Positions 1-64,000 of a DNA stretch of 64,000 nucleotides are shown here, piece after piece. The DNA comes from Myxococcota bacterium (GTDB lineage Bacteria; Myxococcota_A; UBA9160; SMWR01), in assembly GCA_036560145.1 (NCBI GenBank), contig DATBRV010000141.1, forward strand, positions 13,982 through 77,981. The letters run 5' to 3'. The position numbers and the translations under genes are program-made. The notes under the pieces were generated by a model. It made no database searches and was not told the origin of the DNA. It was given only the letters and a program-made list of their open reading frames with translations. Every line of letters begins with the position of its first letter. The stretch's first letter is position 1.

Positions 1-970
1 GTCGGGCCGCATGATGCTGATGATGGACCCGCCCGAGCATGCGCGTTATCGAAAGCTGGTGAGCTCGGCCTTCACGCCGCGGCGCATCGAAGCGCTGGAG
101 ACGCACATCCGCGGGATCGTGCGCGCGATCCTCGACAACGTGGCCCACAAGGGCGAGTGCGATTTCGTGACCGACGTCGCCGCCGAGCTGCCGCTCCAGG
201 TGATCGCGGAGTTCCTCGGGGTCCCCCAGTCCGACCGCCACAAAATCTTCGAGTGGAGCAACAAGCTGATCGGATTCGAGGATCCGGAGTTCCAGCGGAC
301 GATGGGCGACGGCATGAAGGCCGCGCTCGAGATGTACCTGTACGCGAACGGGCTGGCCGAGCAGCGCCTGCGCGATCCGCAGGACGACATCGTGAGCGTG
401 CTGCTCTCGGCCGAGGTCGACGGCGAGAAGCTGAACACGCAGGAGTTCAACGCCTTCTTCCTGCTGCTCGCGGTGGCGGGGAACGAGACCACCCGGAACC
501 TGATCTCGCACGGCATGCGGCTGCTGATCGAGTTTCCCGAGGCGCGGGAGCGCCTGCTCGCCGATCCCTCGCTGCTGCCCTCTGCGGTGGAGGAGATGCT
601 CCGCTACAGCCCGCCCGTGATGTACTTCCGGCGCACCTGCACGCAGGACACCGAGATCCGGGGCAAGCGGATCGCGAAGGGCGACAAGGTGACGGTCTGG
701 TACCCCTCGGCGAATCGCGACGAGGACGTCTTCGAGGCGCCCGACGCGTTCGACGTCGGGCGCAGCCCGAACGACCACCTCGCGTTCGGCGTCGGCGAGC
801 ACTTCTGTCTCGGCTCGCACCTGGCGAGGATCGAGATCATCGCCATCTTCGAGCAGCTGCTGGAGCGGATGCCGGACATGCAGCTCGCGGGCGAGGTCCG
901 CTACCTCAAGAGCCACTTCATCAACGGCGTGAAGTCCATGCCGGTCCGCTTCTCCCCGCGCTACACGTAG
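1..970 (+). CDS. cytochrome P450 (5' end cut by window edge)
   Basis: ORF 11..970, frame stays open to the window start. I-helix AGNETTRN, ExxR EEMLRY, heme-Cys loop FGVGEHFCLG. Paralogous to the P450 at 16009..17241. Confidence 0.9.
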   Translation, partial: SGRMMLMMDPPEHARYRKLVSSAFTPRRIEALETHIRGIVRAILDNVAHKGECDFVTDVAAELPLQVIAEFLGVPQSDRHKIFEWSNKLIGFEDPEFQRTMGDGMKAALEMYLYANGLAEQRLRDPQDDIVSVLLSAEVDGEKLNTQEFNAFFLLLAVAGNETTRNLISHGMRLLIEFPEARERLLADPSLLPSAVEEMLRYSPPVMYFRRTCTQDTEIRGKRIAKGDKVTVWYPSANRDEDVFEAPDAFDVGRSPNDHLAFGVGEHFCLGSHLARIEIIAIFEQLLERMPDMQLAGEVRYLKSHFINGVKSMPVRFSPRYT

Positions 971-999
971 GGCGTGGCGAACCGCAGCGGATCCCATCC

Positions 1000-2340
1000 T
1001 TGACGGCCCCCGCGGAGAGCCGGGTCCCGCTCGGGACGCTGCTGGTCTACGGCCTGCCGAGCCTGTTCGTCTCCTTCACGTTCATGCTGGTGCTCGTCTA
1101 TCTGATGAAGTACGCGACGGACGTGCTACTGATCTCGCCGGTCGTGATGGGCGTCCTCTTCGGCCTCTCGCGCATCTCGGACGCGGTGCTGGATCCCATC
1201 GCCGGCTACCTCTCGGACCGCACCGATTCGCGTCTCGGCCGCCGGCGCTCCTGGCTGCTCGCCTCGGCGCTTCCGCTGGGCGCGACGTTCGTCATGCTGT
1301 GGAGCCCGCCTGCGGGTCTGGAGGGCGTCGCTCTCGCGGCGTGGATGGGGGCCGCGATCTTCGCCTACCACCTTGCGACCACGCTCTTCTCGATCCCGCA
1401 CGAGGCCCTCGGCGCCGAGCTCACGACCAGCTACCACGACCGCACGCGCATCTTCGGAATCCGGCACATCGTCGGCACCCTGGGCAGCCTGCTCGCGCTC
1501 GGCGGCATGTGGCTGCTGATGGAGACCGGGGATCCGCGGCGCACCGCGTTCCAGCTCACGCTCGCGATCGGCGTCGCCTTCGCGCTCTCGACGCTGCTCG
1601 CCGTGCTGCGCTTGCGCGAGCCGGCCGAGCATCAGGGCCGCGGCGGCCGCAACCCCTGGCGCGCCTTTGCCGACGTCTGGCGCAATCCCCACGCGCGGTT
1701 GCTGTTCCTGGTCTTCGGCATCGAGACCTTCGGCACCGCGATCCTATCCGTGATGATCGCCTACGTGATGAAGTACGTGTTCGATCTCGCCCAGTACACC
1801 ACCGCCTTCATGCTGCTCTACTTCGTTCCGGCGATCGTGTTCGTGCCGGTCTGGATCCGGCTCTCGCGGCGCTTCGGCAAGCGCAACCTGTGGATCTTCT
1901 CGATGTCGATGTTGACGCTCGCGTTCGGCGGACTCGCCTTCGTGCGCGCGGGCGACGCCTGGCTCGTCTGCGCGCTCGGCGTGATCGCCGGCGTGGGCGG
2001 CGGCTGCGGCGCCGTGGTGGGCCCTTCCATCCAGGCCGACGTGATCGACTTCGACGAGCGCGCCACCGGCGAGCGCAAGGAAGGCACCTACTTCGCGGTC
2101 TGGGCCTTCGTGCGCAAGAGCGCGTTTGGCGTGGCCACCCTGCTGACCGGGCTGCTGCTCGGGCTGATCGGGTACGAGCCGAACGTCGAGCAGAGCGAAG
2201 CGACGAAGCTCGGGATGCGGACGCTCTTCGGGATCGTTCCGGGCCTCTGCTACCTGGCGGGGACGATCTTCTTCCTGCGCTTCAAGCTCGACGAAGCCGC
2301 CCATCTCGCGATCCGCCGCGAGCTCGACGCCCGCGCCTGA
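1000..2340 (+). CDS. MFS / glycoside-pentoside-hexuronide (GPH) cation symporter-like transporter
   Basis: C-terminal part of ORF 157..2340. About 12 hydrophobic helices and a GPH-like N-terminus (LFGLSRISDAVLDPIAGYLSDRTDSRLGRRR). The only in-frame canonical start after the P450 stop is TTG at 1000, so the start is uncertain. Confidence 0.72.
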   Translation: MTAPAESRVPLGTLLVYGLPSLFVSFTFMLVLVYLMKYATDVLLISPVVMGVLFGLSRISDAVLDPIAGYLSDRTDSRLGRRRSWLLASALPLGATFVMLWSPPAGLEGVALAAWMGAAIFAYHLATTLFSIPHEALGAELTTSYHDRTRIFGIRHIVGTLGSLLALGGMWLLMETGDPRRTAFQLTLAIGVAFALSTLLAVLRLREPAEHQGRGGRNPWRAFADVWRNPHARLLFLVFGIETFGTAILSVMIAYVMKYVFDLAQYTTAFMLLYFVPAIVFVPVWIRLSRRFGKRNLWIFSMSMLTLAFGGLAFVRAGDAWLVCALGVIAGVGGGCGAVVGPSIQADVIDFDERATGERKEGTYFAVWAFVRKSAFGVATLLTGLLLGLIGYEPNVEQSEATKLGMRTLFGIVPGLCYLAGTIFFLRFKLDEAAHLAIRRELDARA

Positions 2341-2342
2341 GC

Positions 2343-3956
2343 ATGCGCGCGCTGGCGGGGACCCTGGCGCTGATCGGGCTGCTCGCGCTCGCGCTGGCCC
2401 TGCGCCTGCCGGGCCTGTCCGCCATCCCGCTCCACCAGGACGAGGGCTTGAACGCCTGGCTCACGCTGGCGCTGCATTGGTGGGGGCGGTTCGAATATCT
2501 GCCCAGCGACAACCACGGTCCGTTCCTCTACTACGCGGGCGCCCTCTGCTTCCGCGCGCTGGGACCGTCGGAGCTGTCGCTGCGCCTCGCGCCGGCGTTG
2601 GCGGGCGCGCTGCTCCCGCTCGCGCTGTTCCCGGCGCGGCGTTGCTTCGCGAGCGGCGGTCTCTGGGTGGCGGGGATCCTGCTCGCGGTCGCGCCCGGGC
2701 TCGTCTATTTCTCGCGCGCGGCGATTCACGAGATCTTTCTCGCGCTCTTCACCGCGCTCTGGGCCGCCTGCCTGGCGCGCTTCGCCCTGCGCCCTTCCCC
2801 GGGCTGGGCGGCCGCCTGCGGCGCGGCCGCGGCGGGCTGCTTCATCACCAAGGAAACGGCCCTGCTCACGACGGCGAGCCTCGCCGTGGGCGCGCTGCCG
2901 GCGGGGGCGGCGTGGCTCACCGCGCAGCCGGACCGCGGGCGACGGGCGCTCGCGCTCCTGCGCGAGGCCGCGCGCTCCGCGCCCGCCGGGCTGCTGGTGT
3001 TCGCCGCGCTGATCGTCGTCTTCTACAGCTCCTTCTTCAGGCATGCCGCCGGCCTGCGCGGCTTCTTCGAGGCGTTCGGACCGTGGGTCGAGTACGCGAC
3101 GACCGGCCGCAACCAGGCCAAGCCCTTCGGTTGGTTCTGGGAGCTGATGGCCTCCAGCGAGGGCGGCTACCGCTGGCTGGCGCTCCCGGCCGCGGCGCTC
3201 GCGTGCTGGCGCCACGATCCCCTGGGCCTCGCTCTCACGGGCTGGGCGCTCGCCTCCTTCCTGATCTACTCGGCAATCCCGTATAAGACACCCTGGTGTG
3301 TCCTCGAGATCGACCTGCCGGTCTTCCTGCTGGTCGGTTGGGCGGCGGGCGTCTGCCTCGCGGCGGCGCGGGATGCGGCGCGGCGTCCGGCGGCGCGGAT
3401 CGCCGGGCTGCTCGCCTTCGCGGCGGCGCTGGCGCCGGCCCCCGGCCTGCTGGCCCGCAGCCTCGAGGACATCCGCTCTCGCTACGACGATCCGACGCGC
3501 CCCTACGTGTATCACCATACCCAGCGGGAATTCTTCAGCATGCTCCAGGATCTCTTCGGCGTGGCGGACGCCGCGCCCGGCGCGGATGGACGCGGCCCGC
3601 GGGTCGTGAACAGCGAAGCCGCGGATCCCGTGCGCTGGTATCTGCTCTCGCGGGGCTGGGCGCTGGAGCGGATGCGCCAGCTCGAGAATCCGGCCCCGCC
3701 GCTCGCCTGGCTCGAGGAGGCGGAGGTCGTGATCAGCTCGCGGCGCCACCTCGCGGAGGTGCGAAAGCTGGTGGCTGCGACCGGCGATGGATGGCACGAG
3801 GCGAGCTATCCGACGCGGCCCGGCGTCGCGACCAGCGTCTTCTACCGCCAGGCGCTCTGGGACCGCTACCAGGCGGCGGGCGGGCGGACCGCCTCGCCCT
3901 GGCCGCGCCCGGCCGTGGATCCGCCCGCGCCGCCGATGCCGCCCGAAGTCCGCTGA
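2343..3956 (+). CDS. polytopic membrane protein, GT39/ArnT-PMT-like (TIGR03663-like)
   Basis: ATG at 2343, 2 nt after the upstream stop, inside ORF 1299..3956. N-terminal LHQDEG...HGPFLYY motif and many TM helices. The family assignment is from memory of the TIGR03663 signature. Confidence 0.6.
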   Translation: MRALAGTLALIGLLALALALRLPGLSAIPLHQDEGLNAWLTLALHWWGRFEYLPSDNHGPFLYYAGALCFRALGPSELSLRLAPALAGALLPLALFPARRCFASGGLWVAGILLAVAPGLVYFSRAAIHEIFLALFTALWAACLARFALRPSPGWAAACGAAAAGCFITKETALLTTASLAVGALPAGAAWLTAQPDRGRRALALLREAARSAPAGLLVFAALIVVFYSSFFRHAAGLRGFFEAFGPWVEYATTGRNQAKPFGWFWELMASSEGGYRWLALPAAALACWRHDPLGLALTGWALASFLIYSAIPYKTPWCVLEIDLPVFLLVGWAAGVCLAAARDAARRPAARIAGLLAFAAALAPAPGLLARSLEDIRSRYDDPTRPYVYHHTQREFFSMLQDLFGVADAAPGADGRGPRVVNSEAADPVRWYLLSRGWALERMRQLENPAPPLAWLEEAEVVISSRRHLAEVRKLVAATGDGWHEASYPTRPGVATSVFYRQALWDRYQAAGGRTASPWPRPAVDPPAPPMPPEVR

Positions 3957-3992
3957 AGCGCGGCCGGCGGGGATCGAGGAGAATCCGGCGGC

Positions 3993-5192
3993 ATGCCGCC
4001 GCTCCACCCCGCCTATCCGTGGTTCATCGCGACCGTTTCCTGCTGGTTCGCCGCCTTTGGCGCGCAGTCGGTCCTGTTCTCGTGGCTGGTGGCCGGTGAG
4101 CTGCACGCCGGCGCTTCCGAGGTGGGCGCCGCGCAGATGGCGGGCATGCTTCCCTCGGCGCTCTTCCTGCTCTTCGGCGGCGCCAAGGCGGACCGCAGCG
4201 ATTGCCGGGCGCTGCTCACGCGCGTCTACGCGTCCGCCGCCGGCCTGACCGCGGCGCTGTTCGCGCTGGTCTCGCTCGGCTGGCTCTCGTTCCCGCTGCT
4301 GATCGCGTTCGCGCTGGCGCTCGGCACCGTCACCGCCTTCGGCATGCCGGCGCGCGACGCGCTGCTCTCCGAGGTCGCTGGCGGCGACATGATGCGCGCG
4401 GTCACGGGCCTCACGCTCGCGCAGTGGGGCTCGCAGGCGGTCGGGAACCTGCTCGGGAGCTCCGCGCGCTGGCTCGAGACCGGCCCCGCGCTCTGCATTC
4501 CGGCGCTGGTGTTCGCGGCCGGGATCGCGCCTCTCCGGCGGCTGCCCTCGCGCGCCGCGCCCGCGACGGCCGCGCGTCCATCCGTGCGCCAGACGCTGAG
4601 CGAGATCGGCGAGGGGCTGCGCGAGGTGGCGCACTCGCCGGTGCTGCGCCCGGTGATGCTGCTGGTCGCATCGGTGGGGATCTTCTTCATGGGGCCGTTC
4701 ATGGTCGTGCTGCCGCTGCTCGTGCGCGACCACTTCGGCGGCGACGTCGCGCAGCTCTCGCTGCTCGGCGCCGCCTTCCCGGGCGGCATCATCCTGGGCT
4801 CGCTGGTGCTGCTTGCGCGCGGCGGCCTGCGGCGCAAGGGCCGCGCGCAGCTCGTCTCGCTCTACACCGGGTCGGCGTCGCTGGCGGCGATCGCGCTCGG
4901 GCCGCCGCTGGCGGGCACGCTGGCGGCCATCTTCGTGTGGGGCGTGACGGCGTCCGTCTTCATGAACGCCGGCCGCGCGCTCTTCCAGCAGGCCGCGCCC
5001 TCCACGCACCGCGGCCGAGTGCTCTCCATCTACGCGCTCGGCTTCATGGGCAGCGCGCCGCTCGGCGCGCTCGTCTCCGGCCTGCTCGCGGACGCCGTGG
5101 GGCCGCTCGCCACCTGCGCGATCTGCGCGCTCGCGATGACGGCGCTGGCGACGGGCGCGTCGTTGCTCTCGGGCGTCTCGAAGCTCGAGTGA
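3993..5192 (+). CDS. MFS transporter
   Basis: ORF 3993..5192. About 12 TM helices with MFS-like loop patterning; ATG preceded by GAGGAG. Confidence 0.8.
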   Translation: MPPLHPAYPWFIATVSCWFAAFGAQSVLFSWLVAGELHAGASEVGAAQMAGMLPSALFLLFGGAKADRSDCRALLTRVYASAAGLTAALFALVSLGWLSFPLLIAFALALGTVTAFGMPARDALLSEVAGGDMMRAVTGLTLAQWGSQAVGNLLGSSARWLETGPALCIPALVFAAGIAPLRRLPSRAAPATAARPSVRQTLSEIGEGLREVAHSPVLRPVMLLVASVGIFFMGPFMVVLPLLVRDHFGGDVAQLSLLGAAFPGGIILGSLVLLARGGLRRKGRAQLVSLYTGSASLAAIALGPPLAGTLAAIFVWGVTASVFMNAGRALFQQAAPSTHRGRVLSIYALGFMGSAPLGALVSGLLADAVGPLATCAICALAMTALATGASLLSGVSKLE

Positions 5193-5204
5193 GCGGCGGC
5201 GCGA

Positions 5205-6425
5205 TCAGGCGATCGCGCGGTGCGCGCGCTGGGTGAGCTCGGGGATGGCGAGGCCGTGCGGACAGGCGTTCGCGCAGGCCTGGTGCGGGCAGGTGAGGCA
5301 GGCCGCCGCGCCGGCGCCGAGCGCGGCGTATTCGGAGCGCGCGAGCCGGAGATCGCCGTAGTCCTCGGCGTACATGCGCGTGCGCAGCACGTCCGAGATC
5401 GGCACGCCCGCCGGGCAGGCGCTCGCGCAATCGCCGCAGCCGTAGCGGCACTGGGTCGCGCCGTGGCGCGCCTGGTAGCGCTCGAGCAGTTTTTCGTCCG
5501 CGCGCGTCGGCGCTTCCCAGCCGCTCGCGCCCAGGTACTCGTCGACCTGCTCGCGTCCGTTCATGGTGACGATCAGCGCGTCGACGAGCCCGGTCGAGAA
5601 GACCCAGCGGAAGGCGGCCTGCGCGAAGCTGGCGCTGCCCATCTCGAAGGGGCGCATGTCGTTCAGCTTCGCGCCTCGCAGCGTCTTCATGGCGACGATA
5701 CCGACCCCCTGCGCGCGTGCCTTGCGCAGCACGCGCGGGAGATCCGGCTGCACGGCCACCCAATCGAGGTTCCTGGTGAAGCGCTGGAAGAAGGCCGGAT
5801 CCTGCCCGAAGTTGAAGCCGACCAGGACCACGTCGACCAGCGACTGATCCAGGGCGTAGTCGAGGCACTCGACCAGCCGCCCCCCGTGCCCGGACATCCC
5901 CGTGAAGCGGATCTTCCCGGCCTGCTTCGCGCGCGAGACGAACTCGGGCCACTCGGGGTTCCGGAGGCGCGCGACGTCGTTCACGGCGTGGTTGAAGTAC
6001 ACGTCGATGTGATCGGTGCGCAGGCGCTTCAGGCTCCCGTCGAGCGACTTCATCAGGACGCCGCGCGAGGTGTCGGGCTGGGTGCCCACCTTCGAGGCGA
6101 GGATCACGCGCTCCCGGCTGCCGGCCAGCGCGCGACCGAGCGTCTCTTCCGAGCGCCCGTGCTGATAGCCCTCGGCGGTGTCGAAGTAGGTGATGCCCCG
6201 CGCGAGCGCGTGCTGGACCAGCGGGACGTCGCCGTCGAGGCTGCTCGAGCCGAAGCCGAGGTCCGAGATGCGAAGGCCCGTGCGCCCGAGCGTGCGCTCG
6301 CGCCGCACGCGCGGCTCCTCGGCCGCCAGCGCCGCGCCGGCGGCGAGGGGCAGGAGTCCCACGCTGGCGCCCGCGAGCGCGCCGCGCCGGAGGAACTCGC
6401 GCCGATCGATGCCGCCATCACCCAT
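5205..6425 (-). CDS. aldo/keto reductase with Tat signal and C-terminal di-[4Fe-4S]-type Cys motifs
   Basis: ORF 5205..6425. Twin-arginine N-terminus DRREFLRRGALAG, AKR core (GITYFDTAEGY, DHIDVYFNH). C-terminal CRYGCGDCASACP and CLTCPHQACANACP. Confidence 0.85.
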   Translation of the reverse strand: MGDGGIDRREFLRRGALAGASVGLLPLAAGAALAAEEPRVRRERTLGRTGLRISDLGFGSSSLDGDVPLVQHALARGITYFDTAEGYQHGRSEETLGRALAGSRERVILASKVGTQPDTSRGVLMKSLDGSLKRLRTDHIDVYFNHAVNDVARLRNPEWPEFVSRAKQAGKIRFTGMSGHGGRLVECLDYALDQSLVDVVLVGFNFGQDPAFFQRFTRNLDWVAVQPDLPRVLRKARAQGVGIVAMKTLRGAKLNDMRPFEMGSASFAQAAFRWVFSTGLVDALIVTMNGREQVDEYLGASGWEAPTRADEKLLERYQARHGATQCRYGCGDCASACPAGVPISDVLRTRMYAEDYGDLRLARSEYAALGAGAAACLTCPHQACANACPHGLAIPELTQRAHRAIA

Positions 6426-6580
6426 CGTAGCCGCGCCCCGGGTTTCGAGGCTAGCACGGCTCGCGTGGCTGGAGACCCCGCGCTATTCCCTCGCGTCGGG
6501 GGTTGCTTCGCCATGCAGGCCGTCCTCGTCCTCCTGTTCGTGTCGATCGCTGCCTCGGCGCCGGAGGCGGGCCCACCGAG

Positions 6581-7000
6581 ATGACGGGCTTCTTGATCCG
6601 CTGGGCGGTCTCGGCGCTGGCGCTGTGGGTGGCGCAGGCGCTGGTGCCGGGAATCCGGATCCAGGGTGCGGCGACGCTGTGGATCGCCGCGCTGCTGCTC
6701 GGCTTCGTGAACGCCGTCGTGCGCCCGCTGCTGATCGTCTTCACGCTGCCGATCACGATCCTGACGCTGGGGCTCTTCCTGCTCGTGATCAACGCCGCGA
6801 TGCTGGGCCTGGTCGCCGCCATGCTGGATCGTTTCGCGATCAGCGGATTCTGGTCCGCGCTGGCGGGCGCGGTGGTGGTGAGCCTGGTCTCGTGGCTGGT
6901 CTCCTCGACGATCGGGAATTCCGCCCGCGTCGAGATGTTCGTCGTCCGTCAACGCGCGGCGAGCACGAGTGCCGCGTCGGGACCGAGAACGCCCCTATAG
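6581..7000 (+). CDS. DUF360 / phage-holin-family-IV-like small membrane protein
   Basis: Internal ATG 6581 of ORF 6503..7000. MTGFLIRWAVSALALWVA...GFVNAVVRPLLIVFTLPITILTLGLFLLVINA is typical of this 4-TM family. Its 3' end overlaps the convergent GH13 gene by 52 nt. Confidence 0.7.
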   Translation: MTGFLIRWAVSALALWVAQALVPGIRIQGAATLWIAALLLGFVNAVVRPLLIVFTLPITILTLGLFLLVINAAMLGLVAAMLDRFAISGFWSALAGAVVVSLVSWLVSSTIGNSARVEMFVVRQRAASTSAASGPRTPL

Positions 7001-8472
7001 GCCGCCCCTTCGCCGCGGCCGTCGCTCGCGACCTCCACGCGCCACGCTCCGGGCAGCTTCAGCGCGGCCGGCTCGCCGGTGTAGTTCACCAGCAGGATCC
7101 GACGATCGCCCGCCGCGGCGCGCTCCCACGCGAGCACGCCCGCGGGCGAAGCGTGCCAGGCGAAGGAGCCCTCGCGCAGCGCGGGCGAGGCGCGCCGCGC
7201 GGCGAGCAGCCGCCGATACAGGTTCAGGACCGAGCCCGGCTCCTCGCGCTGCGCCGCGACGCTGCGGCGCTCGGCTTCGGGCGGCCACGGCAGCCACGGA
7301 TCCGCGCTGCTCCAGCCATGCGTCGCGCCGCGCTCCCAGGGGATCGGCGCGCGGCAGCCGTCGCGGCCGCCGGGGTCGAGCACCCGTCCGGCGGGAACCG
7401 CCGCATCCTCGAGGCCCAGCTCTTCGCCCGCGTACAGGAAGGGCGTCCCGCGCAGCCCGAGCAGCAGCACGGCGGCGGCGCGCGCGCGCGCCTCGCTCCC
7501 ATAGCGCGTGCGGTGGCGCCGATTGTCGTGGTTCGAGAGCGCCCAGGTGGGCCAGGCGTCGCGGGGGTCGAACTCGGCGATCGCGCGCTCGATCTGCGCG
7601 CGCCAGACGGCGGCGTCCCAGGGTGCAAAGATCGGCGGGAAATTGAAGGCGAGGTGGAGCTCGTCGCCCTGCCCGTAGTAGCGCGCGACGATCTCGGTCC
7701 ACGGCACCCCCACCTCTCCCACCATCACCCGCTCGCCGGGGTAGGCGCCCAGCAGGCGCCGGATGTCGCGCAGCAGGCCGTGCGTCGATTCGACGTCGTT
7801 GAGCGCGCAGGCCGGGATGATCGCGCGCTCGGCCGGCACGTCCGGCAGCGCCGGATCCTTTCCGATGCAGTGGATCACGTCCATCCGGAAGCCGTCGACG
7901 CCGCGGTCCAGCCAGAAACGGAGGGTGTCGTGCATGGCCGCCACCACCTCCGGATTCGCCCAGTTGAGGTCGGGTTGCTCGGGTAGGAAGAGGCGGAGGT
8001 ACCACTGCCCGGTGGCTTCGTCCCAGGTCCAGGCGGGGCCCTTCGGAAAGGCGGCCTGCCAGTTGTTCGGCGGCCGGCCCCCGCTGCCGTCGCGCCAGAC
8101 GTACCAGTCGCGCTTGCGCGACTTCCGCGAAGCGCGCGCCTCGCGAAACCACGGATGCTGGTCGCTGGTGTGATTGGGAACCCAGTCGATGATCACGCGC
8201 AGCCCGCGCGCGTGGGCTTCGGCCAGCAGGCGGTCGAAGTCTGCGAGCGATCCGAACAGCGGGTCGACGTCGCGGTAGTCGGATACGTCGTAGCCGTAAT
8301 CCTTCATGGGGGAGCGGAAGAAGGGCGAGATCCAGACCGCGTCGACGCCGAGCCAGACCAGATGATCGAGCCGCCTGCGGATGCCCTCGAGATCTCCCAC
8401 GCCGTCGCCGTTCGTGTCGAGGAAGCTGCGCGGATAGATCTGGTAGAAGACGGCGGTCTGCCACCACGGCAT
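6949..8472 (-). CDS. GH13 alpha-glucosidase / oligo-1,6-glucosidase family
   Basis: ATG at 8472 (MPWWQTAVFYQIYPRSF) inside ORF 6949..8913. GH13 regions DAVWISPFF, DGFRMDVIHCIGK, MVGEV, LSNHDN. Confidence 0.9.
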   Translation of the reverse strand: MPWWQTAVFYQIYPRSFLDTNGDGVGDLEGIRRRLDHLVWLGVDAVWISPFFRSPMKDYGYDVSDYRDVDPLFGSLADFDRLLAEAHARGLRVIIDWVPNHTSDQHPWFREARASRKSRKRDWYVWRDGSGGRPPNNWQAAFPKGPAWTWDEATGQWYLRLFLPEQPDLNWANPEVVAAMHDTLRFWLDRGVDGFRMDVIHCIGKDPALPDVPAERAIIPACALNDVESTHGLLRDIRRLLGAYPGERVMVGEVGVPWTEIVARYYGQGDELHLAFNFPPIFAPWDAAVWRAQIERAIAEFDPRDAWPTWALSNHDNRRHRTRYGSEARARAAAVLLLGLRGTPFLYAGEELGLEDAAVPAGRVLDPGGRDGCRAPIPWERGATHGWSSADPWLPWPPEAERRSVAAQREEPGSVLNLYRRLLAARRASPALREGSFAWHASPAGVLAWERAAAGDRRILLVNYTGEPAALKLPGAWRVEVASDGRGEGAAYRGVLGPDAALVLAAR

Positions 8473-8553
8473 GCGGGAACCCTCTCCGAGAGCGCCACGT
8501 ATAGCGCGCGCCGCTTGAATTGCGCCGGGCCCCGCGGAATCATCGGCGGCGAC

Positions 8554-8910
8554 ATGCGCGCAAACCCCGGCCCGAGCCGGATCCTGCTGGCGAGCCTCCT
8601 GTGCGCGGCCTTTCTGGCCGCCTCGCTCGCCCCCTGTCCGCCCCGCGCGAGCGCCGAGCACGCCGCCGCGGCGGAGCACCCCCCCGGCTGCGAAATGCAC
8701 GAGCCCTCGCTCTCCGTGACGGCGGCCTGCCCGTGCGGATGCGGAGAGCGCGCGCCGGTGGCCGGAAGCTCGGCTCGTCTCGGGGTCGTCCTGCCTTCCT
8801 CTCCGGCGAGCTTCGATGCGGCCTTCGCGGCGGAGCAGGTGCCGCCGGCGGACCCGATTCTCGAAGGCTCCTTCACCCCGCGCATCGATCACGTTCCGCT
8901 TCCGGCGTAG
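8554..8910 (+). CDS. secreted Cys/His/Met-rich small protein (unknown function)
   Basis: ATG 8554 inside ORF 8155..8910. Signal-peptide-like N-terminus, then EHAAAAEHPPGCEMHEPSLSVTAACPCGCGE. First gene of a three-gene co-directional set. Confidence 0.5.
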   Translation: MRANPGPSRILLASLLCAAFLAASLAPCPPRASAEHAAAAEHPPGCEMHEPSLSVTAACPCGCGERAPVAGSSARLGVVLPSSPASFDAAFAAEQVPPADPILEGSFTPRIDHVPLPA

Positions 8911-8959
8911 CAACGCGCTTCGAAACCGAATCCCGCGTTCGAAACCGGAGGATTCCCTC

Positions 8960-9940
8960 GTGCGTAGCTACACGTCCGTGTTGGCGACGGCAGGAGCCGT
9001 CGCCTCTGCTGCCATTGCGTTTTCCGATCCCGCGCGGGCCTGCTCGGTCTGCCAGGCGGGAGATCCGCTCTTCTCCGCCGGCGGCGCCGCCGCCCAGGAG
9101 CAGGGCACCTTCTTCGGGTACCTGGAGGGCCAGGGCTGGCGCAAGACCAGCGGCCTGCTCCCCCACCACGCCGGCGAAGAAGCCGAGCCGGGCCGCGAGG
9201 TGAACGAGAGCTCGGCGCTCTCCCTCTTCCTGGGCTGGACGCCGCTCGACCGCCTGACCGTCACCCTGGTGACGCCATGGCGTTTCAACGAGATCACCGA
9301 GGAGCCGGAGGGCGAGATCCCGGAGACCTCGCGGCTGAACGGCTTCAGCGATCTCTCGCTGCACGTGGGAGCCGTGCTCTGGCGCAATCGCGACGTGCTG
9401 CCCTCCAGCTGGATCGAGCTGCGGGGCTTCGGCAAGGCGCCGACCGGGAAATCGCACCAGAGCGTCGACGGCGTTCAGGACCCGCATCTCCAGCTCGGGA
9501 CCGGATCCTGGGATTTTGGCTTCGGGCTGGCGGCCGCCCACCGCCTCGCGTGGGGATCGCTCTATGCGAGCGCGATGTATCGTGAGAACCTGGAGGGGTC
9601 GCTCGACTATCGCTATGGGGACGTCGTGCTCACCAACCTGGTGTTCGAGATGCCGCTCTCGCACTTCCTGGCGGACCCGGTGATGGGCGCCCTGACGCCC
9701 GGCGTCGAGCTGAACTTCCGCTACGCGGAGAAGGATCGCTATCAGGGCTCCGACTACGAGAGCAGCGGTGGCTCCGTGCTCTACCTCACCCCGACGCTGC
9801 GGGTCCGGCTACCCTGGTTCTCCGGGCAGCGCCCGCCCTTCCTGAGGCTCGCCGTGCAGGTTCCGGTCACCCAGAGCTGGCTCTACGGCCAGCAACACGA
9901 GGGGTCCGTCTGGTCGGCGGGCCTCGGGATGGCCTACTGA
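8960..9940 (+). CDS. putative outer-membrane beta-barrel protein with N-terminal CxxC
   Basis: GTG 8960 preceded by GGAGGA, inside ORF 8816..9940. Signal peptide, CSVCQAGDP after the predicted cleavage site, alternating amphipathic strands, C-terminal aromatic residue (GLGMAY). Confidence 0.55.
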   Translation: MRSYTSVLATAGAVASAAIAFSDPARACSVCQAGDPLFSAGGAAAQEQGTFFGYLEGQGWRKTSGLLPHHAGEEAEPGREVNESSALSLFLGWTPLDRLTVTLVTPWRFNEITEEPEGEIPETSRLNGFSDLSLHVGAVLWRNRDVLPSSWIELRGFGKAPTGKSHQSVDGVQDPHLQLGTGSWDFGFGLAAAHRLAWGSLYASAMYRENLEGSLDYRYGDVVLTNLVFEMPLSHFLADPVMGALTPGVELNFRYAEKDRYQGSDYESSGGSVLYLTPTLRVRLPWFSGQRPPFLRLAVQVPVTQSWLYGQQHEGSVWSAGLGMAY

Positions 9941-9941
9941 A

Positions 9942-10415
9942 ATGGGGTTCCGGCGGCTCCTCGTCTGCGCGGGCGCGCTGGCGCTTCTGGGCGCGGGGCC
10001 GCCGGCTCCGATTTCGCTGCAAACGCTGGACGGCGACGAGGCCCTGATCCTGCGCGGCTCCGAGGGACCCGACTGGGTCCTGCACTTCTGGGCGAGCTGG
10101 TGCCCCGAGTGCACCGACGAGCTGCCGGCGCTCGCCCGCGCCGCGCGGGCCTGCGATCCGGCGCGCGTGCGGGTGGTCGCGGTGAACGTCGCCGAAGCGC
10201 CGGACCTGGTGCGACGCTACCTGGCGGAGCATTCGATCGACCTGCCGGTCCTGCTCGATCCTCGCGGAACGGCGCGGCGCGATGCTGGCCTGTGGGGCCT
10301 GCCGGCCAACCTGTGGTGGACACGTGACGGTGTCATCTCCAGCGAGGGCGCCAGCCGCGAGAAGGAATGGCGCCGGAGTCTCGGCGAGCTCGGGTGCGGC
10401 AAGGCGGCCCCCTAG
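9942..10415 (+). CDS. TlpA-family thiol:disulfide oxidoreductase (thioredoxin fold)
   Basis: ORF 9942..10415; ATG 1 nt after the upstream stop. Signal peptide and WASWCPEC active site. Confidence 0.85.
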   Translation: MGFRRLLVCAGALALLGAGPPAPISLQTLDGDEALILRGSEGPDWVLHFWASWCPECTDELPALARAARACDPARVRVVAVNVAEAPDLVRRYLAEHSIDLPVLLDPRGTARRDAGLWGLPANLWWTRDGVISSEGASREKEWRRSLGELGCGKAAP

Positions 10416-11653
10416 TGCACATCGACGATCTCGAGCGGCCGCGGCTCCCCTTCGCGCTGCGCGCGCTCAACTTCGCGGGGCGGCCCTTCGCCCGCGGCCT
10501 CCGCCTCGACGAGGACGCACTGCTGGCCTCCGCGCGCCGCCGCGCCCGGCTCTCCGACTTCGGCGATCCGGCCTTTCGCGAGCCGCTGCGCGTGCTGCTC
10601 TCGGCGCTGGAACGGGAGGCGGCCCTGTCGCCCGTCGGGCGCTTCGTCGCCCGCAGCCTCGTGCTCCAGCTGCTGGTGACGCGCCTGCGCGCCGAGGCGC
10701 TGCTACGCGCGCACCCGGAGATCCTGGAGGAGGAGGTGCGCGCGCCGATCGTGATCCTCGGCCTTCCGCGCACCGGCACCACGCATCTGCACAACCTGAT
10801 GTCGCAGGATCCGGGTCTGCGGTCGCTCCCCTACTGGGAATCGCTCGAGCCGATCCCCGACGCTCCCGATCCGCGCCGGCCGCCGCAGCCCGATCCGCGC
10901 GTGCGGCGCTGCGCGCAGGGGCTCTCGCTGCTGCACTGGGCGATGCCGCTCTTCCCGCTGATGCACGAGATGGAGCCCGAAGCTCGCCACGAGGAGATCC
11001 AGCTGCTGGCGGTGGCCTTCTCCACCATGTTGTTCGAAGCCAGCTACTTCGTTCCCAGCTACCGCGACTGGTACCGCGCGACGGACCAGACCCCGGCCTA
11101 CCGGTACCTGCGCCGCCTGCTCCAGACGCTCCAATGGCTGCGCGGGCCGCGTCGCTGGCTGCTCAAGTCGCCCCAACACCTCGAGCAGCTGGGCCCCCTC
11201 TTGCGCGTCTTCCCCGACGCGCGGATCGTGCAGACCCACCGCGATCCGGTGCGCGTGACGGCGTCGATGTGCACGATGGCGGCCTATGGCCTGCGCATGT
11301 CGCGCGCGCGGATCGACGTCGAACGAACCGGCCGCTACTGGGCGGATCGGATCGAGCAGATGCTGCGCGCGTCCGTCGAAGGCCGCCCGCTGGTCCCGGC
11401 GGGCCAGGTGACCGACGTGCGCTTCCACGATTTCATGAAGGACGATCTCGCGACGGTGGAGCGCGTCTACGCGTTCTTCGGGGAGCCGCTGTCGCAGCCG
11501 GCTCGCGCGGCGATGCGCGCCTATCTGGAGGGCCACGCGCGCGGGCGCCTGGGCGCGATCGACTACCGGCTCGAAGATTTCGGGCTCGACGCCGGCGAGC
11601 GGCGGCGCGCGCTGCGCTTCTATCATGAGCGCTTCGGGGTCCTGGACGAATGA
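10415..11653 (+). CDS. sulfotransferase family protein
   Basis: ORF 10367..11653. GTG 10415 overlaps the TlpA stop by 1 nt (taGTG) and is preferred over the ORF-track start at 10367. PAPS-binding loop LGLPRTGTTHLHNLM and later RDPVRV-type segment. Confidence 0.8.
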   Translation: MHIDDLERPRLPFALRALNFAGRPFARGLRLDEDALLASARRRARLSDFGDPAFREPLRVLLSALEREAALSPVGRFVARSLVLQLLVTRLRAEALLRAHPEILEEEVRAPIVILGLPRTGTTHLHNLMSQDPGLRSLPYWESLEPIPDAPDPRRPPQPDPRVRRCAQGLSLLHWAMPLFPLMHEMEPEARHEEIQLLAVAFSTMLFEASYFVPSYRDWYRATDQTPAYRYLRRLLQTLQWLRGPRRWLLKSPQHLEQLGPLLRVFPDARIVQTHRDPVRVTASMCTMAAYGLRMSRARIDVERTGRYWADRIEQMLRASVEGRPLVPAGQVTDVRFHDFMKDDLATVERVYAFFGEPLSQPARAAMRAYLEGHARGRLGAIDYRLEDFGLDAGERRRALRFYHERFGVLDE

Positions 11654-12921
11654 GCTTCGCCCGCCTCCGGCTCGGCGCGCTCCTCCTCGCGATCGCCGCC
11701 TTTGCCGCCGTCGCCGTCGGCTTGCGGCGCGGGATGCCGTTCAACCGGGACGGATGGCTCTACTGGCAGGGCTCCGTCTCGATCCTGAGCGGCCTCGGAT
11801 ACCGCGACTTCGCGGGCGAGCCGATCACCGCCTGGCCTCCGGTCTACTCGGTGTACCTCGCATTCTGCCAGCTGGCGCTCGGGGTATCCGCCTGGGCGAT
11901 CGTGATCTCGACGGCCCTGGCGACCGCCGCCGCCGTCGCGACCTGGTTCCTCCTGCTCGCCTGGTTCGCCCGCGAACGTGGACGAGCGCCGAAGGACGTT
12001 CTCTGCGCGCTCGCCTTCGTCAGCGCCGTGCTCGCTCTCAGCGCCCGCAACGTGCGCTCGGAGAACCTCTTCCACGCCGTCCTCCCGCTGCTGCTCCTGT
12101 TCGCGCTGCGCGCACGCGTCAGCACGACGCCCCGAACGTTCCTGATCTGGTCGGGCCTCGCCGGCGTCGCGCTGCTCGTCTCGCTCCTGATCCGCAATGC
12201 GTCGCTGGCCTTCTGGCCGGCGCTGCTCGCGGTCCTGCTGCTGAATCGGCGGATCTCCTGGCGGGCGCGGGGCGCCGGGTGCGGCCTGGTCACGGCGCTC
12301 GCGCTTCCGATCTGGCTCGCGCTGCGAGCCTGGCTCGGCCAGCTGGGGGAGCATCCGCTCCAGCTGGGCGGGCGCTTCGGGTTCGCCGAATATCTGCTGC
12401 AGCTCGTCGCGGGCATCGACCGCAACACGGGGGTGCGGCTCCTCGGGCTCCCGCTCCTCGCGCTGCTCGCCGCGGGCCTCTTGCGCGCCGACACGGCGCG
12501 CGCGAGCGCGGGCGAGCCCGACCGGCTCGGCCGGGCGGCGCTGCTCTTCACGGCGGTGGCGGCCTGCGCCCTGCTGGCCATCTTCAACCTGACCAGGGTC
12601 TGGGACAAGCCCGAGAGTCGCTTCACCCTGTTCGCGACGCTCGTGATCGGCGGCCTCGGCGTGCTCGACCTGCCGGCGCTGCTTCGGCGACGCTGGCTCG
12701 CGCTTGCTCTCGTCCTTCTCTTCGCGGAGCCGACCCTCCGGCTCGCCAAGAACACGATCCTGGGTCGGGGACCGCGAGACGCGGATTTCCGCGCGGAGTC
12801 GCTGAGGGGATTCGCACCGAGCGCGACCGCGATCGACCCCGAGCACGTCCGGCGCGCGCCCGCTCCGAGCGGCGACCTCGTGCTCGTCAGCCCTCCGTAC
12901 CCGGAGGGGATCCGCTTCTAG
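11650..12921 (+). CDS. polytopic membrane protein (unknown; glycosyltransferase/polymerase-like topology)
   Basis: ORF 11650..12921. ATGA overlap with the sulfotransferase stop and about 10 TM helices. The first ~30 nt match the intergenic repeat family (see repeat 11651..11680), so the start is uncertain. Confidence 0.55.
   Translation: MSFARLRLGALLLAIAAFAAVAVGLRRGMPFNRDGWLYWQGSVSILSGLGYRDFAGEPITAWPPVYSVYLAFCQLALGVSAWAIVISTALATAAAVATWFLLLAWFARERGRAPKDVLCALAFVSAVLALSARNVRSENLFHAVLPLLLLFALRARVSTTPRTFLIWSGLAGVALLVSLLIRNASLAFWPALLAVLLLNRRISWRARGAGCGLVTALALPIWLALRAWLGQLGEHPLQLGGRFGFAEYLLQLVAGIDRNTGVRLLGLPLLALLAAGLLRADTARASAGEPDRLGRAALLFTAVAACALLAIFNLTRVWDKPESRFTLFATLVIGGLGVLDLPALLRRRWLALALVLLFAEPTLRLAKNTILGRGPRDADFRAESLRGFAPSATAIDPEHVRRAPAPSGDLVLVSPPYPEGIRF
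11651..11680 (+). repeat. diverged copy F of the intergenic repeat core, overlapping a CDS start
   Basis: tgagcttcgcccgcctccggctcggcgcgc versus copy C tgagcttcgctcgcctgcggctcgctgcgcgg. The first 24 nt differ at 2 positions. Confidence 0.5.
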
Positions 12922-14384
12922 CGGTGGGTAGAGGGGCTCTCCGCGCCGACGCCCTCGAACACCCAGCCCGTCCCCGGATCGGTGAGCTGGACCTCGCCCT
13001 CGACGGCCGCCGCATCGACGAGCCAGAGCCGCAGGTCGCCGGAGTCCGCGTCGCGCAAGACAAGGTCCAGGCGGTGATCGCCGTCGAAGTCGCCGCCGGC
13101 CTGCACCTCGAACCCGGCGAGGCTCGCGCCCTGGTCGCCGCCGGAGAGGAAATCGCTCGCGTCGAGGACGAGCGAGGTCCTGGCCCGGGGTCCGCTCCAG
13201 TCCAGCTGGGTGTACCAGATCCGCAGCTGGCCGGTGTCGCGCGCGCGGACGACGACGTCGGGGAGCCGATTGCCGTCGCTGTCGCCGATCGCCACCACGT
13301 CTCCTGGCGACGTGCCCCTGAACAGCTCGACGTTCTTGTCGATCTGGAGCCACGAGCCGAACGTCGTGACCTGGGCCGTGTTCGTGGTCGGGTTGTACCA
13401 GAGCATGTCGGCGATCTTGTCGTCGCTGAAATCGGCGACGCCCGCCACCTGCCACGCCGTAGACAGGGGATCGCTCAGATTCGTGCGCGACACGATGCGG
13501 GGTCCGTTCATGAACCAGATCTCGATGCGCCGGGTGCTCGGGTTGCGCAGGAAGACGTCGTCGCGGCCGTTGCGGTCGAAATCGCCGGACCCCGCCACCT
13601 GCCAGTCGGCCGAGAGCGAGGCCGCCAGCTGACCGCCGCCCACCACCGCGCCGTCCACCAGCAGCTGCACGGAGACGGCCGTCGTCGCGTCGTCGCGCGT
13701 GAGCAGGTCGGCGTGGCCGTCGCCGTCGTAGTCGCCGTTGCCAAGGATCGCGGAGCTCATGGGCAGTTCGTCGACGCGCGCGGCACCCTTCGGCCCCTCG
13801 CCCCCCATGAACCAGACCTCCGTGCTGCCGCTGCTGCCTTCGCGCAGCAGCAGATCGGCGCGGCCGTCACCGTCGAAGTCGGGTGAGCTCGCCGGACGCG
13901 CCGGATCCCAGGGATTGGGCGCGGGAGTCGGAGGAGGAGGAGGAGGAGGAGGCGGAGGCGGCGGAGGAGGAGGAGGAGGAGGCGGCGGCGGCGGGGGAGG
14001 GGGAGGAGGCGGCGTCGGCGTCCCGGGGTTGCTCGTCGACCCCGCCTTGAACTGAACATACTCCGAGGAGTTCGAGCGCGGGCCGTCGGGTCCGTCGAAG
14101 GATGCGACCGCCGCGACCTGGACGCGGATGAAATCGCCGAAGCCTCCGGGGACCGTCACCTCCCTCGTGTCTGCGGGGACGCTGGGCGTGGTGGGGTGGG
14201 GGCGGAACCCGCCGAAGTTGCGCTCGACGTAGATGCGATACCCGGCCACCGGGCCGGACGCGGCGCTCCAGGTGAACTTCGCCTGCGTGACCCCGAAGAT
14301 GTCGCGGTCCGCACGGGCGGGCGCCGCGACGGCGAGGAGCGACGTGACCAGAGCCGCGCTGCGCGTCCACCGGGAGCGGACCAT
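12918..14384 (-). CDS. secreted FG-GAP/VCBS-repeat protein with N-terminal FN3-like domain and poly-proline linker
   Basis: ORF 12918..14384. Signal peptide, then repeated DFDGDGRADLL / DYDGDGHADLL / DFDRNGRDDVF / DFDGDHRLDLV motifs. 28 consecutive Pro residues separate the two parts. Confidence 0.8.
   Translation of the reverse strand: MVRSRWTRSAALVTSLLAVAAPARADRDIFGVTQAKFTWSAASGPVAGYRIYVERNFGGFRPHPTTPSVPADTREVTVPGGFGDFIRVQVAAVASFDGPDGPRSNSSEYVQFKAGSTSNPGTPTPPPPPPPPPPPPPPPPPPPPPPPPPPPPTPAPNPWDPARPASSPDFDGDGRADLLLREGSSGSTEVWFMGGEGPKGAARVDELPMSSAILGNGDYDGDGHADLLTRDDATTAVSVQLLVDGAVVGGGQLAASLSADWQVAGSGDFDRNGRDDVFLRNPSTRRIEIWFMNGPRIVSRTNLSDPLSTAWQVAGVADFSDDKIADMLWYNPTTNTAQVTTFGSWLQIDKNVELFRGTSPGDVVAIGDSDGNRLPDVVVRARDTGQLRIWYTQLDWSGPRARTSLVLDASDFLSGGDQGASLAGFEVQAGGDFDGDHRLDLVLRDADSGDLRLWLVDAAAVEGEVQLTDPGTGWVFEGVGAESPSTHR
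13929..14012 (-). repeat. (CCN)28 / (GGN)28 trinucleotide tract encoding 28 prolines
   Basis: Read codon by codon: agg/cgg/ggg triplets on the + strand from 13929 to 14012, all in frame with the minus-strand CDS. Confidence 0.95.
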
Positions 14385-14458
14385 GGGAACTCCGCCGCGG
14401 GGGGTCTCGACGGCAGCCAGGGGAAGATCCCCCCCATGGCTTCGCCGAACCGCGGTCT

Positions 14459-14478
14459 TCTCCGTCCGTCGACGGAGA
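14459..14478 (-). terminator. GC-rich hairpin just downstream of the DUF1214-like gene stop
   Basis: tctccgtc-cgtc-gacggaga: 8-bp stem, 4-nt loop, 7 nt after the stop at 14485-14487. There is no U-tract, so terminator function is uncertain. Confidence 0.3.
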
Positions 14479-14484
14479 CCATAG

Positions 14485-15576
14485 CTAACGCGCGAGAGGG
14501 CGCAGTTCTGTGACCTGCGTCACCGAAGCCGTCGGCCGCGTCGGAGGGCTCTCGGGGAGGAACCAGCGGAACCAGATCCGACCGCGCGGGTGGTCCGCGG
14601 TCGAGATCCAATTGGGGACACCCGGATCGCGCGCCGCGATCACGATCCGCCAGGAGCCGTCCGGCTGGTAGCGCACCTGCCCACCGTTCAGCGTCACCTG
14701 CTCGTAACGGTAGTCGTAGGTCTGGAGATAGGGGTTCCAGAGGCAGACGTTCCAGAAGGCGCAGCGCGGCGAGCGCCCCTCCAGCACCAGCGCCTCGTCC
14801 TCGCCCAGCTCGAAGCTCCCCATCGCGTAGGCCGCGTCGCCCGCCGCCCAGCCGTAGGTGCGCTGCGGGACCCCATAGGGCTCGTCGATCTGGTTCAGCT
14901 TCGAGCGGTCGAGCGGGAGCGGCGTGATCTTGAGCATGTCGCGGATGAAGTTCGTGGCGGCCTGGAAGCGGCGCGCGAGGTCCGCGTCGGAGAGACGCGG
15001 CGGCGGCGCCGCGTCGAGGCACTCGATCGCGAAGCTCGCCGGACGGTCCGACATCGGGTGCACGAGGTAATCGCGTGTGACCAGGCAGACGCTGTCTGGG
15101 TCGAGCTTGATCCAGTTGCCGGGCTGCTCGTGCGCGGAGAGCCGCACCTCGAAGGAGCCGTCCGGCTCGAAGCGCATCGAGCGGTCGTTGAGCGTGGCGA
15201 CGATGCGGTCGGACCAGCGCCCGTCGCGCGGTCCCCCGTAGACCGTCAGCGACAGGTAGCAGGAGTCGCGGCGCACGCCGCGAATCCGGTAGCTGCGCTC
15301 GGGGTGCAGCGGCGCGAAGGTGTAATTGGCATCCGCGTTGTCACCGCCAAATTTTCTGGTGGGTCCGACGATCGGGACCACCGTCGGGCGCGCGTCGTCC
15401 GCCCAGAGGTAGCAGTCGAGCGCCACCGAGAGGATCTCGGTGAGCCAGCGGTAGCCCTCCAGCACCGACGGATCGTCGACCGCGCGCGGACCCTCGAGGA
15501 AGAGCGCGTCGGAATCGCGCAGCAGATCGAAGAGCTCCTTGAACGCCGCGGTCGTCTCGAATTTCCGCTCGGCCAT
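14485..15576 (-). CDS. DUF1214-like protein
   Basis: ATG 15576 preceded by GGAGG, inside ORF 14485..15834 (MAERKFETTAAFKELFDLL...). The family call is from memory of DUF1214/DUF1254 proteins. Last gene of the P450 operon. Confidence 0.6.
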   Translation of the reverse strand: MAERKFETTAAFKELFDLLRDSDALFLEGPRAVDDPSVLEGYRWLTEILSVALDCYLWADDARPTVVPIVGPTRKFGGDNADANYTFAPLHPERSYRIRGVRRDSCYLSLTVYGGPRDGRWSDRIVATLNDRSMRFEPDGSFEVRLSAHEQPGNWIKLDPDSVCLVTRDYLVHPMSDRPASFAIECLDAAPPPRLSDADLARRFQAATNFIRDMLKITPLPLDRSKLNQIDEPYGVPQRTYGWAAGDAAYAMGSFELGEDEALVLEGRSPRCAFWNVCLWNPYLQTYDYRYEQVTLNGGQVRYQPDGSWRIVIAARDPGVPNWISTADHPRGRIWFRWFLPESPPTRPTASVTQVTELRPLAR

Positions 15577-15598
15577 GGGGCTTGCCTCCTGGATCGCT

Positions 15599-16012
15599 TC
15601 AGGGATCGGTCGTCGGGGGGACCAGCCGGATCGGAACGGCATCGCGGCGCACGAGCAGTCCGTACCAGCGGTCCACCAGGCCATACTTCCCGGCGAAGGC
15701 CTCGTCGACGGCGAGGCGCGCCTCGGGCGTGGGCTCGGGGATCGCGAGCCGCGCTTCGCGCCGGCCCCCGCGCTCCAGCTCGACGCGGGGGTTCGCGAGC
15801 AGGCGGCGGTACCAGGCGCGGCGCGGGTTCGCAACGCGGACCCAGGTCACGTCTCCCAGATCGACGATCCACATCTTGGTGGAGAACTCGGCGCCCCTCT
15901 CGTCGCGCGTGTGGAGCAACACGACCTCGGTCTGCTCGCCAGCCACGTAGGTGGCGGCGACGATCAGCGCCCAGACGGCGATGCTTCCGAGAATCGCCCT
16001 GCGGAAGGTCAC
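15599..16012 (-). CDS. membrane-anchored PNPOx/DUF385-like (deazaflavin-dependent nitroreductase family-like) protein
   Basis: GTG 16012 forms a GTGA overlap with the P450 stop (16009-16011), in frame with ORF 15599..17164. One N-terminal TM helix, then WIVDLGDVTWVRVANPRRAWYRRLLANPRVELE, which resembles the WYxNLxANPxV motif of that family. Confidence 0.5.
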   Translation of the reverse strand: MTFRRAILGSIAVWALIVAATYVAGEQTEVVLLHTRDERGAEFSTKMWIVDLGDVTWVRVANPRRAWYRRLLANPRVELERGGRREARLAIPEPTPEARLAVDEAFAGKYGLVDRWYGLLVRRDAVPIRLVPPTTDP

Positions 16013-17241
16013 GCCGGCGCGAGGCGCCACCGGATCGGGACGCGCTTGATGCCGCCGACGAAGCTCGAGCGCACGCGCTCCGGCGGGCCGGCGAGCTCCA
16101 CGTGCTGGAGCCGCCGACGCAGCTGCGCGAAGGCGCAGCGCAGCTCGAGGCGCGCCAGGTGCGCGCCGAGACAGACGTGCTCGCCGCGGCCGAAGCCGAT
16201 GTGCTCGTTCGGTTGGCGGTCGATGCGGAAGCGGAACGGCTCGTCGAAGACCTCCTCGTCCCGATTCGCCGAGGGATAGAACAGGCAGAGCGAATCGCCC
16301 TCGCGGATCCGCTTCCCGCGCAGGACGTAGTCCTGGGTGGCCGTCCGGCAGAACTGGATCACCGGCGTGGTCCAGCGCACGATCTCCTCCACCGCCGGAT
16401 CGACCAGCGAGGGATCCCGCACCAGCTTGCGCCACTCCTCGGGGTTCTCGATGAAGGCGAGCAGGCCGCCCGTCATGGCGTTGCGCGTCGTCTCGTTGCC
16501 GGCGACGACCAGCAGGAAGTAGTAGGAGAGCAGCTCGATCGGCTCGAGCGGCCGGCCGTTCACGCTGCCGTTCGCGACCACGCTCACGATGTCCTGGGTG
16601 GGCTGGGCGCGGCGCTTGACCGCCATCTCGTGGAAGTACTGGAACAGCTCGGCGCGCGACTGTTGGAGCGTGTCCTGCACGGACCCCCCGCGCTGGAACT
16701 CGGGATCCTGGGGCGCGATCGTCTCGTTGGTCCACTTGAAGAGCAGCTCCCAATCCTCGCGCGGCACGCCCAGCATCTCGGCGATCACGGCGATCGTGAT
16801 CCTGGCCGAGACGTCCCGGACGAAGTCGCAGCGCTCCTCGCGGCCGGCTTCGTCGAGCACCTCGCGCGTGATGCGATCGACATGCGGCGCCAGCGCCTGG
16901 ACCGCGCGCGGCGTGAACTGCTTGGCGGCGACGTTGCGATAGGGCCCATGATCGGGCGGGTCCATGTTGAGCAGGTGCCGGACCGAGCCGTCTTCGGGCA
17001 ACTCCACGTCGTTGGTGAAGACCGCCAGCCGCGGCGAGTTCAGGAATTTGTCGGGCTGCTTGCCGAGCTCGACGATGTCCGCGTGCTTGGTGACCGCCCA
17101 GAAGGGATCGACGTTGTCGCGCTCGTACCAGAAGACGGGCGCGTGCTTGCGCAGAAACGTCCACTCGGGATGCGGGTAACCGTTCTTCTCGTAGTGCTCG
17201 GCGGTCGCGATGTCGAGGGTGTGGAGATCCAATTCACGCAT
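16009..17241 (-). CDS. cytochrome P450
   Basis: ORF 16009..17241. AGNETTRN, EEIVRW, FGRGEHVCLG, C-terminal GGIKRVPIRW. Resembles the CYP124/125/142 lipid/sterol omega-hydroxylase clade; clade assignment is from memory. Confidence 0.92.
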   Translation of the reverse strand: MRELDLHTLDIATAEHYEKNGYPHPEWTFLRKHAPVFWYERDNVDPFWAVTKHADIVELGKQPDKFLNSPRLAVFTNDVELPEDGSVRHLLNMDPPDHGPYRNVAAKQFTPRAVQALAPHVDRITREVLDEAGREERCDFVRDVSARITIAVIAEMLGVPREDWELLFKWTNETIAPQDPEFQRGGSVQDTLQQSRAELFQYFHEMAVKRRAQPTQDIVSVVANGSVNGRPLEPIELLSYYFLLVVAGNETTRNAMTGGLLAFIENPEEWRKLVRDPSLVDPAVEEIVRWTTPVIQFCRTATQDYVLRGKRIREGDSLCLFYPSANRDEEVFDEPFRFRIDRQPNEHIGFGRGEHVCLGAHLARLELRCAFAQLRRRLQHVELAGPPERVRSSFVGGIKRVPIRWRLAPA

Positions 17242-17329
17242 GTCGGACGGCTCCTGGCCATGCCCGTCGTCGAGAAGGCCCTCATGCTACCCTGCCGCCC
17301 GCACGCCCGCCGGCCCACGCGAGGAGCCC

Positions 17330-17737
17330 ATGAGCCAGAACCAGAGCCGCCTTCGCCAGCTGTTCCGGGATCTCGATCGCCTCGACTTCGACGCCGTGGC
17401 GGCGCATTGCGCGGAAGACTGCGTCTACGAGGACGTCCCCTACGAGGCCGCCACCGTGCGCGGCCGCGCCGCGATCCAGGCCAAGCTCGCGCTCGGCCTC
17501 GGCAACCTCGAGCGGCTCCCGACCACGATCCACGAGCTGATCGAGCAGGGCGACACCATCCTGGTCGAGCGCACGGAGGTCTGGCACCACAAGAGCGGAG
17601 AACGCGCGACGCTGCGGGTGGCCGCCGTCTTCAAGTTCCGCGACGGCGAGCTGACGCTCTGGCGCGACTACTGGGACGCCCGCACGCTGCTCTCGCAGCA
17701 GCCCGCCGACTGGTTGCCGGAGATCCCGAGGCTCTGA
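17330..17737 (+). CDS. SnoaL/NTF2-like, limonene-1,2-epoxide-hydrolase-like protein
   Basis: ATG 17330 preceded by GAGGAG, inside ORF 17210..17737. 135 aa, with ...FKFRDGELTLWRDYWD typical of the LEH/SnoaL fold. Confidence 0.65.
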   Translation: MSQNQSRLRQLFRDLDRLDFDAVAAHCAEDCVYEDVPYEAATVRGRAAIQAKLALGLGNLERLPTTIHELIEQGDTILVERTEVWHHKSGERATLRVAAVFKFRDGELTLWRDYWDARTLLSQQPADWLPEIPRL

Positions 17738-17739
17738 GC

Positions 17740-18186
17740 ATGCAGGCCCCGTTCCGGCCGGCCACGATCGCGGACGAAGCGGTGCTGCTCGAGCTGATGG
17801 GCGAGTTCTACCGGCACGAGGGCATGGAATTTGCCGAGCCCGCGGCGCGGGCGGCCCTGCGCGGCGTGCTCGACGATCCCTCGCACGGGCGCGCGGTCCT
17901 CATCGAGATGGATGGGGCGGTCGCCGGCTACCTGGTGGTCTGCTTCGGCTGGAGCCTCGAGTTCCAGGGCCGCGACGCCTTCGTCGACGAGCTCTACCTG
18001 CGCGAACGGTTTCGCGGGCAGGGCATCGGCACGCGCGCGCTGGAGGTGGCGGCGGAGCTGTGCCGGAGCAGCGGCGTGCGCGCGCTCCACCTCGAGGTCG
18101 AGCGGCGCAACACCCGCGCGCAGGCGGTCTACCGGCGGGCGGGATTCGTCGACCGCGAGTTCTACCTGATGACGCGCCGGCTCTAG
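17740..18186 (+). CDS. GNAT family N-acetyltransferase
   Basis: ATG 17740, 2 nt after the upstream stop, at the end of ORF 14590..18186. Acetyl-CoA loop RFRGQGIGTRAL. Confidence 0.85.
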   Translation: MQAPFRPATIADEAVLLELMGEFYRHEGMEFAEPAARAALRGVLDDPSHGRAVLIEMDGAVAGYLVVCFGWSLEFQGRDAFVDELYLRERFRGQGIGTRALEVAAELCRSSGVRALHLEVERRNTRAQAVYRRAGFVDREFYLMTRRL

Positions 18187-18917
18187 TCGAGCCCGAAGCT
18201 GACGGTCACCACCGCGCGGACCGTCTTCTCGATCGACGAAGTGTCGTACATGCCCTCGCCGGAGATCTCGGTCGAGTGGGCCGGCGTGATCTGGAAGACT
18301 CCCTGCGTGGCCCAGCTGAGCTCGCCGAGCTTCGCGCCCGTCTTGTCGGCGATCTCGCCCGCCCGCAGCCGCGCGTCGGCCGACGCCGCCCCGAGCATCT
18401 CGATCTTGAGGTCGTCGAGCGCCGTGTAATAGAAGCTTGGCGCGAAGGAGGCGAGCTCGACACCGTCCCGGATCAACCCGGTCACTTCCTTCGAGACCTT
18501 TTCGACGAGCGTCACGTCCTTCGAGGAGAGCGTGAGCGTCTGACCGAGCTCGTAGAGCTCGACCTCGTTGGTGAAGTAGCCCTGCTCGCCCTGGCGGAAG
18601 CGCGTCTGGATCGAGACGGGGGAGACCGAGATCTGCTCGCGCGTGATTCCGGCCTCGCCGAGGAAGGCGAGCACGCGCGCGAGGTCGGCCTCGATCTTCC
18701 CGTAGGCCGCCGGCATCTCGCGGGAACGCGAGGTGAGCGAGCCGGTCCAGATCGCGAAATCCGAGCGGATCGGGCGCTGCGCGAAGCCCTTCACCGTGAC
18801 GCTGCGCGAAGCGCCGCGGACGTCGCGCACGACGCTGCCCGCGTAGAGGGCGATGGCGAAGAGCCCCGCCACCAGGACGAGGGCGGCGGCGGATCTGCGC
18901 TCGGGTGCTTCGGCCAT
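18183..18917 (-). CDS. SIMPL (DUF541) domain protein
   Basis: ATG 18917 preceded by GAGGAGGAG, inside ORF 18183..18980. One N-terminal TM helix and a SIMPL-like body ending TVRAVVTVSFGLD. Confidence 0.78.
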   Translation of the reverse strand: MAEAPERRSAAALVLVAGLFAIALYAGSVVRDVRGASRSVTVKGFAQRPIRSDFAIWTGSLTSRSREMPAAYGKIEADLARVLAFLGEAGITREQISVSPVSIQTRFRQGEQGYFTNEVELYELGQTLTLSSKDVTLVEKVSKEVTGLIRDGVELASFAPSFYYTALDDLKIEMLGAASADARLRAGEIADKTGAKLGELSWATQGVFQITPAHSTEISGEGMYDTSSIEKTVRAVVTVSFGLD

Positions 18918-18983
18918 GCGGCTCCTCCTCGCTGCCCGCGCTCCGGAAGGGCGCGGCAGAGAGTATCCCGCTCCCGGCAAAGT

Positions 18984-19613
18984 TCACTCTTGCAGGGCGG
19001 CGATCGCCGTGCGCCCGATCGCGTCGCGCGCGAGATCGCGCGCGGCCACGCGGTCGGGAGCGCGGGTCGTGAGGGACGTGACGGCGAACGCCCGCCTGGC
19101 ATCGATCGGGCGCGAGTAGTGCGCGAAGGCGCCGCCCGACTCGAGCGAGAGCGCGCGGTGGTACCACTCCCGCCCGTGGGAATCGAGCACGAGCCCCCAC
19201 GTGCTTCCCGGCGGCGGCGCGTCGCCGGGCGCGCCTTCGAGCCTCGCCCGGTAGACCGCAAGCGCGACCCCGGCGAGCGGCGGCTCGAGCTCGAGCAGCC
19301 AGAAGTCGAGGAAGACGGTGCAGGCTTCCTCCGGCTCGCGGTCTTCGCGCGCGCAGTCGTAGGCGTAGCCCGCGAGGCGCGTCTCGCTCACCCCGGATTC
19401 GGCGGGAGCCAGGGCGGCCGCCGCGCCGTCCCGGGCGCCCGCGGGCGCCGCTGGCTCGTCGGGAAACGCGTACCGGATCATGCTCGCGCCGACGGGGATC
19501 TGCGCCGCGGTCCACGTGAAGGGCCGGAGGTCGACGACGGACTCGACGGGCCCGCGGGCGCACGCGGCCGAGAGGATCGCGGCGAGCACGCCGGCAGCGC
19601 GCGGAACGCTCAT
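18984..19613 (-). CDS. hypothetical lipoprotein
   Basis: ORF 18984..19613. Lipobox-like LSAAC. ATGA overlap with the dipeptidase stop. Confidence 0.5.
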   Translation of the reverse strand: MSVPRAAGVLAAILSAACARGPVESVVDLRPFTWTAAQIPVGASMIRYAFPDEPAAPAGARDGAAAALAPAESGVSETRLAGYAYDCAREDREPEEACTVFLDFWLLELEPPLAGVALAVYRARLEGAPGDAPPPGSTWGLVLDSHGREWYHRALSLESGGAFAHYSRPIDARRAFAVTSLTTRAPDRVAARDLARDAIGRTAIAALQE

Positions 19614-20773
19614 CGCTCGGGCAGCACCTCGCGCAGCACCCGCACGACGTTGCCGCCGAGAATCTTGCGGATCGACGCTTCCGGGAAGCCGTCCTCGAGC
19701 AGCTGCTGCGTCAGCGCGGCGAGCTGGCTGGTGTCGAAGCCGACCGTCGTCGCGCCGTCGTAATCGGAGCCCAGGCCGACGTGATCGTCGCCCACCAGCG
19801 AGACGACGTGGCGCATCGCGGCCACCACCTGGCGCGGCTCGCGGCCGCAGACCGCCGTCTCCCAGTAGCCGATGCCGATCACGCCGCCCCCCGCCGCGAT
19901 CGCGCGCACATGCTCGTCCGAGAGCGTGCGCTCGCTCGGACAGGTGCCCTTCACGCCGCCGTGCGAGACCACGGTGGGCCGGGTCGCCATCGCGAGCACC
20001 TCGTCGATGGCGGCGGGCGAGACGTGGGCGAGGTCGATCAGGACTCCGCGCTCCTCCATCCCTCGCACCAGCGCGCGGCCGAGCTCCGTGAGCCCGCCCT
20101 TCCGGGCGCCGTGCGCCGAGCCCGCGAACTCGTTGTCAAAAAAATGTGTGAGGCCGATCATCCGGAAGCCCCGGGCCACGACGACGTCGAGGTTCGCGAG
20201 GTCTCCCTCCAGCGCGTGGGCGCCCTCGATCCCGAGCAGCGCGCCGATCGGCTTCCCGCTTTGCGCGCGCCGCAGGAGCAGGGCGTCGAGATCGGCGCGG
20301 GTGCGCACCAGCACCAGCGCCCCGCCGGAGCCGGCGATGGTCTTCTCCAGGCGATCGGCCTGGAGCTCCGCGCGTCCCAGCGGACCGCGCCAGGCGAACG
20401 GGGAGATCTGAGCGAGTCCGAGCAGCGTGAGCAGATCGAAGGCGTCGCTCTCGTTGCGCTCGATGTTGAGGCCGAGGGGGACGACGGTGGCGGCCGTGAA
20501 GAACTGAAGCCCCACGCCGCCCTCCTGGAGACGCGGCAGGTCGACGTGACCAACACTGGATCGCGCCAGGAGGTCCCGCCCCGTCAGCAGGGAATCGGCG
20601 TGCATGTCGGCGACCAGGCTGGAGGCGTGGAGCGCCCGCGCCGCCGGCGAGACCTCCGGCAACGCCACCGGATCGAGCCGGTTCAGGAAGCGCTCGACCA
20701 CGCGGCCCACGCCGAAGAACGCGAGCAGCAGCAGCGCGAGGAGGAGGCCGAGCTTCCGGCCGAGTCCGCTCAT
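19610..20773 (-). CDS. membrane (M19) dipeptidase
   Basis: ORF 19610..20857. ATG 20773 gives a signal-anchor N-terminus (the alternative is GTG 20857). M19-like HADSLL, GLTHFFDNEF, VSHGG, GSDYDG. Confidence 0.85.
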   Translation of the reverse strand: MSGLGRKLGLLLALLLLAFFGVGRVVERFLNRLDPVALPEVSPAARALHASSLVADMHADSLLTGRDLLARSSVGHVDLPRLQEGGVGLQFFTAATVVPLGLNIERNESDAFDLLTLLGLAQISPFAWRGPLGRAELQADRLEKTIAGSGGALVLVRTRADLDALLLRRAQSGKPIGALLGIEGAHALEGDLANLDVVVARGFRMIGLTHFFDNEFAGSAHGARKGGLTELGRALVRGMEERGVLIDLAHVSPAAIDEVLAMATRPTVVSHGGVKGTCPSERTLSDEHVRAIAAGGGVIGIGYWETAVCGREPRQVVAAMRHVVSLVGDDHVGLGSDYDGATTVGFDTSQLAALTQQLLEDGFPEASIRKILGGNVVRVLREVLPER

Positions 20774-20890
20774 GCGCCGCGCTGGAAGAAGGTCTGGGCC
20801 ACGGAAGGCGTCTCCGGTGTCGCCCGTCGGGTGCGGCGCGGCGGCCGATCTTATCACGCCGGGCGCGCGCGCAGGCGGAGCTCCGCCGGA

Positions 20891-21307
20891 CTACCGCCAG
20901 CCGATCACGCGGTAGCCCTTCTCCGCCAGGCATTCCTCGACGAAGCCCTTCTGGAGCGGAGCGGGCTCGCGCGAGCGGAAGAGGCCGCGCAGCAGACCGC
21001 GCGTGCCGCCCATGCCGGCGCCGAGCGCCGCGCCGCGCCCGGGATGCCCGAGGATCGCCCCGCCGACGGCGCCCACCGCCGCGCCTCCCGCCGCGCCCGC
21101 GGCGGCGCTGCCCGCCGCCCGCGCGCCGGGCTTCGCGTCGTAGCCGTAGGCCGCGGCGCGCTCCTGGCACTGCGCGACGTCATCGGCCGCCGCGGCACCC
21201 GCCGACTGGTAGCGGGCGTTTGGATAGAGCACGGGGCGCTTCGGCGCGCAGGCGACCGCGAGCGGCAACAGGCAGGCGAGAGCGCAGGCGCGAGACGCGC
21301 GTCGCAT
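20891..21307 (-). CDS. glycine-zipper lipoprotein
   Basis: ATG 21307 preceded by GGAGAGG, inside ORF 20891..21391. Lipobox LAVAC and a Gly-zipper segment GAAGGAAVGAVGGAILG...GAALGAGMGG. Confidence 0.6.
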   Translation of the reverse strand: MRRASRACALACLLPLAVACAPKRPVLYPNARYQSAGAAAADDVAQCQERAAAYGYDAKPGARAAGSAAAGAAGGAAVGAVGGAILGHPGRGAALGAGMGGTRGLLRGLFRSREPAPLQKGFVEECLAEKGYRVIGWR

Positions 21308-21395
21308 GCGGATCCTCTCCGGCCCCGGCTGGCGGCCAGGGACTCGGACGCTCGTGTCAACCCGCGCGCGGCCCTCCGGTTGCGCGGTCACCTCC

Positions 21396-22457
21396 TCAGC
21401 CGAGGGCCGCGCCCAGCAGGCGCTCGACCAGGGCCCCCCCGAGCCAGGAGCCGACGGGAATCGCCAGATAGAGGAGGAAGCGCAGGCGCATGCTGGCGTC
21501 GAAGGGCCATTCCCTCGCGGAGTCGACCAGCCCCCTCCAGGCGATCAGATCGGCGAGGCCCGCGCTCGCCTCCCGGCGCGCGATCGCCGAGCCGGCGAGC
21601 GCCGCGGGCTCGCCCCGGATCGCGGCGACCACGCGGGCGAGCTCGGCCGCCTTCGCCTCCCGGATCCGGCGGTGCACGCCGAACACGGGCAACAGCAGCG
21701 CGGCGGTCGCGATGGCGACGCAGATCAGCGCCAGCAGCGCGATCGGAAGGGCGAAGGATCGGTCCATCGCGTTCAAGGCGAAGAACGAGGGCATCAGCAG
21801 CCAGAGGAGCGCGAAGAGCAGACCCTGCCGTCCGAAGGGCGCGAGCGGAGCGAGATCGAGAAGATCGATGCGCGGGAGCCCTTGCGCGAGCTCCGAGAAG
21901 CGCCGCGAGATCCCGAGCGTGGTGTCGACGAAACGGCCGAGGCCGAAGCAGAAGAGCGCCCCCACGAACCAGGCCCAGGCGTTCTCCGCGTGCCAGTAGC
22001 CGGCGCGCAGGTAGAGGCCCGGGTCGCGATCGATGGCGAGGCCCGCGATCGGCGCCAGCAGCAGCCCGAGCCAGCCGGCGGCACGGCGGCGCCGCCCGTC
22101 GACGGGCGCGAAGCGTGCGGCGAGCGGCGGCGATTCGCTCGCGCCCAGCAGCGGAAGCAGCGCCTGGAAGTTCCGCCGCGCGCCGATCTTCGCGTAACGC
22201 TCGGCGGTGGGCACGAAGGCCGCAAGGATCAAGAGCACGACGCCGAGCCGCGCGTCGCGCTCCTCCCAGAAGGACTCGTCCCCTGCCAGGAACTCCGAGA
22301 GGCCTCCGAAGGCGGCCGAGAGCAGCACGAACGAGGCGAGCAGGGCGATCGCGATGCCGACGCCGATCCAGACCGGCGCCACCGGAAGCGCATCGAAGAG
22401 CCGATCGCTCCAGGAGTCGCTGATCGTGTCGCCGTTCGCCGCCTCGGCCACCCGCAA
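21396..22457 (-). CDS. hypothetical polytopic membrane protein
   Basis: ORF 21396..22457, with several hydrophobic helices. The first codon is TTG (GTG 6 nt downstream), so the start is uncertain. No family recognised. Confidence 0.45.
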   Translation of the reverse strand: MRVAEAANGDTISDSWSDRLFDALPVAPVWIGVGIAIALLASFVLLSAAFGGLSEFLAGDESFWEERDARLGVVLLILAAFVPTAERYAKIGARRNFQALLPLLGASESPPLAARFAPVDGRRRRAAGWLGLLLAPIAGLAIDRDPGLYLRAGYWHAENAWAWFVGALFCFGLGRFVDTTLGISRRFSELAQGLPRIDLLDLAPLAPFGRQGLLFALLWLLMPSFFALNAMDRSFALPIALLALICVAIATAALLLPVFGVHRRIREAKAAELARVVAAIRGEPAALAGSAIARREASAGLADLIAWRGLVDSAREWPFDASMRLRFLLYLAIPVGSWLGGALVERLLGAALG

Positions 22458-22596
22458 AGCCTACCCGACGGATTCCCTCCCGGCGCGGCGAGCCGGTCCC
22501 GAGCTTGACGCGGCAACCCGCGCTGTGCTCGAATCGCGCGCGAGGAGACCCCGCCCTGCTTCGTCACGCGCGCGGGACCGTCCCGACGATTCCGAC

Positions 22597-23472
22597 ATGG
22601 TGATTCCGACGGCCGAGGAGCTCGAGCGGGCGCTCGCCGGCGACCTCGCGTGGGCGCGATCCGAGCTGGGCTCGGAGATCGTCGAGGTGGCGCCCGTCTC
22701 TCCCTTGCGCGGCCGGGATCGGCCGCGCGCCGCCTTCCGTCTCCGGCTGGCCGACGGCCGCCAGCTGAAGCTGCGCCGGCTGCGCAGCGCCGAGCGTGCG
22801 GCGGAGCTGGCCCGGCTGACCGCGCACCTGCGCGAGCTCGGGATTCCGCAGGTCGTCCTGCTGCGGGCGGAGGTGCTGGCGGTGGAGTGGCTCGACGGGA
22901 CGCCGCTGCGCGAGGGCGCCGGCTACACAGAGCGGATCGAGGAGGCCGGACGGCTGCTGGGTCGGATCCACGCCACGCCGGCGTTCGAGGGACTCGCCTT
23001 GCCGGTCCTGCGGCCGACGGCCGCGGAGCTGCTCGCCATGCGCGAGGAGCTGGCGTTCCTGGTGCGGGAGGGAAGGCTCGCCGCCGCGATGGCGGAGCGG
23101 CTCGCGCAGGCGGCTCGCGAGCGGGATCCGGGCCGCGCGCTCCACGGCGTCATGCACGGCGACTTCTGCGCCGAGAACTTCGTGATCGACGGCGACGCTC
23201 GCCTGCGGGTGGTCGACAACGAAGGGCTCGAGGTGGGGCCGCTCGCCCTGGATCTCGCGCGCACCGTGTCGCGCTGGCCGATGCCGGAGAGCGCCTGGGT
23301 CCGTTTTCTCGCGGCCTACCGATCCGCCGGGGGAATCTCCGTCGAGGGCGAGGAGCTCGCGATCTGGCGGATCCGGACCCTCGTGAGGAGCGCGTGGTAT
23401 CGGGTCGGCTATCGACTGGCCGGGGACGCCGACGCGGTCGCGAGGCTGCGGACTCTGACCGAAGCTCTATAG
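22597..23472 (+). CDS. aminoglycoside-phosphotransferase-like (APH/ChoK) kinase family protein
   Basis: ATG 22597 inside ORF 22207..23472. Brenner-type catalytic motif HGDFCAENF followed by VVDNEG. Confidence 0.7.
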   Translation: MVIPTAEELERALAGDLAWARSELGSEIVEVAPVSPLRGRDRPRAAFRLRLADGRQLKLRRLRSAERAAELARLTAHLRELGIPQVVLLRAEVLAVEWLDGTPLREGAGYTERIEEAGRLLGRIHATPAFEGLALPVLRPTAAELLAMREELAFLVREGRLAAAMAERLAQAARERDPGRALHGVMHGDFCAENFVIDGDARLRVVDNEGLEVGPLALDLARTVSRWPMPESAWVRFLAAYRSAGGISVEGEELAIWRIRTLVRSAWYRVGYRLAGDADAVARLRTLTEAL

Positions 23473-23524
23473 TGAGCCCTCTCACGGGGAGCGGAAATCC
23501 GGTCCGAGAGGCGGGGCGGTCTGC

Positions 23525-24427
23525 ATGCACGGGTCCATGCCCTTCGTCTCGGTGGTCGTTCCCGTCTACAACGATGAACAGAGCCTGCGCAGCTGCCTCG
23601 CCGCGCTGCGAGAGCAGACGTATCCCCGCGAGCGCTTCGAGGTCGTGGTCGTCGACAACGCGTCGACGGACGATCTGCGCCCGATCGTCGCGGCCTTCCC
23701 GGGCTTTCGCCTCGAGCGGGAGGATCGCCCCGGCTCCTACGCCGCCCGCAACCAGGGAATCGCCTCCAGCAAGGGCCAGATCCTCGCGTTCACCGATTCC
23801 GATTGCCTGCCGGATCCCGGCTGGATCGAGGCGGGGGTCCGGGCGCTGGAGACGCGTCCGCGCTGCGGGGCGGTCGGCGGCCGGATCGAGATGGTCGCGC
23901 GCGACCCGCAGCGGATCACGCCGTTCGACCTGCACGATCTCGTCTGGGGCATGCCGCAGCGCGTCTACGTCGAGCGCTACGGCCTCGCGGCGACCGCGAA
24001 TCTGTTCGTCCATCGCTCGGTCTTCGATCGGATCGGCACGTTCGACGCCTCGTTCAAGTCCTGCGGCGACTGCGAGTGGTCGTTCCGTTGCGAGGCGGCC
24101 GGCGTCCGGCTCAGTTATGCGGACGAAGCCCGGATCGTCCATCCCACGCGCAGCTCGCTCGGCGAGTTCGTGCGGCGCCGCCGGCGCATCACCGGCGGAT
24201 ACCATCAGCTGACCCCGATCCTCGCGCGCTCCTACCCGGACAAGGCGTTCGAGATTCCCAGGACGCTTCGTCACTCCCTTCACCGGATTCGCCGCAGCCT
24301 CTCGCACCGGAGGCTCGGGACCGTCCGGAGCAAGCTCGCGTTCGCCTGCGTCGAGTTGATCCTGTACGGTGTCAACCTGACGGAGGGCTGGCGCCTGCGG
24401 CTCGGCGGTAGTCCCACCCGGAGCTGA
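23525..24427 (+). CDS. family 2 glycosyltransferase
   Basis: ORF 23525..24427. VSVVVPVYNDE, VVVDNASTD, FTDSDC (DxD). Confidence 0.88.
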   Translation: MHGSMPFVSVVVPVYNDEQSLRSCLAALREQTYPRERFEVVVVDNASTDDLRPIVAAFPGFRLEREDRPGSYAARNQGIASSKGQILAFTDSDCLPDPGWIEAGVRALETRPRCGAVGGRIEMVARDPQRITPFDLHDLVWGMPQRVYVERYGLAATANLFVHRSVFDRIGTFDASFKSCGDCEWSFRCEAAGVRLSYADEARIVHPTRSSLGEFVRRRRRITGGYHQLTPILARSYPDKAFEIPRTLRHSLHRIRRSLSHRRLGTVRSKLAFACVELILYGVNLTEGWRLRLGGSPTRS

Positions 24428-24436
24428 GAGGCGCCT

Positions 24437-25267
24437 TCAGCGCGTCCCGTAGCGGAGACGCAGCCAGCGGTGCAGCAGGGCGCCGAGACCCTCTCGGAGG
24501 CGCCCGATCGGATGGAAGTCGAGCTCGGGAGGCGGGCCGAGCCTGTTGTGTCCGTAGGCGTCGCTGCCGCGCACCAGCACGGCGCGCCAGTTGCGCAGCG
24601 GCAGGCCCTGACCGTCGACCCGCATGCCCGGGTGGATCCGGGTGCTGGTCGCGGTGAAGCGGATCGAGATGCCGCTGCGCTCCGTGTCGGATTCGTTCGG
24701 ATCCGAGCCGTGCACGATAGTCTCGTTGAACAGGAAGAATTGACCCGGCTCGACCTCCATGTGGACGGCCTCTTCCACGGGTCTGCGCTCGAGCGGCGCG
24801 TGGTGGCTGCCGGGGAAGATGCGTACGCAGCCGTTCTTCCGGGTGGTCCGGGTGAAGGCGAGCCAGGCGGTGATGTTGCGGGGCGGGTCGAGGGCCGGCG
24901 TGTTCCGATGTCCGCGGAAATCATGCTCCTGATGCCAGACCACGCGGGCGGCCCCAGGCAGCTTCCGGAAGATCGTGCTTCGCCAGAGCAGGAGGTCGGG
25001 GCCCAGGATCGAGGCCACGCGCTCCACGATCGCCGGCCGGCGGCAGGTCTCGAAGAGCGCCCGGCAGCCGAGATGGTGGTCCCGCACGGTCCGGAAGCCG
25101 TAGACGGGAGAGGGATGCAGCAGCGCCTTCAGGAAGACCGGGTAGCGCTCGGCCATCTCCTCGGGCGCGAGCGCCGTGAAGGGCCCCAGGAAGCCGTCCC
25201 GCTCGAAGCAGGCGAGCTGCTCCGGTGAGAGGCCCTCGGGAGCCGGCGTGGTCGGGTCGCCGGTCAT
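24437..25267 (-). CDS. phytanoyl-CoA dioxygenase (PhyH) family Fe(II)/2-oxoglutarate oxygenase
   Basis: ORF 24437..25267. WHQEHDF (HxD), later FPGSHH and IVHGSDPN. Its ATG abuts the aqpZ stop with no intergenic base. Confidence 0.78.
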   Translation of the reverse strand: MTGDPTTPAPEGLSPEQLACFERDGFLGPFTALAPEEMAERYPVFLKALLHPSPVYGFRTVRDHHLGCRALFETCRRPAIVERVASILGPDLLLWRSTIFRKLPGAARVVWHQEHDFRGHRNTPALDPPRNITAWLAFTRTTRKNGCVRIFPGSHHAPLERRPVEEAVHMEVEPGQFFLFNETIVHGSDPNESDTERSGISIRFTATSTRIHPGMRVDGQGLPLRNWRAVLVRGSDAYGHNRLGPPPELDFHPIGRLREGLGALLHRWLRLRYGTR

Positions 25268-25972
25268 CTAGCTCTTTTCGGAGTCGCCTCCCAGCCAGGA
25301 GTAGAAGCCGCCCGCCAGCGCGGCGCCCACGATCGGCGCGATCCAGAAGAGCCAGAGCTGGCCGAGCGCCCAACCGCCGACGAACACCGCGGGGCCGGTG
25401 CTGCGCGCCGGGTTGACCGAGAGGTTGGTGACCGGGATCCCGATCAGGTGGATCAGCGTGAGGCCGAGACCGATCGCGATCGGCGCGAAGCCCGCCGGGG
25501 CCTTTCGATCCGTCGCGCCGAGGATGATCACCAGGAACATGAACGTGAGCACCACTTCGGTGATCAGCGCCGAGCCCAGCGAATAGCCTCCGGGCGAGTG
25601 CTCGCCGTAGCCGTTCGAGGCGAGGCCCCCGGCGATGTCGAAGCCCGCCTGGCCGCTCGCGATCAGGTAGAGCATGCCCGCGCCCGCGATTCCGCCCAGC
25701 ACCTGCGCCACCACGTAGGGAACCAGCTCGCTGCTCGGAAAGCGTCCGCCGACGACGAGTCCGACCGACACCGCGGGGTTGAGATGGCAGCCAGAGATGT
25801 GTCCGATCGCATAGGCCATCGTGAGCACCGTGAGGCCGAACGCGAATGCCACGCCGAGCAGTCCGATGCCGACGTTCGGGAAGGCGGCGGACAACACCGC
25901 GCTGCCGCAGCCGCCGAGCACTAGCCAGAAGGTGCCGATGAACTCCGCCGTGGAGCGCTGGGCCAGGGACAT
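25268..25972 (-). CDS. aqpZ: aquaporin Z
   Basis: ATG 25972 preceded by AAGGAGG, inside ORF 25268..26227. Two NPA boxes (HLNPAVS, SVNPARS). Close similarity to E. coli AqpZ from memory. Confidence 0.95.
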
Positions 25973-26174
25973 CGAGGGTTCCTCCTTCACGCAAGCCAGT
26001 GTCGATCGCGAAACGCGAGCGCCCCGCATTCTGCACCAACCGTCGACGCCGGAACAATGGAAACACCCGGCGCGCGATTCGAGGGGATGCCCCCACGGCG
26101 TGCCGGGGGCGCCAGCCTCGCCTATGGTCGATGGCGCCCCGCCGCGGGGGACGGCGCGGCCGGGAGGAGCAGAC

Positions 26175-27071
26175 ATGCAGCTCGGCGGATCCGGCGACCC
26201 CGGCTGGGGCGATCCGCGGCGGCGCACGCTGCTGCGCGGGCGCAGCGGCCGTTTCCGTGTCTGGCCGCTGGTGATCTTCGGTGCCTTCTTCGCCTGGTAC
26301 TACTTCTCGCATCAGGAGGAGGTGCCGCTCACCGGGCGCAAGCAGCTCGTCGATCTCTCGCGCGAGCAGGAGGCGGCGCTGGGGCTCGAGTCCTATCGGC
26401 AGATCCTCGGCCAGTCGCAGATCGTCGCGGGCGGCGCCGATGTGGACCGGATCCGCGCGATCGGACGCCGCCTGGCCGCCGTCTCCGACGATCCCGGCTT
26501 CGAGTGGGAGTTCAACCTGATCGCGTCCGATCAGGCCAACGCCTTCGCGCTGCCGGGTGGGAAGGTGGCGGTCTACTCGGGGCTGCTTCCGATCGCCGGC
26601 AACGACGACGGGCTGGCCGCCGTGATGGGGCACGAGATCGCGCACGCGATCGCGCGCCACGGCGCCGAGCGGATCGCGCACGAGAAGCTCGCGCAGCTCG
26701 GCTCGCTCGCGGTCGGCACCGCCGTCGGCGAGATGGACGTCCAGACCCAGCGCATGGTGATGGGGGCCCTCGGCGTGGGCGCGCAGTTCGGCGTGCTGCT
26801 GCCGTTCTCGCGCAGCCACGAGACCGAGGCGGACTACATGGGGCTGATCTACACGGCGCGCGCCTGCTTCGACCCGCGCGAGGCGCCGCGGCTCTGGGAG
26901 CGCATGTCACGGGCCGCGGGCGGCGGCGCGGCCCCGGCCGAGTTCATGTCGACGCATCCCGGCCACGAGACGCGCATCCAGAACCTCGATCAGTGGATGG
27001 CGGAAGCGATGCGCGTGCGCGCGGAGTCCTGCGGCGGCGCCGGCGGAACCAGCGCGGACGCGGCTCAGTAA
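26175..27071 (+). CDS. M48 family metallopeptidase
   Basis: ATG 26175 preceded by GGGAGGAG, inside ORF 25821..27071. One TM helix, HEIAH zinc motif and a downstream SHETEAD. Confidence 0.88.
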
Positions 27072-28573
27072 CGCCGCCGCCGGCGCGCCGGACCGAGGAT
27101 CGCGCCCATCAGCCCGCGCGTGACGGCCCCGGCGACGGTGCGCGCGAGCGGAGAGTTGAGGATCCGCGAGAACGAGGAGTCGTCCGGCGTCGCGCGCCCG
27201 CCGCGGGCGGGCGCCTCGGGCTCCGGCTCCGCCTCCTGCCGACGGCGCGCGAGCTTCTCCTCGGCGCTGTCGCGGTCCACCGCCTCCGCGTAGCGGCGCA
27301 CCTGCGGCGTCGCGAGCCGCGCCGCCAGCTCGGCCGGATCCAGCGGGCCCATGCGCGAGGCGGGCGGGATCAGGCGGGTCGCAAACGGCGGCGTGGGAGC
27401 GCCGCTCTTGCCGAGCACCGTGATCAGCGCCTCGCCGATCCCGAGCGCGGTGAGCGTCTCGGCCACGTCGTAGAAGTCCGTCCTCGGGAAGGTGCGCGCG
27501 GCTGCGCGCAGCGCCTTCTCGTCGTCGGGCGTGAAGGCGCGCAGCGCGTGCTGGACGCGGTTGCCGAGCTGGGCGAGGACGTCCGGCGGAACGTCCTTCG
27601 GGCTCTGCGTGACGAAGAAGATCCCGACGCCCTTCGAGCGCACCAGCCGCACTACCTGCTCGACCTGCTCGAGGAAGGCCCGGCTCGCGCCTTCGAAGAG
27701 CCAGTGCGCCTCGTCGAAGAAGAACACGAGCTTGGGCTTGTCGAGGTCGCCCACCTCGGGGAGCTGCGCGTAGAGGCGCGCGAGCATCCACATCATGAAG
27801 GTGGAGAAGAGCGCCGGCTTGTCCTGCACGTCGGAGAGCTCGAGCACGGAGATCAGCCCGCGCCCGTCGCGCTCGATCTGGAGCAGGTCGTCGAGGTCGA
27901 ACTCGGGCTCGCCGAAGAAGGCCAGCGCCCCCTGCTGCTCGAGCTCGACCAGCTCGCGCAGCAGCACGCCGACCGTCGCCTTCGACATGCCGCCATAGCC
28001 GGCCAGCTCGCTGGCGCCCTCGCCCGAGAGATGCGCGAGCACGGCGCGCAGATCCGCGAAGTCGAGCAGCTCGAGGCCGCGGTCGTCGCTCCACTTGAAG
28101 ACCATGCTGAGGACGCTGGTCTGCGTCTCGTTGAGCCCGAGCACGCGGGAGAGCAGCAGCGGGCCGAAGGAGGAGACCGTCGCGCGCAGCTGGGCGCCGA
28201 GCTTGCCCGAGAGGCTCAGGAACTCGACCGGGCAGGGGGCCGGGCGCCAGGCGTAACCGGTGTCGCGGGCGCGTTCGGTGACGCGCTCGCCCGGCTCTCC
28301 CGCCACGGCGAGCCCGGAGAGATCGCTCTTGAGATCGGCGAGGAAGACCGGAACGCCGGCCGCCGAGATCTGCTCGGCCATCAGCTGGAGGGTCTTGGTC
28401 TTTCCCGTTCCGGTGGCGCCGGCGATCAGACCGTGGCGGCTGAGCATCGCGAGCGGCACCGCGACCAACGGCTCCGGGTGACACTCGCCGCGGTGCACGG
28501 GCGCGCCGAGCGTGACGGCCTTCGCATTCGCGGGGAAGGCAGCGCGCGCTGCGGCGAGGAGCTGCGGATCCAT
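27065..28573 (-). CDS. DUF853 / HerA-like P-loop ATPase (YjgR family)
   Basis: ORF 27065..28573. Walker A GATGTGKTKT and Walker B-like LVFFFDEAH. Confidence 0.85.
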   Translation of the reverse strand: MDPQLLAAARAAFPANAKAVTLGAPVHRGECHPEPLVAVPLAMLSRHGLIAGATGTGKTKTLQLMAEQISAAGVPVFLADLKSDLSGLAVAGEPGERVTERARDTGYAWRPAPCPVEFLSLSGKLGAQLRATVSSFGPLLLSRVLGLNETQTSVLSMVFKWSDDRGLELLDFADLRAVLAHLSGEGASELAGYGGMSKATVGVLLRELVELEQQGALAFFGEPEFDLDDLLQIERDGRGLISVLELSDVQDKPALFSTFMMWMLARLYAQLPEVGDLDKPKLVFFFDEAHWLFEGASRAFLEQVEQVVRLVRSKGVGIFFVTQSPKDVPPDVLAQLGNRVQHALRAFTPDDEKALRAAARTFPRTDFYDVAETLTALGIGEALITVLGKSGAPTPPFATRLIPPASRMGPLDPAELAARLATPQVRRYAEAVDRDSAEEKLARRRQEAEPEPEAPARGGRATPDDSSFSRILNSPLARTVAGAVTRGLMGAILGPARRRRRY

Positions 28574-28675
28574 CTGGAGGTCTCCGAGGACGAAGCGCCG
28601 CGCGGCGCCGGCTCGCAGGGTAACATGGGGCCGGCCAGCTTAAAGCCGTCGCCGCCGACGGCCGATCCACGCGAG

Positions 28676-29029
28676 ATGCCGGAGATCTGGCTGGTCGGCG
28701 CGCTGGTGCTGGTGCTCGCGGTGGGCGGGCTCGCGGCGCAGCTGCTCTCGTGGACCGCGGTGCTCGAGCTGGGCGTCCTCGCGGTCGCGCTGGGCCTCGG
28801 GCTCGGGATCCCGACCAGCCTCGTCTATCACGCCAAGCTCGCGCGCACGCTCGCGGCGCGCGGCGAGCTCCCGAGCCGATGGTGGCTCTCGCCCACGCGC
28901 CTGCACTCGCGTCTGCGCGGCGCGGAACGGCGCGCGGTGCTGCGCTGGTTCTTCCTCGGCGGCGCCGGTTTCGTGCTCACGCTGGCCGGCTGCGCGGCGG
29001 CGCTGCTCGGCGCGCTGCTCGCGGAGTAG
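28676..29029 (+). CDS. small membrane protein (unknown)
   Basis: ATG 28676 (alternative ATG 28625) at the end of ORF 26057..29029. Three to four hydrophobic helices. Confidence 0.45.
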   Translation: MPEIWLVGALVLVLAVGGLAAQLLSWTAVLELGVLAVALGLGLGIPTSLVYHAKLARTLAARGELPSRWWLSPTRLHSRLRGAERRAVLRWFFLGGAGFVLTLAGCAAALLGALLAE

Positions 29030-29065
29030 CTCCCCGCCGCGCGCAGCGCGCCGAACGAGACCGGG

Positions 29066-29776
29066 TCAGTTGACGTTGCAGGCCCCCCGCGAGTCGCCAT
29101 GCGCCAGGTGTGCGGGCACCGCCGAGGCGTCGACGAAGATCGTGTTCCGGTTGCTCGGATTGCCGGGCGGGTAGTGACAGATCGCCACCAGCGTCGGGAG
29201 GATGAGCGGGCGCGAGACCTTGCGCTCGGCGATCCGCTCCACGTCGACCGAGACGTCGCCGGCGGTTCCGGCGGCCGTGTAGACGGCTTCGACGTGCAGG
29301 GCGCTCCTGCTCTCGATCACGAGGAAACCCTGAACGAGATCCGTGGCGGGCGGCGGGTTCGGGAAGACGAACTCGTTTCGGATCTCTTCACAGTCGACCT
29401 GCAGCCCGGTTCCGGGGCTGACGATGTCCTCGATCTGATCCGAAACTTCGCCGCTCGCCTGCTCTTCGGGCGGGTAGGTGAGGGCCACGTTCTTGCGGAG
29501 CGTGACGTCGGCGCTGTTGAAGTTGTAGAGGCTCACCGCGGTGGCGAACACGCCCGGAACGACCCGCAGGGCTTCGCCCGAGTTCACGCCGCAGGTGAAC
29601 TTGACCACGTACTGGAACCATTCGATCAGCCTGGGCTGCGACCAGCTGTTCGAGGATTCCGACCAGCTGTTCGAGGACTCCGACTTGGACTTGGCCAGGG
29701 CGGGGGGCGAAGCGAAGATCGCCGCGGCGACGAACAGCAGTGCAACGGTGGAGAGCCTGCGAGCAAGAGTCGTCAT
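29066..29776 (-). CDS. secreted protein of unknown function with C-terminal CH-PPGNP...HLAHGD...C motif
   Basis: ATG 29776 inside ORF 29066..30154. Signal peptide ...PPALA, then duplicated SESSNSW. C-terminus ICHYPPGNPSNRNTIFVDASAVPAHLAHGDSRGAC. Confidence 0.55.
   Translation of the reverse strand: MTTLARRLSTVALLFVAAAIFASPPALAKSKSESSNSWSESSNSWSQPRLIEWFQYVVKFTCGVNSGEALRVVPGVFATAVSLYNFNSADVTLRKNVALTYPPEEQASGEVSDQIEDIVSPGTGLQVDCEEIRNEFVFPNPPPATDLVQGFLVIESRSALHVEAVYTAAGTAGDVSVDVERIAERKVSRPLILPTLVAICHYPPGNPSNRNTIFVDASAVPAHLAHGDSRGACNVN
29640..29681 (-). repeat. 21-bp tandem duplication (2 copies, 1 mismatch) inside the CDS
   Basis: gaccagctgttcgaggattcc / gaccagctgttcgaggactcc, encoding SESSNSW twice. 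Followed by a gacttg-gacttg microrepeat (KSKS). Confidence 0.92.
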
Positions 29777-29841
29777 GGGGGGTCCTTTTCTTGGCGCAGC
29801 CCGGGCTTGCGCCGCTTCTCCCCCCCAGGTGCAGGGCCACT

Positions 29842-30288
29842 CTACCACACCCGTCGGGGGAGTGGAACCCAGCGCGGAACCGACGCGAGATACCGTTGGT
29901 AGGCGGCTCCGAAGTTCCTCGTGAGTGTCGGCTCTTCGTAGAAGACCACGAAGCTGTGAAATGCCAGGAAGAGCAACGCGGCATAGAGCAGTGTCCCCGG
30001 CGATGCGAAGAAGATCGCCTGCGCGGCGATCAGGCTGAGCACGCCGACGTACATGGGATTGCGGCAAACGCGGTAGAGGCCGCGCGCGACCAGCTCCCTG
30101 GGCGGATCGATCGGCGCCGGCGTCCCCGCGGCCCGCGCGAAGTCGAGCGCGCACCAGAGATAGACGGCGAGACCGACGGCAGCCAACACGAGGGAGAGGG
30201 CTTGCAGCAGGGGGCCGGCGGGCGAGGCGCCCAGCGCGCTTCGAATCCAGTGCGGCACCAGGCCGACGACCGTGCCCGGAACGAGCAC
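29842..30288 (-). CDS. isoprenylcysteine carboxyl methyltransferase (ICMT/PEMT) family membrane protein
   Basis: ORF 29842..30288. RNPMYVG motif and 4 TM helices. The first codon is GTG with no RBS, and the conserved-looking N-terminal residues (NLVYAKTLLFT) lie upstream with no ATG/GTG/TTG. The 5' end is therefore uncertain. Confidence 0.7.
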   Translation of the reverse strand: MLVPGTVVGLVPHWIRSALGASPAGPLLQALSLVLAAVGLAVYLWCALDFARAAGTPAPIDPPRELVARGLYRVCRNPMYVGVLSLIAAQAIFFASPGTLLYAALLFLAFHSFVVFYEEPTLTRNFGAAYQRYLASVPRWVPLPRRVW

Positions 30289-30324
30289 CGTGAAGAGCAG
30301 GGTCTTGGCGTAGACCAGGTTCGA

Positions 30325-30366
30325 TGACCTCCGCTCGGCTGCGCCTCGCTGCGCGCTCCGCTTGCT
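30325..30366 (+). repeat. intergenic repeat copy A (short form)
   Basis: tgacctccgctcggctgcgcctcgctgcgcgctccgcttgct, between the SDR stop and the ICMT 5' end. Confidence 0.75.
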
Positions 30367-31285
30367 ATGCCGGCGGCACCGTGAAGCCGTCCTTCACCGG
30401 CTCGAGCTTCTCGAAGTGCGGCGCCAGCTGCTGGTGCAGGCTCGCGACGGTCCAGCGCTCGGGGCTGTGGAACTTGGTGTCGGTGCTCGGCCGCCCGAGC
30501 ACGGTGACGTCCTTGTTCCAGACGATCAGCACGTGTCCCGAGATGCGCTGCGCCTCCGGCGAGGCCAGATAGCCGACCAGCGGCGCCACGTTCTCCGGCG
30601 CGAACACGTCGAAGCCGCCCTCCGGCTTCGCGAACATCGCCTTGAGCGGGCCTTCCTCGTTCATGCGCGTGCGCGCGCGCGGCATCACCGCGTTGGCCGT
30701 CACGCCGTACTTGAGCAGCGCCTGCGCGGCCGACATGGTCATGGCCACGATGCCGGCCTTCGCCGCCGCGTAGTTGGGCTGCCCCACCGAGCCGAAGATG
30801 AACGCCTCCGAGCTGGTGTTGATCAGGCGTCCGTAGAGCGTCCCCCCGCTCGCCTTGGCCTTGTCGCGCCAGTAGGCGGTGGCGAAGCGCATGCCACAGA
30901 AGTGCCCCTTCAGGTGGACGCGGATCACGGCGTCAAAATCGTCTTCGCTCATGTTGAAGATGGTCGAGTCGCGCAGGAAGCCGGCGTTGTTGACCAGGAT
31001 GTGGAGGTCGCCCCAGGTGTCGAGCGCGGTCTTGATCATCGCCTGCGAGTCGTTCCAATCGGCGACGTCGCCGAAGTGCGGGACCGCCTCGCCGCCCGCC
31101 TTGCGGATCTCCTCCACCACCGCGCGCCCGGCCGACTCGTCGCGGCCGCGGCCGTCGCCGCGCGTCCCGAGGTCGTTCACGACCACGCGCGCCCCCTGGC
31201 TCGCGAGCTGGAGCGCCTCCACGCGGCCGAGCCCGTGCGCCGCTCCCGTGACGATCGCGACCTTTCCCTCGAGATTTCCCTGCAT
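30365..31285 (-). CDS. SDR oxidoreductase, MFE-2/Hsd4A-like (3R)-hydroxyacyl-CoA dehydrogenase type
   Basis: ORF 30365..31285. TGAAHGLG, NNAG, YAAAK. The ~300-aa architecture and N-terminus resemble mycobacterial Hsd4A / the peroxisomal MFE-2 dehydrogenase domain (from memory). Confidence 0.85.
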   Translation of the reverse strand: MQGNLEGKVAIVTGAAHGLGRVEALQLASQGARVVVNDLGTRGDGRGRDESAGRAVVEEIRKAGGEAVPHFGDVADWNDSQAMIKTALDTWGDLHILVNNAGFLRDSTIFNMSEDDFDAVIRVHLKGHFCGMRFATAYWRDKAKASGGTLYGRLINTSSEAFIFGSVGQPNYAAAKAGIVAMTMSAAQALLKYGVTANAVMPRARTRMNEEGPLKAMFAKPEGGFDVFAPENVAPLVGYLASPEAQRISGHVLIVWNKDVTVLGRPSTDTKFHSPERWTVASLHQQLAPHFEKLEPVKDGFTVPPA

Positions 31286-31301
31286 GCTGGCTTCCCCCGT
31301 C

Positions 31302-33678
<2,377 letters not shown>

Positions 33679-33704
33679 GCTCGTGCTCCGGAATGGCTGC
33701 TGCG

Positions 33705-34118
33705 TCAGCCGGGAAGGGTCAGCGTGACCGCCGCCGTGACGTGGTTGCCCCAGGCGTTCTTGCCCACCACCTCGACCACCACGTCATGTTCGTCTTTCGC
33801 CTGCACCTTGCCCGTCATTACCATCACGTCGCCGGGCAGGTTCGGCGCGCCGAGCTTGAGTGAGAGCTTGCGGATCCTCGCGTCGGGTCCCGCCCAGTCC
33901 GTGACGAAGCGCGAGACCCAGCCTTCGGTGGTCAGGATGTTCATGAAGACGTCCTGCATCCCCGCCGCTTGCGCCGCCGCCTTGTCGTGGTGCACGCGGG
34001 TGAAGTCGCGCGAGGCGACGGCGCCCGCGACGATCAGGCTGCTGGTGAGCGGCACGCGCAGCTCGGGCAGCGGATCGCCGACCTGGATCTTCGCGAGCGA
34101 GGGCGAGCTCGAGGTCAT
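33705..34118 (-). CDS. MaoC-like (R)-hydratase hot-dog subunit (ChsH1-like)
   Basis: ATG 34118 forms an ATGA overlap with the upstream ACAD stop, inside ORF 33705..35030. 137 aa, with SRDFTRVHHD...FMNILT hot-dog motifs. Confidence 0.8.
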   Translation of the reverse strand: MTSSSPSLAKIQVGDPLPELRVPLTSSLIVAGAVASRDFTRVHHDKAAAQAAGMQDVFMNILTTEGWVSRFVTDWAGPDARIRKLSLKLGAPNLPGDVMVMTGKVQAKDEHDVVVEVVGKNAWGNHVTAAVTLTLPG

Positions 34119-35242
34119 CGCAGCTCCTGCGGCCCGGAGCGGGCCAGATCGCGGCCGAGGCGCACCAGCTGCGGCGAGGCGCCGCCATGCTCGAGCTCGA
34201 GCGCCTTCGACCACAGGAAGTGCCGGTGCACGGGGTAATCGAGATCGACGCCCATGCCGCCGTGCAGATGCTGGGTCGCCGTCGCGATCCGCGCGCCCGC
34301 GTCGGCCGCCCAGAATTTTGCAACCAGCGCCTCGCGGTGCGCGTCCTCGCCGCTGGCGAGCTTCCAGGCCGCGCGCCAGGTGGTCCAGCGCAGCGCCTCG
34401 AGGTCGATCCAGGCGTCGGCGCAGCGGTGCTGCACGGCGGTGAAGGAGCCGATCGGCGCGCCGAACTGCACGCGCTGCTTCACATAGCTCGCGGTGATCT
34501 CGAGCGCCCGCTCGGAGACGCCCACCTGGAGGGCGGCGATCGCGACCAGGGCCACGTCGTCCAGCCAGCGCAGCAGCTCGCCGGCGTCGAAGCCCTCGCC
34601 GCCGAGCACGTCCTGAGCCGCCGCGGACGCCAAAGACAGGTTGAAGCTCGGACGGCGTCCCGACCCCAGCCGCCTCTCGATCCGGACGCCCGGCGCGTGC
34701 GGATCGACCAGGAAGACGCGCGGGCCGGCGTCGGTGGCGGCCGGCACCAGCACCAGCTGCGCGGCGTCCGCCACCGGGACGTCGAGCTTCTCGCCGTCGA
34801 GCCGGAAGCCAGCGCCCTCGCGGCGTGCGCGCGTGGCGGGCGCGGCCGGATCGGCCGAGCCCGCGTCGACGAGCGCCGCGCTCAGGATCGCCTCGCCGCG
34901 CGCGAGCGCGGGAAGCCAGCGCTCGCGCTGCGCCGGCGTGCCGGCGCGCGCGAGCGGGAGCCCGGCGAGCGCGAGCGTCAGCGTCGGGACCGGCGCCACC
35001 GCGCGCCCGGTCTCCTGGAGCAGCGCGCACAGCTCGAGCAGCGTGAGCCCCATGCCGCCCAGGGCCTCGGGCACCGCGATGCCGGTTAAATTTGCCGCCG
35101 CGAGCTGCGACCAGAGCGCGGGCGAGTACGCCGCGCCCTCCGCTTCCAGCGCCTTCAGCAGCTCGGGCGTCGTCTCGCGGGCCAGGATCTCGCGCGCGAG
35201 ATCGCGGACCAGGACGTGCTCTTCGCCGAGGGTGAAATCCAT
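34115..35242 (-). CDS. acyl-CoA dehydrogenase family protein
   Basis: ORF 34115..35242; RBS AGAGGA. ACAD-like N-terminal, middle and C-terminal pattern (GGMGVDLDYPVHRHF). Confidence 0.85.
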   Translation of the reverse strand: MDFTLGEEHVLVRDLAREILARETTPELLKALEAEGAAYSPALWSQLAAANLTGIAVPEALGGMGLTLLELCALLQETGRAVAPVPTLTLALAGLPLARAGTPAQRERWLPALARGEAILSAALVDAGSADPAAPATRARREGAGFRLDGEKLDVPVADAAQLVLVPAATDAGPRVFLVDPHAPGVRIERRLGSGRRPSFNLSLASAAAQDVLGGEGFDAGELLRWLDDVALVAIAALQVGVSERALEITASYVKQRVQFGAPIGSFTAVQHRCADAWIDLEALRWTTWRAAWKLASGEDAHREALVAKFWAADAGARIATATQHLHGGMGVDLDYPVHRHFLWSKALELEHGGASPQLVRLGRDLARSGPQELR

Positions 35243-35252
35243 CAGTCCTCTT

Positions 35253-36215
35253 TCAGGCCGCGGGCCGGAAGAGCGGCAGCTTCAGATCTTCGTCCACGTT
35301 CTCGATCGAAAGCTTCACCTTCATCCCGATGTAGACGTCCTCGGGCTTGCAGCCGACCACGTTCGAGACGATCCGGGTGCCCTCCTCGAGATCGATCACC
35401 GCGATCGGCAGCGGGTAGTCGTAGCCGGGGATCGGCGGGTGTCGCATCACCACGTAGCTGTACACGGTGCCGCGTCCCTTGGACGGGATCCCGCTCCAAA
35501 CCGTCGACTGGCAGGCCGGGCACATCGGGCGCGGCGGGTGCCGCAGCGCGCCGCATTCGCTGCACTTCTGGATCAGCAACTCGCCGCGGTCGACGGCCTC
35601 CCACCACCAGCCGTTGTCGTGCGCGCGGGGGGCGCGCAGCCGCCGCGGCTTGGGCGGCGCCCCGCCCGCGGCGGCGACAGGCTGGGCCTGCTGCGCGGGC
35701 TTGAACTTCAGCACCCGGAAGCTGATCGAGCCGAGCGGCGCGTTTTCCTGGTCGCGGAAGTCCGTGCGCGTCTCGATGAAGTAGCCGGTGCCGAGGCCGG
35801 TTGCCTTCTCGTCCGAGATCGACGCGATCGTGGTGACGGCCGCGACGCGGTCGCCCGGGCGCAGGTAGCGGAGGTACTCCTGCTCGGTGTTGGTGGCGAC
35901 CACGCCCGTGTAACCGTGTTCGGAGAGCAGCTTGTGCAGCTCCTGCTGCTTGTTCCTGGGGCCGGCGCTGGTGTCGGCCATCTCGAGGCCGCCCAGGATC
36001 CAGGCCTGGAGCATCACGGGCGGCGCCACGATGCCGCCGTGCACGGTCCGTTTGGCGGCCTCGGCGTCGAGGTAGGCGGGGTTGCGATCGCCCATCGCCT
36101 CGCACCAATGGCGGATCATCGCCTCGTTCACGGCGTCCTGCGCAATCTCGACGGGGCCCTGCACGATCCCGACGTAGGCCGCGAGCTGCTTCTCGAGCTC
36201 TTCTTTTGCGCTCAT
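35253..36215 (-). CDS. MaoC_N hot-dog fused to a DUF35 OB-fold/zinc-ribbon domain (ChsH2-like)
   Basis: ORF 35253..36215. N-terminal half is hot-dog-like. C-terminal half has a Zn-ribbon CSECGALRHPPRPMCPACQS followed by an OB-fold-like tail. Confidence 0.8.
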   Translation of the reverse strand: MSAKEELEKQLAAYVGIVQGPVEIAQDAVNEAMIRHWCEAMGDRNPAYLDAEAAKRTVHGGIVAPPVMLQAWILGGLEMADTSAGPRNKQQELHKLLSEHGYTGVVATNTEQEYLRYLRPGDRVAAVTTIASISDEKATGLGTGYFIETRTDFRDQENAPLGSISFRVLKFKPAQQAQPVAAAGGAPPKPRRLRAPRAHDNGWWWEAVDRGELLIQKCSECGALRHPPRPMCPACQSTVWSGIPSKGRGTVYSYVVMRHPPIPGYDYPLPIAVIDLEEGTRIVSNVVGCKPEDVYIGMKVKLSIENVDEDLKLPLFRPAA

Positions 36216-36229
36216 TCCAGCCTCACGAA

Positions 36230-37411
36230 CTAGCGCCTGGCCCGCGGCAGGCCCAGGCCGGCGACGGCGATGATGTCACGCTGCACCTCGTTCACACCGC
36301 CCCCGAAGGTCATGGTGGTGGCGCTGCGGTAGGCGTTCTCGAGGATGCCGCCGAAGAGGGCGCCCGGCTCGCCGAGCAGCGTGAGGCCGCCCGACTGCAC
36401 GATCTCGAGCAGCAGCCGGTAGATCTCGATGCACGTCTCGGTGCCAAAGACCTTGACGCCCGACGCCTCGGCCATGTTGGGCACGCCCGCCGTGATCGAC
36501 CAGGCCGAGCGCCAGTTGAGCACCTTGAGCGCCTCGAGCTTGGCAAAGGCGCGCGCGAGGTTCATCTGCACCCAGGGCTGGTCGAGCATGCGGCCGCCCT
36601 CGGGCGAGGGCGTCTTCGCCGCCCAGTCCCAGACGGCGTCGAACATGGAATCGGCCGAGCCGGGCGCGGCCAGCGTGATGCGCTCGTGGTTGAGCTGCGA
36701 GGTGATCAGCGTCCAGCCCAGGTTCTCGGGCCCGACCCGATTGCTGACGGGGACACGCACGCCCGCGTAATAGGTGACGTTGGTGCGCTCGCCGCCGAGC
36801 GTGCGGATCGGCGTGAACGAGAAGCCCTTCGCGCTGGTCGGCACCAGGATGATCGAGATGCCCTTGTGCTTGGGCGCGTCGGGATCCGTGCGCGCGGCCA
36901 GCCAGATGTAGTCGGCGTCGTGGGCGTGGGTGGTGTAGCTCTTCTGCCCGTCGATCACGTACTCGTCGCCGTCGCGCACGGCGCGCGTGCTGAGCGAGGC
37001 GAGATCGGTGCCCGCGCCGGGCTCCGTGTAGCCCACTCCAAATATGAGTTCGCCCTTCACGATCCCCGGCAGCAGCTCCGCCTTCTGCTCCGGCGTTCCG
37101 AACTGCATCAGCGTCGGCCCGATCGTGTTGACGGCGATGATCGGGAGCGGCGCGCGCGCCCGGTAGGTCTCGTCCCAGAAGATGAACTGCTCGAGCGGCG
37201 TGCGGCCCTGGCCGCCGTACTCGCGGGGCCAGCCGATCCCCAGCCAGCCGTCCTTGCCCATCCGCCCGACCACCTCGCGGAAGACGGGGCCTCCCATCTC
37301 TTCCCACTCGGCATCGAGGGCCGCCCGCAGCTCGGGCGTGAAGAGGGCCCGGTAATAGGCGCGGATCTCCTGGCGGAGGCGCTGCTGCTCGGGCGTGAAC
37401 TCGAGGTGCAT
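36230..37411 (-). CDS. acyl-CoA dehydrogenase
   Basis: ATG 37411 (MHLEFTPEQQ) inside ORF 36230..37690. YTEPGAGTDL, GQKSYTT, C-terminal GGGVNEVQRDII. Confidence 0.9.
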   Translation of the reverse strand: MHLEFTPEQQRLRQEIRAYYRALFTPELRAALDAEWEEMGGPVFREVVGRMGKDGWLGIGWPREYGGQGRTPLEQFIFWDETYRARAPLPIIAVNTIGPTLMQFGTPEQKAELLPGIVKGELIFGVGYTEPGAGTDLASLSTRAVRDGDEYVIDGQKSYTTHAHDADYIWLAARTDPDAPKHKGISIILVPTSAKGFSFTPIRTLGGERTNVTYYAGVRVPVSNRVGPENLGWTLITSQLNHERITLAAPGSADSMFDAVWDWAAKTPSPEGGRMLDQPWVQMNLARAFAKLEALKVLNWRSAWSITAGVPNMAEASGVKVFGTETCIEIYRLLLEIVQSGGLTLLGEPGALFGGILENAYRSATTMTFGGGVNEVQRDIIAVAGLGLPRARR

Positions 37412-37485
37412 CCGGGCCTCGGCGCCCGCACGGCGCGGGTCGCCGCCGGGGGGCGGCCCCGGGACCGGGGGGCGAGCGGGCAATG

Positions 37486-37499
37486 TAGAACATGTTCCA
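37486..37499. promoter_or_regulatory. KstR-type (TetR-family) operator-like palindrome TAGAACATGTTCCA
   Basis: Fits TnnAACnnGTTnnA exactly, with a perfect 10-bp palindromic core GAACATGTTC. Lies 75 nt upstream of the ACAD operon start in the 207-bp divergent intergenic region. Confidence 0.5.
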
Positions 37500-37618
37500 C
37501 GGGGGCGCACAGCCCGGCCAAGGCCGCCGGAGCGACACAGTTCTGCCACGCGGACCCGGCTGGTGGCCACTTCCTCGTGAAGCCCATCGACCCGGGGGGG
37601 GCAACGGGAAGGCCTCGG

Positions 37619-39910
37619 ATGCGACGCGCTTGCCTCGTCACCGCACTCTTGATGCTCGTCGCGGGTCCCGCTCCTGCACTCACGATTCACACCATCGGTG
37701 CGCCAGGCGCGCCCGGCGCCGACGGCGAGGCTGCGGTGGCGACCGCCGCGAGCTCAGACGCCGAGAATTACGCACTGGCGGAGGGGGGCGAAGGAGGCGC
37801 GAGCCCGAGCGACGGCATCGCAGCGGGAGACGGCGGATCGGCGCAGGCGAGTGCGCAAACGACGGCCGTGGGTCCCACCCGCACGGACGCCATTGCGCTT
37901 GCGGGCGCGGGGGGGGCGGGTTCTGCTCTCACGGCCGGAGGCGCCGGTGGCGATTCGGTCGCGGACGCGATCGGCGAGAGCGGAGCGGGTGCTGCCTCGG
38001 TCTGGGGCACGGCCTGGGGGGGAGATGGCGTGGACGGCGGCGCAGGGGGGGCGGCTCGCTCGTCGGCGGACGGGCGCAATGCTGGCTCCGAGAAGGTCCA
38101 GGTTGTCGTCGAGAGCCGCGGGGGAAGAGGCGGCGCGGCGAACTTCGAGCACCCCGCGTCGACCGGCGGCCGCGGGGGCGACGCGGAGCTCGGGCCTGTC
38201 TACGGCGCTTCGTCGGGAGGGGGAGAAGTCGCAGTCTTCGCCGAGGCCAACGGAGGCGAGGGTGGCTCGGGAATCCCCACTTCCGATCAGGCGGCGGGCG
38301 ACGGGGCGTCCGTCCTGCTCGAGAACGCCGTCGACGGCGACACCAGCGGGAGCCTCTATCTCGCGCAGGTCGCGCGCGGAGGCCGGGCGGGAAGTTTCGG
38401 GGGCGGCGTGCATGGCGAGACGTCGAGCTCGCTCGAGGTCGACAAGTCGCTCCAGTCCCTCGAAATCACCTCGCTGGCGGACGGCGCCTTCGACGCCTCG
38501 AGCCGCGCGATCGCCGTCAACCACGGCGGCAGCGTCACGGTTCACGGGGAAGCGGTCGGAGGCGACGGACGCTTCGCGTATCAGGAGGTCGGTGAAGGCG
38601 GTGGAGGCGCGCGCTCGTACTCCTTCGCGCGATCCTTCGGAGATGGGCACGCGGTGGTCGTCGCGCCCACGAATCCCACCGGCCTGAACGCACATGGAGG
38701 CGCGGGACGCGACGCAACCTCGCTGACCAACGCGGGCGGAGGCGGCGGCTACGCCATCAGCGCGTCCGAGGGCTACGCGATCGGGGACAGCCCCGTCACC
38801 GTCGTGGACCGGGCGAAGGCGGGCGACGGCGGATTCGGGAATGGCGCGGCCGGCGAGCCGGGGGTCGGCGGCGGCGCCTTCTCGCTGGCGAACGCCGTCG
38901 GCGGAGTCGACCCGGGCGTCTCGCCGGTTCACGCTTCTTCCTGGGCGTCAGGCGGACAAGGCGGCAGGTTCGACGACTTCGTCGCAATCGGGCCCGGCGC
39001 CCGAGGCGGCGAGGCGAGGGCGGAATCGAACGCGGTCGGAACGGCGGAGGTCGGGTCGCTGGCGACTGCGATCGCCGGACTGCCTGGGGTCTCGTTCGAC
39101 CCCGCCATCGTGACGCCGAGCGGCAGGGCCCAGGCCCGCGCGAGCGCACTCGGAGCCAGCGGCGAGGCGCGAGCCATCGCGAGCGCGTCGGACCTGATCG
39201 CCGATGCCTCCGCCTCGGTTCCTTCGAGCGCGAGGGTCGAGTCGCAAGCCGCCCTCGCCAATTCGTTCTTCCGGAATCCGCTGCGAGACTTCGACGCATT
39301 TGCCGTCATCGCAGGGCGGCCGGATGCCACCGAAGTAGAGGCTGCCACCCAGGGGTCCGCGCAGGTCGCGGACGCGATCGCGACGGGCGCCTTCGAGATC
39401 GTGCTCGCGCTCGGACAGGTTGGCTTCACCCGAATGCAGGATGCCGAGGGAGCTCTCATGACCCAGCGCGCGGCGCTCTCGTTGACTCCGTACGCTCGCG
39501 AGGCGGACGGACTCCAGCAGGTGACGGTCGGCTTCCTGAACCCGGAGTCTCTGGGCTCCGGCTTCGATTCGCTGCGCTTGCGGGCGAACCTCGGCCTCGA
39601 AACCGTGCTGGACGTCTCCTTCGACGAGCTGAACGATGCACTCGCCTACTTCGACGATCGTGTCCTCGACCTCGGCGACTCCCCGGATCCATGCTTCGAG
39701 TCCCCGGGTTTCGGACGCCGCGACTTCTGCTTCTTCACGCCGCTCGAGCTGATCTTCGAATGGACGGGATCCGAGGCGGGCGCGGGCTTCGGCGTCGACG
39801 TCATCGTGGGAGTCACCCCCGTGCCCGAGCCCTCGACCGCCCTGCTCTTCGCGATCGGCCTCGCGGTGATGGCCGCGCGCGCACGCCAGCGCCGGGGCGC
39901 CGCGATATGA
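37619..39910 (+). CDS. Gly-rich PEP-CTERM sorting-domain surface protein
   Basis: ATG 37619 inside ORF 36206..39910. Signal peptide and about 14 xGGxGG turns spaced roughly 25-35 aa apart. C-terminal VPEPSTALLFAIGLAVMAARARQRR (PEP motif, TM helix, Arg cluster). Confidence 0.8.
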   Translation: MRRACLVTALLMLVAGPAPALTIHTIGAPGAPGADGEAAVATAASSDAENYALAEGGEGGASPSDGIAAGDGGSAQASAQTTAVGPTRTDAIALAGAGGAGSALTAGGAGGDSVADAIGESGAGAASVWGTAWGGDGVDGGAGGAARSSADGRNAGSEKVQVVVESRGGRGGAANFEHPASTGGRGGDAELGPVYGASSGGGEVAVFAEANGGEGGSGIPTSDQAAGDGASVLLENAVDGDTSGSLYLAQVARGGRAGSFGGGVHGETSSSLEVDKSLQSLEITSLADGAFDASSRAIAVNHGGSVTVHGEAVGGDGRFAYQEVGEGGGGARSYSFARSFGDGHAVVVAPTNPTGLNAHGGAGRDATSLTNAGGGGGYAISASEGYAIGDSPVTVVDRAKAGDGGFGNGAAGEPGVGGGAFSLANAVGGVDPGVSPVHASSWASGGQGGRFDDFVAIGPGARGGEARAESNAVGTAEVGSLATAIAGLPGVSFDPAIVTPSGRAQARASALGASGEARAIASASDLIADASASVPSSARVESQAALANSFFRNPLRDFDAFAVIAGRPDATEVEAATQGSAQVADAIATGAFEIVLALGQVGFTRMQDAEGALMTQRAALSLTPYAREADGLQQVTVGFLNPESLGSGFDSLRLRANLGLETVLDVSFDELNDALAYFDDRVLDLGDSPDPCFESPGFGRRDFCFFTPLELIFEWTGSEAGAGFGVDVIVGVTPVPEPSTALLFAIGLAVMAARARQRRGAAI

Positions 39911-39917
39911 TCGGGCG

Positions 39918-40907
39918 GTGAGCCGAGAGACAGGCGCTCCGCGCGCGCATCGCGAGCTGCACCTGGGCGTCACGCCCTGGGTCTTCGAGGGCGAGGGGCT
40001 GGCGGGCGGGCTGCCCGAGCAGGCCGTGCTGGCGGAATCGCTCGGCTTCGATTCGCTGTTCCTCCCCGAGAGCCACTTCGCAGGCGCCGCTTCGATCCCG
40101 TCGCCGCTGCTGCTGCTGGCGGCGGCCGCCGCGCGCACCACGCGGCTGCGGCTCGGCACCACCTCCTTCCTGCTGCCGGTGCGAAATCCCATCCACGTGG
40201 CCGAGGAGGTGGCGGTGCTCGACCGGCTCTCGCAGGGCCGCGTGATCCTCGGGATGGGACGCGGCTTCCGCGGCGCCCTCTTCACGGCCTTCGAGGTGCC
40301 GGCCAAAGAAAAGCGTGACCGCTTCGACGCGGCGCTCAACGTGATGCGGCGCGCCTGGGCCGGCGAGCCGGTGGCGTGGGAAGACGGGATCGGCGAAGGG
40401 ACGGAGCCGACGCCCGTGCGTGTCTCCCCGCTGCCCGTGCAGGAGCCGCATCCTCCCTTGTGGGTGGCGGCCTTCGGGCCCAAGGCGGTGGAGCAGGCCG
40501 GCCGGCTCGGGCTCCCCTACCTCGCGTCGCCGATCGAATCGCTCGCGGCGTTGGAGGCGAACTACGCGCGCCACCGCGAAGCGCTCGCCGGGGAGGCGGT
40601 CGCCGTGCCCGTGATGCGCACGCTCTTCGTCTCGCGCGACGCCGCGCGCGTGGAGCGAGCGCGCGCGGGGCTCGCGCAGCAGGCCGCCGCGCTCGCGAAG
40701 GCTCCCGCTCCGAGTCTGCGGCGCGCGGCGGCCGCGTCCCCCGACGACTGGGCGATCGTCGGAGGCCCGGACGAGGTGGCCGAAGGGGTGCATCGATACC
40801 GCGAGAAGCTCGGTGTCACCCACCTGATCGCCCGCGTCCAGATCCCCGGCCTCGCGCACGAGGAGATCGAAGCGTCGCTTCACGAGCTGGCGGCGCTTGC
40901 TTTCTGA
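39918..40907 (+). CDS. LLM-class (luciferase-like) flavin-dependent oxidoreductase
   Basis: ORF 39918..40907 (GTG start). LGFDSLFLPESHF, RLGTTSFLLPVRNPIHVAEE, GRVILGMGRG. Confidence 0.85.
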   Translation: MSRETGAPRAHRELHLGVTPWVFEGEGLAGGLPEQAVLAESLGFDSLFLPESHFAGAASIPSPLLLLAAAAARTTRLRLGTTSFLLPVRNPIHVAEEVAVLDRLSQGRVILGMGRGFRGALFTAFEVPAKEKRDRFDAALNVMRRAWAGEPVAWEDGIGEGTEPTPVRVSPLPVQEPHPPLWVAAFGPKAVEQAGRLGLPYLASPIESLAALEANYARHREALAGEAVAVPVMRTLFVSRDAARVERARAGLAQQAAALAKAPAPSLRRAAAASPDDWAIVGGPDEVAEGVHRYREKLGVTHLIARVQIPGLAHEEIEASLHELAALAF

Positions 40908-41473
40908 GACGCCGGAATCGGCGCGATCTCGCTTGCGCGGCGCTCGAGGCGGAGCAGGCTCTCCTCGTCCACCCATTCGAAGAGCCGCTTGCGCTCGAAC
41001 CAGCGCAGGTCCTTCGATTCCTCACTCGCGCGCAGCTCCTGTCCGGCATCAGCCACCAGCAGGAAGCGCACGTCGAGGTGCAGGTGCGCGGGCTCGCCGC
41101 CGTGCGCCGGGATCGGGTGCACGTCGAGATCGAGCGGCAGCGGGTCGCTCGTCTCCGGCAGGAAGCGGAAGCGGGCGAGGCCCGATTCCTCCTGCGCCTC
41201 GCGCAGCGCGACCTGCCGCGGGTCGCTCTCGCCGTCGGAGTGGCCGCCGAGCTGGAGCCAGCGGTCCAGCTTGCGGTGGTGGGTCAGCAACACGCGGCGG
41301 TGATCGGCGGAGAGGATCCAGGCCGATCCCGTGATGTGTCCCTCGGGGCAGGACCGAACCAAGCAGTCGGGGTGGCTACGCACGAAAGCGACCATCTGCT
41401 CCCCGACGGCCGCGTCCTCGGGGCGGCGGGCGACATGGCGCGCCAGGAGATCCAGCAGCAACCGGCGGTGCAT
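40880..41473 (-). CDS. NUDIX hydrolase
   Basis: ORF 40880..41512; ATG 41473 preferred. Nudix box GGHSDGESDPRQVALREAQEESGL. Convergent 28-nt overlap with the LLM gene. Confidence 0.8.
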   Translation of the reverse strand: MHRRLLLDLLARHVARRPEDAAVGEQMVAFVRSHPDCLVRSCPEGHITGSAWILSADHRRVLLTHHRKLDRWLQLGGHSDGESDPRQVALREAQEESGLARFRFLPETSDPLPLDLDVHPIPAHGGEPAHLHLDVRFLLVADAGQELRASEESKDLRWFERKRLFEWVDEESLLRLERRASEIAPIPASQKASAASS

Positions 41474-41541
41474 GGGAGCGGGAGTCTGGCAGAGGGGAGC
41501 CGCGGCTGACACCCGGCGCGCTTTCCGGCCACTACCCGGAC

Positions 41542-42237
41542 GTGGCGGCGCGATGGCTTGGGTACCTGCTGGCTGGGGCGGCCGCGTGGATGGCCTTCCC
41601 GGGCGCCGCCACGGCTACCCACCTCGACGGGTCCGTGATCGATTTCGAGCAGGGGGATCCGACGGGGGCCTTCGACTCCTTCTGCCGGCACCCTCTCCCG
41701 TGCTCCCCGAACTCGCCTCCCTTGACCACGATCGCGACGTCGACCTCTACCGGAAAGTACCTCGGCACCTTCGGCGAGGAGGTGGTGTCGTTCTTTGCTC
41801 TCGATGCCCTGGACATCAGCGCGCTCCGAACCGACCGCGCCTACCTCTCCTTCGACGTGATCTTGACCGGCGCATGGTTTGGCGGTGTGTTCGACCCCGA
41901 GGATCCGGACTTCACGAACTTTTTTGCGGTTGTCGCAAACGGGAAGACGCTGTTCGACTCGAAAGTGGACGGCACTTTCTACCCCGACTTCCGCCACTTC
42001 GACCTGATCTTCGACTTCACGCCCGTCTTTCCGGATTGCTGCACCGATGTCGCAATCGCCTTCTCAGCGAGGTTCGGCCCGGGCTACGACCAGCAACTCC
42101 TGCCCAAGCCGACCTGGGGCATCGACAACTTCGTGGTGAGCTCGACTCCCATCCCCGAGCCCGCGACCGGCGCCCTGGTCGGCCTCGGGCTGCTCCTGCT
42201 CGCGGTGCGCCAGCGCCGCCCGAATTCCCGCCTCTAG
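41542..42237 (+). CDS. PEP-CTERM sorting-domain protein
   Basis: ORF 41542..42237 (GTG start). Signal peptide and C-terminal PIPEPATGALVGLGLLLLAVRQRR. Confidence 0.75.
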   Translation: MAARWLGYLLAGAAAWMAFPGAATATHLDGSVIDFEQGDPTGAFDSFCRHPLPCSPNSPPLTTIATSTSTGKYLGTFGEEVVSFFALDALDISALRTDRAYLSFDVILTGAWFGGVFDPEDPDFTNFFAVVANGKTLFDSKVDGTFYPDFRHFDLIFDFTPVFPDCCTDVAIAFSARFGPGYDQQLLPKPTWGIDNFVVSSTPIPEPATGALVGLGLLLLAVRQRRPNSRL

Positions 42238-42289
42238 CCAAGCCCACGCGCTTCCGAATAAGCTGGGTGCGGTTTCTCTGGGGGGGGAC

Positions 42290-43276
42290 TTGGGCTCGAG
42301 TCGCGATCGCCGCCTGCTCCGGGCCTTCGGGCTCGCCGCCTGGCTTTCGCTTCCCGGCCTCGCTGCGGCCGAGGATCGCAAGGAGCCGGTCCCCGAGACC
42401 GAGACCCTCTACCCGGGCGCCGCGGTCGACCTGATTCCCCAGGCGCTCTCGAAGGTGGGCGTGCGCGTCTACGGCGAGGAGACGATCACCGTCCTGGCCG
42501 ACTTCGGCCCCGCCGAAGCGAGCGAGTTCCGCTCCGCGCTGGCGGTGCGCGCGGCCGGACCGATCAGCCAATCCCTCGCTCTGCGCGCGACGGCCTCCGG
42601 GCAGGCCGCTTTCTTCGACTACAGCGGAGACCGCGACCAGCTCGAGCTGGACCTGGGAGGGAGCGAGCTCTTCGAACGGCTGTACGACTTCAAGTTCGCG
42701 CTGGGCGGCGCCTACCAGCTCACCAAGCACTGGTCCCTCTTCGCCGAGGGAAGCGCCAACATGGATTGGGAGAACGGGGCTTCCATCTCGGACGCCGTGT
42801 CGGGGTCGGGCGCCTTCGGCGTCGGCTTCCAGTGGGAGCCGCACCTCGAGCTCACGCTCGGCGTCAAGGTGGGGTCGCAGATCGAGGAGGGCGGCGTGAG
42901 CGTCTCGCCGGTCCTCGGCTTCCGCTGGCGGATCCGCGAGGGCATGCGCCTCGAGACGCAGGGGACTGGGCTGATGTTCGCGATGGACCTGCTCCCGGAG
43001 CTCGAGCTCCAGCTCCGCGCCAGCTACGACGGCAACCGCTACCGGCTCGAGGATGCCGCGGGCGCCTTTCCCGAGCAGACGCTCCGGCAGCGCGAGGTGC
43101 CGGTGCTGGTCGCGCTGCGCTGGAAACCCAGCAAGCGTTGGCGGCTCGGGGCGGGGGCCGGCTCGGTCGTCTACCAGAAGTGGAAGGTCGAGGCCGACGA
43201 CGACGACGGCGGCTCGAGCTCGGTCGACGCCGGCCCCGCCGCGCTTGTCTGGCTGCGCTGCGAATACCGCTTCTGA
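42290..43276 (+). CDS. putative outer-membrane beta-barrel protein
   Basis: ORF 42290..43276 (TTG start, 2 nt after a G8 run, so the start is uncertain). Signal peptide ...LPGLAAAE, alternating strand pattern, C-terminal CEYRF. Confidence 0.5.
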   Translation: MGSSRDRRLLRAFGLAAWLSLPGLAAAEDRKEPVPETETLYPGAAVDLIPQALSKVGVRVYGEETITVLADFGPAEASEFRSALAVRAAGPISQSLALRATASGQAAFFDYSGDRDQLELDLGGSELFERLYDFKFALGGAYQLTKHWSLFAEGSANMDWENGASISDAVSGSGAFGVGFQWEPHLELTLGVKVGSQIEEGGVSVSPVLGFRWRIREGMRLETQGTGLMFAMDLLPELELQLRASYDGNRYRLEDAAGAFPEQTLRQREVPVLVALRWKPSKRWRLGAGAGSVVYQKWKVEADDDDGGSSSVDAGPAALVWLRCEYRF

Positions 43277-43320
43277 AGCCCTGGGGGAGACCCCACCCGC
43301 CGCCGGACCCTGCTCTCCGC

Positions 43321-43349
43321 TTCACGCCGCGGCTTTGCCGGGGCATAAT
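43321..43349 (+). promoter_or_regulatory. sigma70-like promoter candidate TTCACG-17-CATAAT
   Basis: An AT-rich hexamer in a GC-rich intergenic region, 36 nt upstream of the ALDH ATG. An RBS GGAGAGAGG follows. Confidence 0.3.
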
Positions 43350-43384
43350 CGAGGCTTCCGCCCGATTGGAGAGAGGTCCACACC

Positions 43385-44899
43385 ATGGCGACCGCCAGCG
43401 CCTCCTCGATTCCCGCCCCGCTCGGTTCGGTCCGGTCCTTCCTGACCGAGAAGCACGGTCTGCTGATCGGAGGGCGCTTCTCGCCCGCCGCCGACGGCAA
43501 GACCTTTTCGGTCGAGAACCCGGCCCAGGAGCGCAGCATCGCGCAGGTCGCGCAGGGAGGGCCCGCGGACATCGAGCGCGCGGTGGCCGCCGCGCGGCGC
43601 GCCTTCGACCAGGGCCCCTGGCGGCGCATGAACCCGTCCGAGCGCGGGCGTCTGCTCTGGAAGCTGGCCGACCGCATCGAGGAGCTGACGGAGGATTTCG
43701 CGCAGCTCGAGAGCCTCGACAACGGCAAGCCGCTCACGGTCGCGCGCGCCGCCGACGTGGCGCTCACCGTCGATCACTTCCGCTACTACGCGGGCTGGGC
43801 GACCAAGATCGAGGGCGAGACGATCCCGATCAACGGCCCCGACGGCGCCACCTTCCTCGACTACACGCTGCGCGAGCCGGTGGGCGTGGTGGGCCAGATC
43901 ATCCCCTGGAACTTCCCGCTGTTGATGGCGGCCTGGAAGCTGGGCGCGGCGCTGGCCTGCGGCAACACCGTGGTGCTCAAGCCCGCCGAGCAGACGCCCC
44001 TCACCGCGCTGCGCCTCGCCAAGCTGATCTGCGAGGTGGGCTTCCCGGACGGCGTCGTCAACGTGGTCACCGGCCACGGCGACGCGGGCGCCGCGCTGGC
44101 GGCGCACGAGGGCGTCGACAAGGTGGCCTTCACCGGCAGCACCGAGGTCGGGCACGCGATCGTGAAGGCGTCGGCCGGCAACCTGAAGCGCGTGTCGCTC
44201 GAGCTGGGCGGCAAGTCGCCCGTGATCGTCTTCGACGACGCCGACGTGGAGGCCGCCGCCGCCGGCGTCGCGAATGCGATTTTTTTCAACCATGGCCAGT
44301 GCTGCTGCGCCGGCTCGCGCCTCTTCGCGGGGCCGAAGGTGCGCGAGGAGATCGTCGAGCGCGTCGCAGAGGTCGCCCGGCGCACGAAGGTCGGCGACGG
44401 CTTCGACCCGGCCACCGAGATGGGCCCGCTCGTCTCGCGCGAGCAGTACGACCGCGTCTGCTCCTACATCCGCTCGGGCGAGGAGCAGGGCGGGCGCGTG
44501 GTGGTGGGCGGCGCGGCGCGGCCGAAGGGGCTCGACAAGGGGCACTTCGTGCAGCCGACCATCTTCGAGGGCGTGAAGAACGACATGAAGATCGTGCGCG
44601 AGGAGATCTTCGGGCCGGTGCTCGCGGTGCAGTCGTTCGACGACCTCGACGAGGTGATCGCGCGCGGCAATGACACGCCCTACGGGCTCGCCGCGAGCGT
44701 CTGGAGCAAGGACATCCGCAAGGCGCACCGGGTGGCGGCGGGGCTGCGCGCGGGGACGGTCTGGATCAACTGCCACAACGTGTTCGACGCGGCGGCGCCC
44801 TTCGGCGGCTACAAGCGCAGCGGCTACGGCCGCGAGATGGGCCGCCACGCCCTCGATCTCTACACGCAGACCAAGAACGTGATCGTCAACCTCGGCTAG
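43385..44899 (+). CDS. NAD(P)-dependent aldehyde dehydrogenase
   Basis: ORF 43385..44899. [14 protein letters not shown], catalytic [13 protein letters not shown]. Confidence 0.95.
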
Positions 44900-44907
44900 G
44901 AGGTCGC

Positions 44908-45888
44908 ATGCAACGGCGTCGACTCGGTCCCCTCGATGTCTCGGCGCTCGGCCTCGGCTGCATGGGCATGAGCGAGTTCTACGGCCCCACCGACGAGGCC
45001 GAATCGATCGCCACGATCCATCGCGCGATCGACCTCGGCATCGATCTGCTCGACACCGCCGACATGTACGGGCCGTTCACCAACGAAGAACTCGTCGGGC
45101 GCGCGATCCGGGATCGCCGGGATCGGGTGATGCTGGCGACCAAGTGCGGCATCGTGCGAGAGCCCGGGAACGCCCGGGTGCGCGGCATCAACGGGCGCCC
45201 CGAGTACATCCGCTCGGCCTGCGACGCGAGCTTGAAACGGCTTGGCGTCGCGCACGTCGATCTCTACCAGCTCCACCGCGTGGACCCCAGCGTTCCGATC
45301 GAGGAGAGCGTGGGGGCGCTCGCGGACCTCGTGAAGTCCGGCAAGACGCGCGCGATCGGGCTCTCCGAGGCGGGGCCGCGCACGCTGCGCCGCGCCTGCG
45401 CCGTGCACCCGATCGCCTCGCTCCAGACCGAGTACTCGCTGCTGGCGCGCGACGTCGAGACCGAGGTGCTGCCGGTCTGCCGCGAGCTCGGGGTGGGATT
45501 CCTGGCCTACAGCCCGCTCGGCCGCGGGCTGCTCACCGGCCGCTGGCGCAAGCGCGCCGACTTCACGGCCGACGATTACCGGCTCTTCTCGCCGCGCTTC
45601 GCCGAGGGCGCGCTCGCGCGCAACCTCGAGCTGGTCGAGCGCGCCGCCGCGCTCGCGGCGCGCAAAAAATGCTCGCCGGCCCAGCTCTCGCTCGCCTGGC
45701 TGCTGCACCGCGGCGACGACATCGTCCCGATTCCGGGGACCAAGAGCCGCGCGCGGCTCGAAGAGAACGCGGCCGCCGCGTCGATCTCGCTGACGGCCGC
45801 GGAGCTCGCGGCGCTCGACGCCGCGCTCCCGCCGGGCTCGGCCGAGGGCGGGCGCTATCCGGAAGCGATGAAGCCGCACTGGGACTGA
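44908..45888 (+). CDS. aldo/keto reductase
   Basis: ORF 44908..45888; [38 protein letters not shown]. Confidence 0.92.
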
Positions 45889-46712
45889 TGCCGCTCTCGG
45901 TGCTAACGCTGAATCTCTGGAACGACGCGGGGCCCTGGCCGGAGCGCGCGCGGCGGATCCGCGAATGGATCGACCAACTCGGCCCCGATCTGATCGGCTT
46001 CCAGGAGGCGCTGCGCGCGGACGGCCGCGACCAGGTGGCGGAGCTGCTCGAGGACCGCGGCTATCACGTTGTCTATGCGCCCGCCACGCGCTTCTGGCGC
46101 GAAGGCTCGGACTTCAGCCATGGCGAGTTCGGCAACGCGGTGGCCAGCCGTTTCCCGATCCTGGAGAGCGAGGCGATCGCGCTGCCGGATGCCGGCGATG
46201 GCGAGAAGCGCTCCGCGTTGTCGGCGACGCTGGATTCCCCGCTGGGGCCGATCTCGTTCACCTGCACGCATCTGCATTGGAAGTTCCGCCACGGCGAGGT
46301 GCGCGAGCGGCAGGTGCAGGCGGTCTGCGAGCTGGTGCTGCGGCGGCGGCTGCGCGGGGGCTTTCCGTCGATCCTGGTGGGCGATTTCAACGCCGAGCCC
46401 GAGTCGGCCGAGATCCGCTTCGTGACGGGCCTCCAGTCCCTCGGCGGCCGCAGCGTCGCCTTCCTGGATGCCTGGCGCACGGTGGGGACGGGCGACGGGA
46501 TCACCTGGTCGAACAACAACGTGTATGCGCGCGCCAATCTCGAGCCCGACCGGCGCATCGACTACGTCTTCACCGGCTTCCCGATGCGCAGCGGCGTCGG
46601 CCAGCTGCTGGAATGCCGCGTGGTCTGCAACGACGAAAAGAACGACGTCTGGCCGTCAGACCACTATGGGGTGTACGCGGAGCTGCGCTCGGAGCCTCTG
46701 TCCGCCTCGTGA
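45888..46712 (+). CDS. endonuclease/exonuclease/phosphatase (EEP) family protein
   Basis: ATG 45888 overlaps the AKR stop (TGATG), inside ORF 45144..46712. LTLNLWN, GFQE, GDFNAEP, SDHYGV. Confidence 0.85.
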   Translation: MPLSVLTLNLWNDAGPWPERARRIREWIDQLGPDLIGFQEALRADGRDQVAELLEDRGYHVVYAPATRFWREGSDFSHGEFGNAVASRFPILESEAIALPDAGDGEKRSALSATLDSPLGPISFTCTHLHWKFRHGEVRERQVQAVCELVLRRRLRGGFPSILVGDFNAEPESAEIRFVTGLQSLGGRSVAFLDAWRTVGTGDGITWSNNNVYARANLEPDRRIDYVFTGFPMRSGVGQLLECRVVCNDEKNDVWPSDHYGVYAELRSEPLSAS

Positions 46713-47590
46713 CGCGCCGTGTCCCGGTGTTGCTGGTCTCGGGCTACCTCGGCTCGGGCAAGACGACGCTGGTGCGCTGGCTGCTCGCGGACGCGCAGCG
46801 GCGCGGCGTCCGCGTCGCCGTGATCACGAACGAGCTCGGCGAGCTCGGGATCGACGGCGCCCTGCTCGGAAGCGCACAGGACGACACCGTCGAGCTGGCT
46901 GGCGGCTGCATCTGCTGCCGCCTTTCCGACGCCTTCGTCGAGACGCTGGAGGATCTCCACCAGCGCGTGCAACCCGATCGCGTGATCGTCGAGACCTCGG
47001 GCGTGGCGCTTCCCTACGAGACGCAGCTCCAGCTCTGGCGCGAGCCGGTCTCGCGCTGGATCGGCGACGACGTGGCGGTGGTGGTGGTCGGCGCCGAGCA
47101 GCTCGCGGCCGGGATCTCGGGCGACGATCTCTTCGCGCAGCAGATCTCGAGCGCCGATCTGCTGGTGCTCAATCAGCTCGACCGCGTGGCGGCGGGCGCG
47201 ATTCCGGGGCTCGAAGCGCGGCTGCGCCAGATCGAGCCCGATGCGCCGATCCTGCGCGCGGTGCACGCGCGTGTCGAGCCGGATCTCCTGTTCCCTCCCG
47301 ATCCGGCAGGCCTGCGCGCCGCCCGCCGGGCGAGCGCGGCGCCCCCGCCGCCGCACACGCACGTGGAGTTCCAGAGCGAGGAGATCGCCCTCGAGCCGGG
47401 GCTCTCCTCGGCGGCGCTGCTGGCCAGGCTGCGCGCGCTGGGCGCCCTGCGCATCAAGGGCTTCGCGGAGACGCGGGAAGGCCTGCGCGTGGTGCAGGGC
47501 GTCGGCGCGCGCATCGAGCTGATTGCCTTCGACGGGCCGCTATCGCGCGAGCTGGTGGGCCGCGCCGTCGTGATCCGCCGGCTCGTGTGA
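46709..47590 (+). CDS. COG0523 (CobW/HypB/UreG-type) G3E GTPase metallochaperone
   Basis: GTG 46709 forms a GTGA overlap with the EEP stop, inside ORF 45965..47590. Walker A GYLGSGKTTL and metal motif GCICC. Confidence 0.88.
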   Translation: MTRRVPVLLVSGYLGSGKTTLVRWLLADAQRRGVRVAVITNELGELGIDGALLGSAQDDTVELAGGCICCRLSDAFVETLEDLHQRVQPDRVIVETSGVALPYETQLQLWREPVSRWIGDDVAVVVVGAEQLAAGISGDDLFAQQISSADLLVLNQLDRVAAGAIPGLEARLRQIEPDAPILRAVHARVEPDLLFPPDPAGLRAARRASAAPPPPHTHVEFQSEEIALEPGLSSAALLARLRALGALRIKGFAETREGLRVVQGVGARIELIAFDGPLSRELVGRAVVIRRLV

Positions 47591-47595
47591 GGGAG

Positions 47596-47636
47596 CCGCA
47601 AGCGAAGCGCGCAGCGAGGCGGAGCCGAGCGAAGTA
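47596..47636 (-). repeat. intergenic repeat copy E (short form, inverted orientation)
   Basis: The reverse complement tacttcgctcggctccgcctcgctgcgcgcttcgcttgcgg aligns with copy A. Lies between convergent genes. Confidence 0.7.
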
Positions 47637-47670
47637 CGGGTGGCGCGGGCCGTTCCCGCGCCGGGACCCG

Positions 47671-48696
47671 TCAGCCGGGCACGAGGAGCACTTTTCCGAA
47701 GTTCTTGCGGTCCTGGATGTAGTGGTGGGCTTTGGGAGCTTCGGAGAACTTGAAGCTCTCGGCGATCACCGGCCTGACGACGCCCTCGCGGTAGAGGTGG
47801 AGCAGCTCCTCCATCCAGCCGGTGAGCAGATCGATCTCTCCCCACAGGTGGCCGACGTTGACCCCGAAGGCGCCCTTGTTCTCGTTCATCAGCGCGAGCG
47901 GCGTGAACTGGAGCCAGGGCATCGAGACCGCGGCCTTCAGGAAGCCGAGCCAGCTGCGCTGCTTCCCGGTGGCGGCGGCGGAGAGGCCGAACATCCCGAG
48001 CCGCCCGGTGGGCGCGAGCGCGCGCCAGCTCTTCTTGAAGGAGTCGCCGCCGACGGCGTCGAGGATCAGCTCGACGCCGCGGCCCTGCGTGAGCTCGCGC
48101 ACGCGCACCTCGAAATCCTCGCGCGTGTAATCGATGCAGTGGTCGACGCCCAGCTTGTAGAGCTGCTCGTGCTTGCCGGAGGAGGCGGTTCCGATCACCT
48201 TCGCGCCAAGTTTTTTTGCGATCTGCGTCGCGGCGATTCCGACGCCGCCCCCGGCGGAGTGCACCAGCATCGTCTCGCCCGGCGCGAGGCTGCCCATCAC
48301 GCGGATCAGCTGCCAGGCGGTGAGGTAGTTGACGGGGAGGGCGGCTCCCTGCGCGGCGTCCATGCCGTCGGGGCGCATGAAGACCTGGGACTCGGGGACG
48401 CAGATCACATCGCTGTAGCCGCCAAATCGAGTGAGCGCGAGGACGTCGGCGCCGATCCAATCCTCGGTCATGCCGGGGCCCACCGCGTCGATCTTGCCCG
48501 CGACCTCGTAGCCCACCACCACCGGCATGCGCGGGAGATCCGGGTACATCCCCATCCGGCCCATGATGTCGGCGAAGTTGACGCCCGCGGCTTCGACGCG
48601 GATCCGCACCTGGCCCTCGGCCGGCACGGGATCCGGCGCCTCGCGCAGCTCGAGCACTTCCGGGGGGCCGGGCCTCGGGATCCAGATCTGACGCAT
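47671..48696 (-). CDS. zinc-type alcohol dehydrogenase/quinone oxidoreductase (MDR, VAT-1-like)
   Basis: ORF 47671..48696. GVNFADI, HSAGGGVGIAATQ. Confidence 0.9.
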   Translation of the reverse strand: MRQIWIPRPGPPEVLELREAPDPVPAEGQVRIRVEAAGVNFADIMGRMGMYPDLPRMPVVVGYEVAGKIDAVGPGMTEDWIGADVLALTRFGGYSDVICVPESQVFMRPDGMDAAQGAALPVNYLTAWQLIRVMGSLAPGETMLVHSAGGGVGIAATQIAKKLGAKVIGTASSGKHEQLYKLGVDHCIDYTREDFEVRVRELTQGRGVELILDAVGGDSFKKSWRALAPTGRLGMFGLSAAATGKQRSWLGFLKAAVSMPWLQFTPLALMNENKGAFGVNVGHLWGEIDLLTGWMEELLHLYREGVVRPVIAESFKFSEAPKAHHYIQDRKNFGKVLLVPG

Positions 48697-48798
48697 GCGG
48701 ACCTCGCTGGGGGGCGGCGCCCTGCCATTCTACGCTCATCGCTTCGTCATTTGGGGATTCGCGAGGCGGGCCGGGGGCTCGGGTATCCTCGCGCTCGC

Positions 48799-49656
48799 AT
48801 GCGGCACCTGCTCGCGAAGCTCCTCGGCGCTGGCGTCGCGCTCGGCGCAGGCTTCTCGCTCGCCGCGTCGGCGCGGGCGGACGACACTCCGCTGCGCTTC
48901 GAACGCGACGGCGTGCTGGTGCGGAGCCTCTCGCGCAGCGATCTCGAGGCCGGCTGCGGCGTGACGCGCGTCGAGGTCGCCGATCCCTATCACGGGAAGG
49001 CGAAGACCTATCTCGCGTTCCCGCTGGTCTGCGCGCTCGAGCTCGGCTTCGGCAAGCCGATCGCCGACTACCGCGGCGAGAATTTATTCCTGCGCGCGCG
49101 CGACGGCTACACCAGGCCCGCCAGCGGCGAGCGCCTCGCCGAGCCGGGCGGCTGGATTGCGTTCGCCGACGCCGGGCAGGCGGACCTCGGCTGGGAGAAG
49201 ATCGACCGCCGGCAGGTCGACCCGGGTCCCTTCTACCTGGTCTGGTCGGGGCCGGGCCAGGGCGATCCGCACCGCTATCCATGGCCATATCAGCTGGTGG
49301 CGATCGAGATCGCGCCCTTCGAAGCGCGCTATCCGCACACGATCCCCAGCGGCGTGCCGAAAGACTCGCCGGCCTGGATCGGGTTCGCGGTGTTCCGCTC
49401 CGAGTGCGTCGCGTGTCACGCGATCAACGGCGAGGGCGGGACGGTCGGCCCCGAGCTGAACCTCCCGCTCAGCATCGTCGAGTACCGGCCGGCCGAGCAG
49501 ATCAAGCGCTTCGTCCGGGATCCGGCGAGCTTTCGTTACTCGAGCATGCCCGCGAATCCGCAGCTCACGCCCGCGCAGCTGGACGGGCTGATCGCGTACT
49601 TCACGGCCATGCAGGCCCGCAAGCACGATTCCCGCCGCGCGCTACCCGCGCCTTGA
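48799..49656 (+). CDS. secreted protein with C-terminal c-type cytochrome domain
   Basis: ATG 48799 inside ORF 46468..49656. Signal peptide, heme-binding CVACH, and a distal SSMP (Met ligand candidate). Confidence 0.7.
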   Translation: MRHLLAKLLGAGVALGAGFSLAASARADDTPLRFERDGVLVRSLSRSDLEAGCGVTRVEVADPYHGKAKTYLAFPLVCALELGFGKPIADYRGENLFLRARDGYTRPASGERLAEPGGWIAFADAGQADLGWEKIDRRQVDPGPFYLVWSGPGQGDPHRYPWPYQLVAIEIAPFEARYPHTIPSGVPKDSPAWIGFAVFRSECVACHAINGEGGTVGPELNLPLSIVEYRPAEQIKRFVRDPASFRYSSMPANPQLTPAQLDGLIAYFTAMQARKHDSRRALPAP

Positions 49657-50349
49657 GTACGCGTGCCAGACGAAGGGCACGAAGAAGGCGTAGTAGAGCT
49701 GATTCGGGAAGGCGCGCAGCAGCCAGACGGGATCGAAGGAAGTCGCCAGCCAGATCGCGTCGCACCCCGCCCAGAGTGCGTAATAGACCGTGACGTAGTC
49801 GCACACGCGGCGCAGGAAGCGCAGCGTCGCGGGGTCGTCGACGTGTCTCGGGAGCCAGCGTCGGCCGAGCCAGATCGCGACGCCGGTGAAGAGCAGCTCG
49901 TGGATCAGCCAGAGCCGCTGCCCCGTCGGGTCGGGCGCCAGCCGCGCGAGAAGACCCTCGGTCGCATACGCGAGCAGCGGGACCACCGGCGTCGCCGCGG
50001 CCGCGATCCGCGCCCCGCGGCCGGCGTCGCGCAGCGCGATCGCCAGCACCAGCCAGTAGACCCGGAAATCGCCGAGCAGCACGAAGAGCAGCATCACGGC
50101 GGTGCCCAGCAGCGGGGGCGCGCCGAGCGCGCTCGTGAGCTTCGTGCCGACCAGCGGGTCGAGCAGCGTCTCGACCGCGAAGAGGATCGCCCAGGCGCGC
50201 ACGAAGCCCGCCTGCGCGGAGCTCGCGCCGACTTCGCGGGCCCGGCGCGAGAGCAGCAGGTAGACCAGGAACGCCGCCGGCACCGGAAGCAGCGACCAGA
50301 CGCTTTGCAGATCGCTCTGATAGAAGGCGCGCCAGCTCTCGAACCCCAT
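49642..50349 (-). CDS. hypothetical polytopic membrane protein
   Basis: ORF 49642..50349, with 6-7 hydrophobic helices. No family recognised. Confidence 0.45.
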   Translation of the reverse strand: MGFESWRAFYQSDLQSVWSLLPVPAAFLVYLLLSRRAREVGASSAQAGFVRAWAILFAVETLLDPLVGTKLTSALGAPPLLGTAVMLLFVLLGDFRVYWLVLAIALRDAGRGARIAAAATPVVPLLAYATEGLLARLAPDPTGQRLWLIHELLFTGVAIWLGRRWLPRHVDDPATLRFLRRVCDYVTVYYALWAGCDAIWLATSFDPVWLLRAFPNQLYYAFFVPFVWHAYSRRG

Positions 50350-50364
50350 CGGACCCGACTTTAG

Positions 50365-50414
50365 TGAACTCCGCTCGCCTGCGGCTCGCTGCGCGCGGGC
50401 TGGGGCCCGCTTGC
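50365..50414 (+). repeat. intergenic repeat copy B (core plus hairpin)
   Basis: tgaactccgctcgcctgcggctcgctgcgcgc, then hairpin gcgggc-tggg-gcccgc (50395-50410), then ttgcg. Sits in a divergent promoter region. Confidence 0.8.
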
Positions 50415-50461
50415 GTACGTCTTGTCGAACAGGAGCGCCCTTCGTGGATTAGACTCGCGGC

Positions 50462-53005
50462 GTGTCGGATCCCGCCGTTCCTGATCGCCCGTCGCTGCTC
50501 GCGCGGGTGCCGCCCGGCGGGAGCGACGACAGCGACGAGATCCTGGGCCGCTTCCTCGACTGGGTCGGCGAGCAGGGCCTCGAGCCCTACCCCCACCAGG
50601 AGGAGGCCTTTCTCGAGCTGATGCTCGGCCGGCACGTCGTGCTCAGCACGCCGACCGGCTCGGGCAAGTCATTGGTAGCCCTCTGCCTGCACTTCCAGGC
50701 GCTCTGCCGGGGGCAGCGCTCCTTCTACACGGCGCCGGTCAAGGCGCTCGCCAGCGAGAAGTTCTTCTCGCTCTGCGCCGATTTCGGGCCCGACGCGGTC
50801 GGCATGCTGACCGGCGACGCCAGCATCAACGCCTCGGCAAAGATCCTGTGCTGCACGGCCGAGGTGCTCGCCAACATGGCGCTGCGCCAGGGCGAAGCGC
50901 TGGACGCGCCCCACGTGGTGATGGACGAGTTCCACTTCTACGCCGATCGCGAGCGCGGCGCCGCCTGGCAGATCCCCCTGCTGCTGCTCCCGCGCACGCG
51001 CTTCCTGCTGATGTCGGCGACGCTCGGCAACACGGCGGTGATCGAGGAGCACCTGCGCGATCGCACGCAGCTCGCCGTCGCACACGTGCATTCCGAGCAG
51101 CGCCCGGTCCCGCTCGACTTCGAGTACCGCGAGACGCCGATCCACGAGACCCTATCTGAGCTGGTCGCGCAGGGGCGCGCGCCCGTCTACGTGGTGAACT
51201 TCACGCAGCGCGAGTGCGGCGAGCTCGCGCAGGGGCTCACCAGCGCCAACTTCTCGACGCGCGAGGATCGCGCGCGGATCGCGGAGGCGATCGGCGGCTT
51301 CCGCTTCGACACGCCCTACGGCAAGGACCTGGGCCGCATCCTGCGCCACGGGATCGGCGTGCATCACGCGGGGCTGCTGCCCCGCTACCGGCTGCTGGTG
51401 GAAAGGCTGGCGCAGCGCGGTCTGCTCCAGGTCGTGTGCGGCACGGACACGCTCGGCGTGGGCGTCAACATCCCGATCCGCACGGTGCTCTTCTCCAAGC
51501 TCTGCAAGTTCGACGGCGAGAAGGTCGCGATCCTGCGCGTGCGCGAGTTCCGACAGATCGCCGGCCGCGCGGGGCGCAAGGGCTTCGACGTGCGCGGCAG
51601 CGTGGTCGCCCAGGCCCCCGAGCACGTGATCCTGAACATTCGCGAGGCCGCGCGTCCGGGGGCGAAGAAGAACGCGCCCAAGAAGAAGCCGCCGCGCGGC
51701 TTCGTGCCCTGGACCCGCGCCACCTTCGACAAGCTGATCGCGAGCCCGCCGGAGATGCTCGCCTCGGTCTTCGACGTGAACCACGGAATCCTGGTGCATC
51801 TGCTCCAGCGGCCCGACGCAGGCGGGCCGCGCGGCGAGGGCTGGCGAGCGGTGGCCCGGCTGATCGCGCTCAGCCACGAGACGCCCGCCTCGAAGGCGCG
51901 CCTGCGCCGGCGCGCCGCGCAGCTGGTGCGCTCGCTGCGCCACGCCGGCATCGCTGAGATCACGCGCGACGCCGCGCGCAGGCCCGGTCTGCGCGTGAAG
52001 GAATCCCTCCAGCTCGACTTCTCGCTCTTCGCGACGCTCTCGCTCTACCTGGTCGAGGCGGTGCAGGCCCTCAGCCGCGAATCGACGAGCTACGCGCTCG
52101 AGCTGATCTCGCTGGTCGAGGCGATCCTCGAGAACCCGATGCCGATCCTGTTCGCGCAGCGGGACCGCGCGCGCGACGAGAAGATCGCGCAGCTCAAGGC
52201 CGAGGGCGTTCCCTACGAGGACCGGATCCGGCAGCTGGAGGGCGTCAGCTGGCCCCAGCCCGAGGCCGAGTTCATCGCCGCAAGCTTCCGGGTGTTCGCC
52301 GCGAACCACCCCTGGGTGGGCGAGGCGGACATCCATCCGAAGGGCGTGGCGCGCGAGATGTTCGAGGGCTGCCAGGGCTTCGTCGACTGCGTGCGCGAGC
52401 TCGGCGTGGGCCGCAGCGAGGGGACGCTGCTGCGCTACCTCTCGCAGGTTCACGACACGCTGGTGCGCAGCGTGCCGGACGCGGACAAGACCGAGGCGGT
52501 CGACGACGCGATCGCCTACTTCCGCACCCTGATCCAGGGCGTCGACGCGAGCCTGCTCCAGGCCTGGGAGGCGCTGCGCGCGCCGGTGGCCGCGGCGGCT
52601 TCCGCAGCTCCGCCCCCGCCCTACGATCTGGCCGAGCACCCGCGCGCGCTGACGGCGCGCGTGCGCGCCGAGCTGCACGCCCTCGTGCGCTCTCTCGCCC
52701 GCAAGGAATGGGAGGAGGCGGCCGCCTGCGTGCGCCAGGGCCCCGAGGATCCCTGGGAGCCGGATCGCTTTGCGCTCGCGCTGGCGCCGTTCCTCGAGGA
52801 ATACGGGCAGCTCGATTTCACGCCCGCGGCCCGGCTCGCGCATCTCACGCGGATCGCGGCGGCGGGCCCGCGCCGCTGGCAGGCGTCCCAGGTGCTCGTC
52901 GATCCCGCCGGCGACGGGCTCTGGGCGCTGCACGCCGAGGTCGATCTCTCGCGGGAGAAGGATCCCCGAGGGCCGCTGATCCGGTTGCTGCGGATCGGGA
53001 CCTGA
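50462..53005 (+). CDS. DEAD/DEAH-box (Ski2-like) helicase with DUF3516-type C-terminal region
   Basis: ORF 50462..53005 (GTG start). TPTGSGKS, MDEFH, MSATLGN, HHAGLLP, AGRAGRKG. Confidence 0.9.
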   Translation: MSDPAVPDRPSLLARVPPGGSDDSDEILGRFLDWVGEQGLEPYPHQEEAFLELMLGRHVVLSTPTGSGKSLVALCLHFQALCRGQRSFYTAPVKALASEKFFSLCADFGPDAVGMLTGDASINASAKILCCTAEVLANMALRQGEALDAPHVVMDEFHFYADRERGAAWQIPLLLLPRTRFLLMSATLGNTAVIEEHLRDRTQLAVAHVHSEQRPVPLDFEYRETPIHETLSELVAQGRAPVYVVNFTQRECGELAQGLTSANFSTREDRARIAEAIGGFRFDTPYGKDLGRILRHGIGVHHAGLLPRYRLLVERLAQRGLLQVVCGTDTLGVGVNIPIRTVLFSKLCKFDGEKVAILRVREFRQIAGRAGRKGFDVRGSVVAQAPEHVILNIREAARPGAKKNAPKKKPPRGFVPWTRATFDKLIASPPEMLASVFDVNHGILVHLLQRPDAGGPRGEGWRAVARLIALSHETPASKARLRRRAAQLVRSLRHAGIAEITRDAARRPGLRVKESLQLDFSLFATLSLYLVEAVQALSRESTSYALELISLVEAILENPMPILFAQRDRARDEKIAQLKAEGVPYEDRIRQLEGVSWPQPEAEFIAASFRVFAANHPWVGEADIHPKGVAREMFEGCQGFVDCVRELGVGRSEGTLLRYLSQVHDTLVRSVPDADKTEAVDDAIAYFRTLIQGVDASLLQAWEALRAPVAAAASAAPPPPYDLAEHPRALTARVRAELHALVRSLARKEWEEAAACVRQGPEDPWEPDRFALALAPFLEEYGQLDFTPAARLAHLTRIAAAGPRRWQASQVLVDPAGDGLWALHAEVDLSREKDPRGPLIRLLRIGT

Positions 53006-53058
53006 GCGCCCCATCCGCGCGGGGACCCGATACACTCCGGGGCCTCGCGGAGGTTCCC

Positions 53059-53298
53059 ATGCGTCCGGCCATTTGGATTGCCGCGCTGTCGCTGCTGTGC
53101 GCCTGTGCGAGCAGCTGGGATCAGGGCTGGGAGAGGCCCGGCGCGAGCGCCGCCGACTTCGAGCGCGAGCGGCGCGAGTGCCTCCAGAGCTCCGCCCAGG
53201 GGCGGGGCTCCGGGCAGTTCGGCTACGACCAGCCCGACCAGCGGCTCTTCGCGACGTGCATGCAGCAGCGCGGCTGGCAACGCGACCCATCGCAGTAG
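53059..53298 (+). CDS. small lipoprotein (unknown)
   Basis: ATG 53059 preceded by GGAGG, inside ORF 52708..53298. Lipobox LLCAC; 79 aa. Confidence 0.5.
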   Translation: MRPAIWIAALSLLCACASSWDQGWERPGASAADFERERRECLQSSAQGRGSGQFGYDQPDQRLFATCMQQRGWQRDPSQ

Positions 53299-54603
53299 GT
53301 GGCGCGCCCTCCCGTCCGACGCCCGCGCCGCGCGCGCCTCGCGCTGATGGCGCTGCTGCTGGCGGCCGCGCCGCTCGCGTGCTCGTTGGGGGGCCCGAAG
53401 CCGCCGCAGCGCCTGATCCTGATCGTGATCGACACGCTGCGGCGCGATCACCTCGGCGTGTACGGCGCGCCCGCACCGACCCCCAACATCGATGCGCTCG
53501 CCGCCCGCGGACAGCACTTCACGAACGTGGTGGCGTCGTTCCACCAGACGACGATGTCGATGGGCTCGCTCTTCACCGGCCGCACGCCGAGCTACGAGGC
53601 GGGCGACGCCCGCGTGCTTGCCTGGAACGGGGACAACTGGTGCGGGCTCGCGCGCCTCGCCCTCACGCCCAGCTCGGACGCCTGCGTTCCCCCGGGCGTG
53701 CCGACGCTCGCGGAAGGGCTGCGCGAGGCCGGTTATTGGACGATCGGCGTCGCCTCGAACCAGTTCCTGTACGAGCCCTCCGGCTTCTCGCGCGGCTTCG
53801 ACGATTGGCTCCAGGTGGACGATCGGCCGCCCGTCGCGGGCAAGGCCTCGCGCCAGCGCCTCGCGAACGCCCACCAGTCGCGCACCTGGCACTCCGTGAA
53901 CCGCGCGGCCATCGCCGCGCTCAACCGCCGGCCGCGCGACCGATTCTTCCTCTACGTGCACTACGTCGACGTACACGACTATCTGTTCCAGAAGGTCACC
54001 TACGCCGCGGCGGTCCAGGACATGGACCAGGGCGTGGGCCGGCTGCTGGGGCAGCTCGAGTCCGCCAGGCTGCTGGAGGGCGCGGTGGTGGTGCTGGTGT
54101 CGGATCACGGCGAGCAGCTCGGCGAGCTGCACAACTTTCCGGGCGAGCTCCCGAAGTCGTTCGGCCACTACGGAAATCCCTCGTTCCAGGAGCAGCTGCG
54201 GATTCCGCTGATCGTGGCGCCCGCGCGCTTCGCGGATCCCGATCGGTTCCTGCGCAGCCAGGACGTCTTCCAGCTGCTGCTCGAGATCGGCGGCGTGAAG
54301 CGGGAGCCTTCGCGCGACCTCGAGCCGGACGAGCTCTTCGTCGGGGAGGCCAACTACCGCACCTATCGCCGCGGGCGCTGGAAGAGCTTCCTGCGCCGCG
54401 AGGACGGGCGGCACTTCCTCTACGACCTCGAGGCGGATCCGCAGGAGCGGAGCGACGTCGCGGCGAAGTTCCCCGAGGTGGCCGCCGAGCACGTCGAACG
54501 CATCGACCAGCTGACGCGCGGCCTGGCGGCGAAGGCCGCCTCGCAGCGCGGGCTGACCGAGAGCGAGCGCGAGCGGCTGCGCGCTCTCGGTTACCTCGAT
54601 TGA
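53299..54603 (+). CDS. sulfatase-fold (alkaline-phosphatase superfamily) lipoprotein lacking the Cys/Ser-x-Pro-x-Arg motif
   Basis: ORF 53299..54603 (GTG directly after the upstream TAG). Lipobox PLAC, IVIDTLRRDHLG, TTMSMGSLFTGR at the nucleophile position, VSDHGE. Confidence 0.8.
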   Translation: MARPPVRRPRRARLALMALLLAAAPLACSLGGPKPPQRLILIVIDTLRRDHLGVYGAPAPTPNIDALAARGQHFTNVVASFHQTTMSMGSLFTGRTPSYEAGDARVLAWNGDNWCGLARLALTPSSDACVPPGVPTLAEGLREAGYWTIGVASNQFLYEPSGFSRGFDDWLQVDDRPPVAGKASRQRLANAHQSRTWHSVNRAAIAALNRRPRDRFFLYVHYVDVHDYLFQKVTYAAAVQDMDQGVGRLLGQLESARLLEGAVVVLVSDHGEQLGELHNFPGELPKSFGHYGNPSFQEQLRIPLIVAPARFADPDRFLRSQDVFQLLLEIGGVKREPSRDLEPDELFVGEANYRTYRRGRWKSFLRREDGRHFLYDLEADPQERSDVAAKFPEVAAEHVERIDQLTRGLAAKAASQRGLTESERERLRALGYLD

Positions 54604-54654
54604 GCTTCGCTCGCCTGCGGCTCGCTGCGCGGCCGCTGAGGACAGCGGCCTTGC
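54601..54654 (+). repeat. intergenic repeat copy C (core plus hairpin)
   Basis: tgagcttcgctcgcctgcggctcgctgcgc, then hairpin ggccgctg-agga-cagcggcc (54631-54650), then ttgc. It starts with the sulfatase stop codon and lies between convergent genes. Confidence 0.8.
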
Positions 54655-54661
54655 ATGACGC

Positions 54662-55345
54662 TCAGCGCTGACGACGCGACTTGCGCTTCGGGCGCGGCCG
54701 CTTCGCTTCCTGCTTCTGGCGCGCCTTCGAGGCTGCCCAGGAGCAGATCCGGCAGCTCGCGAGATCGTGCCCGCGCGCCGGACAGTGCTGCCGTCCGAAC
54801 AGGATGATCTGGAGGTGCAGGCGGCCCCAGGCCAGCGGCGGATACAGCTTCTTGAGGTCGCGCTCGGTCTGCTCGACCGACCGGCCGTTCGAGAGGCCCC
54901 AGCGGGCGGCCAACCGGTGGATGTGGGTGTCGACCGGGAAGGCGGGCTGGCCGAAGGCCTGCGCCATCACGACGCTGGCGGTCTTGTGGCCCACGCCGGG
55001 CAGCGCCTCGAGCGCTTCGAAGTCGGCGGGCACCTGCCCGCCGTGCTTCCCGATCAGGAGCTTCGAAAGGCCCGCGATCGCCTTGGCTTTCGCCGGCGAG
55101 AGACCGCAGGGGCGGATCACGCGCCGGATCTCCGCGACCGGCAGCTTCGCCATCGCCTCCGGCGTCGCGGCGCGGGCGAACAGGAGCGGCGTGATCTGGT
55201 TCACCTTGACGTCGGTGCACTGCGCGGAGAGGAGCACGGCGATCAGCAGGGTGTACGGATCCCGGTGCTCGAGGGGGACCTTGACCTCGGGGTAGACGTC
55301 GTCGAGGATCCGGCGGATCCGACGGGCTTTGTCCGCGCGCTTCAC
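54662..55345 (-). CDS. nth: endonuclease III
   Basis: ORF 54662..55345 (GTG start). HhH-GPD LPGVGHKTASVV, VDTHIHRLA. C-terminal Cys cluster region and a Lys/Arg-rich tail. Confidence 0.93.
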   Translation of the reverse strand: MKRADKARRIRRILDDVYPEVKVPLEHRDPYTLLIAVLLSAQCTDVKVNQITPLLFARAATPEAMAKLPVAEIRRVIRPCGLSPAKAKAIAGLSKLLIGKHGGQVPADFEALEALPGVGHKTASVVMAQAFGQPAFPVDTHIHRLAARWGLSNGRSVEQTERDLKKLYPPLAWGRLHLQIILFGRQHCPARGHDLASCRICSWAASKARQKQEAKRPRPKRKSRRQR

Positions 55346-55386
55346 GAGGGCCCGAGTATAACTTGGAGCGAGGGCCGGGAGACGGA

Positions 55387-55743
55387 ATGACGATACCCGG
55401 AAGCAGCGGCCTTGCGGCGCGGCGCTGCGTGCCTTGCCGTGGCGGGACGCCGCCGCTGCGCGGCGAGCCGCTCGCGGCGCTGCTCGGCGAGCTCGGCGGC
55501 GGCTGGCGCGCGGTGGACCAGCATCACCTCGAGAAGGAGTTCCGCTTCCGCGATTTCGCCGGCGCGCTCGCCTTCGCGAACCGGATCGGCGCGCTCGCGG
55601 AGGAGCAGTCGCACCATCCGGATCTGCACCTGGCCTGGGGGAAGCTCGGCGTCGCGATCTGGACCCACAAGATCGACGGCCTCACCGAGAGCGACTTCGT
55701 GTTCGCTGCGAAGATCGATCAGCTGTTCGCAGAACTCGCCTGA
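55387..55743 (+). CDS. 4a-hydroxytetrahydrobiopterin (pterin-4a-carbinolamine) dehydratase
   Basis: ATG 55387 inside ORF 55363..55743. EEQSHHPDL...WTH motif. Confidence 0.88.
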   Translation: MTIPGSSGLAARRCVPCRGGTPPLRGEPLAALLGELGGGWRAVDQHHLEKEFRFRDFAGALAFANRIGALAEEQSHHPDLHLAWGKLGVAIWTHKIDGLTESDFVFAAKIDQLFAELA

Positions 55744-55744
55744 A

Positions 55745-55797
55745 TGAACTTCGCTCGCCTTCGGCTCGTTGCGCGCGCGGCTCGCGCCGCGCTTGCT
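55745..55797 (+). repeat. intergenic repeat copy D (core plus hairpin)
   Basis: tgaacttcgctcgccttcggctcgttgcgc, then hairpin gcgcggc-tcgc-gccgcgc (55775-55792), then ttgct. Lies between convergent genes. Confidence 0.8.
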
Positions 55798-56513
55798 CAG
55801 CCGCCGGTCTCCGCTTCGACGCGCCGCATGTAGGCGACCAGGCCGGGGCGGGAGTTCAGGAGCTGCGCGGAGTCGGGCATCGAGCCGTGCTCGACGGAGC
55901 GCAGCATCGAGTAGACCGCGAGGTCCGCCATGCTCGGGCGCTCGGCGTAGAAGAAGGGCCGCGTGCCGAGCAGGTTCACCAGGTCGTCGAGGCGATCGGC
56001 CATGCCGCGCACGATCGCGGTCTCCGGCCGCTCCCAGGTGCCTCCCGCGCGCAGCCAGGCGAACAGCCGGCGCAGCATCGCGATCCGCGCGAGTCCGCCC
56101 CGCTTCGGCGCGGCGGCTTCCGCCGCCTCCCGCTGCGCCTTGACCCGCTGCCAGCGCAGGAAATAGAAGAGGAAGGACTCGTCGGCCCAGTCTTCGAGCT
56201 GGCGCTGCTGGAGCGCGATCTTGGGCTCGCTCGCCAGCAGCGGCGGGTTCGGAAAGCGCTCGTCGAGGCGCAGCAGGATCGCGGTCGAATCGTGGGTCCG
56301 CTCGCCGTCGATCGTCAGCACGGGAAGCAGGCCGGTGTCGGGGCTCCAGCGCTTGAAATCCTCGGGGCCCGAGGGCTCGAAGAGATCGAAGGCGAGGCCC
56401 TTCATCAAGAGCGCGCGGCGCACCTTCTCCGTGAACGGCGTCTGCGACTGGCCGTAGAGGGCGATCTTGCGGCCCCCGCCCGCCGCCGCGCTCCCAGAAG
56501 ACTTGTCCGTCAC
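55797..56513 (-). CDS. glutathione S-transferase family protein
   Basis: GTG 56513, 13 nt after the upstream stop, inside ORF 55797..56609. Thioredoxin-like N-domain (LYGQSQTPFTEKVRRALLMKGL...LPVL) and a helical C-domain. Confidence 0.72.
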   Translation of the reverse strand: MTDKSSGSAAAGGGRKIALYGQSQTPFTEKVRRALLMKGLAFDLFEPSGPEDFKRWSPDTGLLPVLTIDGERTHDSTAILLRLDERFPNPPLLASEPKIALQQRQLEDWADESFLFYFLRWQRVKAQREAAEAAAPKRGGLARIAMLRRLFAWLRAGGTWERPETAIVRGMADRLDDLVNLLGTRPFFYAERPSMADLAVYSMLRSVEHGSMPDSAQLLNSRPGLVAYMRRVEAETGG

Positions 56514-56526
56514 CTGGCCCGCTCCG

Positions 56527-57306
56527 TCAGCCGCCGGTCTGGCGGCGACCCCGCTCCTGCACCGCGCCCCGCCGCGTCGCCACCAGCTCGGGCGTGATCC
56601 CCTTGGCAAATTCTTTTGAGACGCGCGCCTCGAGGCGCAGCCCCTCTTCGAAGGTGGTCGCGAAGCCGGCGTCGATCACCTGCTTGTAGCCCCGCAGCGA
56701 GGCCGGATCGCAGGAGAGCATGTCCGCGGCCAGCTGCCGGCAGGCGCCGAGCAGCTCGGCCGGCGCCACCACGCGGTTCACGAGCCCCCAGGCGAGCGCC
56801 TGCTCGGCGCCGATGAAGTTCCCGGTGAAGGAGAGCTCCTTGGCCCGCCCGATTCCGATCAGCCGGGGGAGCTTCTGGGAGAGGCCCCAGCCCGGCAGGA
56901 TGCCGACACGCGCATGCGTATCTGCGAAGCGGGCCTCGCTGGACGCGATCAGCAGATCGCAGGCGAGCGCGAGCTCGAAGCCGCCGGTGATGGCGAAGCC
57001 GTTCACGGCGCCGATCACCGGCCCGGGGAAGCCGCGGATCGCGGCCATCATGTCGGCGTCGGTGAAGGCGCCGAGCGGCTGCGAGCCCCGGCTGCCGAGT
57101 TCTTTGAGGTCGAGCCCCGCGCAGAAGGCCTTGCCCGCGCCGGTGAGGATCGCGACCCGGACCGAGTCGTCCTGCGCAAGCTCGCGGAAGCCCTGGGTGA
57201 GGGCCTGGCGCAGCTCGTGCGAGAGCGCGTTCATCGCCTGGGGGCGGTTCAGGGTCAGGCAGGCGACCCCGGCGTTCTTCTCCACCATCAGGACGGGCGA
57301 GGACAT
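56527..57306 (-). CDS. enoyl-CoA hydratase/isomerase (crotonase) family
   Basis: ORF 56527..57306; GGAGG RBS. GAGKAFCAGLDL, GFAITGGFELALACD. Confidence 0.92.
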   Translation of the reverse strand: MSSPVLMVEKNAGVACLTLNRPQAMNALSHELRQALTQGFRELAQDDSVRVAILTGAGKAFCAGLDLKELGSRGSQPLGAFTDADMMAAIRGFPGPVIGAVNGFAITGGFELALACDLLIASSEARFADTHARVGILPGWGLSQKLPRLIGIGRAKELSFTGNFIGAEQALAWGLVNRVVAPAELLGACRQLAADMLSCDPASLRGYKQVIDAGFATTFEEGLRLEARVSKEFAKGITPELVATRRGAVQERGRRQTGG

Positions 57307-57420
57307 GGGGGACCTCCGGGCGGGCAGAAGCGCGAGGATACGGGGCGCGCGCGGCCCGCGCGAGCGCCCGTCGCCGCGCGAGGATGACTCCGCGGGACGC
57401 TTCCGTCACAATCCGCGCCG

Positions 57421-57786
57421 ATGGCGCCGCCGCGCAATCCGGGAAGCTACGCGCGCATCCATGCGGTGGTGCGGCGAATCCCGCGCGGGCGCGTGGCCAC
57501 CTACGGGCAGGTCGCGGCGCTCGCGGGCCTGCCGGGTCAGGCGCGCCAGGTCGGCTACGCCCTGCACGCGCTCGCCGAGGGGAGCCCCGTGCCGTGGCAG
57601 CGGGTGGTGAACGCGCAGGGCGAGGTGAGCCCCCGGCGCATGCCCGGCTGGGACGGCCTACAGCGCGCGCTGCTCGAGCGCGAGGGGATCGACTTCGACG
57701 CGCGCGGCCGCATCGACCTCGAGAGCCGGCGCTGGCGCCCGCGCGCGGGAGCGGGCGGGCGGCGCGCCGCACACGGCTTCGCGTGA
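57421..57786 (+). CDS. MGMT-family DNA-binding protein lacking the acceptor Cys (alkyltransferase-like, ATL)
   Basis: ORF 57421..57786. IPRGRVATYGQVA helix-turn-helix region; VPWQRVV in place of the PCHRV active site. Confidence 0.82.
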   Translation: MAPPRNPGSYARIHAVVRRIPRGRVATYGQVAALAGLPGQARQVGYALHALAEGSPVPWQRVVNAQGEVSPRRMPGWDGLQRALLEREGIDFDARGRIDLESRRWRPRAGAGGRRAAHGFA

Positions 57787-59264
57787 GGCGGATCGCGGGG
57801 CTCGCCGCCGTCGCGCTCGCGCTGCTCCTGCTCGTGCTCGGGATCCGCACCGCCGCGCTGGGCTCGCGCCGGCCGGCGGTGGCCGCGGCCCCCGTCGTGG
57901 TCATCGACGAAGCAGCGGCGGCGCGCCGGCTCGCCGGCGGCCTGCGCCTGCGCACCGTGTCGACGGAAGACCGGGCGGCCGCCCTCGGCGCGCAGTTCGA
58001 GGCCTTCCGCGCCTACCTCGAGCGCAGCTACCCGCGGCTCCACGCCGCGCTCTCGCGCGAGCTCGTGGACGGCGCCAGCCTGCTCTACACCTGGAAGGGT
58101 CGACAGCCCGAGCTGCCGGCGCTGCTGCTGCTCGCGCACCAGGACGTGGTGCCCGTCGAAGCGGGAACCGAAGCCAGCTGGGCGCATCCGCCCTTCGAGG
58201 GCGTGATCGACGCCGGCTACGTGTGGGGACGCGGCGCGGCCGACGACAAGGGCAACCTCTTCGCCATCCTGGAGGCGGTCGAAGGCCTGCTCGCCGAGGG
58301 CTTCACGCCCGAGCGCACGCTGCTGCTCGGCTTTGGCCACGACGAAGAAGTCGGCGGCGAGGGCGCCCAGGCGATCGCGGCGCGGCTCGCGAGCCGCGGG
58401 GACGCGATCGAATCCGTGCTCGACGAGGGCGGCGCGATCGTGCAGGGCGCCGTGCCGGGCGTCGCGACGCCGCTCGCGATGATCGGAACGGCGGAGAAGG
58501 GCTCGCTGACGATCGATCTCTCGGTCGAGATCGAGGGAGGCCACTCTTCGACGCCGCCCCGCCACACCGCGATCGGCATCCTCGCGGCCGCCTTGACCCG
58601 GCTCGAGGCGAACCCGATGCCGGGCCGGATCGCGGGCCCGACCCGCGGCATGGCCGATCGGCTCGCCCCCGAGCTCGGCCTGCCGTTCCGGGTGGTGCTC
58701 GCGAACCTCTGGCTGTTCGGGCCGGTGCTCGAGCTCGCAATGGCCGGCCAGCCGCCGCTCGACGCGCTGCTGCGCACCACCACCGCCGTCACCATCGCGA
58801 GCGGCGGGGTGAAGGAGAACGTGCTCCCGGCACGGGCGAGCGCCGTCGTGAACTTCCGGATCCTGCCGGGCGACACCGTCGAGGACGTGGTGGCGCACGT
58901 GCGCCGCGTGGTCGGCGACGAGCGGATCCAGATCCAGCCCGGCGTCCGCAGCACGCCGCGCAATCCGACCCCGGAATCGCCGGTGGACGATCCCAGCTTC
59001 GCGCGTCTCGCGCTGACGGTCGGGGAGATCTTTCCCGGCGTGCCCGCGGTTCCCTTCCTGGTGCTGGGCGGGACCGACGCGCGGCACTATGCGGAGCTGA
59101 CGCCGCGGCTCTACCGTCTGAGCCCCTTCCTCTTCGAGATGGGGGACCTGAAGCGGGTGCACGGCACCGACGAGCGGCTCTCGATCGCGAGCCTCGCGGA
59201 CGGCGTGCGCTTCTTCCGGCGCCTGATCGAGAATTCCGCGCCCGCTCAGCCGCCTTCGCCGTAG
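57783..59264 (+). CDS. M20/M25/M40 family peptidase (membrane-anchored)
   Basis: GTG 57783 forms a GTGA overlap with the ATL stop, inside ORF 57384..59264. TM anchor, HQDVVP, GAADDKG, GHDEEVGG. Confidence 0.85.
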   Translation: MRRIAGLAAVALALLLLVLGIRTAALGSRRPAVAAAPVVVIDEAAAARRLAGGLRLRTVSTEDRAAALGAQFEAFRAYLERSYPRLHAALSRELVDGASLLYTWKGRQPELPALLLLAHQDVVPVEAGTEASWAHPPFEGVIDAGYVWGRGAADDKGNLFAILEAVEGLLAEGFTPERTLLLGFGHDEEVGGEGAQAIAARLASRGDAIESVLDEGGAIVQGAVPGVATPLAMIGTAEKGSLTIDLSVEIEGGHSSTPPRHTAIGILAAALTRLEANPMPGRIAGPTRGMADRLAPELGLPFRVVLANLWLFGPVLELAMAGQPPLDALLRTTTAVTIASGGVKENVLPARASAVVNFRILPGDTVEDVVAHVRRVVGDERIQIQPGVRSTPRNPTPESPVDDPSFARLALTVGEIFPGVPAVPFLVLGGTDARHYAELTPRLYRLSPFLFEMGDLKRVHGTDERLSIASLADGVRFFRRLIENSAPAQPPSP

Positions 59265-60109
59265 CGCGCCAGCGCCGCGTCGTAGGCGTCGAAGCCGACC
59301 AGCTCGCGCAGCTCCGCGAAATCGAGCAGCCGCGGCGGCGGCTCGCCGCGCGCGAGCGCCGCGAGCGCGTCCTGCATGGCGCGGATGGCGGAGGAGAGCA
59401 GCGTGAGCGGGTACGCGGCGATCCGAAAGCCCAGCGCCTCGAGGCTCGCCGGCGGGAGCAGGGGCGTGTCGCCTCCTTCGACCAGGTTGGCGAGCTGGCG
59501 AGCGGGGATCTCCCGGCAGATCCGCTGCATCTCCGCCTCGGAGCGGGGCGCCTCCACGAACACGATGTCGGCGCCCAGATCGGCGAAGGCGCGTCCGCGC
59601 CAGATGGCTTCGTCGAGCCCGATCGGCCCGCGCGCGTCCGTGCGGGCGAGCACCAGCACGTCCGCCCCCTGCTCGCGCGCGTCGACCGCGGCGCGTACGC
59701 GCGCGAGCGCCTCCTCGCGCGAGACGACCTGCTTGCCGCGCGTGTGCCCGCAGCGCTTGGGCGCGAGCTGGTCCTCGATCATCACGCTCGCGAAGCCCGC
59801 CGCGGCGTAGCCGGAGACCGTGCGTCGCACGTTCATGGGATTCCCGTAGCCGGTGTCGGCGTCTCCGATCACCGGGATCGAGACGGCGGCGCAGATGCTG
59901 CGCCCCTGCTCGACCATCTCGCCGTAGGAGATCAGCCCGGTGTCGGGCAGCGCCAGCCGGGCCGCGGAGACCGCGAAGCCGCTCATGAAGGTGAGCTCGA
60001 AGCCGGCCCGCTCGACGAGTTTCGCCGAGAGCGCGTCGAAGCAGCAGGGCATCACGCGCAGTCCGGGGCGGTCGAGAAGCCGCCTCAGCCTGGCGGCGGA
60101 TGAATCCAT
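59246..60109 (-). CDS. isocitrate lyase/PEP mutase superfamily enzyme (lyase-type)
   Basis: ORF 59246..60109; AGGAGG RBS. GDADTGYG and the catalytic-loop KRCGH motif. Lies 31 nt downstream of the kinase gene on the same strand. Confidence 0.88.
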   Translation of the reverse strand: MDSSAARLRRLLDRPGLRVMPCCFDALSAKLVERAGFELTFMSGFAVSAARLALPDTGLISYGEMVEQGRSICAAVSIPVIGDADTGYGNPMNVRRTVSGYAAAGFASVMIEDQLAPKRCGHTRGKQVVSREEALARVRAAVDAREQGADVLVLARTDARGPIGLDEAIWRGRAFADLGADIVFVEAPRSEAEMQRICREIPARQLANLVEGGDTPLLPPASLEALGFRIAAYPLTLLSSAIRAMQDALAALARGEPPPRLLDFAELRELVGFDAYDAALARYGEGG

Positions 60110-60140
60110 CGTCGTCTCCTCCTGGCGGGGAGGAGATTAC

Positions 60141-61865
60141 CTAGACCGGCAGCCGGATGCAGAACGTGCTGCCGACGCCGACCTTCGAGGTCACGGTGAT
60201 CTCGCCGCCGTGGTGGCGGACGATCTGGTAGCAGTGGGCGAGGCCGAGGCCGGCGGCGGTGCCGGTGCGGCGGGTCGTAAAAAAAGGATCGAAGATCCGC
60301 TCGATCTGGTCCTCGGGAATCCCGCAGCCGTCGTCCTCGACCCGGATCCGCACGAAGTCGCCCTGCGCTTCGGTCACCAGGCGGATCACGCCGAAGTCGC
60401 CCACCGCCTGGAGCGCGTTGAGCAGCAGGTTCAGGAAGACCTGGCGGAGCTGCTGCGCGTCGCAGCGCACGGGAGGCAGCTCGGCGTAGCAGCGCTCGAC
60501 CACCACCGAGAACGAGAGCGCCGCCACGTTGACCGCGTTCTCGAGCAGATCGTTCACGCTCGCGAGCTGCGGCGCGCCGAGGCCGGCCTGCGAGAAGGCG
60601 CTCACCTCCCGCACGATGGTGGCCACGCGCTCGACGCCCTCGCCCGACTCCTCGATCAGGTCGGCGCCCTCGATCAGCACCGGCGCGAGCAGCTCGTCCC
60701 GGGCGTCGACGCCGACGGCGAGCGCGCGCCACTGCTCGCGCAGCTCGATCAGGTTGGCGCGCACGTCCGTGACGGGCTCGTCGATCTCCTGCGCGATCCC
60801 GGCCGCCAGCTCGCCCACCGCGGCCAGCCGCCCGGAGGTGATCAGCCGATTTCGCAGCGCCGCCACCTCGCGCAGGTCCCGGACGGCGAGCACGCGGCCG
60901 ATCACGTCGCGCTGCTCGTCGTGCAGCGGCGAGGCCGAGACCGAGACCGGCATCGGCGCCGATGCCTGTGGCCGCAGGTCCAGCTCGACTCCCCGGGACG
61001 CGGCCGCGCAGTCGCGCGCCAGCCCCGGCAGCCACTGGTAGACCGCCGCGTCGGCGAGCTCGGCCGGCGCGATGCCGACCAAGCGCGCGAAGGCCTCGTT
61101 GCAGGTCCGGATCCGGCCGTCCGGGTGCAGCAGCACGACGCCGTCGCGAAGCGTTTCGAGGATCGGGCGGGCGAAGGCGCCGGGCGCGAGCAGGAAGTAG
61201 CCGTGGCGGCGCACGCTTCCCGCCACGATCGCGCCGAGCGCCAGCAGGCTCATGCTCCCAAGCCTCGGCACGTCGATCGCGAGCAGGGGCAGCAGCGCGT
61301 CGGTTACCGAAGCGACCGCGAGCGGGGCGAGGATGCCCGCCAGCAGCCAGCGCGCCTCGCGGCGCTCGCCGGGCGACACCGTGGGCGGGAACAGGCTGGG
61401 CCACTGCGCGATCACGAAGCCGGTGCTCACGGCCGTCGGCAGGTACACGAGCGGGAAGAGCGGGCCGAAGCGGACCCCCCAGCCCAGGCTCGTCCGCACC
61501 GGCTCCGCGAGACACCAGGGCGTGGCGACGTAGAGCAGGATGGAGGCGACCGCGCAGGCGTACGCCCAGGGCAGCGCGCGGCGCAGCCCGGTGTTGGCGC
61601 CGCCCACCAGCTCCGAGATGATGTGCAGGGTGAGCGGGCCGAGCCACATCCATCCGAGCGAGGAGAGCCGGACCCATTGCAGGACCCGCCGCGGGTCGTC
61701 CGAGAGGCTCCAGAACACCTCGCACAGCGACCAGTGCGCCGAGCAGAGGAGCACGATCGCGACCAGGCGGTTGGCCCGCTGCTTCGAGTTGATCGCGAGC
61801 AGCGCCACCGCGAGCATCACCGCGGCCAGGCTCGCGACGAGCTGGACGATCGCGAAGGGGTGCAT
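60141..61865 (-). CDS. 7TM-PAS sensor histidine-kinase paralogue lacking the phospho-acceptor His
   Basis: ATG 61865 (TGATG overlap with the upstream kinase stop) inside ORF 60141..63665. Multi-TM N-terminus and a PAS domain. H-box reads AAGIAQEIDEP (CAG at 60789-60791). N-box and G-boxes are intact (FLNLLLNALQA, DDGCGI, GLGLA). Confidence 0.85.
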   Translation of the reverse strand: MHPFAIVQLVASLAAVMLAVALLAINSKQRANRLVAIVLLCSAHWSLCEVFWSLSDDPRRVLQWVRLSSLGWMWLGPLTLHIISELVGGANTGLRRALPWAYACAVASILLYVATPWCLAEPVRTSLGWGVRFGPLFPLVYLPTAVSTGFVIAQWPSLFPPTVSPGERREARWLLAGILAPLAVASVTDALLPLLAIDVPRLGSMSLLALGAIVAGSVRRHGYFLLAPGAFARPILETLRDGVVLLHPDGRIRTCNEAFARLVGIAPAELADAAVYQWLPGLARDCAAASRGVELDLRPQASAPMPVSVSASPLHDEQRDVIGRVLAVRDLREVAALRNRLITSGRLAAVGELAAGIAQEIDEPVTDVRANLIELREQWRALAVGVDARDELLAPVLIEGADLIEESGEGVERVATIVREVSAFSQAGLGAPQLASVNDLLENAVNVAALSFSVVVERCYAELPPVRCDAQQLRQVFLNLLLNALQAVGDFGVIRLVTEAQGDFVRIRVEDDGCGIPEDQIERIFDPFFTTRRTGTAAGLGLAHCYQIVRHHGGEITVTSKVGVGSTFCIRLPV

Positions 61866-63619
61866 CAGTCGCCTCCCTCCGCAGCCGGGGCCGTCACCGG
61901 CAGGAGGACACGGAAGCGCATGCCGCGCCCCGGCTGGGATTCGACCTGGATCCGGCCGCCCTGGCGCTCCACGATCTGCCGCGAGATCGCGAGCCCGAGC
62001 CCGGCTTGCGCCACGCCGTCCGGCGACGGCGAGAAGGGATCGAAGATCCGCTCCAGGTCCTCGGGCGTGAGCCCGGCGCCGTCGGTCGCAATCTCGACCC
62101 AGACGAATCCGCCGTCGATTCCGGCCGACAGAGCGAGCTGGCCGCGCTCCTCGATCGTGTTCACGCCCGCCAGCACCAGGTTGAGGAAGACCTGCATCAG
62201 CTCCTGCGGGCGGCAGGGCACCAGCGGAAGCTTCACGAAGCTGCGCTCGACGCTCGCCTTGCGGCGCAGCTGCGGCCCGGCCACACGCAGCGCGGTCTCG
62301 AGCAGCTCGACCGGGTCGGCGGGCTCGTTCTCCGAGCCTCCCTTCCAGGAGAAGCCGCCCACGTCGCGCACGATCGAGGCGATCCGGTCGATTCCGTCCG
62401 CCGCCGCGCGCAGCAGCTCGCGGGAGCGTGTGAGCGCGGCGTACGTATTCGGCGCCGCCGCGCGCGATTCGAAGACTTCCGCGAGATCGTTCCAGTGCCG
62501 CTCCAGCAGGCCGACGTTCGAGCGCACGTAGGCGATCGGGTTGTTGATCTCGTGCGCGATGCCCGCCGCGAGCTGTCCGACCGCGGCCAGGCGCGCCGAG
62601 GTGAGCAGGCGGCTGCGCAGCGAGACCAGCTCCTCGAGATCCCGCACCACCAGCACGCGCCCGATCGCGAAGCCGCTCTCGTCGTGCAGCCAGGCGTCGG
62701 AGATCGAGACCGGCACGCGCGCGCCGGAGGCGCTCCTCAGCTCGCACTCGCGCTCGGCGCCGCCGGCGGCCTCCGGCGGCTCCTGGATCAGCTCGCCCAC
62801 GGGCCGGCCGACGAGATCGTCGGAATCGCGCTTGGCCAGCTGCGCGAGCTTGGCGTTCACGCCCCGGATCCGGCCGTCGAGGCGGACCAGCGCGACGCCG
62901 TCGGGGAGCGTGGCGAGGATCTCGCTCGCGAACTGGCGCGGCGAGAGCCCGGCAGCGCGGAAGCGGTAGGCCATCCACCAGGTGACCAGGCCCCACGCGG
63001 CGACGCTCGCGCTGCCGAGCCTGGGCACCGGCTTGCCGAGAGTCGGCAGCAGGAAGTCGGTGATCGAGGCCACCAGCATGGTGAGGCCGATCGCAAGCTC
63101 GACCCACGGGGTCCCGCGCGATGGCGTCACGCGCTCCAGCGTGCGCAGCCGCAGCGCCCGCAGCAGTGTGAGCACGGGCACCAGCAGCAGGGCCAGGTAG
63201 GCCCAGGGCACCAGCGGTCCGATCCGCGGGACGAAGCCCCAGCTCTCGCGCGTGACGTCGGGCGTGAACCAGGGGCCGCCGAGGGCCGCAAGCACGAGCG
63301 CCGCGCCGATCGCGTACTGGGCGGTCACGATCCAGCGTCTGGGGAGGCGCGGATCGGGCATCACCACGGCCATCAGGTGCAGCGCGACCGGCGAGAGCAG
63401 GATGCTCCCCAGCGCTGCCAGCCGCGCGAAAGGCAAGGCCGAGCCGGCGTCCTTCGCGGTGAGGCAGAGCACCTCGAAGAGCGCCCACCAGACGTCGCAG
63501 AGCAGCACCGCGGCCACCAGGCGGTTCGCGCGCTGGCCCGGTTCGCGTGCGGCGATCGCGGCGGCGAGCGCCGCGGCGCCGAAGGCGGTCGCGAGCGGGA
63601 TCAGGACGGCGGGGTGCAC
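61865..63619 (-). CDS. 7TM-PAS sensor histidine kinase with degenerate N-box
   Basis: ORF 61865..63715. GTG 63619 is preferred by alignment with the paralogue N-terminus (VHPAVLIPLA vs MHPFAIVQLV). H-box AAGIAHEINNP (CAC at 62552-62554). N-box FLNLVLAGVNT has Ala (62168-62170) where the second Asn is expected. Confidence 0.85.
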   Translation of the reverse strand: MHPAVLIPLATAFGAAALAAAIAAREPGQRANRLVAAVLLCDVWWALFEVLCLTAKDAGSALPFARLAALGSILLSPVALHLMAVVMPDPRLPRRWIVTAQYAIGAALVLAALGGPWFTPDVTRESWGFVPRIGPLVPWAYLALLLVPVLTLLRALRLRTLERVTPSRGTPWVELAIGLTMLVASITDFLLPTLGKPVPRLGSASVAAWGLVTWWMAYRFRAAGLSPRQFASEILATLPDGVALVRLDGRIRGVNAKLAQLAKRDSDDLVGRPVGELIQEPPEAAGGAERECELRSASGARVPVSISDAWLHDESGFAIGRVLVVRDLEELVSLRSRLLTSARLAAVGQLAAGIAHEINNPIAYVRSNVGLLERHWNDLAEVFESRAAAPNTYAALTRSRELLRAAADGIDRIASIVRDVGGFSWKGGSENEPADPVELLETALRVAGPQLRRKASVERSFVKLPLVPCRPQELMQVFLNLVLAGVNTIEERGQLALSAGIDGGFVWVEIATDGAGLTPEDLERIFDPFSPSPDGVAQAGLGLAISRQIVERQGGRIQVESQPGRGMRFRVLLPVTAPAAEGGD

Positions 63620-63774
63620 GCGATGGGAGCTCCGTGCGTTCGCATCGGAGGAACCGGCATGCCACTTGAAAGCAGAAGCCCGGGAAGCATCCCGCGCCGC
63701 CTCGTGATTCGGCACGGATCGCCGCGGCGATCCCGGCGTGCTACCGACCTGCGGATCAGGCTCCGGAGGCGCGC

Positions 63775-64000
63775 ATGACCCGGGCGCTCGACGCGCTGCT
63801 CGGAATCCTCGATCTCGAAGAGCTGGAGGTGAACCTCTTCCGCGGCCGCAGCCCTCAAGAAGGCTCGCAGCGCGTCTTCGGGGGGCAGGTGCTGGGGCAG
63901 GCCCTGATCGCCGCCGGCCGCACGGTCGAGCGGGACGCGGCCCACTCCTTCCACGCCTACTTCCTACGTCCGGGGGATCCCAAGACCCCCATCCTCTACC
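63775..64000 (+). CDS. tesB: acyl-CoA thioesterase II (3' end beyond window)
   Basis: Own translation from ATG 63775 (GGAGG upstream): [51 protein letters not shown]...[19 protein letters not shown]. This closely parallels the E. coli TesB N-terminus. It is absent from the ORF track because the frame is open at the window end. Confidence 0.9.

Follow-up and report, generated by a model that had tools for sequence, protein, structure and literature searches.

A REP/MITE-like intergenic repeat of uncultured Myxococcota with a near-invariant arm and copy-specific hairpins

We have identified five copies (A, B, C, D and E) of a non-coding repeat of 42–55 nt, spread between genes, in a 64-kb stretch of DNA (the window) from an uncultured soil myxobacterium. 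The unit comprises, in this order, (T)GAN, a 27-nt arm (CTYCGCTCG-S-CTNCG-S'-CTCGCTGCGCG) that contains a small first hairpin (HP1), a second hairpin (HP2) and a terminal TTGC. The copies, the segments adjoining two of them and one doubtful candidate are listed below, with neighbours taken from gene calls and Pfam.

11650–11705, plus strand: copy F, doubtful; ATGAG, HP1-like GCC-TCC-GGC and a distal TTGC, no HP2.
30324–30365, plus strand: copy A; atgac, core 30329–30355 (G..C variant of HP1), minimal HP2 G-C-TCC-G-C, TTGC; between tandem minus-strand SDR and PEMT genes and antisense to both.
47598–47639, minus strand: copy E; ccgta, core 47634–47608 (G..C variant), minimal HP2 G-C-TTC-G-C, TTGC; between convergent CobW and Zn-ADH genes.
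47637–47670, minus strand: module U, a hairpin CGGGTCCC-GGCGCGGG-aacgg-CCCGCGCC-ACCCG, upstream of and fused to copy E.
50364–50414, plus strand: copy B; gtgaa, core 50369–50395 (C..G variant), HP2 GCGGGC-tggg-GCCCGC, TTGC; in a divergent region between the gene for an unknown protein and the DEAD/DUF3516 helicase gene, upstream of the latter.
54600–54654, plus strand: copy C; ttgag, core 54605–54631, HP2 GGCCGCTG-agga-CAGCGGCC, TTGC; between convergent sulfatase and nth genes.
55731–55743, plus strand: possible truncated 5' piece of another unit, GAACTCGCCTGA = GAACT[tcgct]CGCCTG.
55744–55796, plus strand: copy D; atgaa, core 55749–55775, HP2 GCGCGGC-tcgc-GCCGCGC, TTGC; between convergent pterin-4a dehydratase and GST genes.

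A 25-nt core pattern with up to three mismatches matched the window at exactly five places (0.01 expected from shuffles), nhmmer gave E ≤ 2e-7 for each of copies A–E, and a covariance model run with filters off scored them at 50–64 bits, the rest of the window remaining below 27 bits throughout. The five core copies proposed in the initial annotation are thereby confirmed, as are the gene contexts described there (A tandem, B divergent, C, D and E convergent) and, exactly as first given, the hairpins of B, C and D, including GGCCGCTG-agga-CAGCGGCC of copy C. Copies A and E had been described as devoid of the insert found in the others; both have HP2 in a minimal 2-bp form, and the 'insert' of B, C and D is therefore a lengthened stem and no insertion. 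Contact with gene ends is close: the final base of copy A is shared with the stop codon TAG of the SDR gene (CTA at 30365–30367), the TGA stop of the sulfatase gene (54601–54603) lies inside copy C, and the GST stop (TCA at 55797–55799) follows directly after copy D. The core of D has a single mismatch, T at 55769, which is polymorphic within the species. We saw no sign that C and D bracket the nth/pterin gene pair as a unit, as had been suggested; they occupy two neighbouring convergent junctions.

Beyond the window the core is over-represented as well: it occurs at 116 or more loci in metagenome-assembled genomes (MAGs) of uncultured Myxococcota, 47 of which carry it. The comparison loci were 8-kb segments amounting to 0.86 Mb (0.92 Mb with the window). 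There were 164 exact cores and merely 17 more at up to three mismatches, with one decoy match among the matches listed. About 130 distinct sites lie away from locus edges; 102 of them are intergenic and the remainder fall mostly in the last 7–32 nt of a gene. Most copies are solitary, with tandem arrays at four loci (6 × 44 nt in L116, 3 × 72 in L107, 3 × 45 in L023 and 3 × 53 in L085) and an inverted doublet at L035. A CRISPR array was considered for these and rejected, as the tandem arrays repeat the 'spacer' too and most copies stand alone.

HP1 is a 3-bp hairpin with a 3-nt loop (G-S-C / TNC / G-S'-C) inside the arm, which also has an invariant GC-TGC-GC. With a search pattern that admitted all four combinations of S10 and S16, this middle pair was C:G in 98 copies, G:C in 65, G/G in two and C/C in none, i.e., complementary in 163 of 165, and the loop base N13 was found as all four bases in both S10/S16 backgrounds. 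HP2 is built differently. Its closing G:C pair is fixed, the arm's final G pairing with the C that precedes TTGC, and its loop is usually a TNC triloop, whereas the stem is free in sequence and in length (2 to more than 10 bp). In 84% of copies, TTGC or TAGC is found no more than 30 nt from the core, versus 9% of random positions. We counted 108 distinct HP2 stems, 53 of which are perfect with loops of 3–4 nt; a single MAG holds 16 distinct stems among its 19 non-tandem copies, and the window five among five.

Predicted folding energies are no better than those of shuffles (z from +1.2 to −2.3, in sequence of 72–78% GC), and the case for structure rests on covariation and not on energy. Across 146 distinct copies, 98.5% of the pairs are standard versus 74.6% in shuffles, and double-sided changes occupy 219 cells versus 85 (none of 500 shuffles reached 219). 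The four inner pairs of HP2 all form in 52% of copies versus 4.6% when the arms are permuted (0 of 2000 permutations reached the observed value), and G-U pairs number a handful among more than 600 helix-2 cells. The proposal that structure is kept while sequence changes is thus well founded, matched arms far exceeding exchanged ones. Together with their non-coding nature, the covariation and the hairpin-arm pairing also uphold the central reading of the copies as a REP/MITE-like intergenic family; the copies are neither fragments of a single duplicated gene end nor coding.

Comparison with relatives shows that the four copies B, C, D and E were gained. The locus L122, which aligns with the window at approximately 90% nucleotide identity over 19 kb, is free of any copy, and the alignment breaks exactly at these four places: the 73-nt segment 47598–47670 (copy E with module U) is absent and site B is empty. 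Site C is empty in L118–L122, including four contigs of which two come from one sample, and the nth and sulfatase genes overlap there by 13 nt. Copy D is missing from two close relatives, L120 and L121, whose GST and pterin genes share 4 nt. On contigs from the same species as the window, C and D are present as identical copies. As the 90% relative lacks copies B–E and the convergent genes overlap there at C and D, the insertions are recent and the gene ends remodelled; over a sequence divergence of about 10%, the element has been active enough to part overlapping convergent genes and to give housekeeping proteins new C-termini. Among approximately 30 element sites with a syntenic partner locus, the partner has a copy at four, one of which is inverted. 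The gained segments at B, C and E exceed one unit, by about 24–35 nt on the 3' side of B and C and by module U on the 5' side of E (seven of the eight U modules in the data set lie directly 5' of a core), which is not predicted under strict cut-and-paste of a fixed unit.

Terminal inverted repeats are absent, the 5' CTYCGCTCG and the 3' CTTGC being non-complementary. The 3' boundary is sharp, with information content falling to zero directly after TTGC. No flanking direct repeat of 3–5 nt stands out at any offset (at best 8 of 156 copies, raw count), and comparing filled with empty sites at the four positions likewise reveals no target duplication. In the 5' flank there is a weak T..A / TGA(N) signal: 51% of copies have T at −4 and 45% have A at −1, and two registers, TNGA and NTGAN, occur directly before the boundary. 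The empty sites C and E carry TGA at the junction, but the GA of copy B came with the insert. Neither a transposase or HUH gene nor any gene family enriched beside the copies was found in the 0.86 Mb of loci. A tblastn search of the 0.92 Mb with IS200 TnpA and Escherichia coli RAYT queries gave only noise, the best match being a KH-domain protein.

The two strands of the element differ in their loops. HP1, the invariant GC-GCA-GC and most HP2s present C-GNA-G loops on the complementary strand; perfect triloops on the core strand comprise 25 TNC and no GNA. Mini-hairpins of the d(GCGNAGC) type melt at 70–76 °C, the RNA version is much weaker, and GNA mini-hairpins occur in single-strand DNA signals, namely the G4 origin, RSF1010 ssiA and the N4 vRNAP promoter (PMC13037366). 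The base N is free in the loops of the element, as in the published motif, but each of the known signals is an individual functional site of a phage or plasmid and not a dispersed chromosomal repeat. Both the scarcity of G-U pairs and the restriction of TNC and GNA loops to opposite strands favour DNA over RNA, and since the loops of the complementary strand correspond to the stable C-GNA-G motif, we infer that the element works as folded single-stranded DNA on that strand. The match to a hyperstable, DNA-specific motif makes such single-stranded action open to a direct biophysical test. IS200/IS605-type ends have an orientation tied to the lagging-strand template. In the window, a weak positive GC skew would assign that template to the TNC strand instead of the GNA strand in four of the five copies, but it is too weak to count or to assign replication strands.

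The repeat belongs to a known kind of element, REP/MITE-like, in an unusual build that combines a near-invariant arm with a copy-specific hairpin. Like the REP/BIME-RAYT elements of Proteobacteria, it is short (20–65 nt), high in copy number, extragenic and hairpin-forming, sits in operon spacers and convergent junctions, forms occasional inverted doublets and tandem clusters, has neither terminal inverted repeats nor target duplications, and shows strand-specific features suggesting recognition as single-stranded DNA. By definition, the palindrome of a REP ends on one side in the tetranucleotide GTAG or CGTC (PMC3733652). This tag is absent here, the ends reading (T)GAN-CTYC.../...CTTGC and, on the other strand, GCAAG.../...GRAG; moreover, the REP palindrome is conserved, whereas here an invariant, unpaired 27-nt arm holds the sequence information and the main stem is free. 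Genomes with REPs have a RAYT gene (a Y1 HUH transposase), usually with REPs on its flanks; in the loci and window (0.92 Mb) none was found. The hairpins of IS200/IS605 ends and of REPs are subterminal and are recognised in single-stranded form, together with guide and target tetranucleotides (PMC6006769). With IS200/IS605 ends and PATEs the repeat shares subterminal hairpins (HP1 lying about 8 nt inside the 5' end and HP2 4 nt inside the 3' end), strand specificity and the lack of inverted repeats and target duplication. Where IS200/IS605-type ends abut a fixed target tetra- or pentanucleotide on the left, the repeat shows a weak preference for a short 5' motif (T..A / TGA). It differs in that the whole unit is only 42–55 nt long, its two hairpins are dissimilar, the segments gained are of unequal extent, HP2 is variable in both sequence and length where IS hairpins keep their sequence, and no TnpA or TnpB gene was seen.

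MITEs (Correia/NEMIS, ERIC, RUP, Nezha) are likewise non-autonomous, intergenic and often co-transcribed, and may provide neighbouring genes with a start or stop codon or modify their ends, but they are defined by the terminal inverted repeats and target duplications that are missing here. Integron attC sites are recognised as folded single strands, as proposed here, by structure over sequence, and lie just after stop codons, and their variable terminal structure, a mere 3-nt loop in some and a long or branched stem in others, resembles the range of HP2. However, R''/L'' pair with L'/R' in attC, whereas the conserved arm here is unpaired with the 3' end; the consensus has no RYYYAAC / GTTRRRY (AAC/GTT) core; and the copies are dispersed in both orientations and do not form a cassette array beside intI. 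Among rolling-circle elements, the 3' end of Helitrons consists of a hairpin and CTRR, and IS91 has the target CTTG/GTTC; an unconserved GC-rich hairpin just before a short conserved CTTGC or CTAGC, with no inverted repeats or target duplication, offers a lead in this direction. In our element, unlike Helitron/IS91 ends, the hairpin abuts the terminus instead of lying 10–12 nt away, the whole is tiny and no Y2 Rep gene was seen.

That the family is a mobile structured non-coding repeat is very likely, and we regard it as probable, in the fuller sense, that it is a small non-autonomous, recently mobile, REP-like intergenic repeat of uncultured Myxococcota acting as folded single-stranded DNA. 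A trans-acting enzyme would read the invariant arm by its sequence and HP2 by its shape, and would place copies in short intergenic spacers and at the 3' ends of genes, leaving the target unduplicated. By analogy with REP/RAYT, a HUH/Y1 single-strand transposase would be the most plausible type, and we put forward a HUH-type enzyme tentatively. The architecture separates a putative sequence-read part, the 27-nt arm, from a shape-read part, HP2, with its fixed closing pair and loop type and its free stem, and the variation of stems from copy to copy would constitute a natural mutational scan of a putative enzyme recognition site.

The origin of the stems invites a bolder suggestion, which we consider unlikely, that HP2 is rebuilt at or right after each insertion by an undescribed mobilising mechanism. 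Within a genome almost every extended stem is unique, and only the minimal 2-bp form is common and recurs in different genomes; the extended stems are perfect Watson-Crick palindromes, wobble intermediates being almost absent; and three of the four copies absent from the approximately 90% relative already have unique stems of 6–8 bp. A palindrome-generating process at the fixed C-GNA-G mini-hairpin would fit such rebuilding, with fold-back synthesis, template-switch synthesis and off-centre hairpin opening as candidates. If true, this would be a new route to programmed sequence diversity in a bacterial mobile element.

A modest chance may be given to a cis-acting RNA element, in which a 3' UTR or intercistronic hairpin stabilises the upstream mRNA, terminates transcription or directs processing, like E. 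coli REP/BIME, with the conserved arm as a protein or RNase binding site and mobility as merely the means of spread. HP2 stems of 6–10 GC pairs would be stable in RNA too, yet the G-U pairs that an RNA helix tolerates are almost absent. Among co-directional genes, de-duplicated copies are antisense in 47 cases and sense in 20 (p=0.0013); this bias shows that transcription has a bearing on the element, and a role as RNA is therefore conceivable. However, the strand that is most often mRNA-sense bears the GNA loops, stable in DNA and weak in RNA, and 30% of the co-directional and all convergent copies show the other strand to at least one transcript. Copies sit in short stop-to-start gaps (median 43 and 59 nt), and the minimal 2-bp hairpin accounts for only 5 of 50 copies at convergent sites and gene 3' ends as against 24 of 90 at tandem or divergent sites, which would fit an RNA role, but eleven copy-bearing intergenic regions are divergent promoter regions. 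The terminator module once proposed is not borne out: after the hairpin comes CTTGC or, on the opposite strand, CGCGCAGC, with no T/U run, and no terminator-like match in 47000–56500 coincides with a copy. Rfam had no match in the window at gathering thresholds, and at E up to 10 positions 54560–55840 gave sub-threshold matches alone, all well below gathering scores.

Selection on each copy, and not recent transposition, would account for the family if it were a domesticated single-stranded-DNA signal, whose C-GNA-G hairpins are exposed on the non-template or lagging-template strand and read by a host primase, primosome, polymerase or nucleoid protein. This is very unlikely. The 27-nt core is indeed near-invariant across 47 MAG species, the GNA loop geometry is confined to one strand, and GNA mini-hairpins are known from priming signals and the N4 promoter, but positions are not conserved (the relative at 90% ANI is empty at four of four sites, and of 30 syntenic sites about 26 have no copy in the partner), and this turnover explains the lack of decayed copies without selection on each of them; a candidate protein was not identified.

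Still less can be said for a duplex operator of a global regulator or nucleoid protein, with the palindrome incidental, which we regard as highly improbable. The invariant core does repeat CTCG directly at a spacing of 11 nt, one helical turn (CTCG...CTCG), and this half-repeat would be the binding site, but promoter regions are avoided (divergent regions hold 11% of copies, although they account for 15% of the number and 26% of the length of intergenic regions), most copies follow stop codons, the S10/S16 covariation and the copy-specific palindromes would have no role, and tandem arrays and recent insertions indicate mobility. A coding role, as a mini-ORF or duplicated gene 5' end of the type M-[NST]-[FS]-A-R-L-R-L-A-A-R, is refuted for the family as a whole: core variants are all synonymous R-L-R codons in the frame TTC GCT CGS CTN CGS, copies A–D have an in-frame ATG, GTG or TTG, and a real gene (5540–6595 in L116) and possibly the window gene at 11650 begin with the repeat peptide, but codons leave CGC..CGC in 0 and CGG..CGG in 2 of 165 copies unexplained, just 33 of 177 copies have an in-frame start, downstream ORFs are equally long in the three frames (median 74, 62 and 71 codons), HP2 lengths favour even numbers and not multiples of three, most copies are antisense to genes and the frame of TTGC differs between copies.

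In the full-text literature we found no REP-like element described for Myxococcota, and the REP/HUH literature compared makes no mention of this group; the repeat thus adds a well-defined family to Myxococcota, here known from MAGs alone. It is relevant to gene calling and to strain-level comparison of these MAGs, and the 27-mer core is a specific marker for this clade.

Copy F, initially listed as a diverged copy, is doubtful, with an nhmmer E-value of 0.32, 26.5 bits in the covariance model and the second hairpin not found. It forms the in-frame coding start (MSFARLRLGALLL...) of a conserved membrane-protein gene, and its similarity to the repeat is partly shared by the N-termini of homologues of that protein. 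The segment 55731–55743 encodes the final residues ELA and the stop of pterin-4a dehydratase, whose C-terminus reads ..LFAARG in relatives versus ..LFAELA in the window; judged by its sequence, it is possibly the remnant 5' piece of a further unit.

The repeats of the window belong to a genuine, statistically solid and recently mobile family of non-coding structured elements. With 3 mismatches allowed, a 25-nt core pattern matched the window in exactly the five places claimed by the initial annotation, against 0.01 matches expected from dinucleotide shuffles. A profile HMM built from the copies of other genomes found the same five with E = 7e-10 to 2e-7 (next matches, E >=0.2), and a covariance model of the element, run with filters off, gave 50-64 bits for copies A-E, 26.5 bits for a doubtful sixth copy, F (11650-11705, + strand), and <16 bits for everything else. 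The gene contexts previously described for the five copies agree with our gene calls (codon log-odds caller, coding fraction 0.90) and with Pfam:

30324-30365, + strand: copy A, between the tandem genes SDR and PEMT
47598-47639, - strand: copy E, between the convergent genes CobW and Zn-ADH
50364-50414, + strand: copy B, between the divergent genes for an unknown protein and a DEAD/DUF3516 helicase
54600-54654, + strand: copy C, between the convergent genes for sulfatase and endonuclease III (nth)
55744-55796, + strand: copy D, between the convergent genes for pterin-4a dehydratase and GST

Each unit comprises a weak (T)GAN, a 27-nt arm, a hairpin (HP2) and a terminal TTGC, sometimes TAGC. Across the core-aligned copies the arm reads C1-T-Y-C-G-C-T-C-G9-S10-C-T-N13-C-G-S16-C17-T-C-G-C-T-G-C-G-C-G27, with Y3, S10, N13 and S16 as the only variable positions. 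Information content is zero directly after TTGC and fades on the 5' side across ~4-9 nt. The arm holds a first hairpin, HP1, of 3 bp (G9:C17, S10:S16, C11:G15) with a T-N-C loop. All four S10/S16 combinations were permitted by the search pattern; C..G occurred in 98 copies, G..C in 65, G..G in 2 and C..C in none, and loop base N13 takes all four bases in both S10/S16 backgrounds. HP2 is closed by arm G27 and the C preceding TTGC. About half of the 108 distinct HP2 sequences form a perfect stem (2-10 bp) with a loop of 3-4 nt, and in the remaining ones an outer stem encloses a further hairpin; the minimal G-C-TTC-G-C occurs most often. The hairpins spelled out earlier for copies B, C and D are exact, while copies A and E, described as lacking one, in fact both carry HP2 in its minimal 2-bp form. 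Since this minimal form exists, what had been regarded as an insert is a longer version of an ever-present stem.

The proposal that structure is kept while sequence is free was borne out by the covariation of both hairpins, assessed with permuted arms and shuffles. All four inner HP2 positions were paired in 52% of 94 distinct HP2s, compared with 4.6% when 3' arms were swapped between copies, and none of 2000 arm permutations reached the observed value. When 146 distinct copies were aligned to the covariance model, a fitting procedure biased towards the structure, standard pairs made up 98.5% of cells (74.6% in shuffles) and both-side changes were seen in 219 cells (85 in shuffles). The covariation score was 0.306 versus 0.075, and <=0.025 with partners slid, and the seed alignment agrees. 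One-sided changes and G-U pairs amount to a handful among >600 helix-2 cells; the HP2 stems are perfect Watson-Crick palindromes. A minimum-energy alternative for HP1, which employs the variable base N13, is contradicted by the covariation. Predicted folding energies did not differ from those of shuffles (z +1.2 to -2.3) in this sequence of 72-78% GC; energies are uninformative at such GC content, and the evidence for structure is therefore that from covariation.

The loops are strictly asymmetric: of the perfect triloops on the core strand, 25 are TNC and 0 are GNA. The complementary strand reads GCAA-G[stem-GNA-stem]C-GCGCAGC-GA-GSC-GNA-GSC-GAGCGRAG, so that HP2, the invariant GC-GCA-GC and HP1 each have a C-GNA-G loop. 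These loops with their free N are the same motif as the published d(GCGNAGC) mini-hairpin, in which N is any base and which melts at 70-76 C and resists exonucleases; hairpins of this type occur in single-stranded DNA signals such as the phage G4 origin, ssiA of RSF1010 (CCGAAGG) and the promoter of N4 virion RNA polymerase, and the RNA versions are far less stable (PMC13037366). With the free N and the near-absence of wobble pairs, the loop asymmetry would fit an element read as single-stranded DNA on its complementary strand.

Relatives of the window were collected through the endonuclease III protein and their sites compared base by base. One of them, contig_26414 of ENA metagenome assembly ERZ25039492 (L122), aligns to window positions 44,987-64,000 with 88-92% nucleotide identity and has zero copies, the alignment being interrupted at precisely the positions of copies E, B, C and D. 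At site E, L122 has TGA-GGGAGGC-TCA between the convergent stops, and the window has 73 nt more, consisting of the unit and an upstream hairpin module. At site C (54600-54664), nth and the sulfatase gene overlap by 13 nt in four contigs from relatives, two of them from one sample, whose nth is 89-95% identical to that of the window. At site D (55741-55799), the GST and pterin-4a dehydratase genes overlap by 4 nt in two relatives, CTAA serving as stop on both strands, and at site B a short divergent spacer is larger by ~75 nt in the window. At B, C and E, more than the length of one unit was gained. In L122 the helicase is split in two, the sulfatase has 235 aa (434 in the window) and the GST has 147 aa, although these genes are intact in the window, which suggests assembly frameshift errors; the calls of presence and absence are unaffected, because they are based on nucleotide alignment. 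The idea that C and D delimit a composite element with nth and the pterin dehydratase gene as its cargo was rejected, as the same gene pair occupies the same location in relatives without either copy.

Same-species contigs (nth 100% identical) have C and D unchanged except for the core mismatch of D. This T at 55769 is polymorphic within the species: the consensus C is found in the NCBI MAG contig L117, the T in three JGI contigs. Copy D has no other core mismatch, and this one weakens the invariant GC-TGC-GC mini-hairpin. Beyond these sites, two units occupy the counterpart in contig L051 of a 16-nt operon gap (window 31286-31301), at the 3' end of one gene the orientation of the unit in the window (copy A) is opposite to that in L040, and a copy in L083 is missing from L044 (89% identical). 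Altogether, ~30 element sites have a syntenic partner locus, and in only four does the partner also have a copy. These comparisons show that the family is gained often and recently. Neither target-site duplications nor terminal inverted repeats were found by flank analysis or in the comparison of filled and empty sites.

Among 185,579 species-representative genomes scanned, the core CTYCGCTCGSCTNCGSCTCGYTGCGCG was found at no fewer than 116 loci (>=116) in 47 assemblies, all those listed being MAGs of uncultured Myxococcota or 'delta proteobacterium'. The window, too, derives from a MAG of this kind: its endonuclease III is 100% identical to that of Myxococcota bacterium ('MAG TPA: endonuclease III') on GCA_044449805.1. 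The loci and the window together contain 164 exact cores and just 17 further ones at <=3 mismatches, with one match in reversed-sequence decoys; almost every copy is thus intact, and no stock of decayed ones is visible. Frequent turnover can explain this intactness, rather than selection on each copy. A phage or plasmid origin was rejected: IMG/VR has the core in two contigs only, no plasmid carries it and no plasmid match spans more than half of the query. Several MAGs titled 'uncultured Spirochaetales bacterium' (L003, L006, L022, L027, L035 and others; assemblies include CAZUYC01, CAYPSI01 and CAYTJA01), with ~70% GC, carry the Myxococcota repeat. Their loci have the same composition as the other core loci, and L022 is syntenic with, and 79% identical to, L114, which is titled 'Proteobacteria bacterium'; the taxonomic labels of these MAGs look wrong. 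The repeat family is clade-specific within the uncultured Myxococcota.

By their insertion, copies C and D pulled apart overlapping convergent genes and altered the ends of the encoded proteins. The pterin dehydratase C-terminus is ..LFAELA-stop in the window and ..LFAARG-stop in relatives, and its new codons, GAA CTC GCC TGA, resemble the 5' part of a further, truncated unit; in the nth product, the basic tail RRKKQRISQSR-stop of the relatives is replaced by PKRKSRRQR-stop. At ~24 loci a gene continues into a unit, reading its complementary strand, and ends within 7-32 nt. In L116 (5326-6595), a tandem array of six units with a 44-nt period follows a gene stop, and a gene for a membrane-anchored SGNH-like protein of 351 aa takes its start codon and initial residues (MNSARLRLALLYAAC...) from the last unit; this gene is missing at the orthologous site of L022 (1440-1720; flanks 83% identical). 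Exaptation of the repeat as the 5' end of a gene is a possible reading. Copy F may be a similar case, an old copy co-opted as a gene start, or a chance resemblance: a gene for a multi-pass membrane protein (11650-12921), whose ATG overlaps the upstream stop (ATGA), begins MSFARLRLGALLL..., and its first 56 nt are what scored 26.5 bits. The N-termini of its homologues are variable and some share RLG[AT]LLLA (e.g., MRHPHLRLGTLLL); this partly shared similarity makes F undependable as a family member.

Counting each intergenic region once, 67 sites are co-directional, 24 convergent and 11 divergent, a trend towards convergent and away from divergent regions that is not significant against the intergenic regions (p=0.09). 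At the co-directional sites, 47 copies are antisense and 20 sense (p=0.0013), so that the strand with the GNA loops is usually the mRNA-sense, non-template one. Copies occupy short gaps, the upstream stop lying at a median distance of 43 nt and the following start at 59 nt, and minimal hairpins are less frequent where genes converge or end (5/50) than elsewhere (24/90). These biases of orientation, gap and hairpin length indicate that transcription or translation shapes which insertions survive. In view of them, protection of 3' ends, as an RNA-level side effect of the element, is retained as a rival explanation.

Extended HP2 stems are nearly all unique within a genome (one MAG has 16 different stems in 19 non-tandem copies; 5/5 in the window), the HP2 forms common to many genomes are minimal ones only, and of the four copies whose recent gain was shown, three already have a unique perfect stem of 6-8 bp. 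Two explanations remain. There may be many sub-lineages, each spreading its own stem, with donors missed by thin sampling per genome; alternatively, stems may lengthen rapidly, in place or at insertion, by a palindrome-making process such as template switching at the mini-hairpin. A search of metagenome contigs for a donor of the copy C stem gave 0 matches, though JGI contigs with the exact sequence exist and are evidently missing from that collection. Derivation of the HP2 3' arm from the target was suggestive at site D alone (empty site TCGCCGCGC), was absent at B and C, and was dropped.

A coding function was taken seriously because all core variants are synonymous in the frame TTC GCT CGS CTN CGS CTC GCT GCG CGC (F-A-R-L-R-L-A-A-R) and start codons precede copies A, B, C and D (ATG, GTG, TTG and ATG, respectively). 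We rejected it, since coding explains neither the covariation at S10/S16 nor the avoidance of CGC..CGC and CGG..CGG; moreover, just 33/177 copies (19%) have an in-frame start, downstream ORFs have the same length in all three frames, HP2 lengths prefer even numbers without a period of three, and the majority of copies are antisense to adjoining genes. The Rfam search proposed by the initial annotation matched no family at gathering or permissive thresholds, and a tRNA/tmRNA search found none. The terminator module suggested there, and equally a sigma-70 promoter, are dismissed since no canonical site of either kind coincides with any copy, and the minimal form misfits the GG-N10-GC spacing of sigma-54 promoters (checked by hand). 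Two of the three terminator-like matches in the scanned region, at 49061 and 49510, lie within ~950 nt with no called gene (48697-49641), between the Zn-ADH gene and a 235-aa gene of unknown function.

The element is of a known kind, the small non-autonomous REP/MITE-like repeats. Like the ends of IS200/IS605 and REP/RAYT elements, which are handled as single strands by HUH enzymes (PMC6006769), it has neither terminal inverted repeats nor target-site duplications and carries a hairpin just within each end; it also shares with HUH-handled elements the strand-specific loops, a weakly preferred short 5' flank, tandem clusters and, now and then, inverted doublets (L035). Defining features of a REP are a GTAG or CGTC tag (PMC3733652) and a conserved palindrome; our element has neither tag, and its palindrome is not conserved, so that we describe it as working like a REP without calling it one. 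Its build, with an invariant and presumably single-stranded arm, a hairpin conserved in shape only and GNA mini-hairpin geometry, is unusual, and the literature searched contained no description of such an element. Clustering of 787 neighbouring proteins returned only common metabolic and regulatory paralogue families and no helper family enriched beside the copies. A crude tblastn/phmmer search for Y1 transposases across 0.92 Mb (loci and window), with IS200 TnpA and RAYT queries, found none and gave noise, the best match being a KH-domain protein.

Two REPIN/MITE-like composites are present in L035 (3022-3246 and 6385-6593), each a pair of inward-facing units ~190 nt apart, in which the inverted repeat reaches ~17 nt past the core (..CCCGATTTTA); a four-gene block on the minus strand lies between them. 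The hairpin module 5' of copy E ('U'; window 47637-47670, - strand) recurs in L029, L091, L097 and L107. Its outer parts, (C)GGGTCCC...CC(A/C)CCCG, are conserved, whereas the inner stem varies with compensation, and in 7/8 occurrences it lies 2-3 nt 5' of a core, often itself preceded by the CTTGC of another unit. Its design, a conserved frame around a free stem, parallels that of the main element.

What the first reader, a model, noticed from the sequence alone, without database searches (positions are those of the whole stretch)
60141..63619. Translationally coupled paralogous sensor kinases with complementary inactivating substitutions
Two adjacent minus-strand genes joined by a TGATG stop/start overlap at 61863-61867. 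They encode the same architecture: multi-TM N-terminal region (ANRLVA-VLLC... conserved in both), PAS, DHp and CA.
- The upstream protein (61865..63619) keeps the H-box His (AAGIAHEINNP). Its N-box reads FLNLVLAGVNT, with Ala where the second, Mg-ATP-coordinating Asn is expected (the position of EnvZ N347).
- The downstream protein (60141..61865) has an intact N-box (FLNLLLNALQA) and G-boxes (DDGCGI, GLGLA). Its H-box reads AAGIAQEIDEP, so the phospho-acceptor His is Gln (CAG; one nucleotide from CAC/CAT).

One partner can probably bind ATP but not be phosphorylated, and the other the reverse. This suggests an obligate heterodimer with trans-phosphorylation, or a regulator/pseudokinase pair. 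No response regulator gene is adjacent. An ICL/PEP-mutase-family lyase follows 31 nt downstream with its own RBS and may be co-transcribed.
Basis: partly seen in the sequence, partly recalled or inferred. Interest (0 to 1): 0.7.

Follow-up and report, generated by a model that had tools for sequence, protein, structure and literature searches.

The report
Two half-dead sensor kinases, complementary
Two adjacent, related sensor kinase genes in a Myxococcota genome have each lost the opposite half of the kinase reaction (one cannot bind ATP, the other has no histidine to phosphorylate). Both defects are kept in every orthologue examined, so the two proteins most likely work only together as one "split" kinase.

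Summary
HK-A (61865..63619, minus strand) and HK-B (60141..61865, minus strand) are 39% identical paralogues. Both have a 7TM-PAS-DHp-CA architecture and they are joined by a TGATG stop/start overlap.

- **HK-A** keeps a perfect H-box (AAGIAHEINNP). It has lost three ATP-site elements: the N-box Mg-Asn (Ala484), the G1 adenine-binding Asp (Thr512), and the FTT(K/R) lid motif (SPSP).
- **HK-B** has every ATP motif intact, but Gln359 replaces the phospho-acceptor His. It has no conserved His elsewhere in its DHp.
- **Conservation:** all 26 HK-A-clade and all 25 HK-B-clade cluster representatives carry the same states. More distant syntenic pairs are intact in both genes.
- **Paired states:** 24 pairs are A-intact with B-His, 1 is A-intact with B-Gln, and 7 are A-degenerate with B-Gln. 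No pair is A-degenerate with B-His.
- **Selection:** HK-B's CA domain is the most constrained domain of the pair (omega about 0.11). HK-A's DHp is also constrained (about 0.25).
- **Context:** no receiver domain lies in the 64-kb window.

Best reading: this is a functionally split class-I histidine kinase, in which HK-B's ATP-binding domain phosphorylates HK-A's His356 in a hetero-oligomer. This is inferred from evolution, not shown biochemically. It is a new variant of a known kind (split kinases and pseudo-kinases).

The parts
61865..63619 (-). HK-A gene (584 aa, GTG start). Domains: HisKA_7TM (aa 9-227), PAS (232-329), DHp/HisKA (347-425), degenerate HATPase_c (471-576). This is the His-bearing, ATP-site-dead half.
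   Evidence: The start is fixed by the conserved VHP N-terminus in orthologues. Gene callers annotate the same 584-aa product in L001-L006.
60141..61865 (-). HK-B gene (574 aa, ATG start). Domains: HisKA_7TM (13-228), PAS (236-335), His-less DHp (about 340-432), intact HATPase_c (469-573). This is the ATP-binding, His-less half.
   Evidence: The Pfam HisKA model does not detect its DHp.
61863..61867 (-). TGATG: the HK-A stop (TGA) overlaps the HK-B start (ATG) by one base, giving translational coupling.
   Evidence: The same TGATG junction is present in 10 of 10 loci that contain both genes, including distant intact pairs.
61872..61880 (-). GGAGGGAGG Shine-Dalgarno sequence for HK-B, located inside the 3' end of HK-A.
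   Evidence: Read.
62552..62554 (-). HK-A His356 codon (CAC) in AAGIAHEINNP. This is the proposed sole phospho-acceptor of the pair. The HE..N phosphatase motif is intact.
   Evidence: His is present in 26 of 26 focal and 61 of 61 outgroup HK-A relatives.
62168..62170 (-). HK-A Ala484 codon (GCG) at the N-box Mg-ATP-coordinating Asn position.
   Evidence: Ala is present in 26 of 26 focal sequences and Asn in 61 of 61 outgroup sequences.
62084..62086 (-). HK-A Thr512 codon (ACC) at the G1-box adenine-binding Asp position (first D of DxGxG).
   Evidence: Aligned to the D of DSGKG in ZraS and DTGVG in KinB. The residue is Val, Ile or Thr in 26 of 26 focal sequences and Asp in 61 of 61 outgroup sequences.
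62021..62032 (-). HK-A S530-P533 (SPSP), replacing the F-T-T-(K/R) ATP-lid motif. The G2 box GLGLA that follows is retained.
   Evidence: The motif is lost in all 26 focal HK-A sequences and present in 60 of 61 outgroup sequences.
60789..60791 (-). HK-B Gln359 codon (CAG) at the phospho-acceptor His position. The H+4 Asn is also replaced by Glu (QEIDEP).
   Evidence: Gln is present in 25 of 25 focal sequences. There is no conserved His anywhere in the HK-B DHp.
60417..60419 (-). HK-B Asn483 codon (AAC), the intact N-box Mg-ATP Asn.
60240..60335 (-). HK-B G1 box (D511-D-G-C-G), F box and lid (FDPFFTTR), and G2 box (GLGL), all intact.
   Evidence: All are invariant in 25 of 25 focal HK-B sequences. 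The CA domain has omega of about 0.11.
59246..60109 (-). PrpB-like ICL/PEP-mutase-family gene (287 aa), 31 nt downstream with its own AGGAGG. It is probably co-transcribed and is not an obligatory member of the unit.
   Evidence: Pfam PEP_mutase E=5.7e-45. The best NCBIfam match is methylisocitrate lyase at 240 bits, below the 354-bit cut-off. The gene is present downstream in L001-L006, L087-L091 and L093, and absent in L092 and the P0118 locus.
63620..63775 (.). Divergent intergenic region between HK-A and a 4HBT-type thioesterase gene; presumed promoter and 5'UTR. It contains a conserved block TTCAAG...TCCGATG at 63643-63670.
   Evidence: Alignment of upstream regions from 8 loci. No sigma-70 consensus was found.

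Best explanation
HK-A and HK-B form a functionally split class-I histidine kinase made from two full-length paralogues.

**Shown**
- HK-B has a complete, strongly constrained ATP-binding (CA) domain but no phosphorylatable His in its DHp.
- HK-A has a perfectly conserved H-box, including the catalytic Glu and the HE..N phosphatase motif.
- HK-A's CA domain has lost the Mg-Asn, the adenine-binding Asp and the lid motif, so it should not bind ATP.
- The genes are translationally coupled by TGATG.
- Both sets of states are fixed in all orthologues examined.

**Inferred**
- The two proteins are made together from one mRNA and assemble in the membrane into a hetero-oligomer. The simplest form is a DHp heterodimer; the alternative is A2 plus B2 in one complex.
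- HK-B's CA domain phosphorylates His356 of HK-A in trans.
- HK-A then acts as phosphodonor, and probably phosphatase, for an unlinked response regulator.
- Only one of the two possible half-sites of the dimer is live. The transient asymmetry seen in ordinary homodimeric kinases is therefore hard-wired here.

**Inferred evolutionary route**
- An old tandem duplication gave a coupled pair with both members intact. This state is still seen in distant relatives.
- HK-B then lost its His. This happened repeatedly in the HK-B lineage and never in the HK-A lineage.
- Once HK-B's domain supplied the activity, HK-A's ATP site decayed. This happened once.
For: 1. **Residue states.** HK-A focal clade, n=26: His 26, Asn-to-Ala 26, G1 Asp lost 26, lid motif lost 26. 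HK-B focal clade, n=25: Gln 25, and all N, G1, F and G2 residues 25 of 25. HMMER alignment to ZraS and KinB confirms the positions.
2. **Orthologous intact pairs.** Loci in more distant Myxococcota have the same flanking genes and the same TGATG junction, with both kinases intact (L091, L093).
3. **Paired states on shared contigs.** There are 24 intact/His pairs, 1 intact/Gln pair (L092), 7 degenerate/Gln pairs and 0 degenerate/His pairs.
4. **Asymmetry of loss.** Fitch parsimony on the NJ tree gives 7 His/non-His changes among 118 HK-B-lineage proteins and 0 among 87 HK-A-lineage proteins. It gives one N-box loss in the HK-A lineage and none in the HK-B lineage.
5. **Selection in four shared genomes.** HK-B's CA has omega 0.11 (93% aa identity), the lowest of all eight domains. 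HK-A's DHp has 0.25, HK-B's His-less DHp 0.20, and HK-A's CA 0.41, which is relaxed but not neutral.
6. **Widened CA gap.** The difference in CA identity (B minus A) is 0.19 in the focal clade, with B higher in 21 of 21 comparisons. It is 0.05 in intact outgroup pairs.
7. **No alternative acceptor.** HK-B has no conserved His in its DHp.
8. **Precedent.** Split kinases are known in which one protein carries the kinase domain and phosphorylates another that carries the His. CheA4 and CheA3 are the characterised example; neither autophosphorylates alone (PMC3591291).
Against: - No physical or biochemical evidence exists. Interaction, stoichiometry and phosphotransfer are all inferred.
- A DHp heterodimer works only if the bundle has trans geometry.
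- HK-like proteins that cannot autophosphorylate can instead be fed by a receiver domain. RedE in M. xanthus receives its phosphoryl group from RedD (PMC2755868). HK-A could therefore work without HK-B's catalysis.
- His-less kinases such as DivL act as regulators (PMC4211667).
- No response regulator is nearby, so the output is unknown.
- The omega values are NG86 estimates in a 71% GC genome, from four to eight genomes only.
- The tree is neighbour-joining with midpoint rooting.
Confidence: 0.6

Rival explanations
1. The two proteins are a phosphotransferase/phosphatase plus a pseudokinase regulator. HK-A is a RedE-, ChpT- or Spo0B-like His-phosphotransfer or phosphatase protein. Its His is loaded by a receiver domain of some unlinked kinase or regulator. 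HK-B is a His-less regulator, like DivL or RetS, that tunes HK-A allosterically. It binds ATP or ADP only as a ligand and does not phosphorylate HK-A.
For: - RedE of M. xanthus is an HK-like protein with an invariant His. It does not autophosphorylate, receives phosphate from the RedD receiver, and dephosphorylates RedF (PMC2755868).
- HK-A keeps the HE..N phosphatase motif.
- HK-HK heteromers that regulate rather than phosphorylate are known, for example RetS-GacS (PMC8498467, PMC12189002).
- HK-B lost the H+4 Asn as well as the His.
Against: - No receiver domain lies within 64 kb, or in the 8-10 kb flanks of nine related loci.
- All five ATP-site motifs of HK-B are invariant, and its CA domain is the slowest-evolving domain of the pair (omega 0.11). 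That level of constraint is hard to explain for a purely allosteric pseudokinase.
- HK-A's ATP site decayed only in the lineage where its partner is the His-less, ATP-competent HK-B. A third-party phosphodonor would not predict this.
Confidence: 0.22
2. HK-B has been repurposed as a non-histidine kinase or an ATPase. It might act as a Ser/Thr/Tyr kinase like the GHKL kinases SpoIIAB and RsbW, or as an ATP-driven switch. Its target would be HK-A or an unrelated protein. HK-A's His would then be irrelevant to HK-B.
For: - HK-B has an intact, highly constrained ATP site but no DHp His.
- The H-box changed to an acidic QEIDEP motif that is itself conserved, with Glu at H+4 in 23 of 25 sequences.
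- An unrelated REC-DHp-CA protein (L094) independently shows the same AQEIDEP motif.
Against: - This does not explain why HK-A's H-box stays perfect while its own ATP site is dead.
- It does not explain the strict co-occurrence and translational coupling.
- No Ser/Thr kinase signature was found; Pfam and NCBIfam see only ordinary HK domains.
Confidence: 0.1
3. The substitutions are an artefact or decay: a sequencing or assembly error, a strain-specific mutation, or two kinases on their way to becoming pseudogenes.
For: - Each key change is one or two nucleotides from the canonical residue. CAG is one substitution from CAC/CAT, and GCG is two from AAC/AAT.
- One related assembly (L088) shows HK-A split by a frameshift.
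Against: - The identical protein occurs in an NCBI MAG and five separate metagenome assemblies.
- The same states occur in 25 and 26 cluster representatives, down to 60-70% identity.
- Every domain has omega below 1, and five of the six cytoplasmic domains are at 0.32 or lower.
- The L088 frameshift sits in a long-read assembly that also splits the neighbouring PEPCK gene, so it is an assembly error.
Confidence: 0.02

Closest known systems
Split histidine kinases (CheA3/CheA4 of Rhodobacter sphaeroides; Hik36/Hik43 of Synechocystis; concept and census in Amin, Porter & Soyer 2013, PMC3591291; PMC6829392; PMC7656254)
   Same: ATP binding/catalysis and the phosphorylatable His sit on two different proteins that must cooperate. 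Neither half should autophosphorylate alone. The His-bearing half keeps a phosphatase function: HK-A keeps HE..N, the motif used in the PMC3591291 census of potentially bifunctional split kinases.
   Different: - The known cases are CheA-type (class II) kinases split by absence of whole domains. Their His lies on a separate HPt (P1) domain.
- Here both partners are full-length class-I paralogues that retain every domain. The split is made by point degeneration: His to Gln in one, and loss of Asn, Asp and the lid motif in the other.
- Domain-based censuses such as the SMART count in PMC3591291 cannot see this type.
M. tuberculosis HK1/HK2/TcrA three-protein system (Shrivastava et al. 2007; the mechanism is recalled from memory, and the system is only listed in PMC9321153)
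   Same: It is a class-I kinase whose ATP-binding part (HK1) and His-containing part (HK2) are separate adjacent gene products that feed one regulator.
   Different: It arose by splitting one gene into two fragments, each lacking the other's domain. It did not arise by duplication and reciprocal loss. Its cognate regulator gene is adjacent; here none is.
Engineered complementing heterodimers of EnvZ or NtrB (a His-minus subunit with an ATP-site-minus subunit; Yang & Inouye 1991, Ninfa et al. 1993; recalled from memory, not checked here)
   Same: The logic is exactly the same. A subunit without His but with a live CA domain phosphorylates the His of a partner whose CA domain is dead. This is the classic proof of trans-autophosphorylation.
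   Different: Those are laboratory mutants of one homodimeric protein. Here the equivalent pair is natural, encoded by two diverged genes, and conserved across a clade.
Pseudo-histidine kinases and regulatory HK heteromers (DivL-CckA, PMC4211667; RetS-GacS, PMC8498467, PMC12189002)
   Same: One HK homologue lacks the canonical phospho-acceptor or kinase activity and works through another HK.
   Different: In those systems the partner kinase is fully competent on its own, and the pseudo-kinase only modulates it. Here neither partner is predicted to be competent alone.
RedE of the M. xanthus RedCDEF system (PMC2755868)
   Same: It is an HK-like protein from the same phylum with an invariant His that cannot autophosphorylate and acts as phospho-acceptor and phosphatase. 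It is a model for HK-A's role.
   Different: - RedE is loaded from a receiver domain (RedD) encoded in the same operon.
- It is soluble and has no paralogous His-less partner.
- No receiver is encoded near HK-A.

Membership tests
Canonical class-I (HisKA/HATPase_c) autokinase | Phospho-acceptor His in the DHp H-box | tested here: not met
   Taken protein by protein, HK-A meets this feature (His356; 26 of 26 orthologues). HK-B does not (Gln359; 25 of 25), and it has no other conserved DHp His. So HK-B is not a canonical autokinase.
Canonical class-I (HisKA/HATPase_c) autokinase | Functional ATP site: N-box Asn, G1 DxGxG Asp, lid, G2 | tested here: not met
   HK-B meets every element (25 of 25). 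HK-A fails three of the four: Ala484, Thr512 and SPSP in place of FTTK. It keeps only G2. So HK-A is not a canonical autokinase. ATP binding itself was not measured.
Canonical class-I (HisKA/HATPase_c) autokinase | Domain architecture of sensor, DHp and CA recognised by profile models | tested here: met
   Pfam HATPase_c scores 73 bits in HK-A and 96 bits in HK-B. HisKA scores 31 bits in HK-A only. PAS is found in both. The closest solved structures are ZraS, CckA, the FixL chimera and KinB. No NCBIfam family reaches its cut-off.
Split histidine kinase (sensu PMC3591291) | One protein carries the catalytic ATP-binding function but no phosphorylatable His | tested here: met
   This describes HK-B, at residue level. 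It is not met in the literal sense of a missing domain.
Split histidine kinase (sensu PMC3591291) | The other protein carries the phosphorylatable His but no functional kinase domain | tested here: met
   This describes HK-A, at residue level. Its CA fold is still present and under purifying selection (omega 0.41), unlike CheA3 or HisKA-only proteins.
Split histidine kinase (sensu PMC3591291) | The two proteins form a complex, and the kinase half phosphorylates the His half | not testable with these tools
   Only indirect support is available: TGATG coupling in 10 of 10 loci, strict co-occurrence of states, and the selection pattern.
Split histidine kinase (sensu PMC3591291) | Phosphatase motif HE/DxxN/T on the His-bearing half (bifunctional split kinase) | tested here: met
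   HK-A has HEINN in 26 of 26 sequences. HK-B has QEIDE, so its motif is lost.
His-phosphotransfer proteins with a pseudo-CA domain (RedE/ChpT/Spo0B type) | His-bearing four-helix-bundle protein with a non-ATP-binding CA-like domain | tested here: met
   HK-A fits by residue states.
His-phosphotransfer proteins with a pseudo-CA domain (RedE/ChpT/Spo0B type) | Loaded from a receiver domain, typically encoded in the same operon or pathway | tested here: inconclusive
   No REC domain lies in the 64-kb window or in the flanks of related loci. An unlinked receiver cannot be excluded.
HisKA_7TM (PF16927) sensor family | N-terminal 7TM region matching the Pfam model above its gathering score | tested here: met
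   HK-B scores 39.9 bits against a cut-off of 28.6. HK-A scores 23.4 bits, below the cut-off, but aligns over 3-224 of 224 model positions and is homologous to HK-B throughout.

The most novel reading that the evidence does not exclude
This would be the first natural class-I histidine kinase that is an obligate heterodimer with one permanently live and one permanently dead half-site.

- It would have evolved from a tandem duplicate by reciprocal loss: first the His in one copy, then the ATP site in the other. The intermediate state still exists in related genomes.
- Autophosphorylation would necessarily be inter-protein and in trans.
- It would be a natural counter-example to the rule that paralogous kinases evolve to avoid heterodimerising.
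- It would show that "cryptic" split kinases, invisible to domain-based censuses, exist among proteins annotated as ordinary kinases or as "ATP-binding protein".
Probability: 0.45. Interest if true: 0.8.

Novelty: new variant of a known kind. Interest (0 to 1): 0.66.

Why it matters
**A natural version of a classic experiment.** Trans-autophosphorylation was demonstrated by mixing a His-minus mutant with an ATP-site-minus mutant of one kinase. Here evolution appears to have fixed that pair in two genes.

If confirmed, it would provide three things:
- A natural, stoichiometrically defined heterodimer for studying half-of-sites asymmetry, cis versus trans geometry, and how two different sensor domains are integrated in one kinase.
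- A documented stepwise route from a duplicate to an obligate hetero-complex: both intact, then B loses its His, then A loses its ATP site. All three stages are still sampled in related genomes.
- A warning for annotation and censuses. Both proteins carry HATPase_c hits, and HK-B is named only "ATP-binding protein". Domain-presence surveys of split or orphan kinases therefore miss this class.

Modelling of split kinases predicts ultrasensitive or bistable responses (PMC3591291), so the arrangement may also have a signalling rationale. The biological signal and output remain unknown.

Tried and rejected
- **Genome-contig scan.** The query was an HK-B family alignment.
- **Metagenome-contig scan.** The query was a back-translated AGIAQEIDEP pattern. 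It gave five loci, four of them focal. The fifth (L094) is an unrelated REC-kinase.
- **Heterodimer structure.** I submitted a GS-linked fusion of the HK-A and HK-B DHp-CA regions for AlphaFold. Coordinates are not returned in any case, so DHp handedness (cis versus trans) could not be assessed.
- **Sigma-54 promoter idea.** A TGGCAT-N5-TTCC match lies 45 nt upstream of HK-A. It is not conserved in orthologous loci and was rejected.
- **Terminator-like hits.** The hits at 60286-60306 lie inside the HK-B codons for IERIFDPFFTT. They are a coding T-run, not a terminator.
- **Alternative phospho-acceptor in HK-B.** There is no conserved His in its DHp. The invariant His544 and His552 lie in the CA domain.
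- **Lid deletion.** The MAFFT alignment suggested a deletion in HK-A's lid. This was an alignment artefact. The lid has the same length, with its sequence replaced.
- **Literature.** Searches for a described natural heterodimeric or reciprocally degenerate class-I kinase found none in the held library. This is absence of evidence only.

Full report
**1. The observation**

On the minus strand, HK-A runs from a GTG at 63619 to a TGA at 61867-61865. HK-B runs from the ATG at 61865-61863 to 60141. The TGATG junction shares one base between the stop and the start. A GGAGGGAGG Shine-Dalgarno sequence lies just upstream of it.

The proteins are 584 and 574 aa. They are 39% identical over their whole length, with E=1e-100. 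Pfam finds the same architecture in both: HisKA_7TM, PAS and HATPase_c. HisKA reaches its threshold only in HK-A, because HK-B's H-box is altered.

- HK-A has AAGIAHEINNP (His356, CAC) and FLNLVLAGV (Ala484, GCG).
- HK-B has AAGIAQEIDEP (Gln359, CAG), FLNLLLNAL, DDGCGI and GLGLA.

**2. HK-A's ATP site is more degenerate than reported**

HMMER alignments of HK-A's kinase core to solved ZraS (9jfj) and KinB (3d36) give three results:
- Ala484 aligns with the N-box Asn.
- Thr512 aligns with the first Asp of the G1 DxGxG motif, which binds adenine.
- SPSP (530-533) aligns with the FTTK lid motif.

Only the G2 box GLGL survives. That these residues are needed for nucleotide binding rests on established knowledge of GHKL ATPases and of EnvZ and NtrB mutants. 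It was not measured here. HK-B has all of these elements intact.

**3. Source, and exclusion of error**

The identical HK-B protein is encoded on 11 contigs. These include a Myxococcota MAG (GCA_044449805.1) and five separate JGI metagenome assemblies. In each, the same 584-aa HK-A lies immediately upstream.

**4. Conservation**

Two large protein searches returned 238 relatives, of which 229 full-length sequences were aligned. A neighbour-joining tree with midpoint rooting was built on 227 of these, after two frameshifted sequences were excluded. It separates three groups:
- an HK-A lineage of 87 proteins;
- an HK-B lineage of 118 proteins;
- a third group of 22 proteins, which is a solitary paralogue at another locus (L099).

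Catalytic-site states by clade:

| Clade | n | H-box position | ATP-site elements |
|---|---|---|---|
| HK-A focal (60% identity or more) | 26 | His in 26; HE..NP intact | Ala at the Asn site in 26; Val/Ile/Thr at the G1 Asp in 26; lid motif lost in 26 |
| HK-A outgroup | 61 | His in 61 | Canonical at essentially every position |
| HK-B focal (70% identity or more) | 25 | Gln in 25; Glu at H+4 in 23 | Every N, G1, F, lid and G2 residue intact in 25 |
| HK-B outgroup | 93 | His in 84; Gln 7, Tyr 1, Arg 1 | Intact |

The codons were confirmed in every focal DNA locus fetched that covers the site, beyond the window. CAG is present in 7 loci, GCG or GCC in 6, and CAC for HK-A's His in 6.

**5. Synteny and pairing**

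Nine further loci fetched with flanks show the same neighbourhood. Its order is:
- a divergently transcribed 4HBT thioesterase gene;
- HK-A, then HK-B;
- usually a PEP-mutase-family gene;
- a convergent M20 peptidase gene.

The intact outgroup pairs occupy this same locus in more distant Myxococcota: L091 (P0171 with P0063) and L093 (P0180 with P0039). They are therefore orthologous pairs and not unrelated kinases. TGATG joins the two genes in all 10 loci that contain both, including the outgroups.

I paired proteins by shared contig, a heuristic based on matching contig lengths. It was confirmed by DNA for four of the pairs (window, L087, L089 and L092). The paired states are:

| HK-A state | HK-B state | Pairs |
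|---|---|---|
| Intact | His | 24 |
| Intact | Gln | 1 (L092: P0185 with P0045) |
| Degenerate | Gln | 7 |
| Degenerate | His | 0 |

Fitch parsimony on the tree counts 7 His/non-His changes in the HK-B lineage and none in the HK-A lineage. It counts one N-box loss in the HK-A lineage and none in the HK-B lineage. The tree is approximate. Conservatively, HK-B-type proteins lost the His at least four or five separate times.

**6. Selection**

I computed per-domain Nei-Gojobori dN/dS among four genomes that have both genes.

| Domain | HK-A omega | HK-B omega |
|---|---|---|
| 7TM | 0.68 | 0.32 |
| PAS | 0.22 | 0.32 |
| DHp | 0.25 | 0.20 |
| CA | 0.41 | 0.11 |

- HK-B's ATP-binding domain is the most constrained part of the pair, at 93% amino-acid identity.
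- HK-A's degenerate CA domain is relaxed but not neutral.
- HK-B's His-less DHp is as constrained as HK-A's DHp, so it still has a role. Dimerisation and signal transmission are the obvious candidates.

The CA identity gap (B minus A) is 0.19 in the focal clade, with B higher in 21 of 21 comparisons. It is only 0.05 among intact outgroup pairs. The asymmetry therefore grew when the ATP site was lost. HK-A's 7TM region evolves faster than HK-B's in both the focal and outgroup sets.

These omega values are rough. The genome is 71% GC, few genomes were available, and the comparisons are pairwise.

**7. Context**

A phmmer search with the CheY, NtrC and PhoB receiver domains found no receiver domain and no other kinase among all 393 six-frame ORFs of the 64-kb window. 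None is annotated in the flanks of the related loci either. The pair is therefore an orphan.

The downstream gene is a PrpB-like member of the ICL/PEP-mutase superfamily. Its best match is methylisocitrate lyase at 240 bits, below the 354-bit cut-off. It is missing from two related loci, so it is a frequent neighbour and not a required component.

No NCBIfam kinase family reaches its cut-off. The best partial matches are AtoS, ZraS and the M. xanthus EspA and EspC kinase cores.

**8. Mechanism**

If the two proteins acted independently as homodimers, each would be dead. HK-B has nothing to phosphorylate and HK-A has no ATP. Dead genes do not keep an invariant H-box (HK-A), or an invariant ATP site with omega 0.11 (HK-B), across a clade that has diverged to 60-70% identity.

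The simplest reconciliation is cross-complementation: HK-B's CA domain phosphorylates HK-A's His356. Four observations point to a stable hetero-oligomer:
- the conserved translational coupling;
- the repeated dispensability of HK-B's His but never of HK-A's;
- the existence of the A-intact, B-Gln intermediate;
- the absence of the reverse combination.

The hetero-oligomer is most simply a DHp heterodimer with trans geometry, and it may already have existed in the intact ancestral pair.

This is an inference. The interaction, the geometry and the phosphotransfer are untested. I could not model the heterodimer.

**9. Rivals**

- **Phosphotransferase plus regulator.** HK-A could be a RedE-like phosphotransfer or phosphatase protein loaded by a receiver domain (PMC2755868), with HK-B as a DivL- or RetS-like regulator (PMC4211667, PMC8498467). 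This is weakened by the absence of any nearby receiver and by the extreme constraint on HK-B's catalytic residues. It is not excluded.
- **HK-B as a non-His kinase or ATPase.** This does not explain HK-A's state.
- **Error or decay.** This is excluded by the conservation data.

**10. Comparison with what is known**

The closest concept is the split histidine kinase (PMC3591291). In that arrangement one protein, CheA4, holds the kinase domain. It phosphorylates the His of another protein, CheA3, and neither works alone. Hik36 and Hik43 are a further CheA-type example (PMC7656254). M. tuberculosis HK1/HK2/TcrA is a class-I example created by gene fission (listed in PMC9321153; the mechanism is recalled from memory).

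All of these are defined by missing domains. Here both partners are full-length paralogues, and the split is written in a handful of residues. It is the natural equivalent of the engineered EnvZ and NtrB complementation pairs (recalled from memory).

Four full-text searches found no description of a natural, reciprocally degenerate class-I pair. That is only absence of evidence in the held library.

**11. Verdict**

I classify the pair as a new variant of a known kind: a cryptic, residue-level split kinase. My confidence that HK-B phosphorylates HK-A within a hetero-complex is about 0.6. Interest is moderately high. The system would be an attractive natural model for kinase asymmetry and for the evolution of obligate hetero-oligomers. 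Its signal, output and biochemistry are unknown.

Noticed in passing
L094:265-1584 (minus strand), contig Ga0164242_10044140: An unrelated 440-aa REC-DHp-CA protein carries the same His-less H-box, VGQLAAGIAQEIDEP, with an intact ATP site. It is only about as similar to HK-B as generic NtrB-type kinases are. A close relative (86% identity) has QEINEP. Of the relatives at 60% identity or less, 112 have His at that position (108 of them HEINNP), and six could not be scored. This looks like an independent, recent His-to-Gln loss that converged on the same acidic motif.
   Followed up: partly
window 63643-63670, and the equivalent positions upstream of HK-A in L087, L088, L089, L091, L092, L093 and L097: A sequence block upstream of HK-A, TTCAAG-N14-TCCGATG in the window, is conserved even in the distant intact pairs. 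It ends about 25 nt before the start codon. In the focal loci two further blocks (GGTAGCACGCC and CCGAATCCCGAG) are conserved further upstream. No sigma-70 or conserved sigma-54 consensus is present, so this may be an unrecognised promoter or regulatory site.
   Followed up: partly
B-lineage proteins P0029, P0038, P0040, P0045, P0048, P0054, P0072, P0102, P0118 (locus L092 for P0045): Outside the focal clade, HK-B-type proteins have replaced the phospho-acceptor His several separate times (Gln 7, Tyr 1, Arg 1) while keeping all ATP motifs. The one partner checked (P0185 in L092) is a fully intact kinase. No HK-A-type protein ever lacks the His.
   Followed up: partly
L088:6248-8001 (ENA ERZ25039554 contig_38983): HK-A is called as two genes (473 and 110 aa), and the nearby PEPCK gene is also split in two. 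This long-read assembly evidently contains frameshift errors and does not show a real pseudogene.
   Followed up: partly
window 59246-59264: The 3' ends of the PEP-mutase-family gene (minus strand, ends at 59246) and the convergent M20/M28 peptidase gene (plus strand, ends at 59264) overlap by 19 nt. The same 19-nt overlap is annotated in L001 to L006 and in L087 to L089.
   Followed up: no
window 60141-63665 (minus strand) and other long ORFs listed in 56500-64000: At 71% GC the region is full of long spurious ORFs in alternative frames. One is a 1174-aa ORF that reads through HK-A out of frame into HK-B. Others are 500-860-aa Arg/Ala/Pro-rich ORFs on the opposite strand. They are composition artefacts, not genes.
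   Followed up: no
L099:7001-8740 (ENA ERZ25039554 contig_65552): A third, solitary 7TM-PAS kinase paralogue, fully intact and about 45% identical to both HK-A and HK-B, sits at an unrelated locus. It lies beside a tyrosine-phosphatase-like gene, a Crp-family regulator and a PilZ-domain gene. This group of 22 proteins branches next to the HK-B lineage.
   Followed up: partly
HK-A aa 1-228 (window 62936-63619) versus HK-B aa 1-228 (window 61182-61865): HK-A's 7TM sensor region evolves about twice as fast as HK-B's (omega 0.68 versus 0.32; 54% versus 73% identity). This holds in intact outgroup pairs too. The two membrane modules are therefore under different constraints, and HK-B may be the main sensor.
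   Followed up: partly
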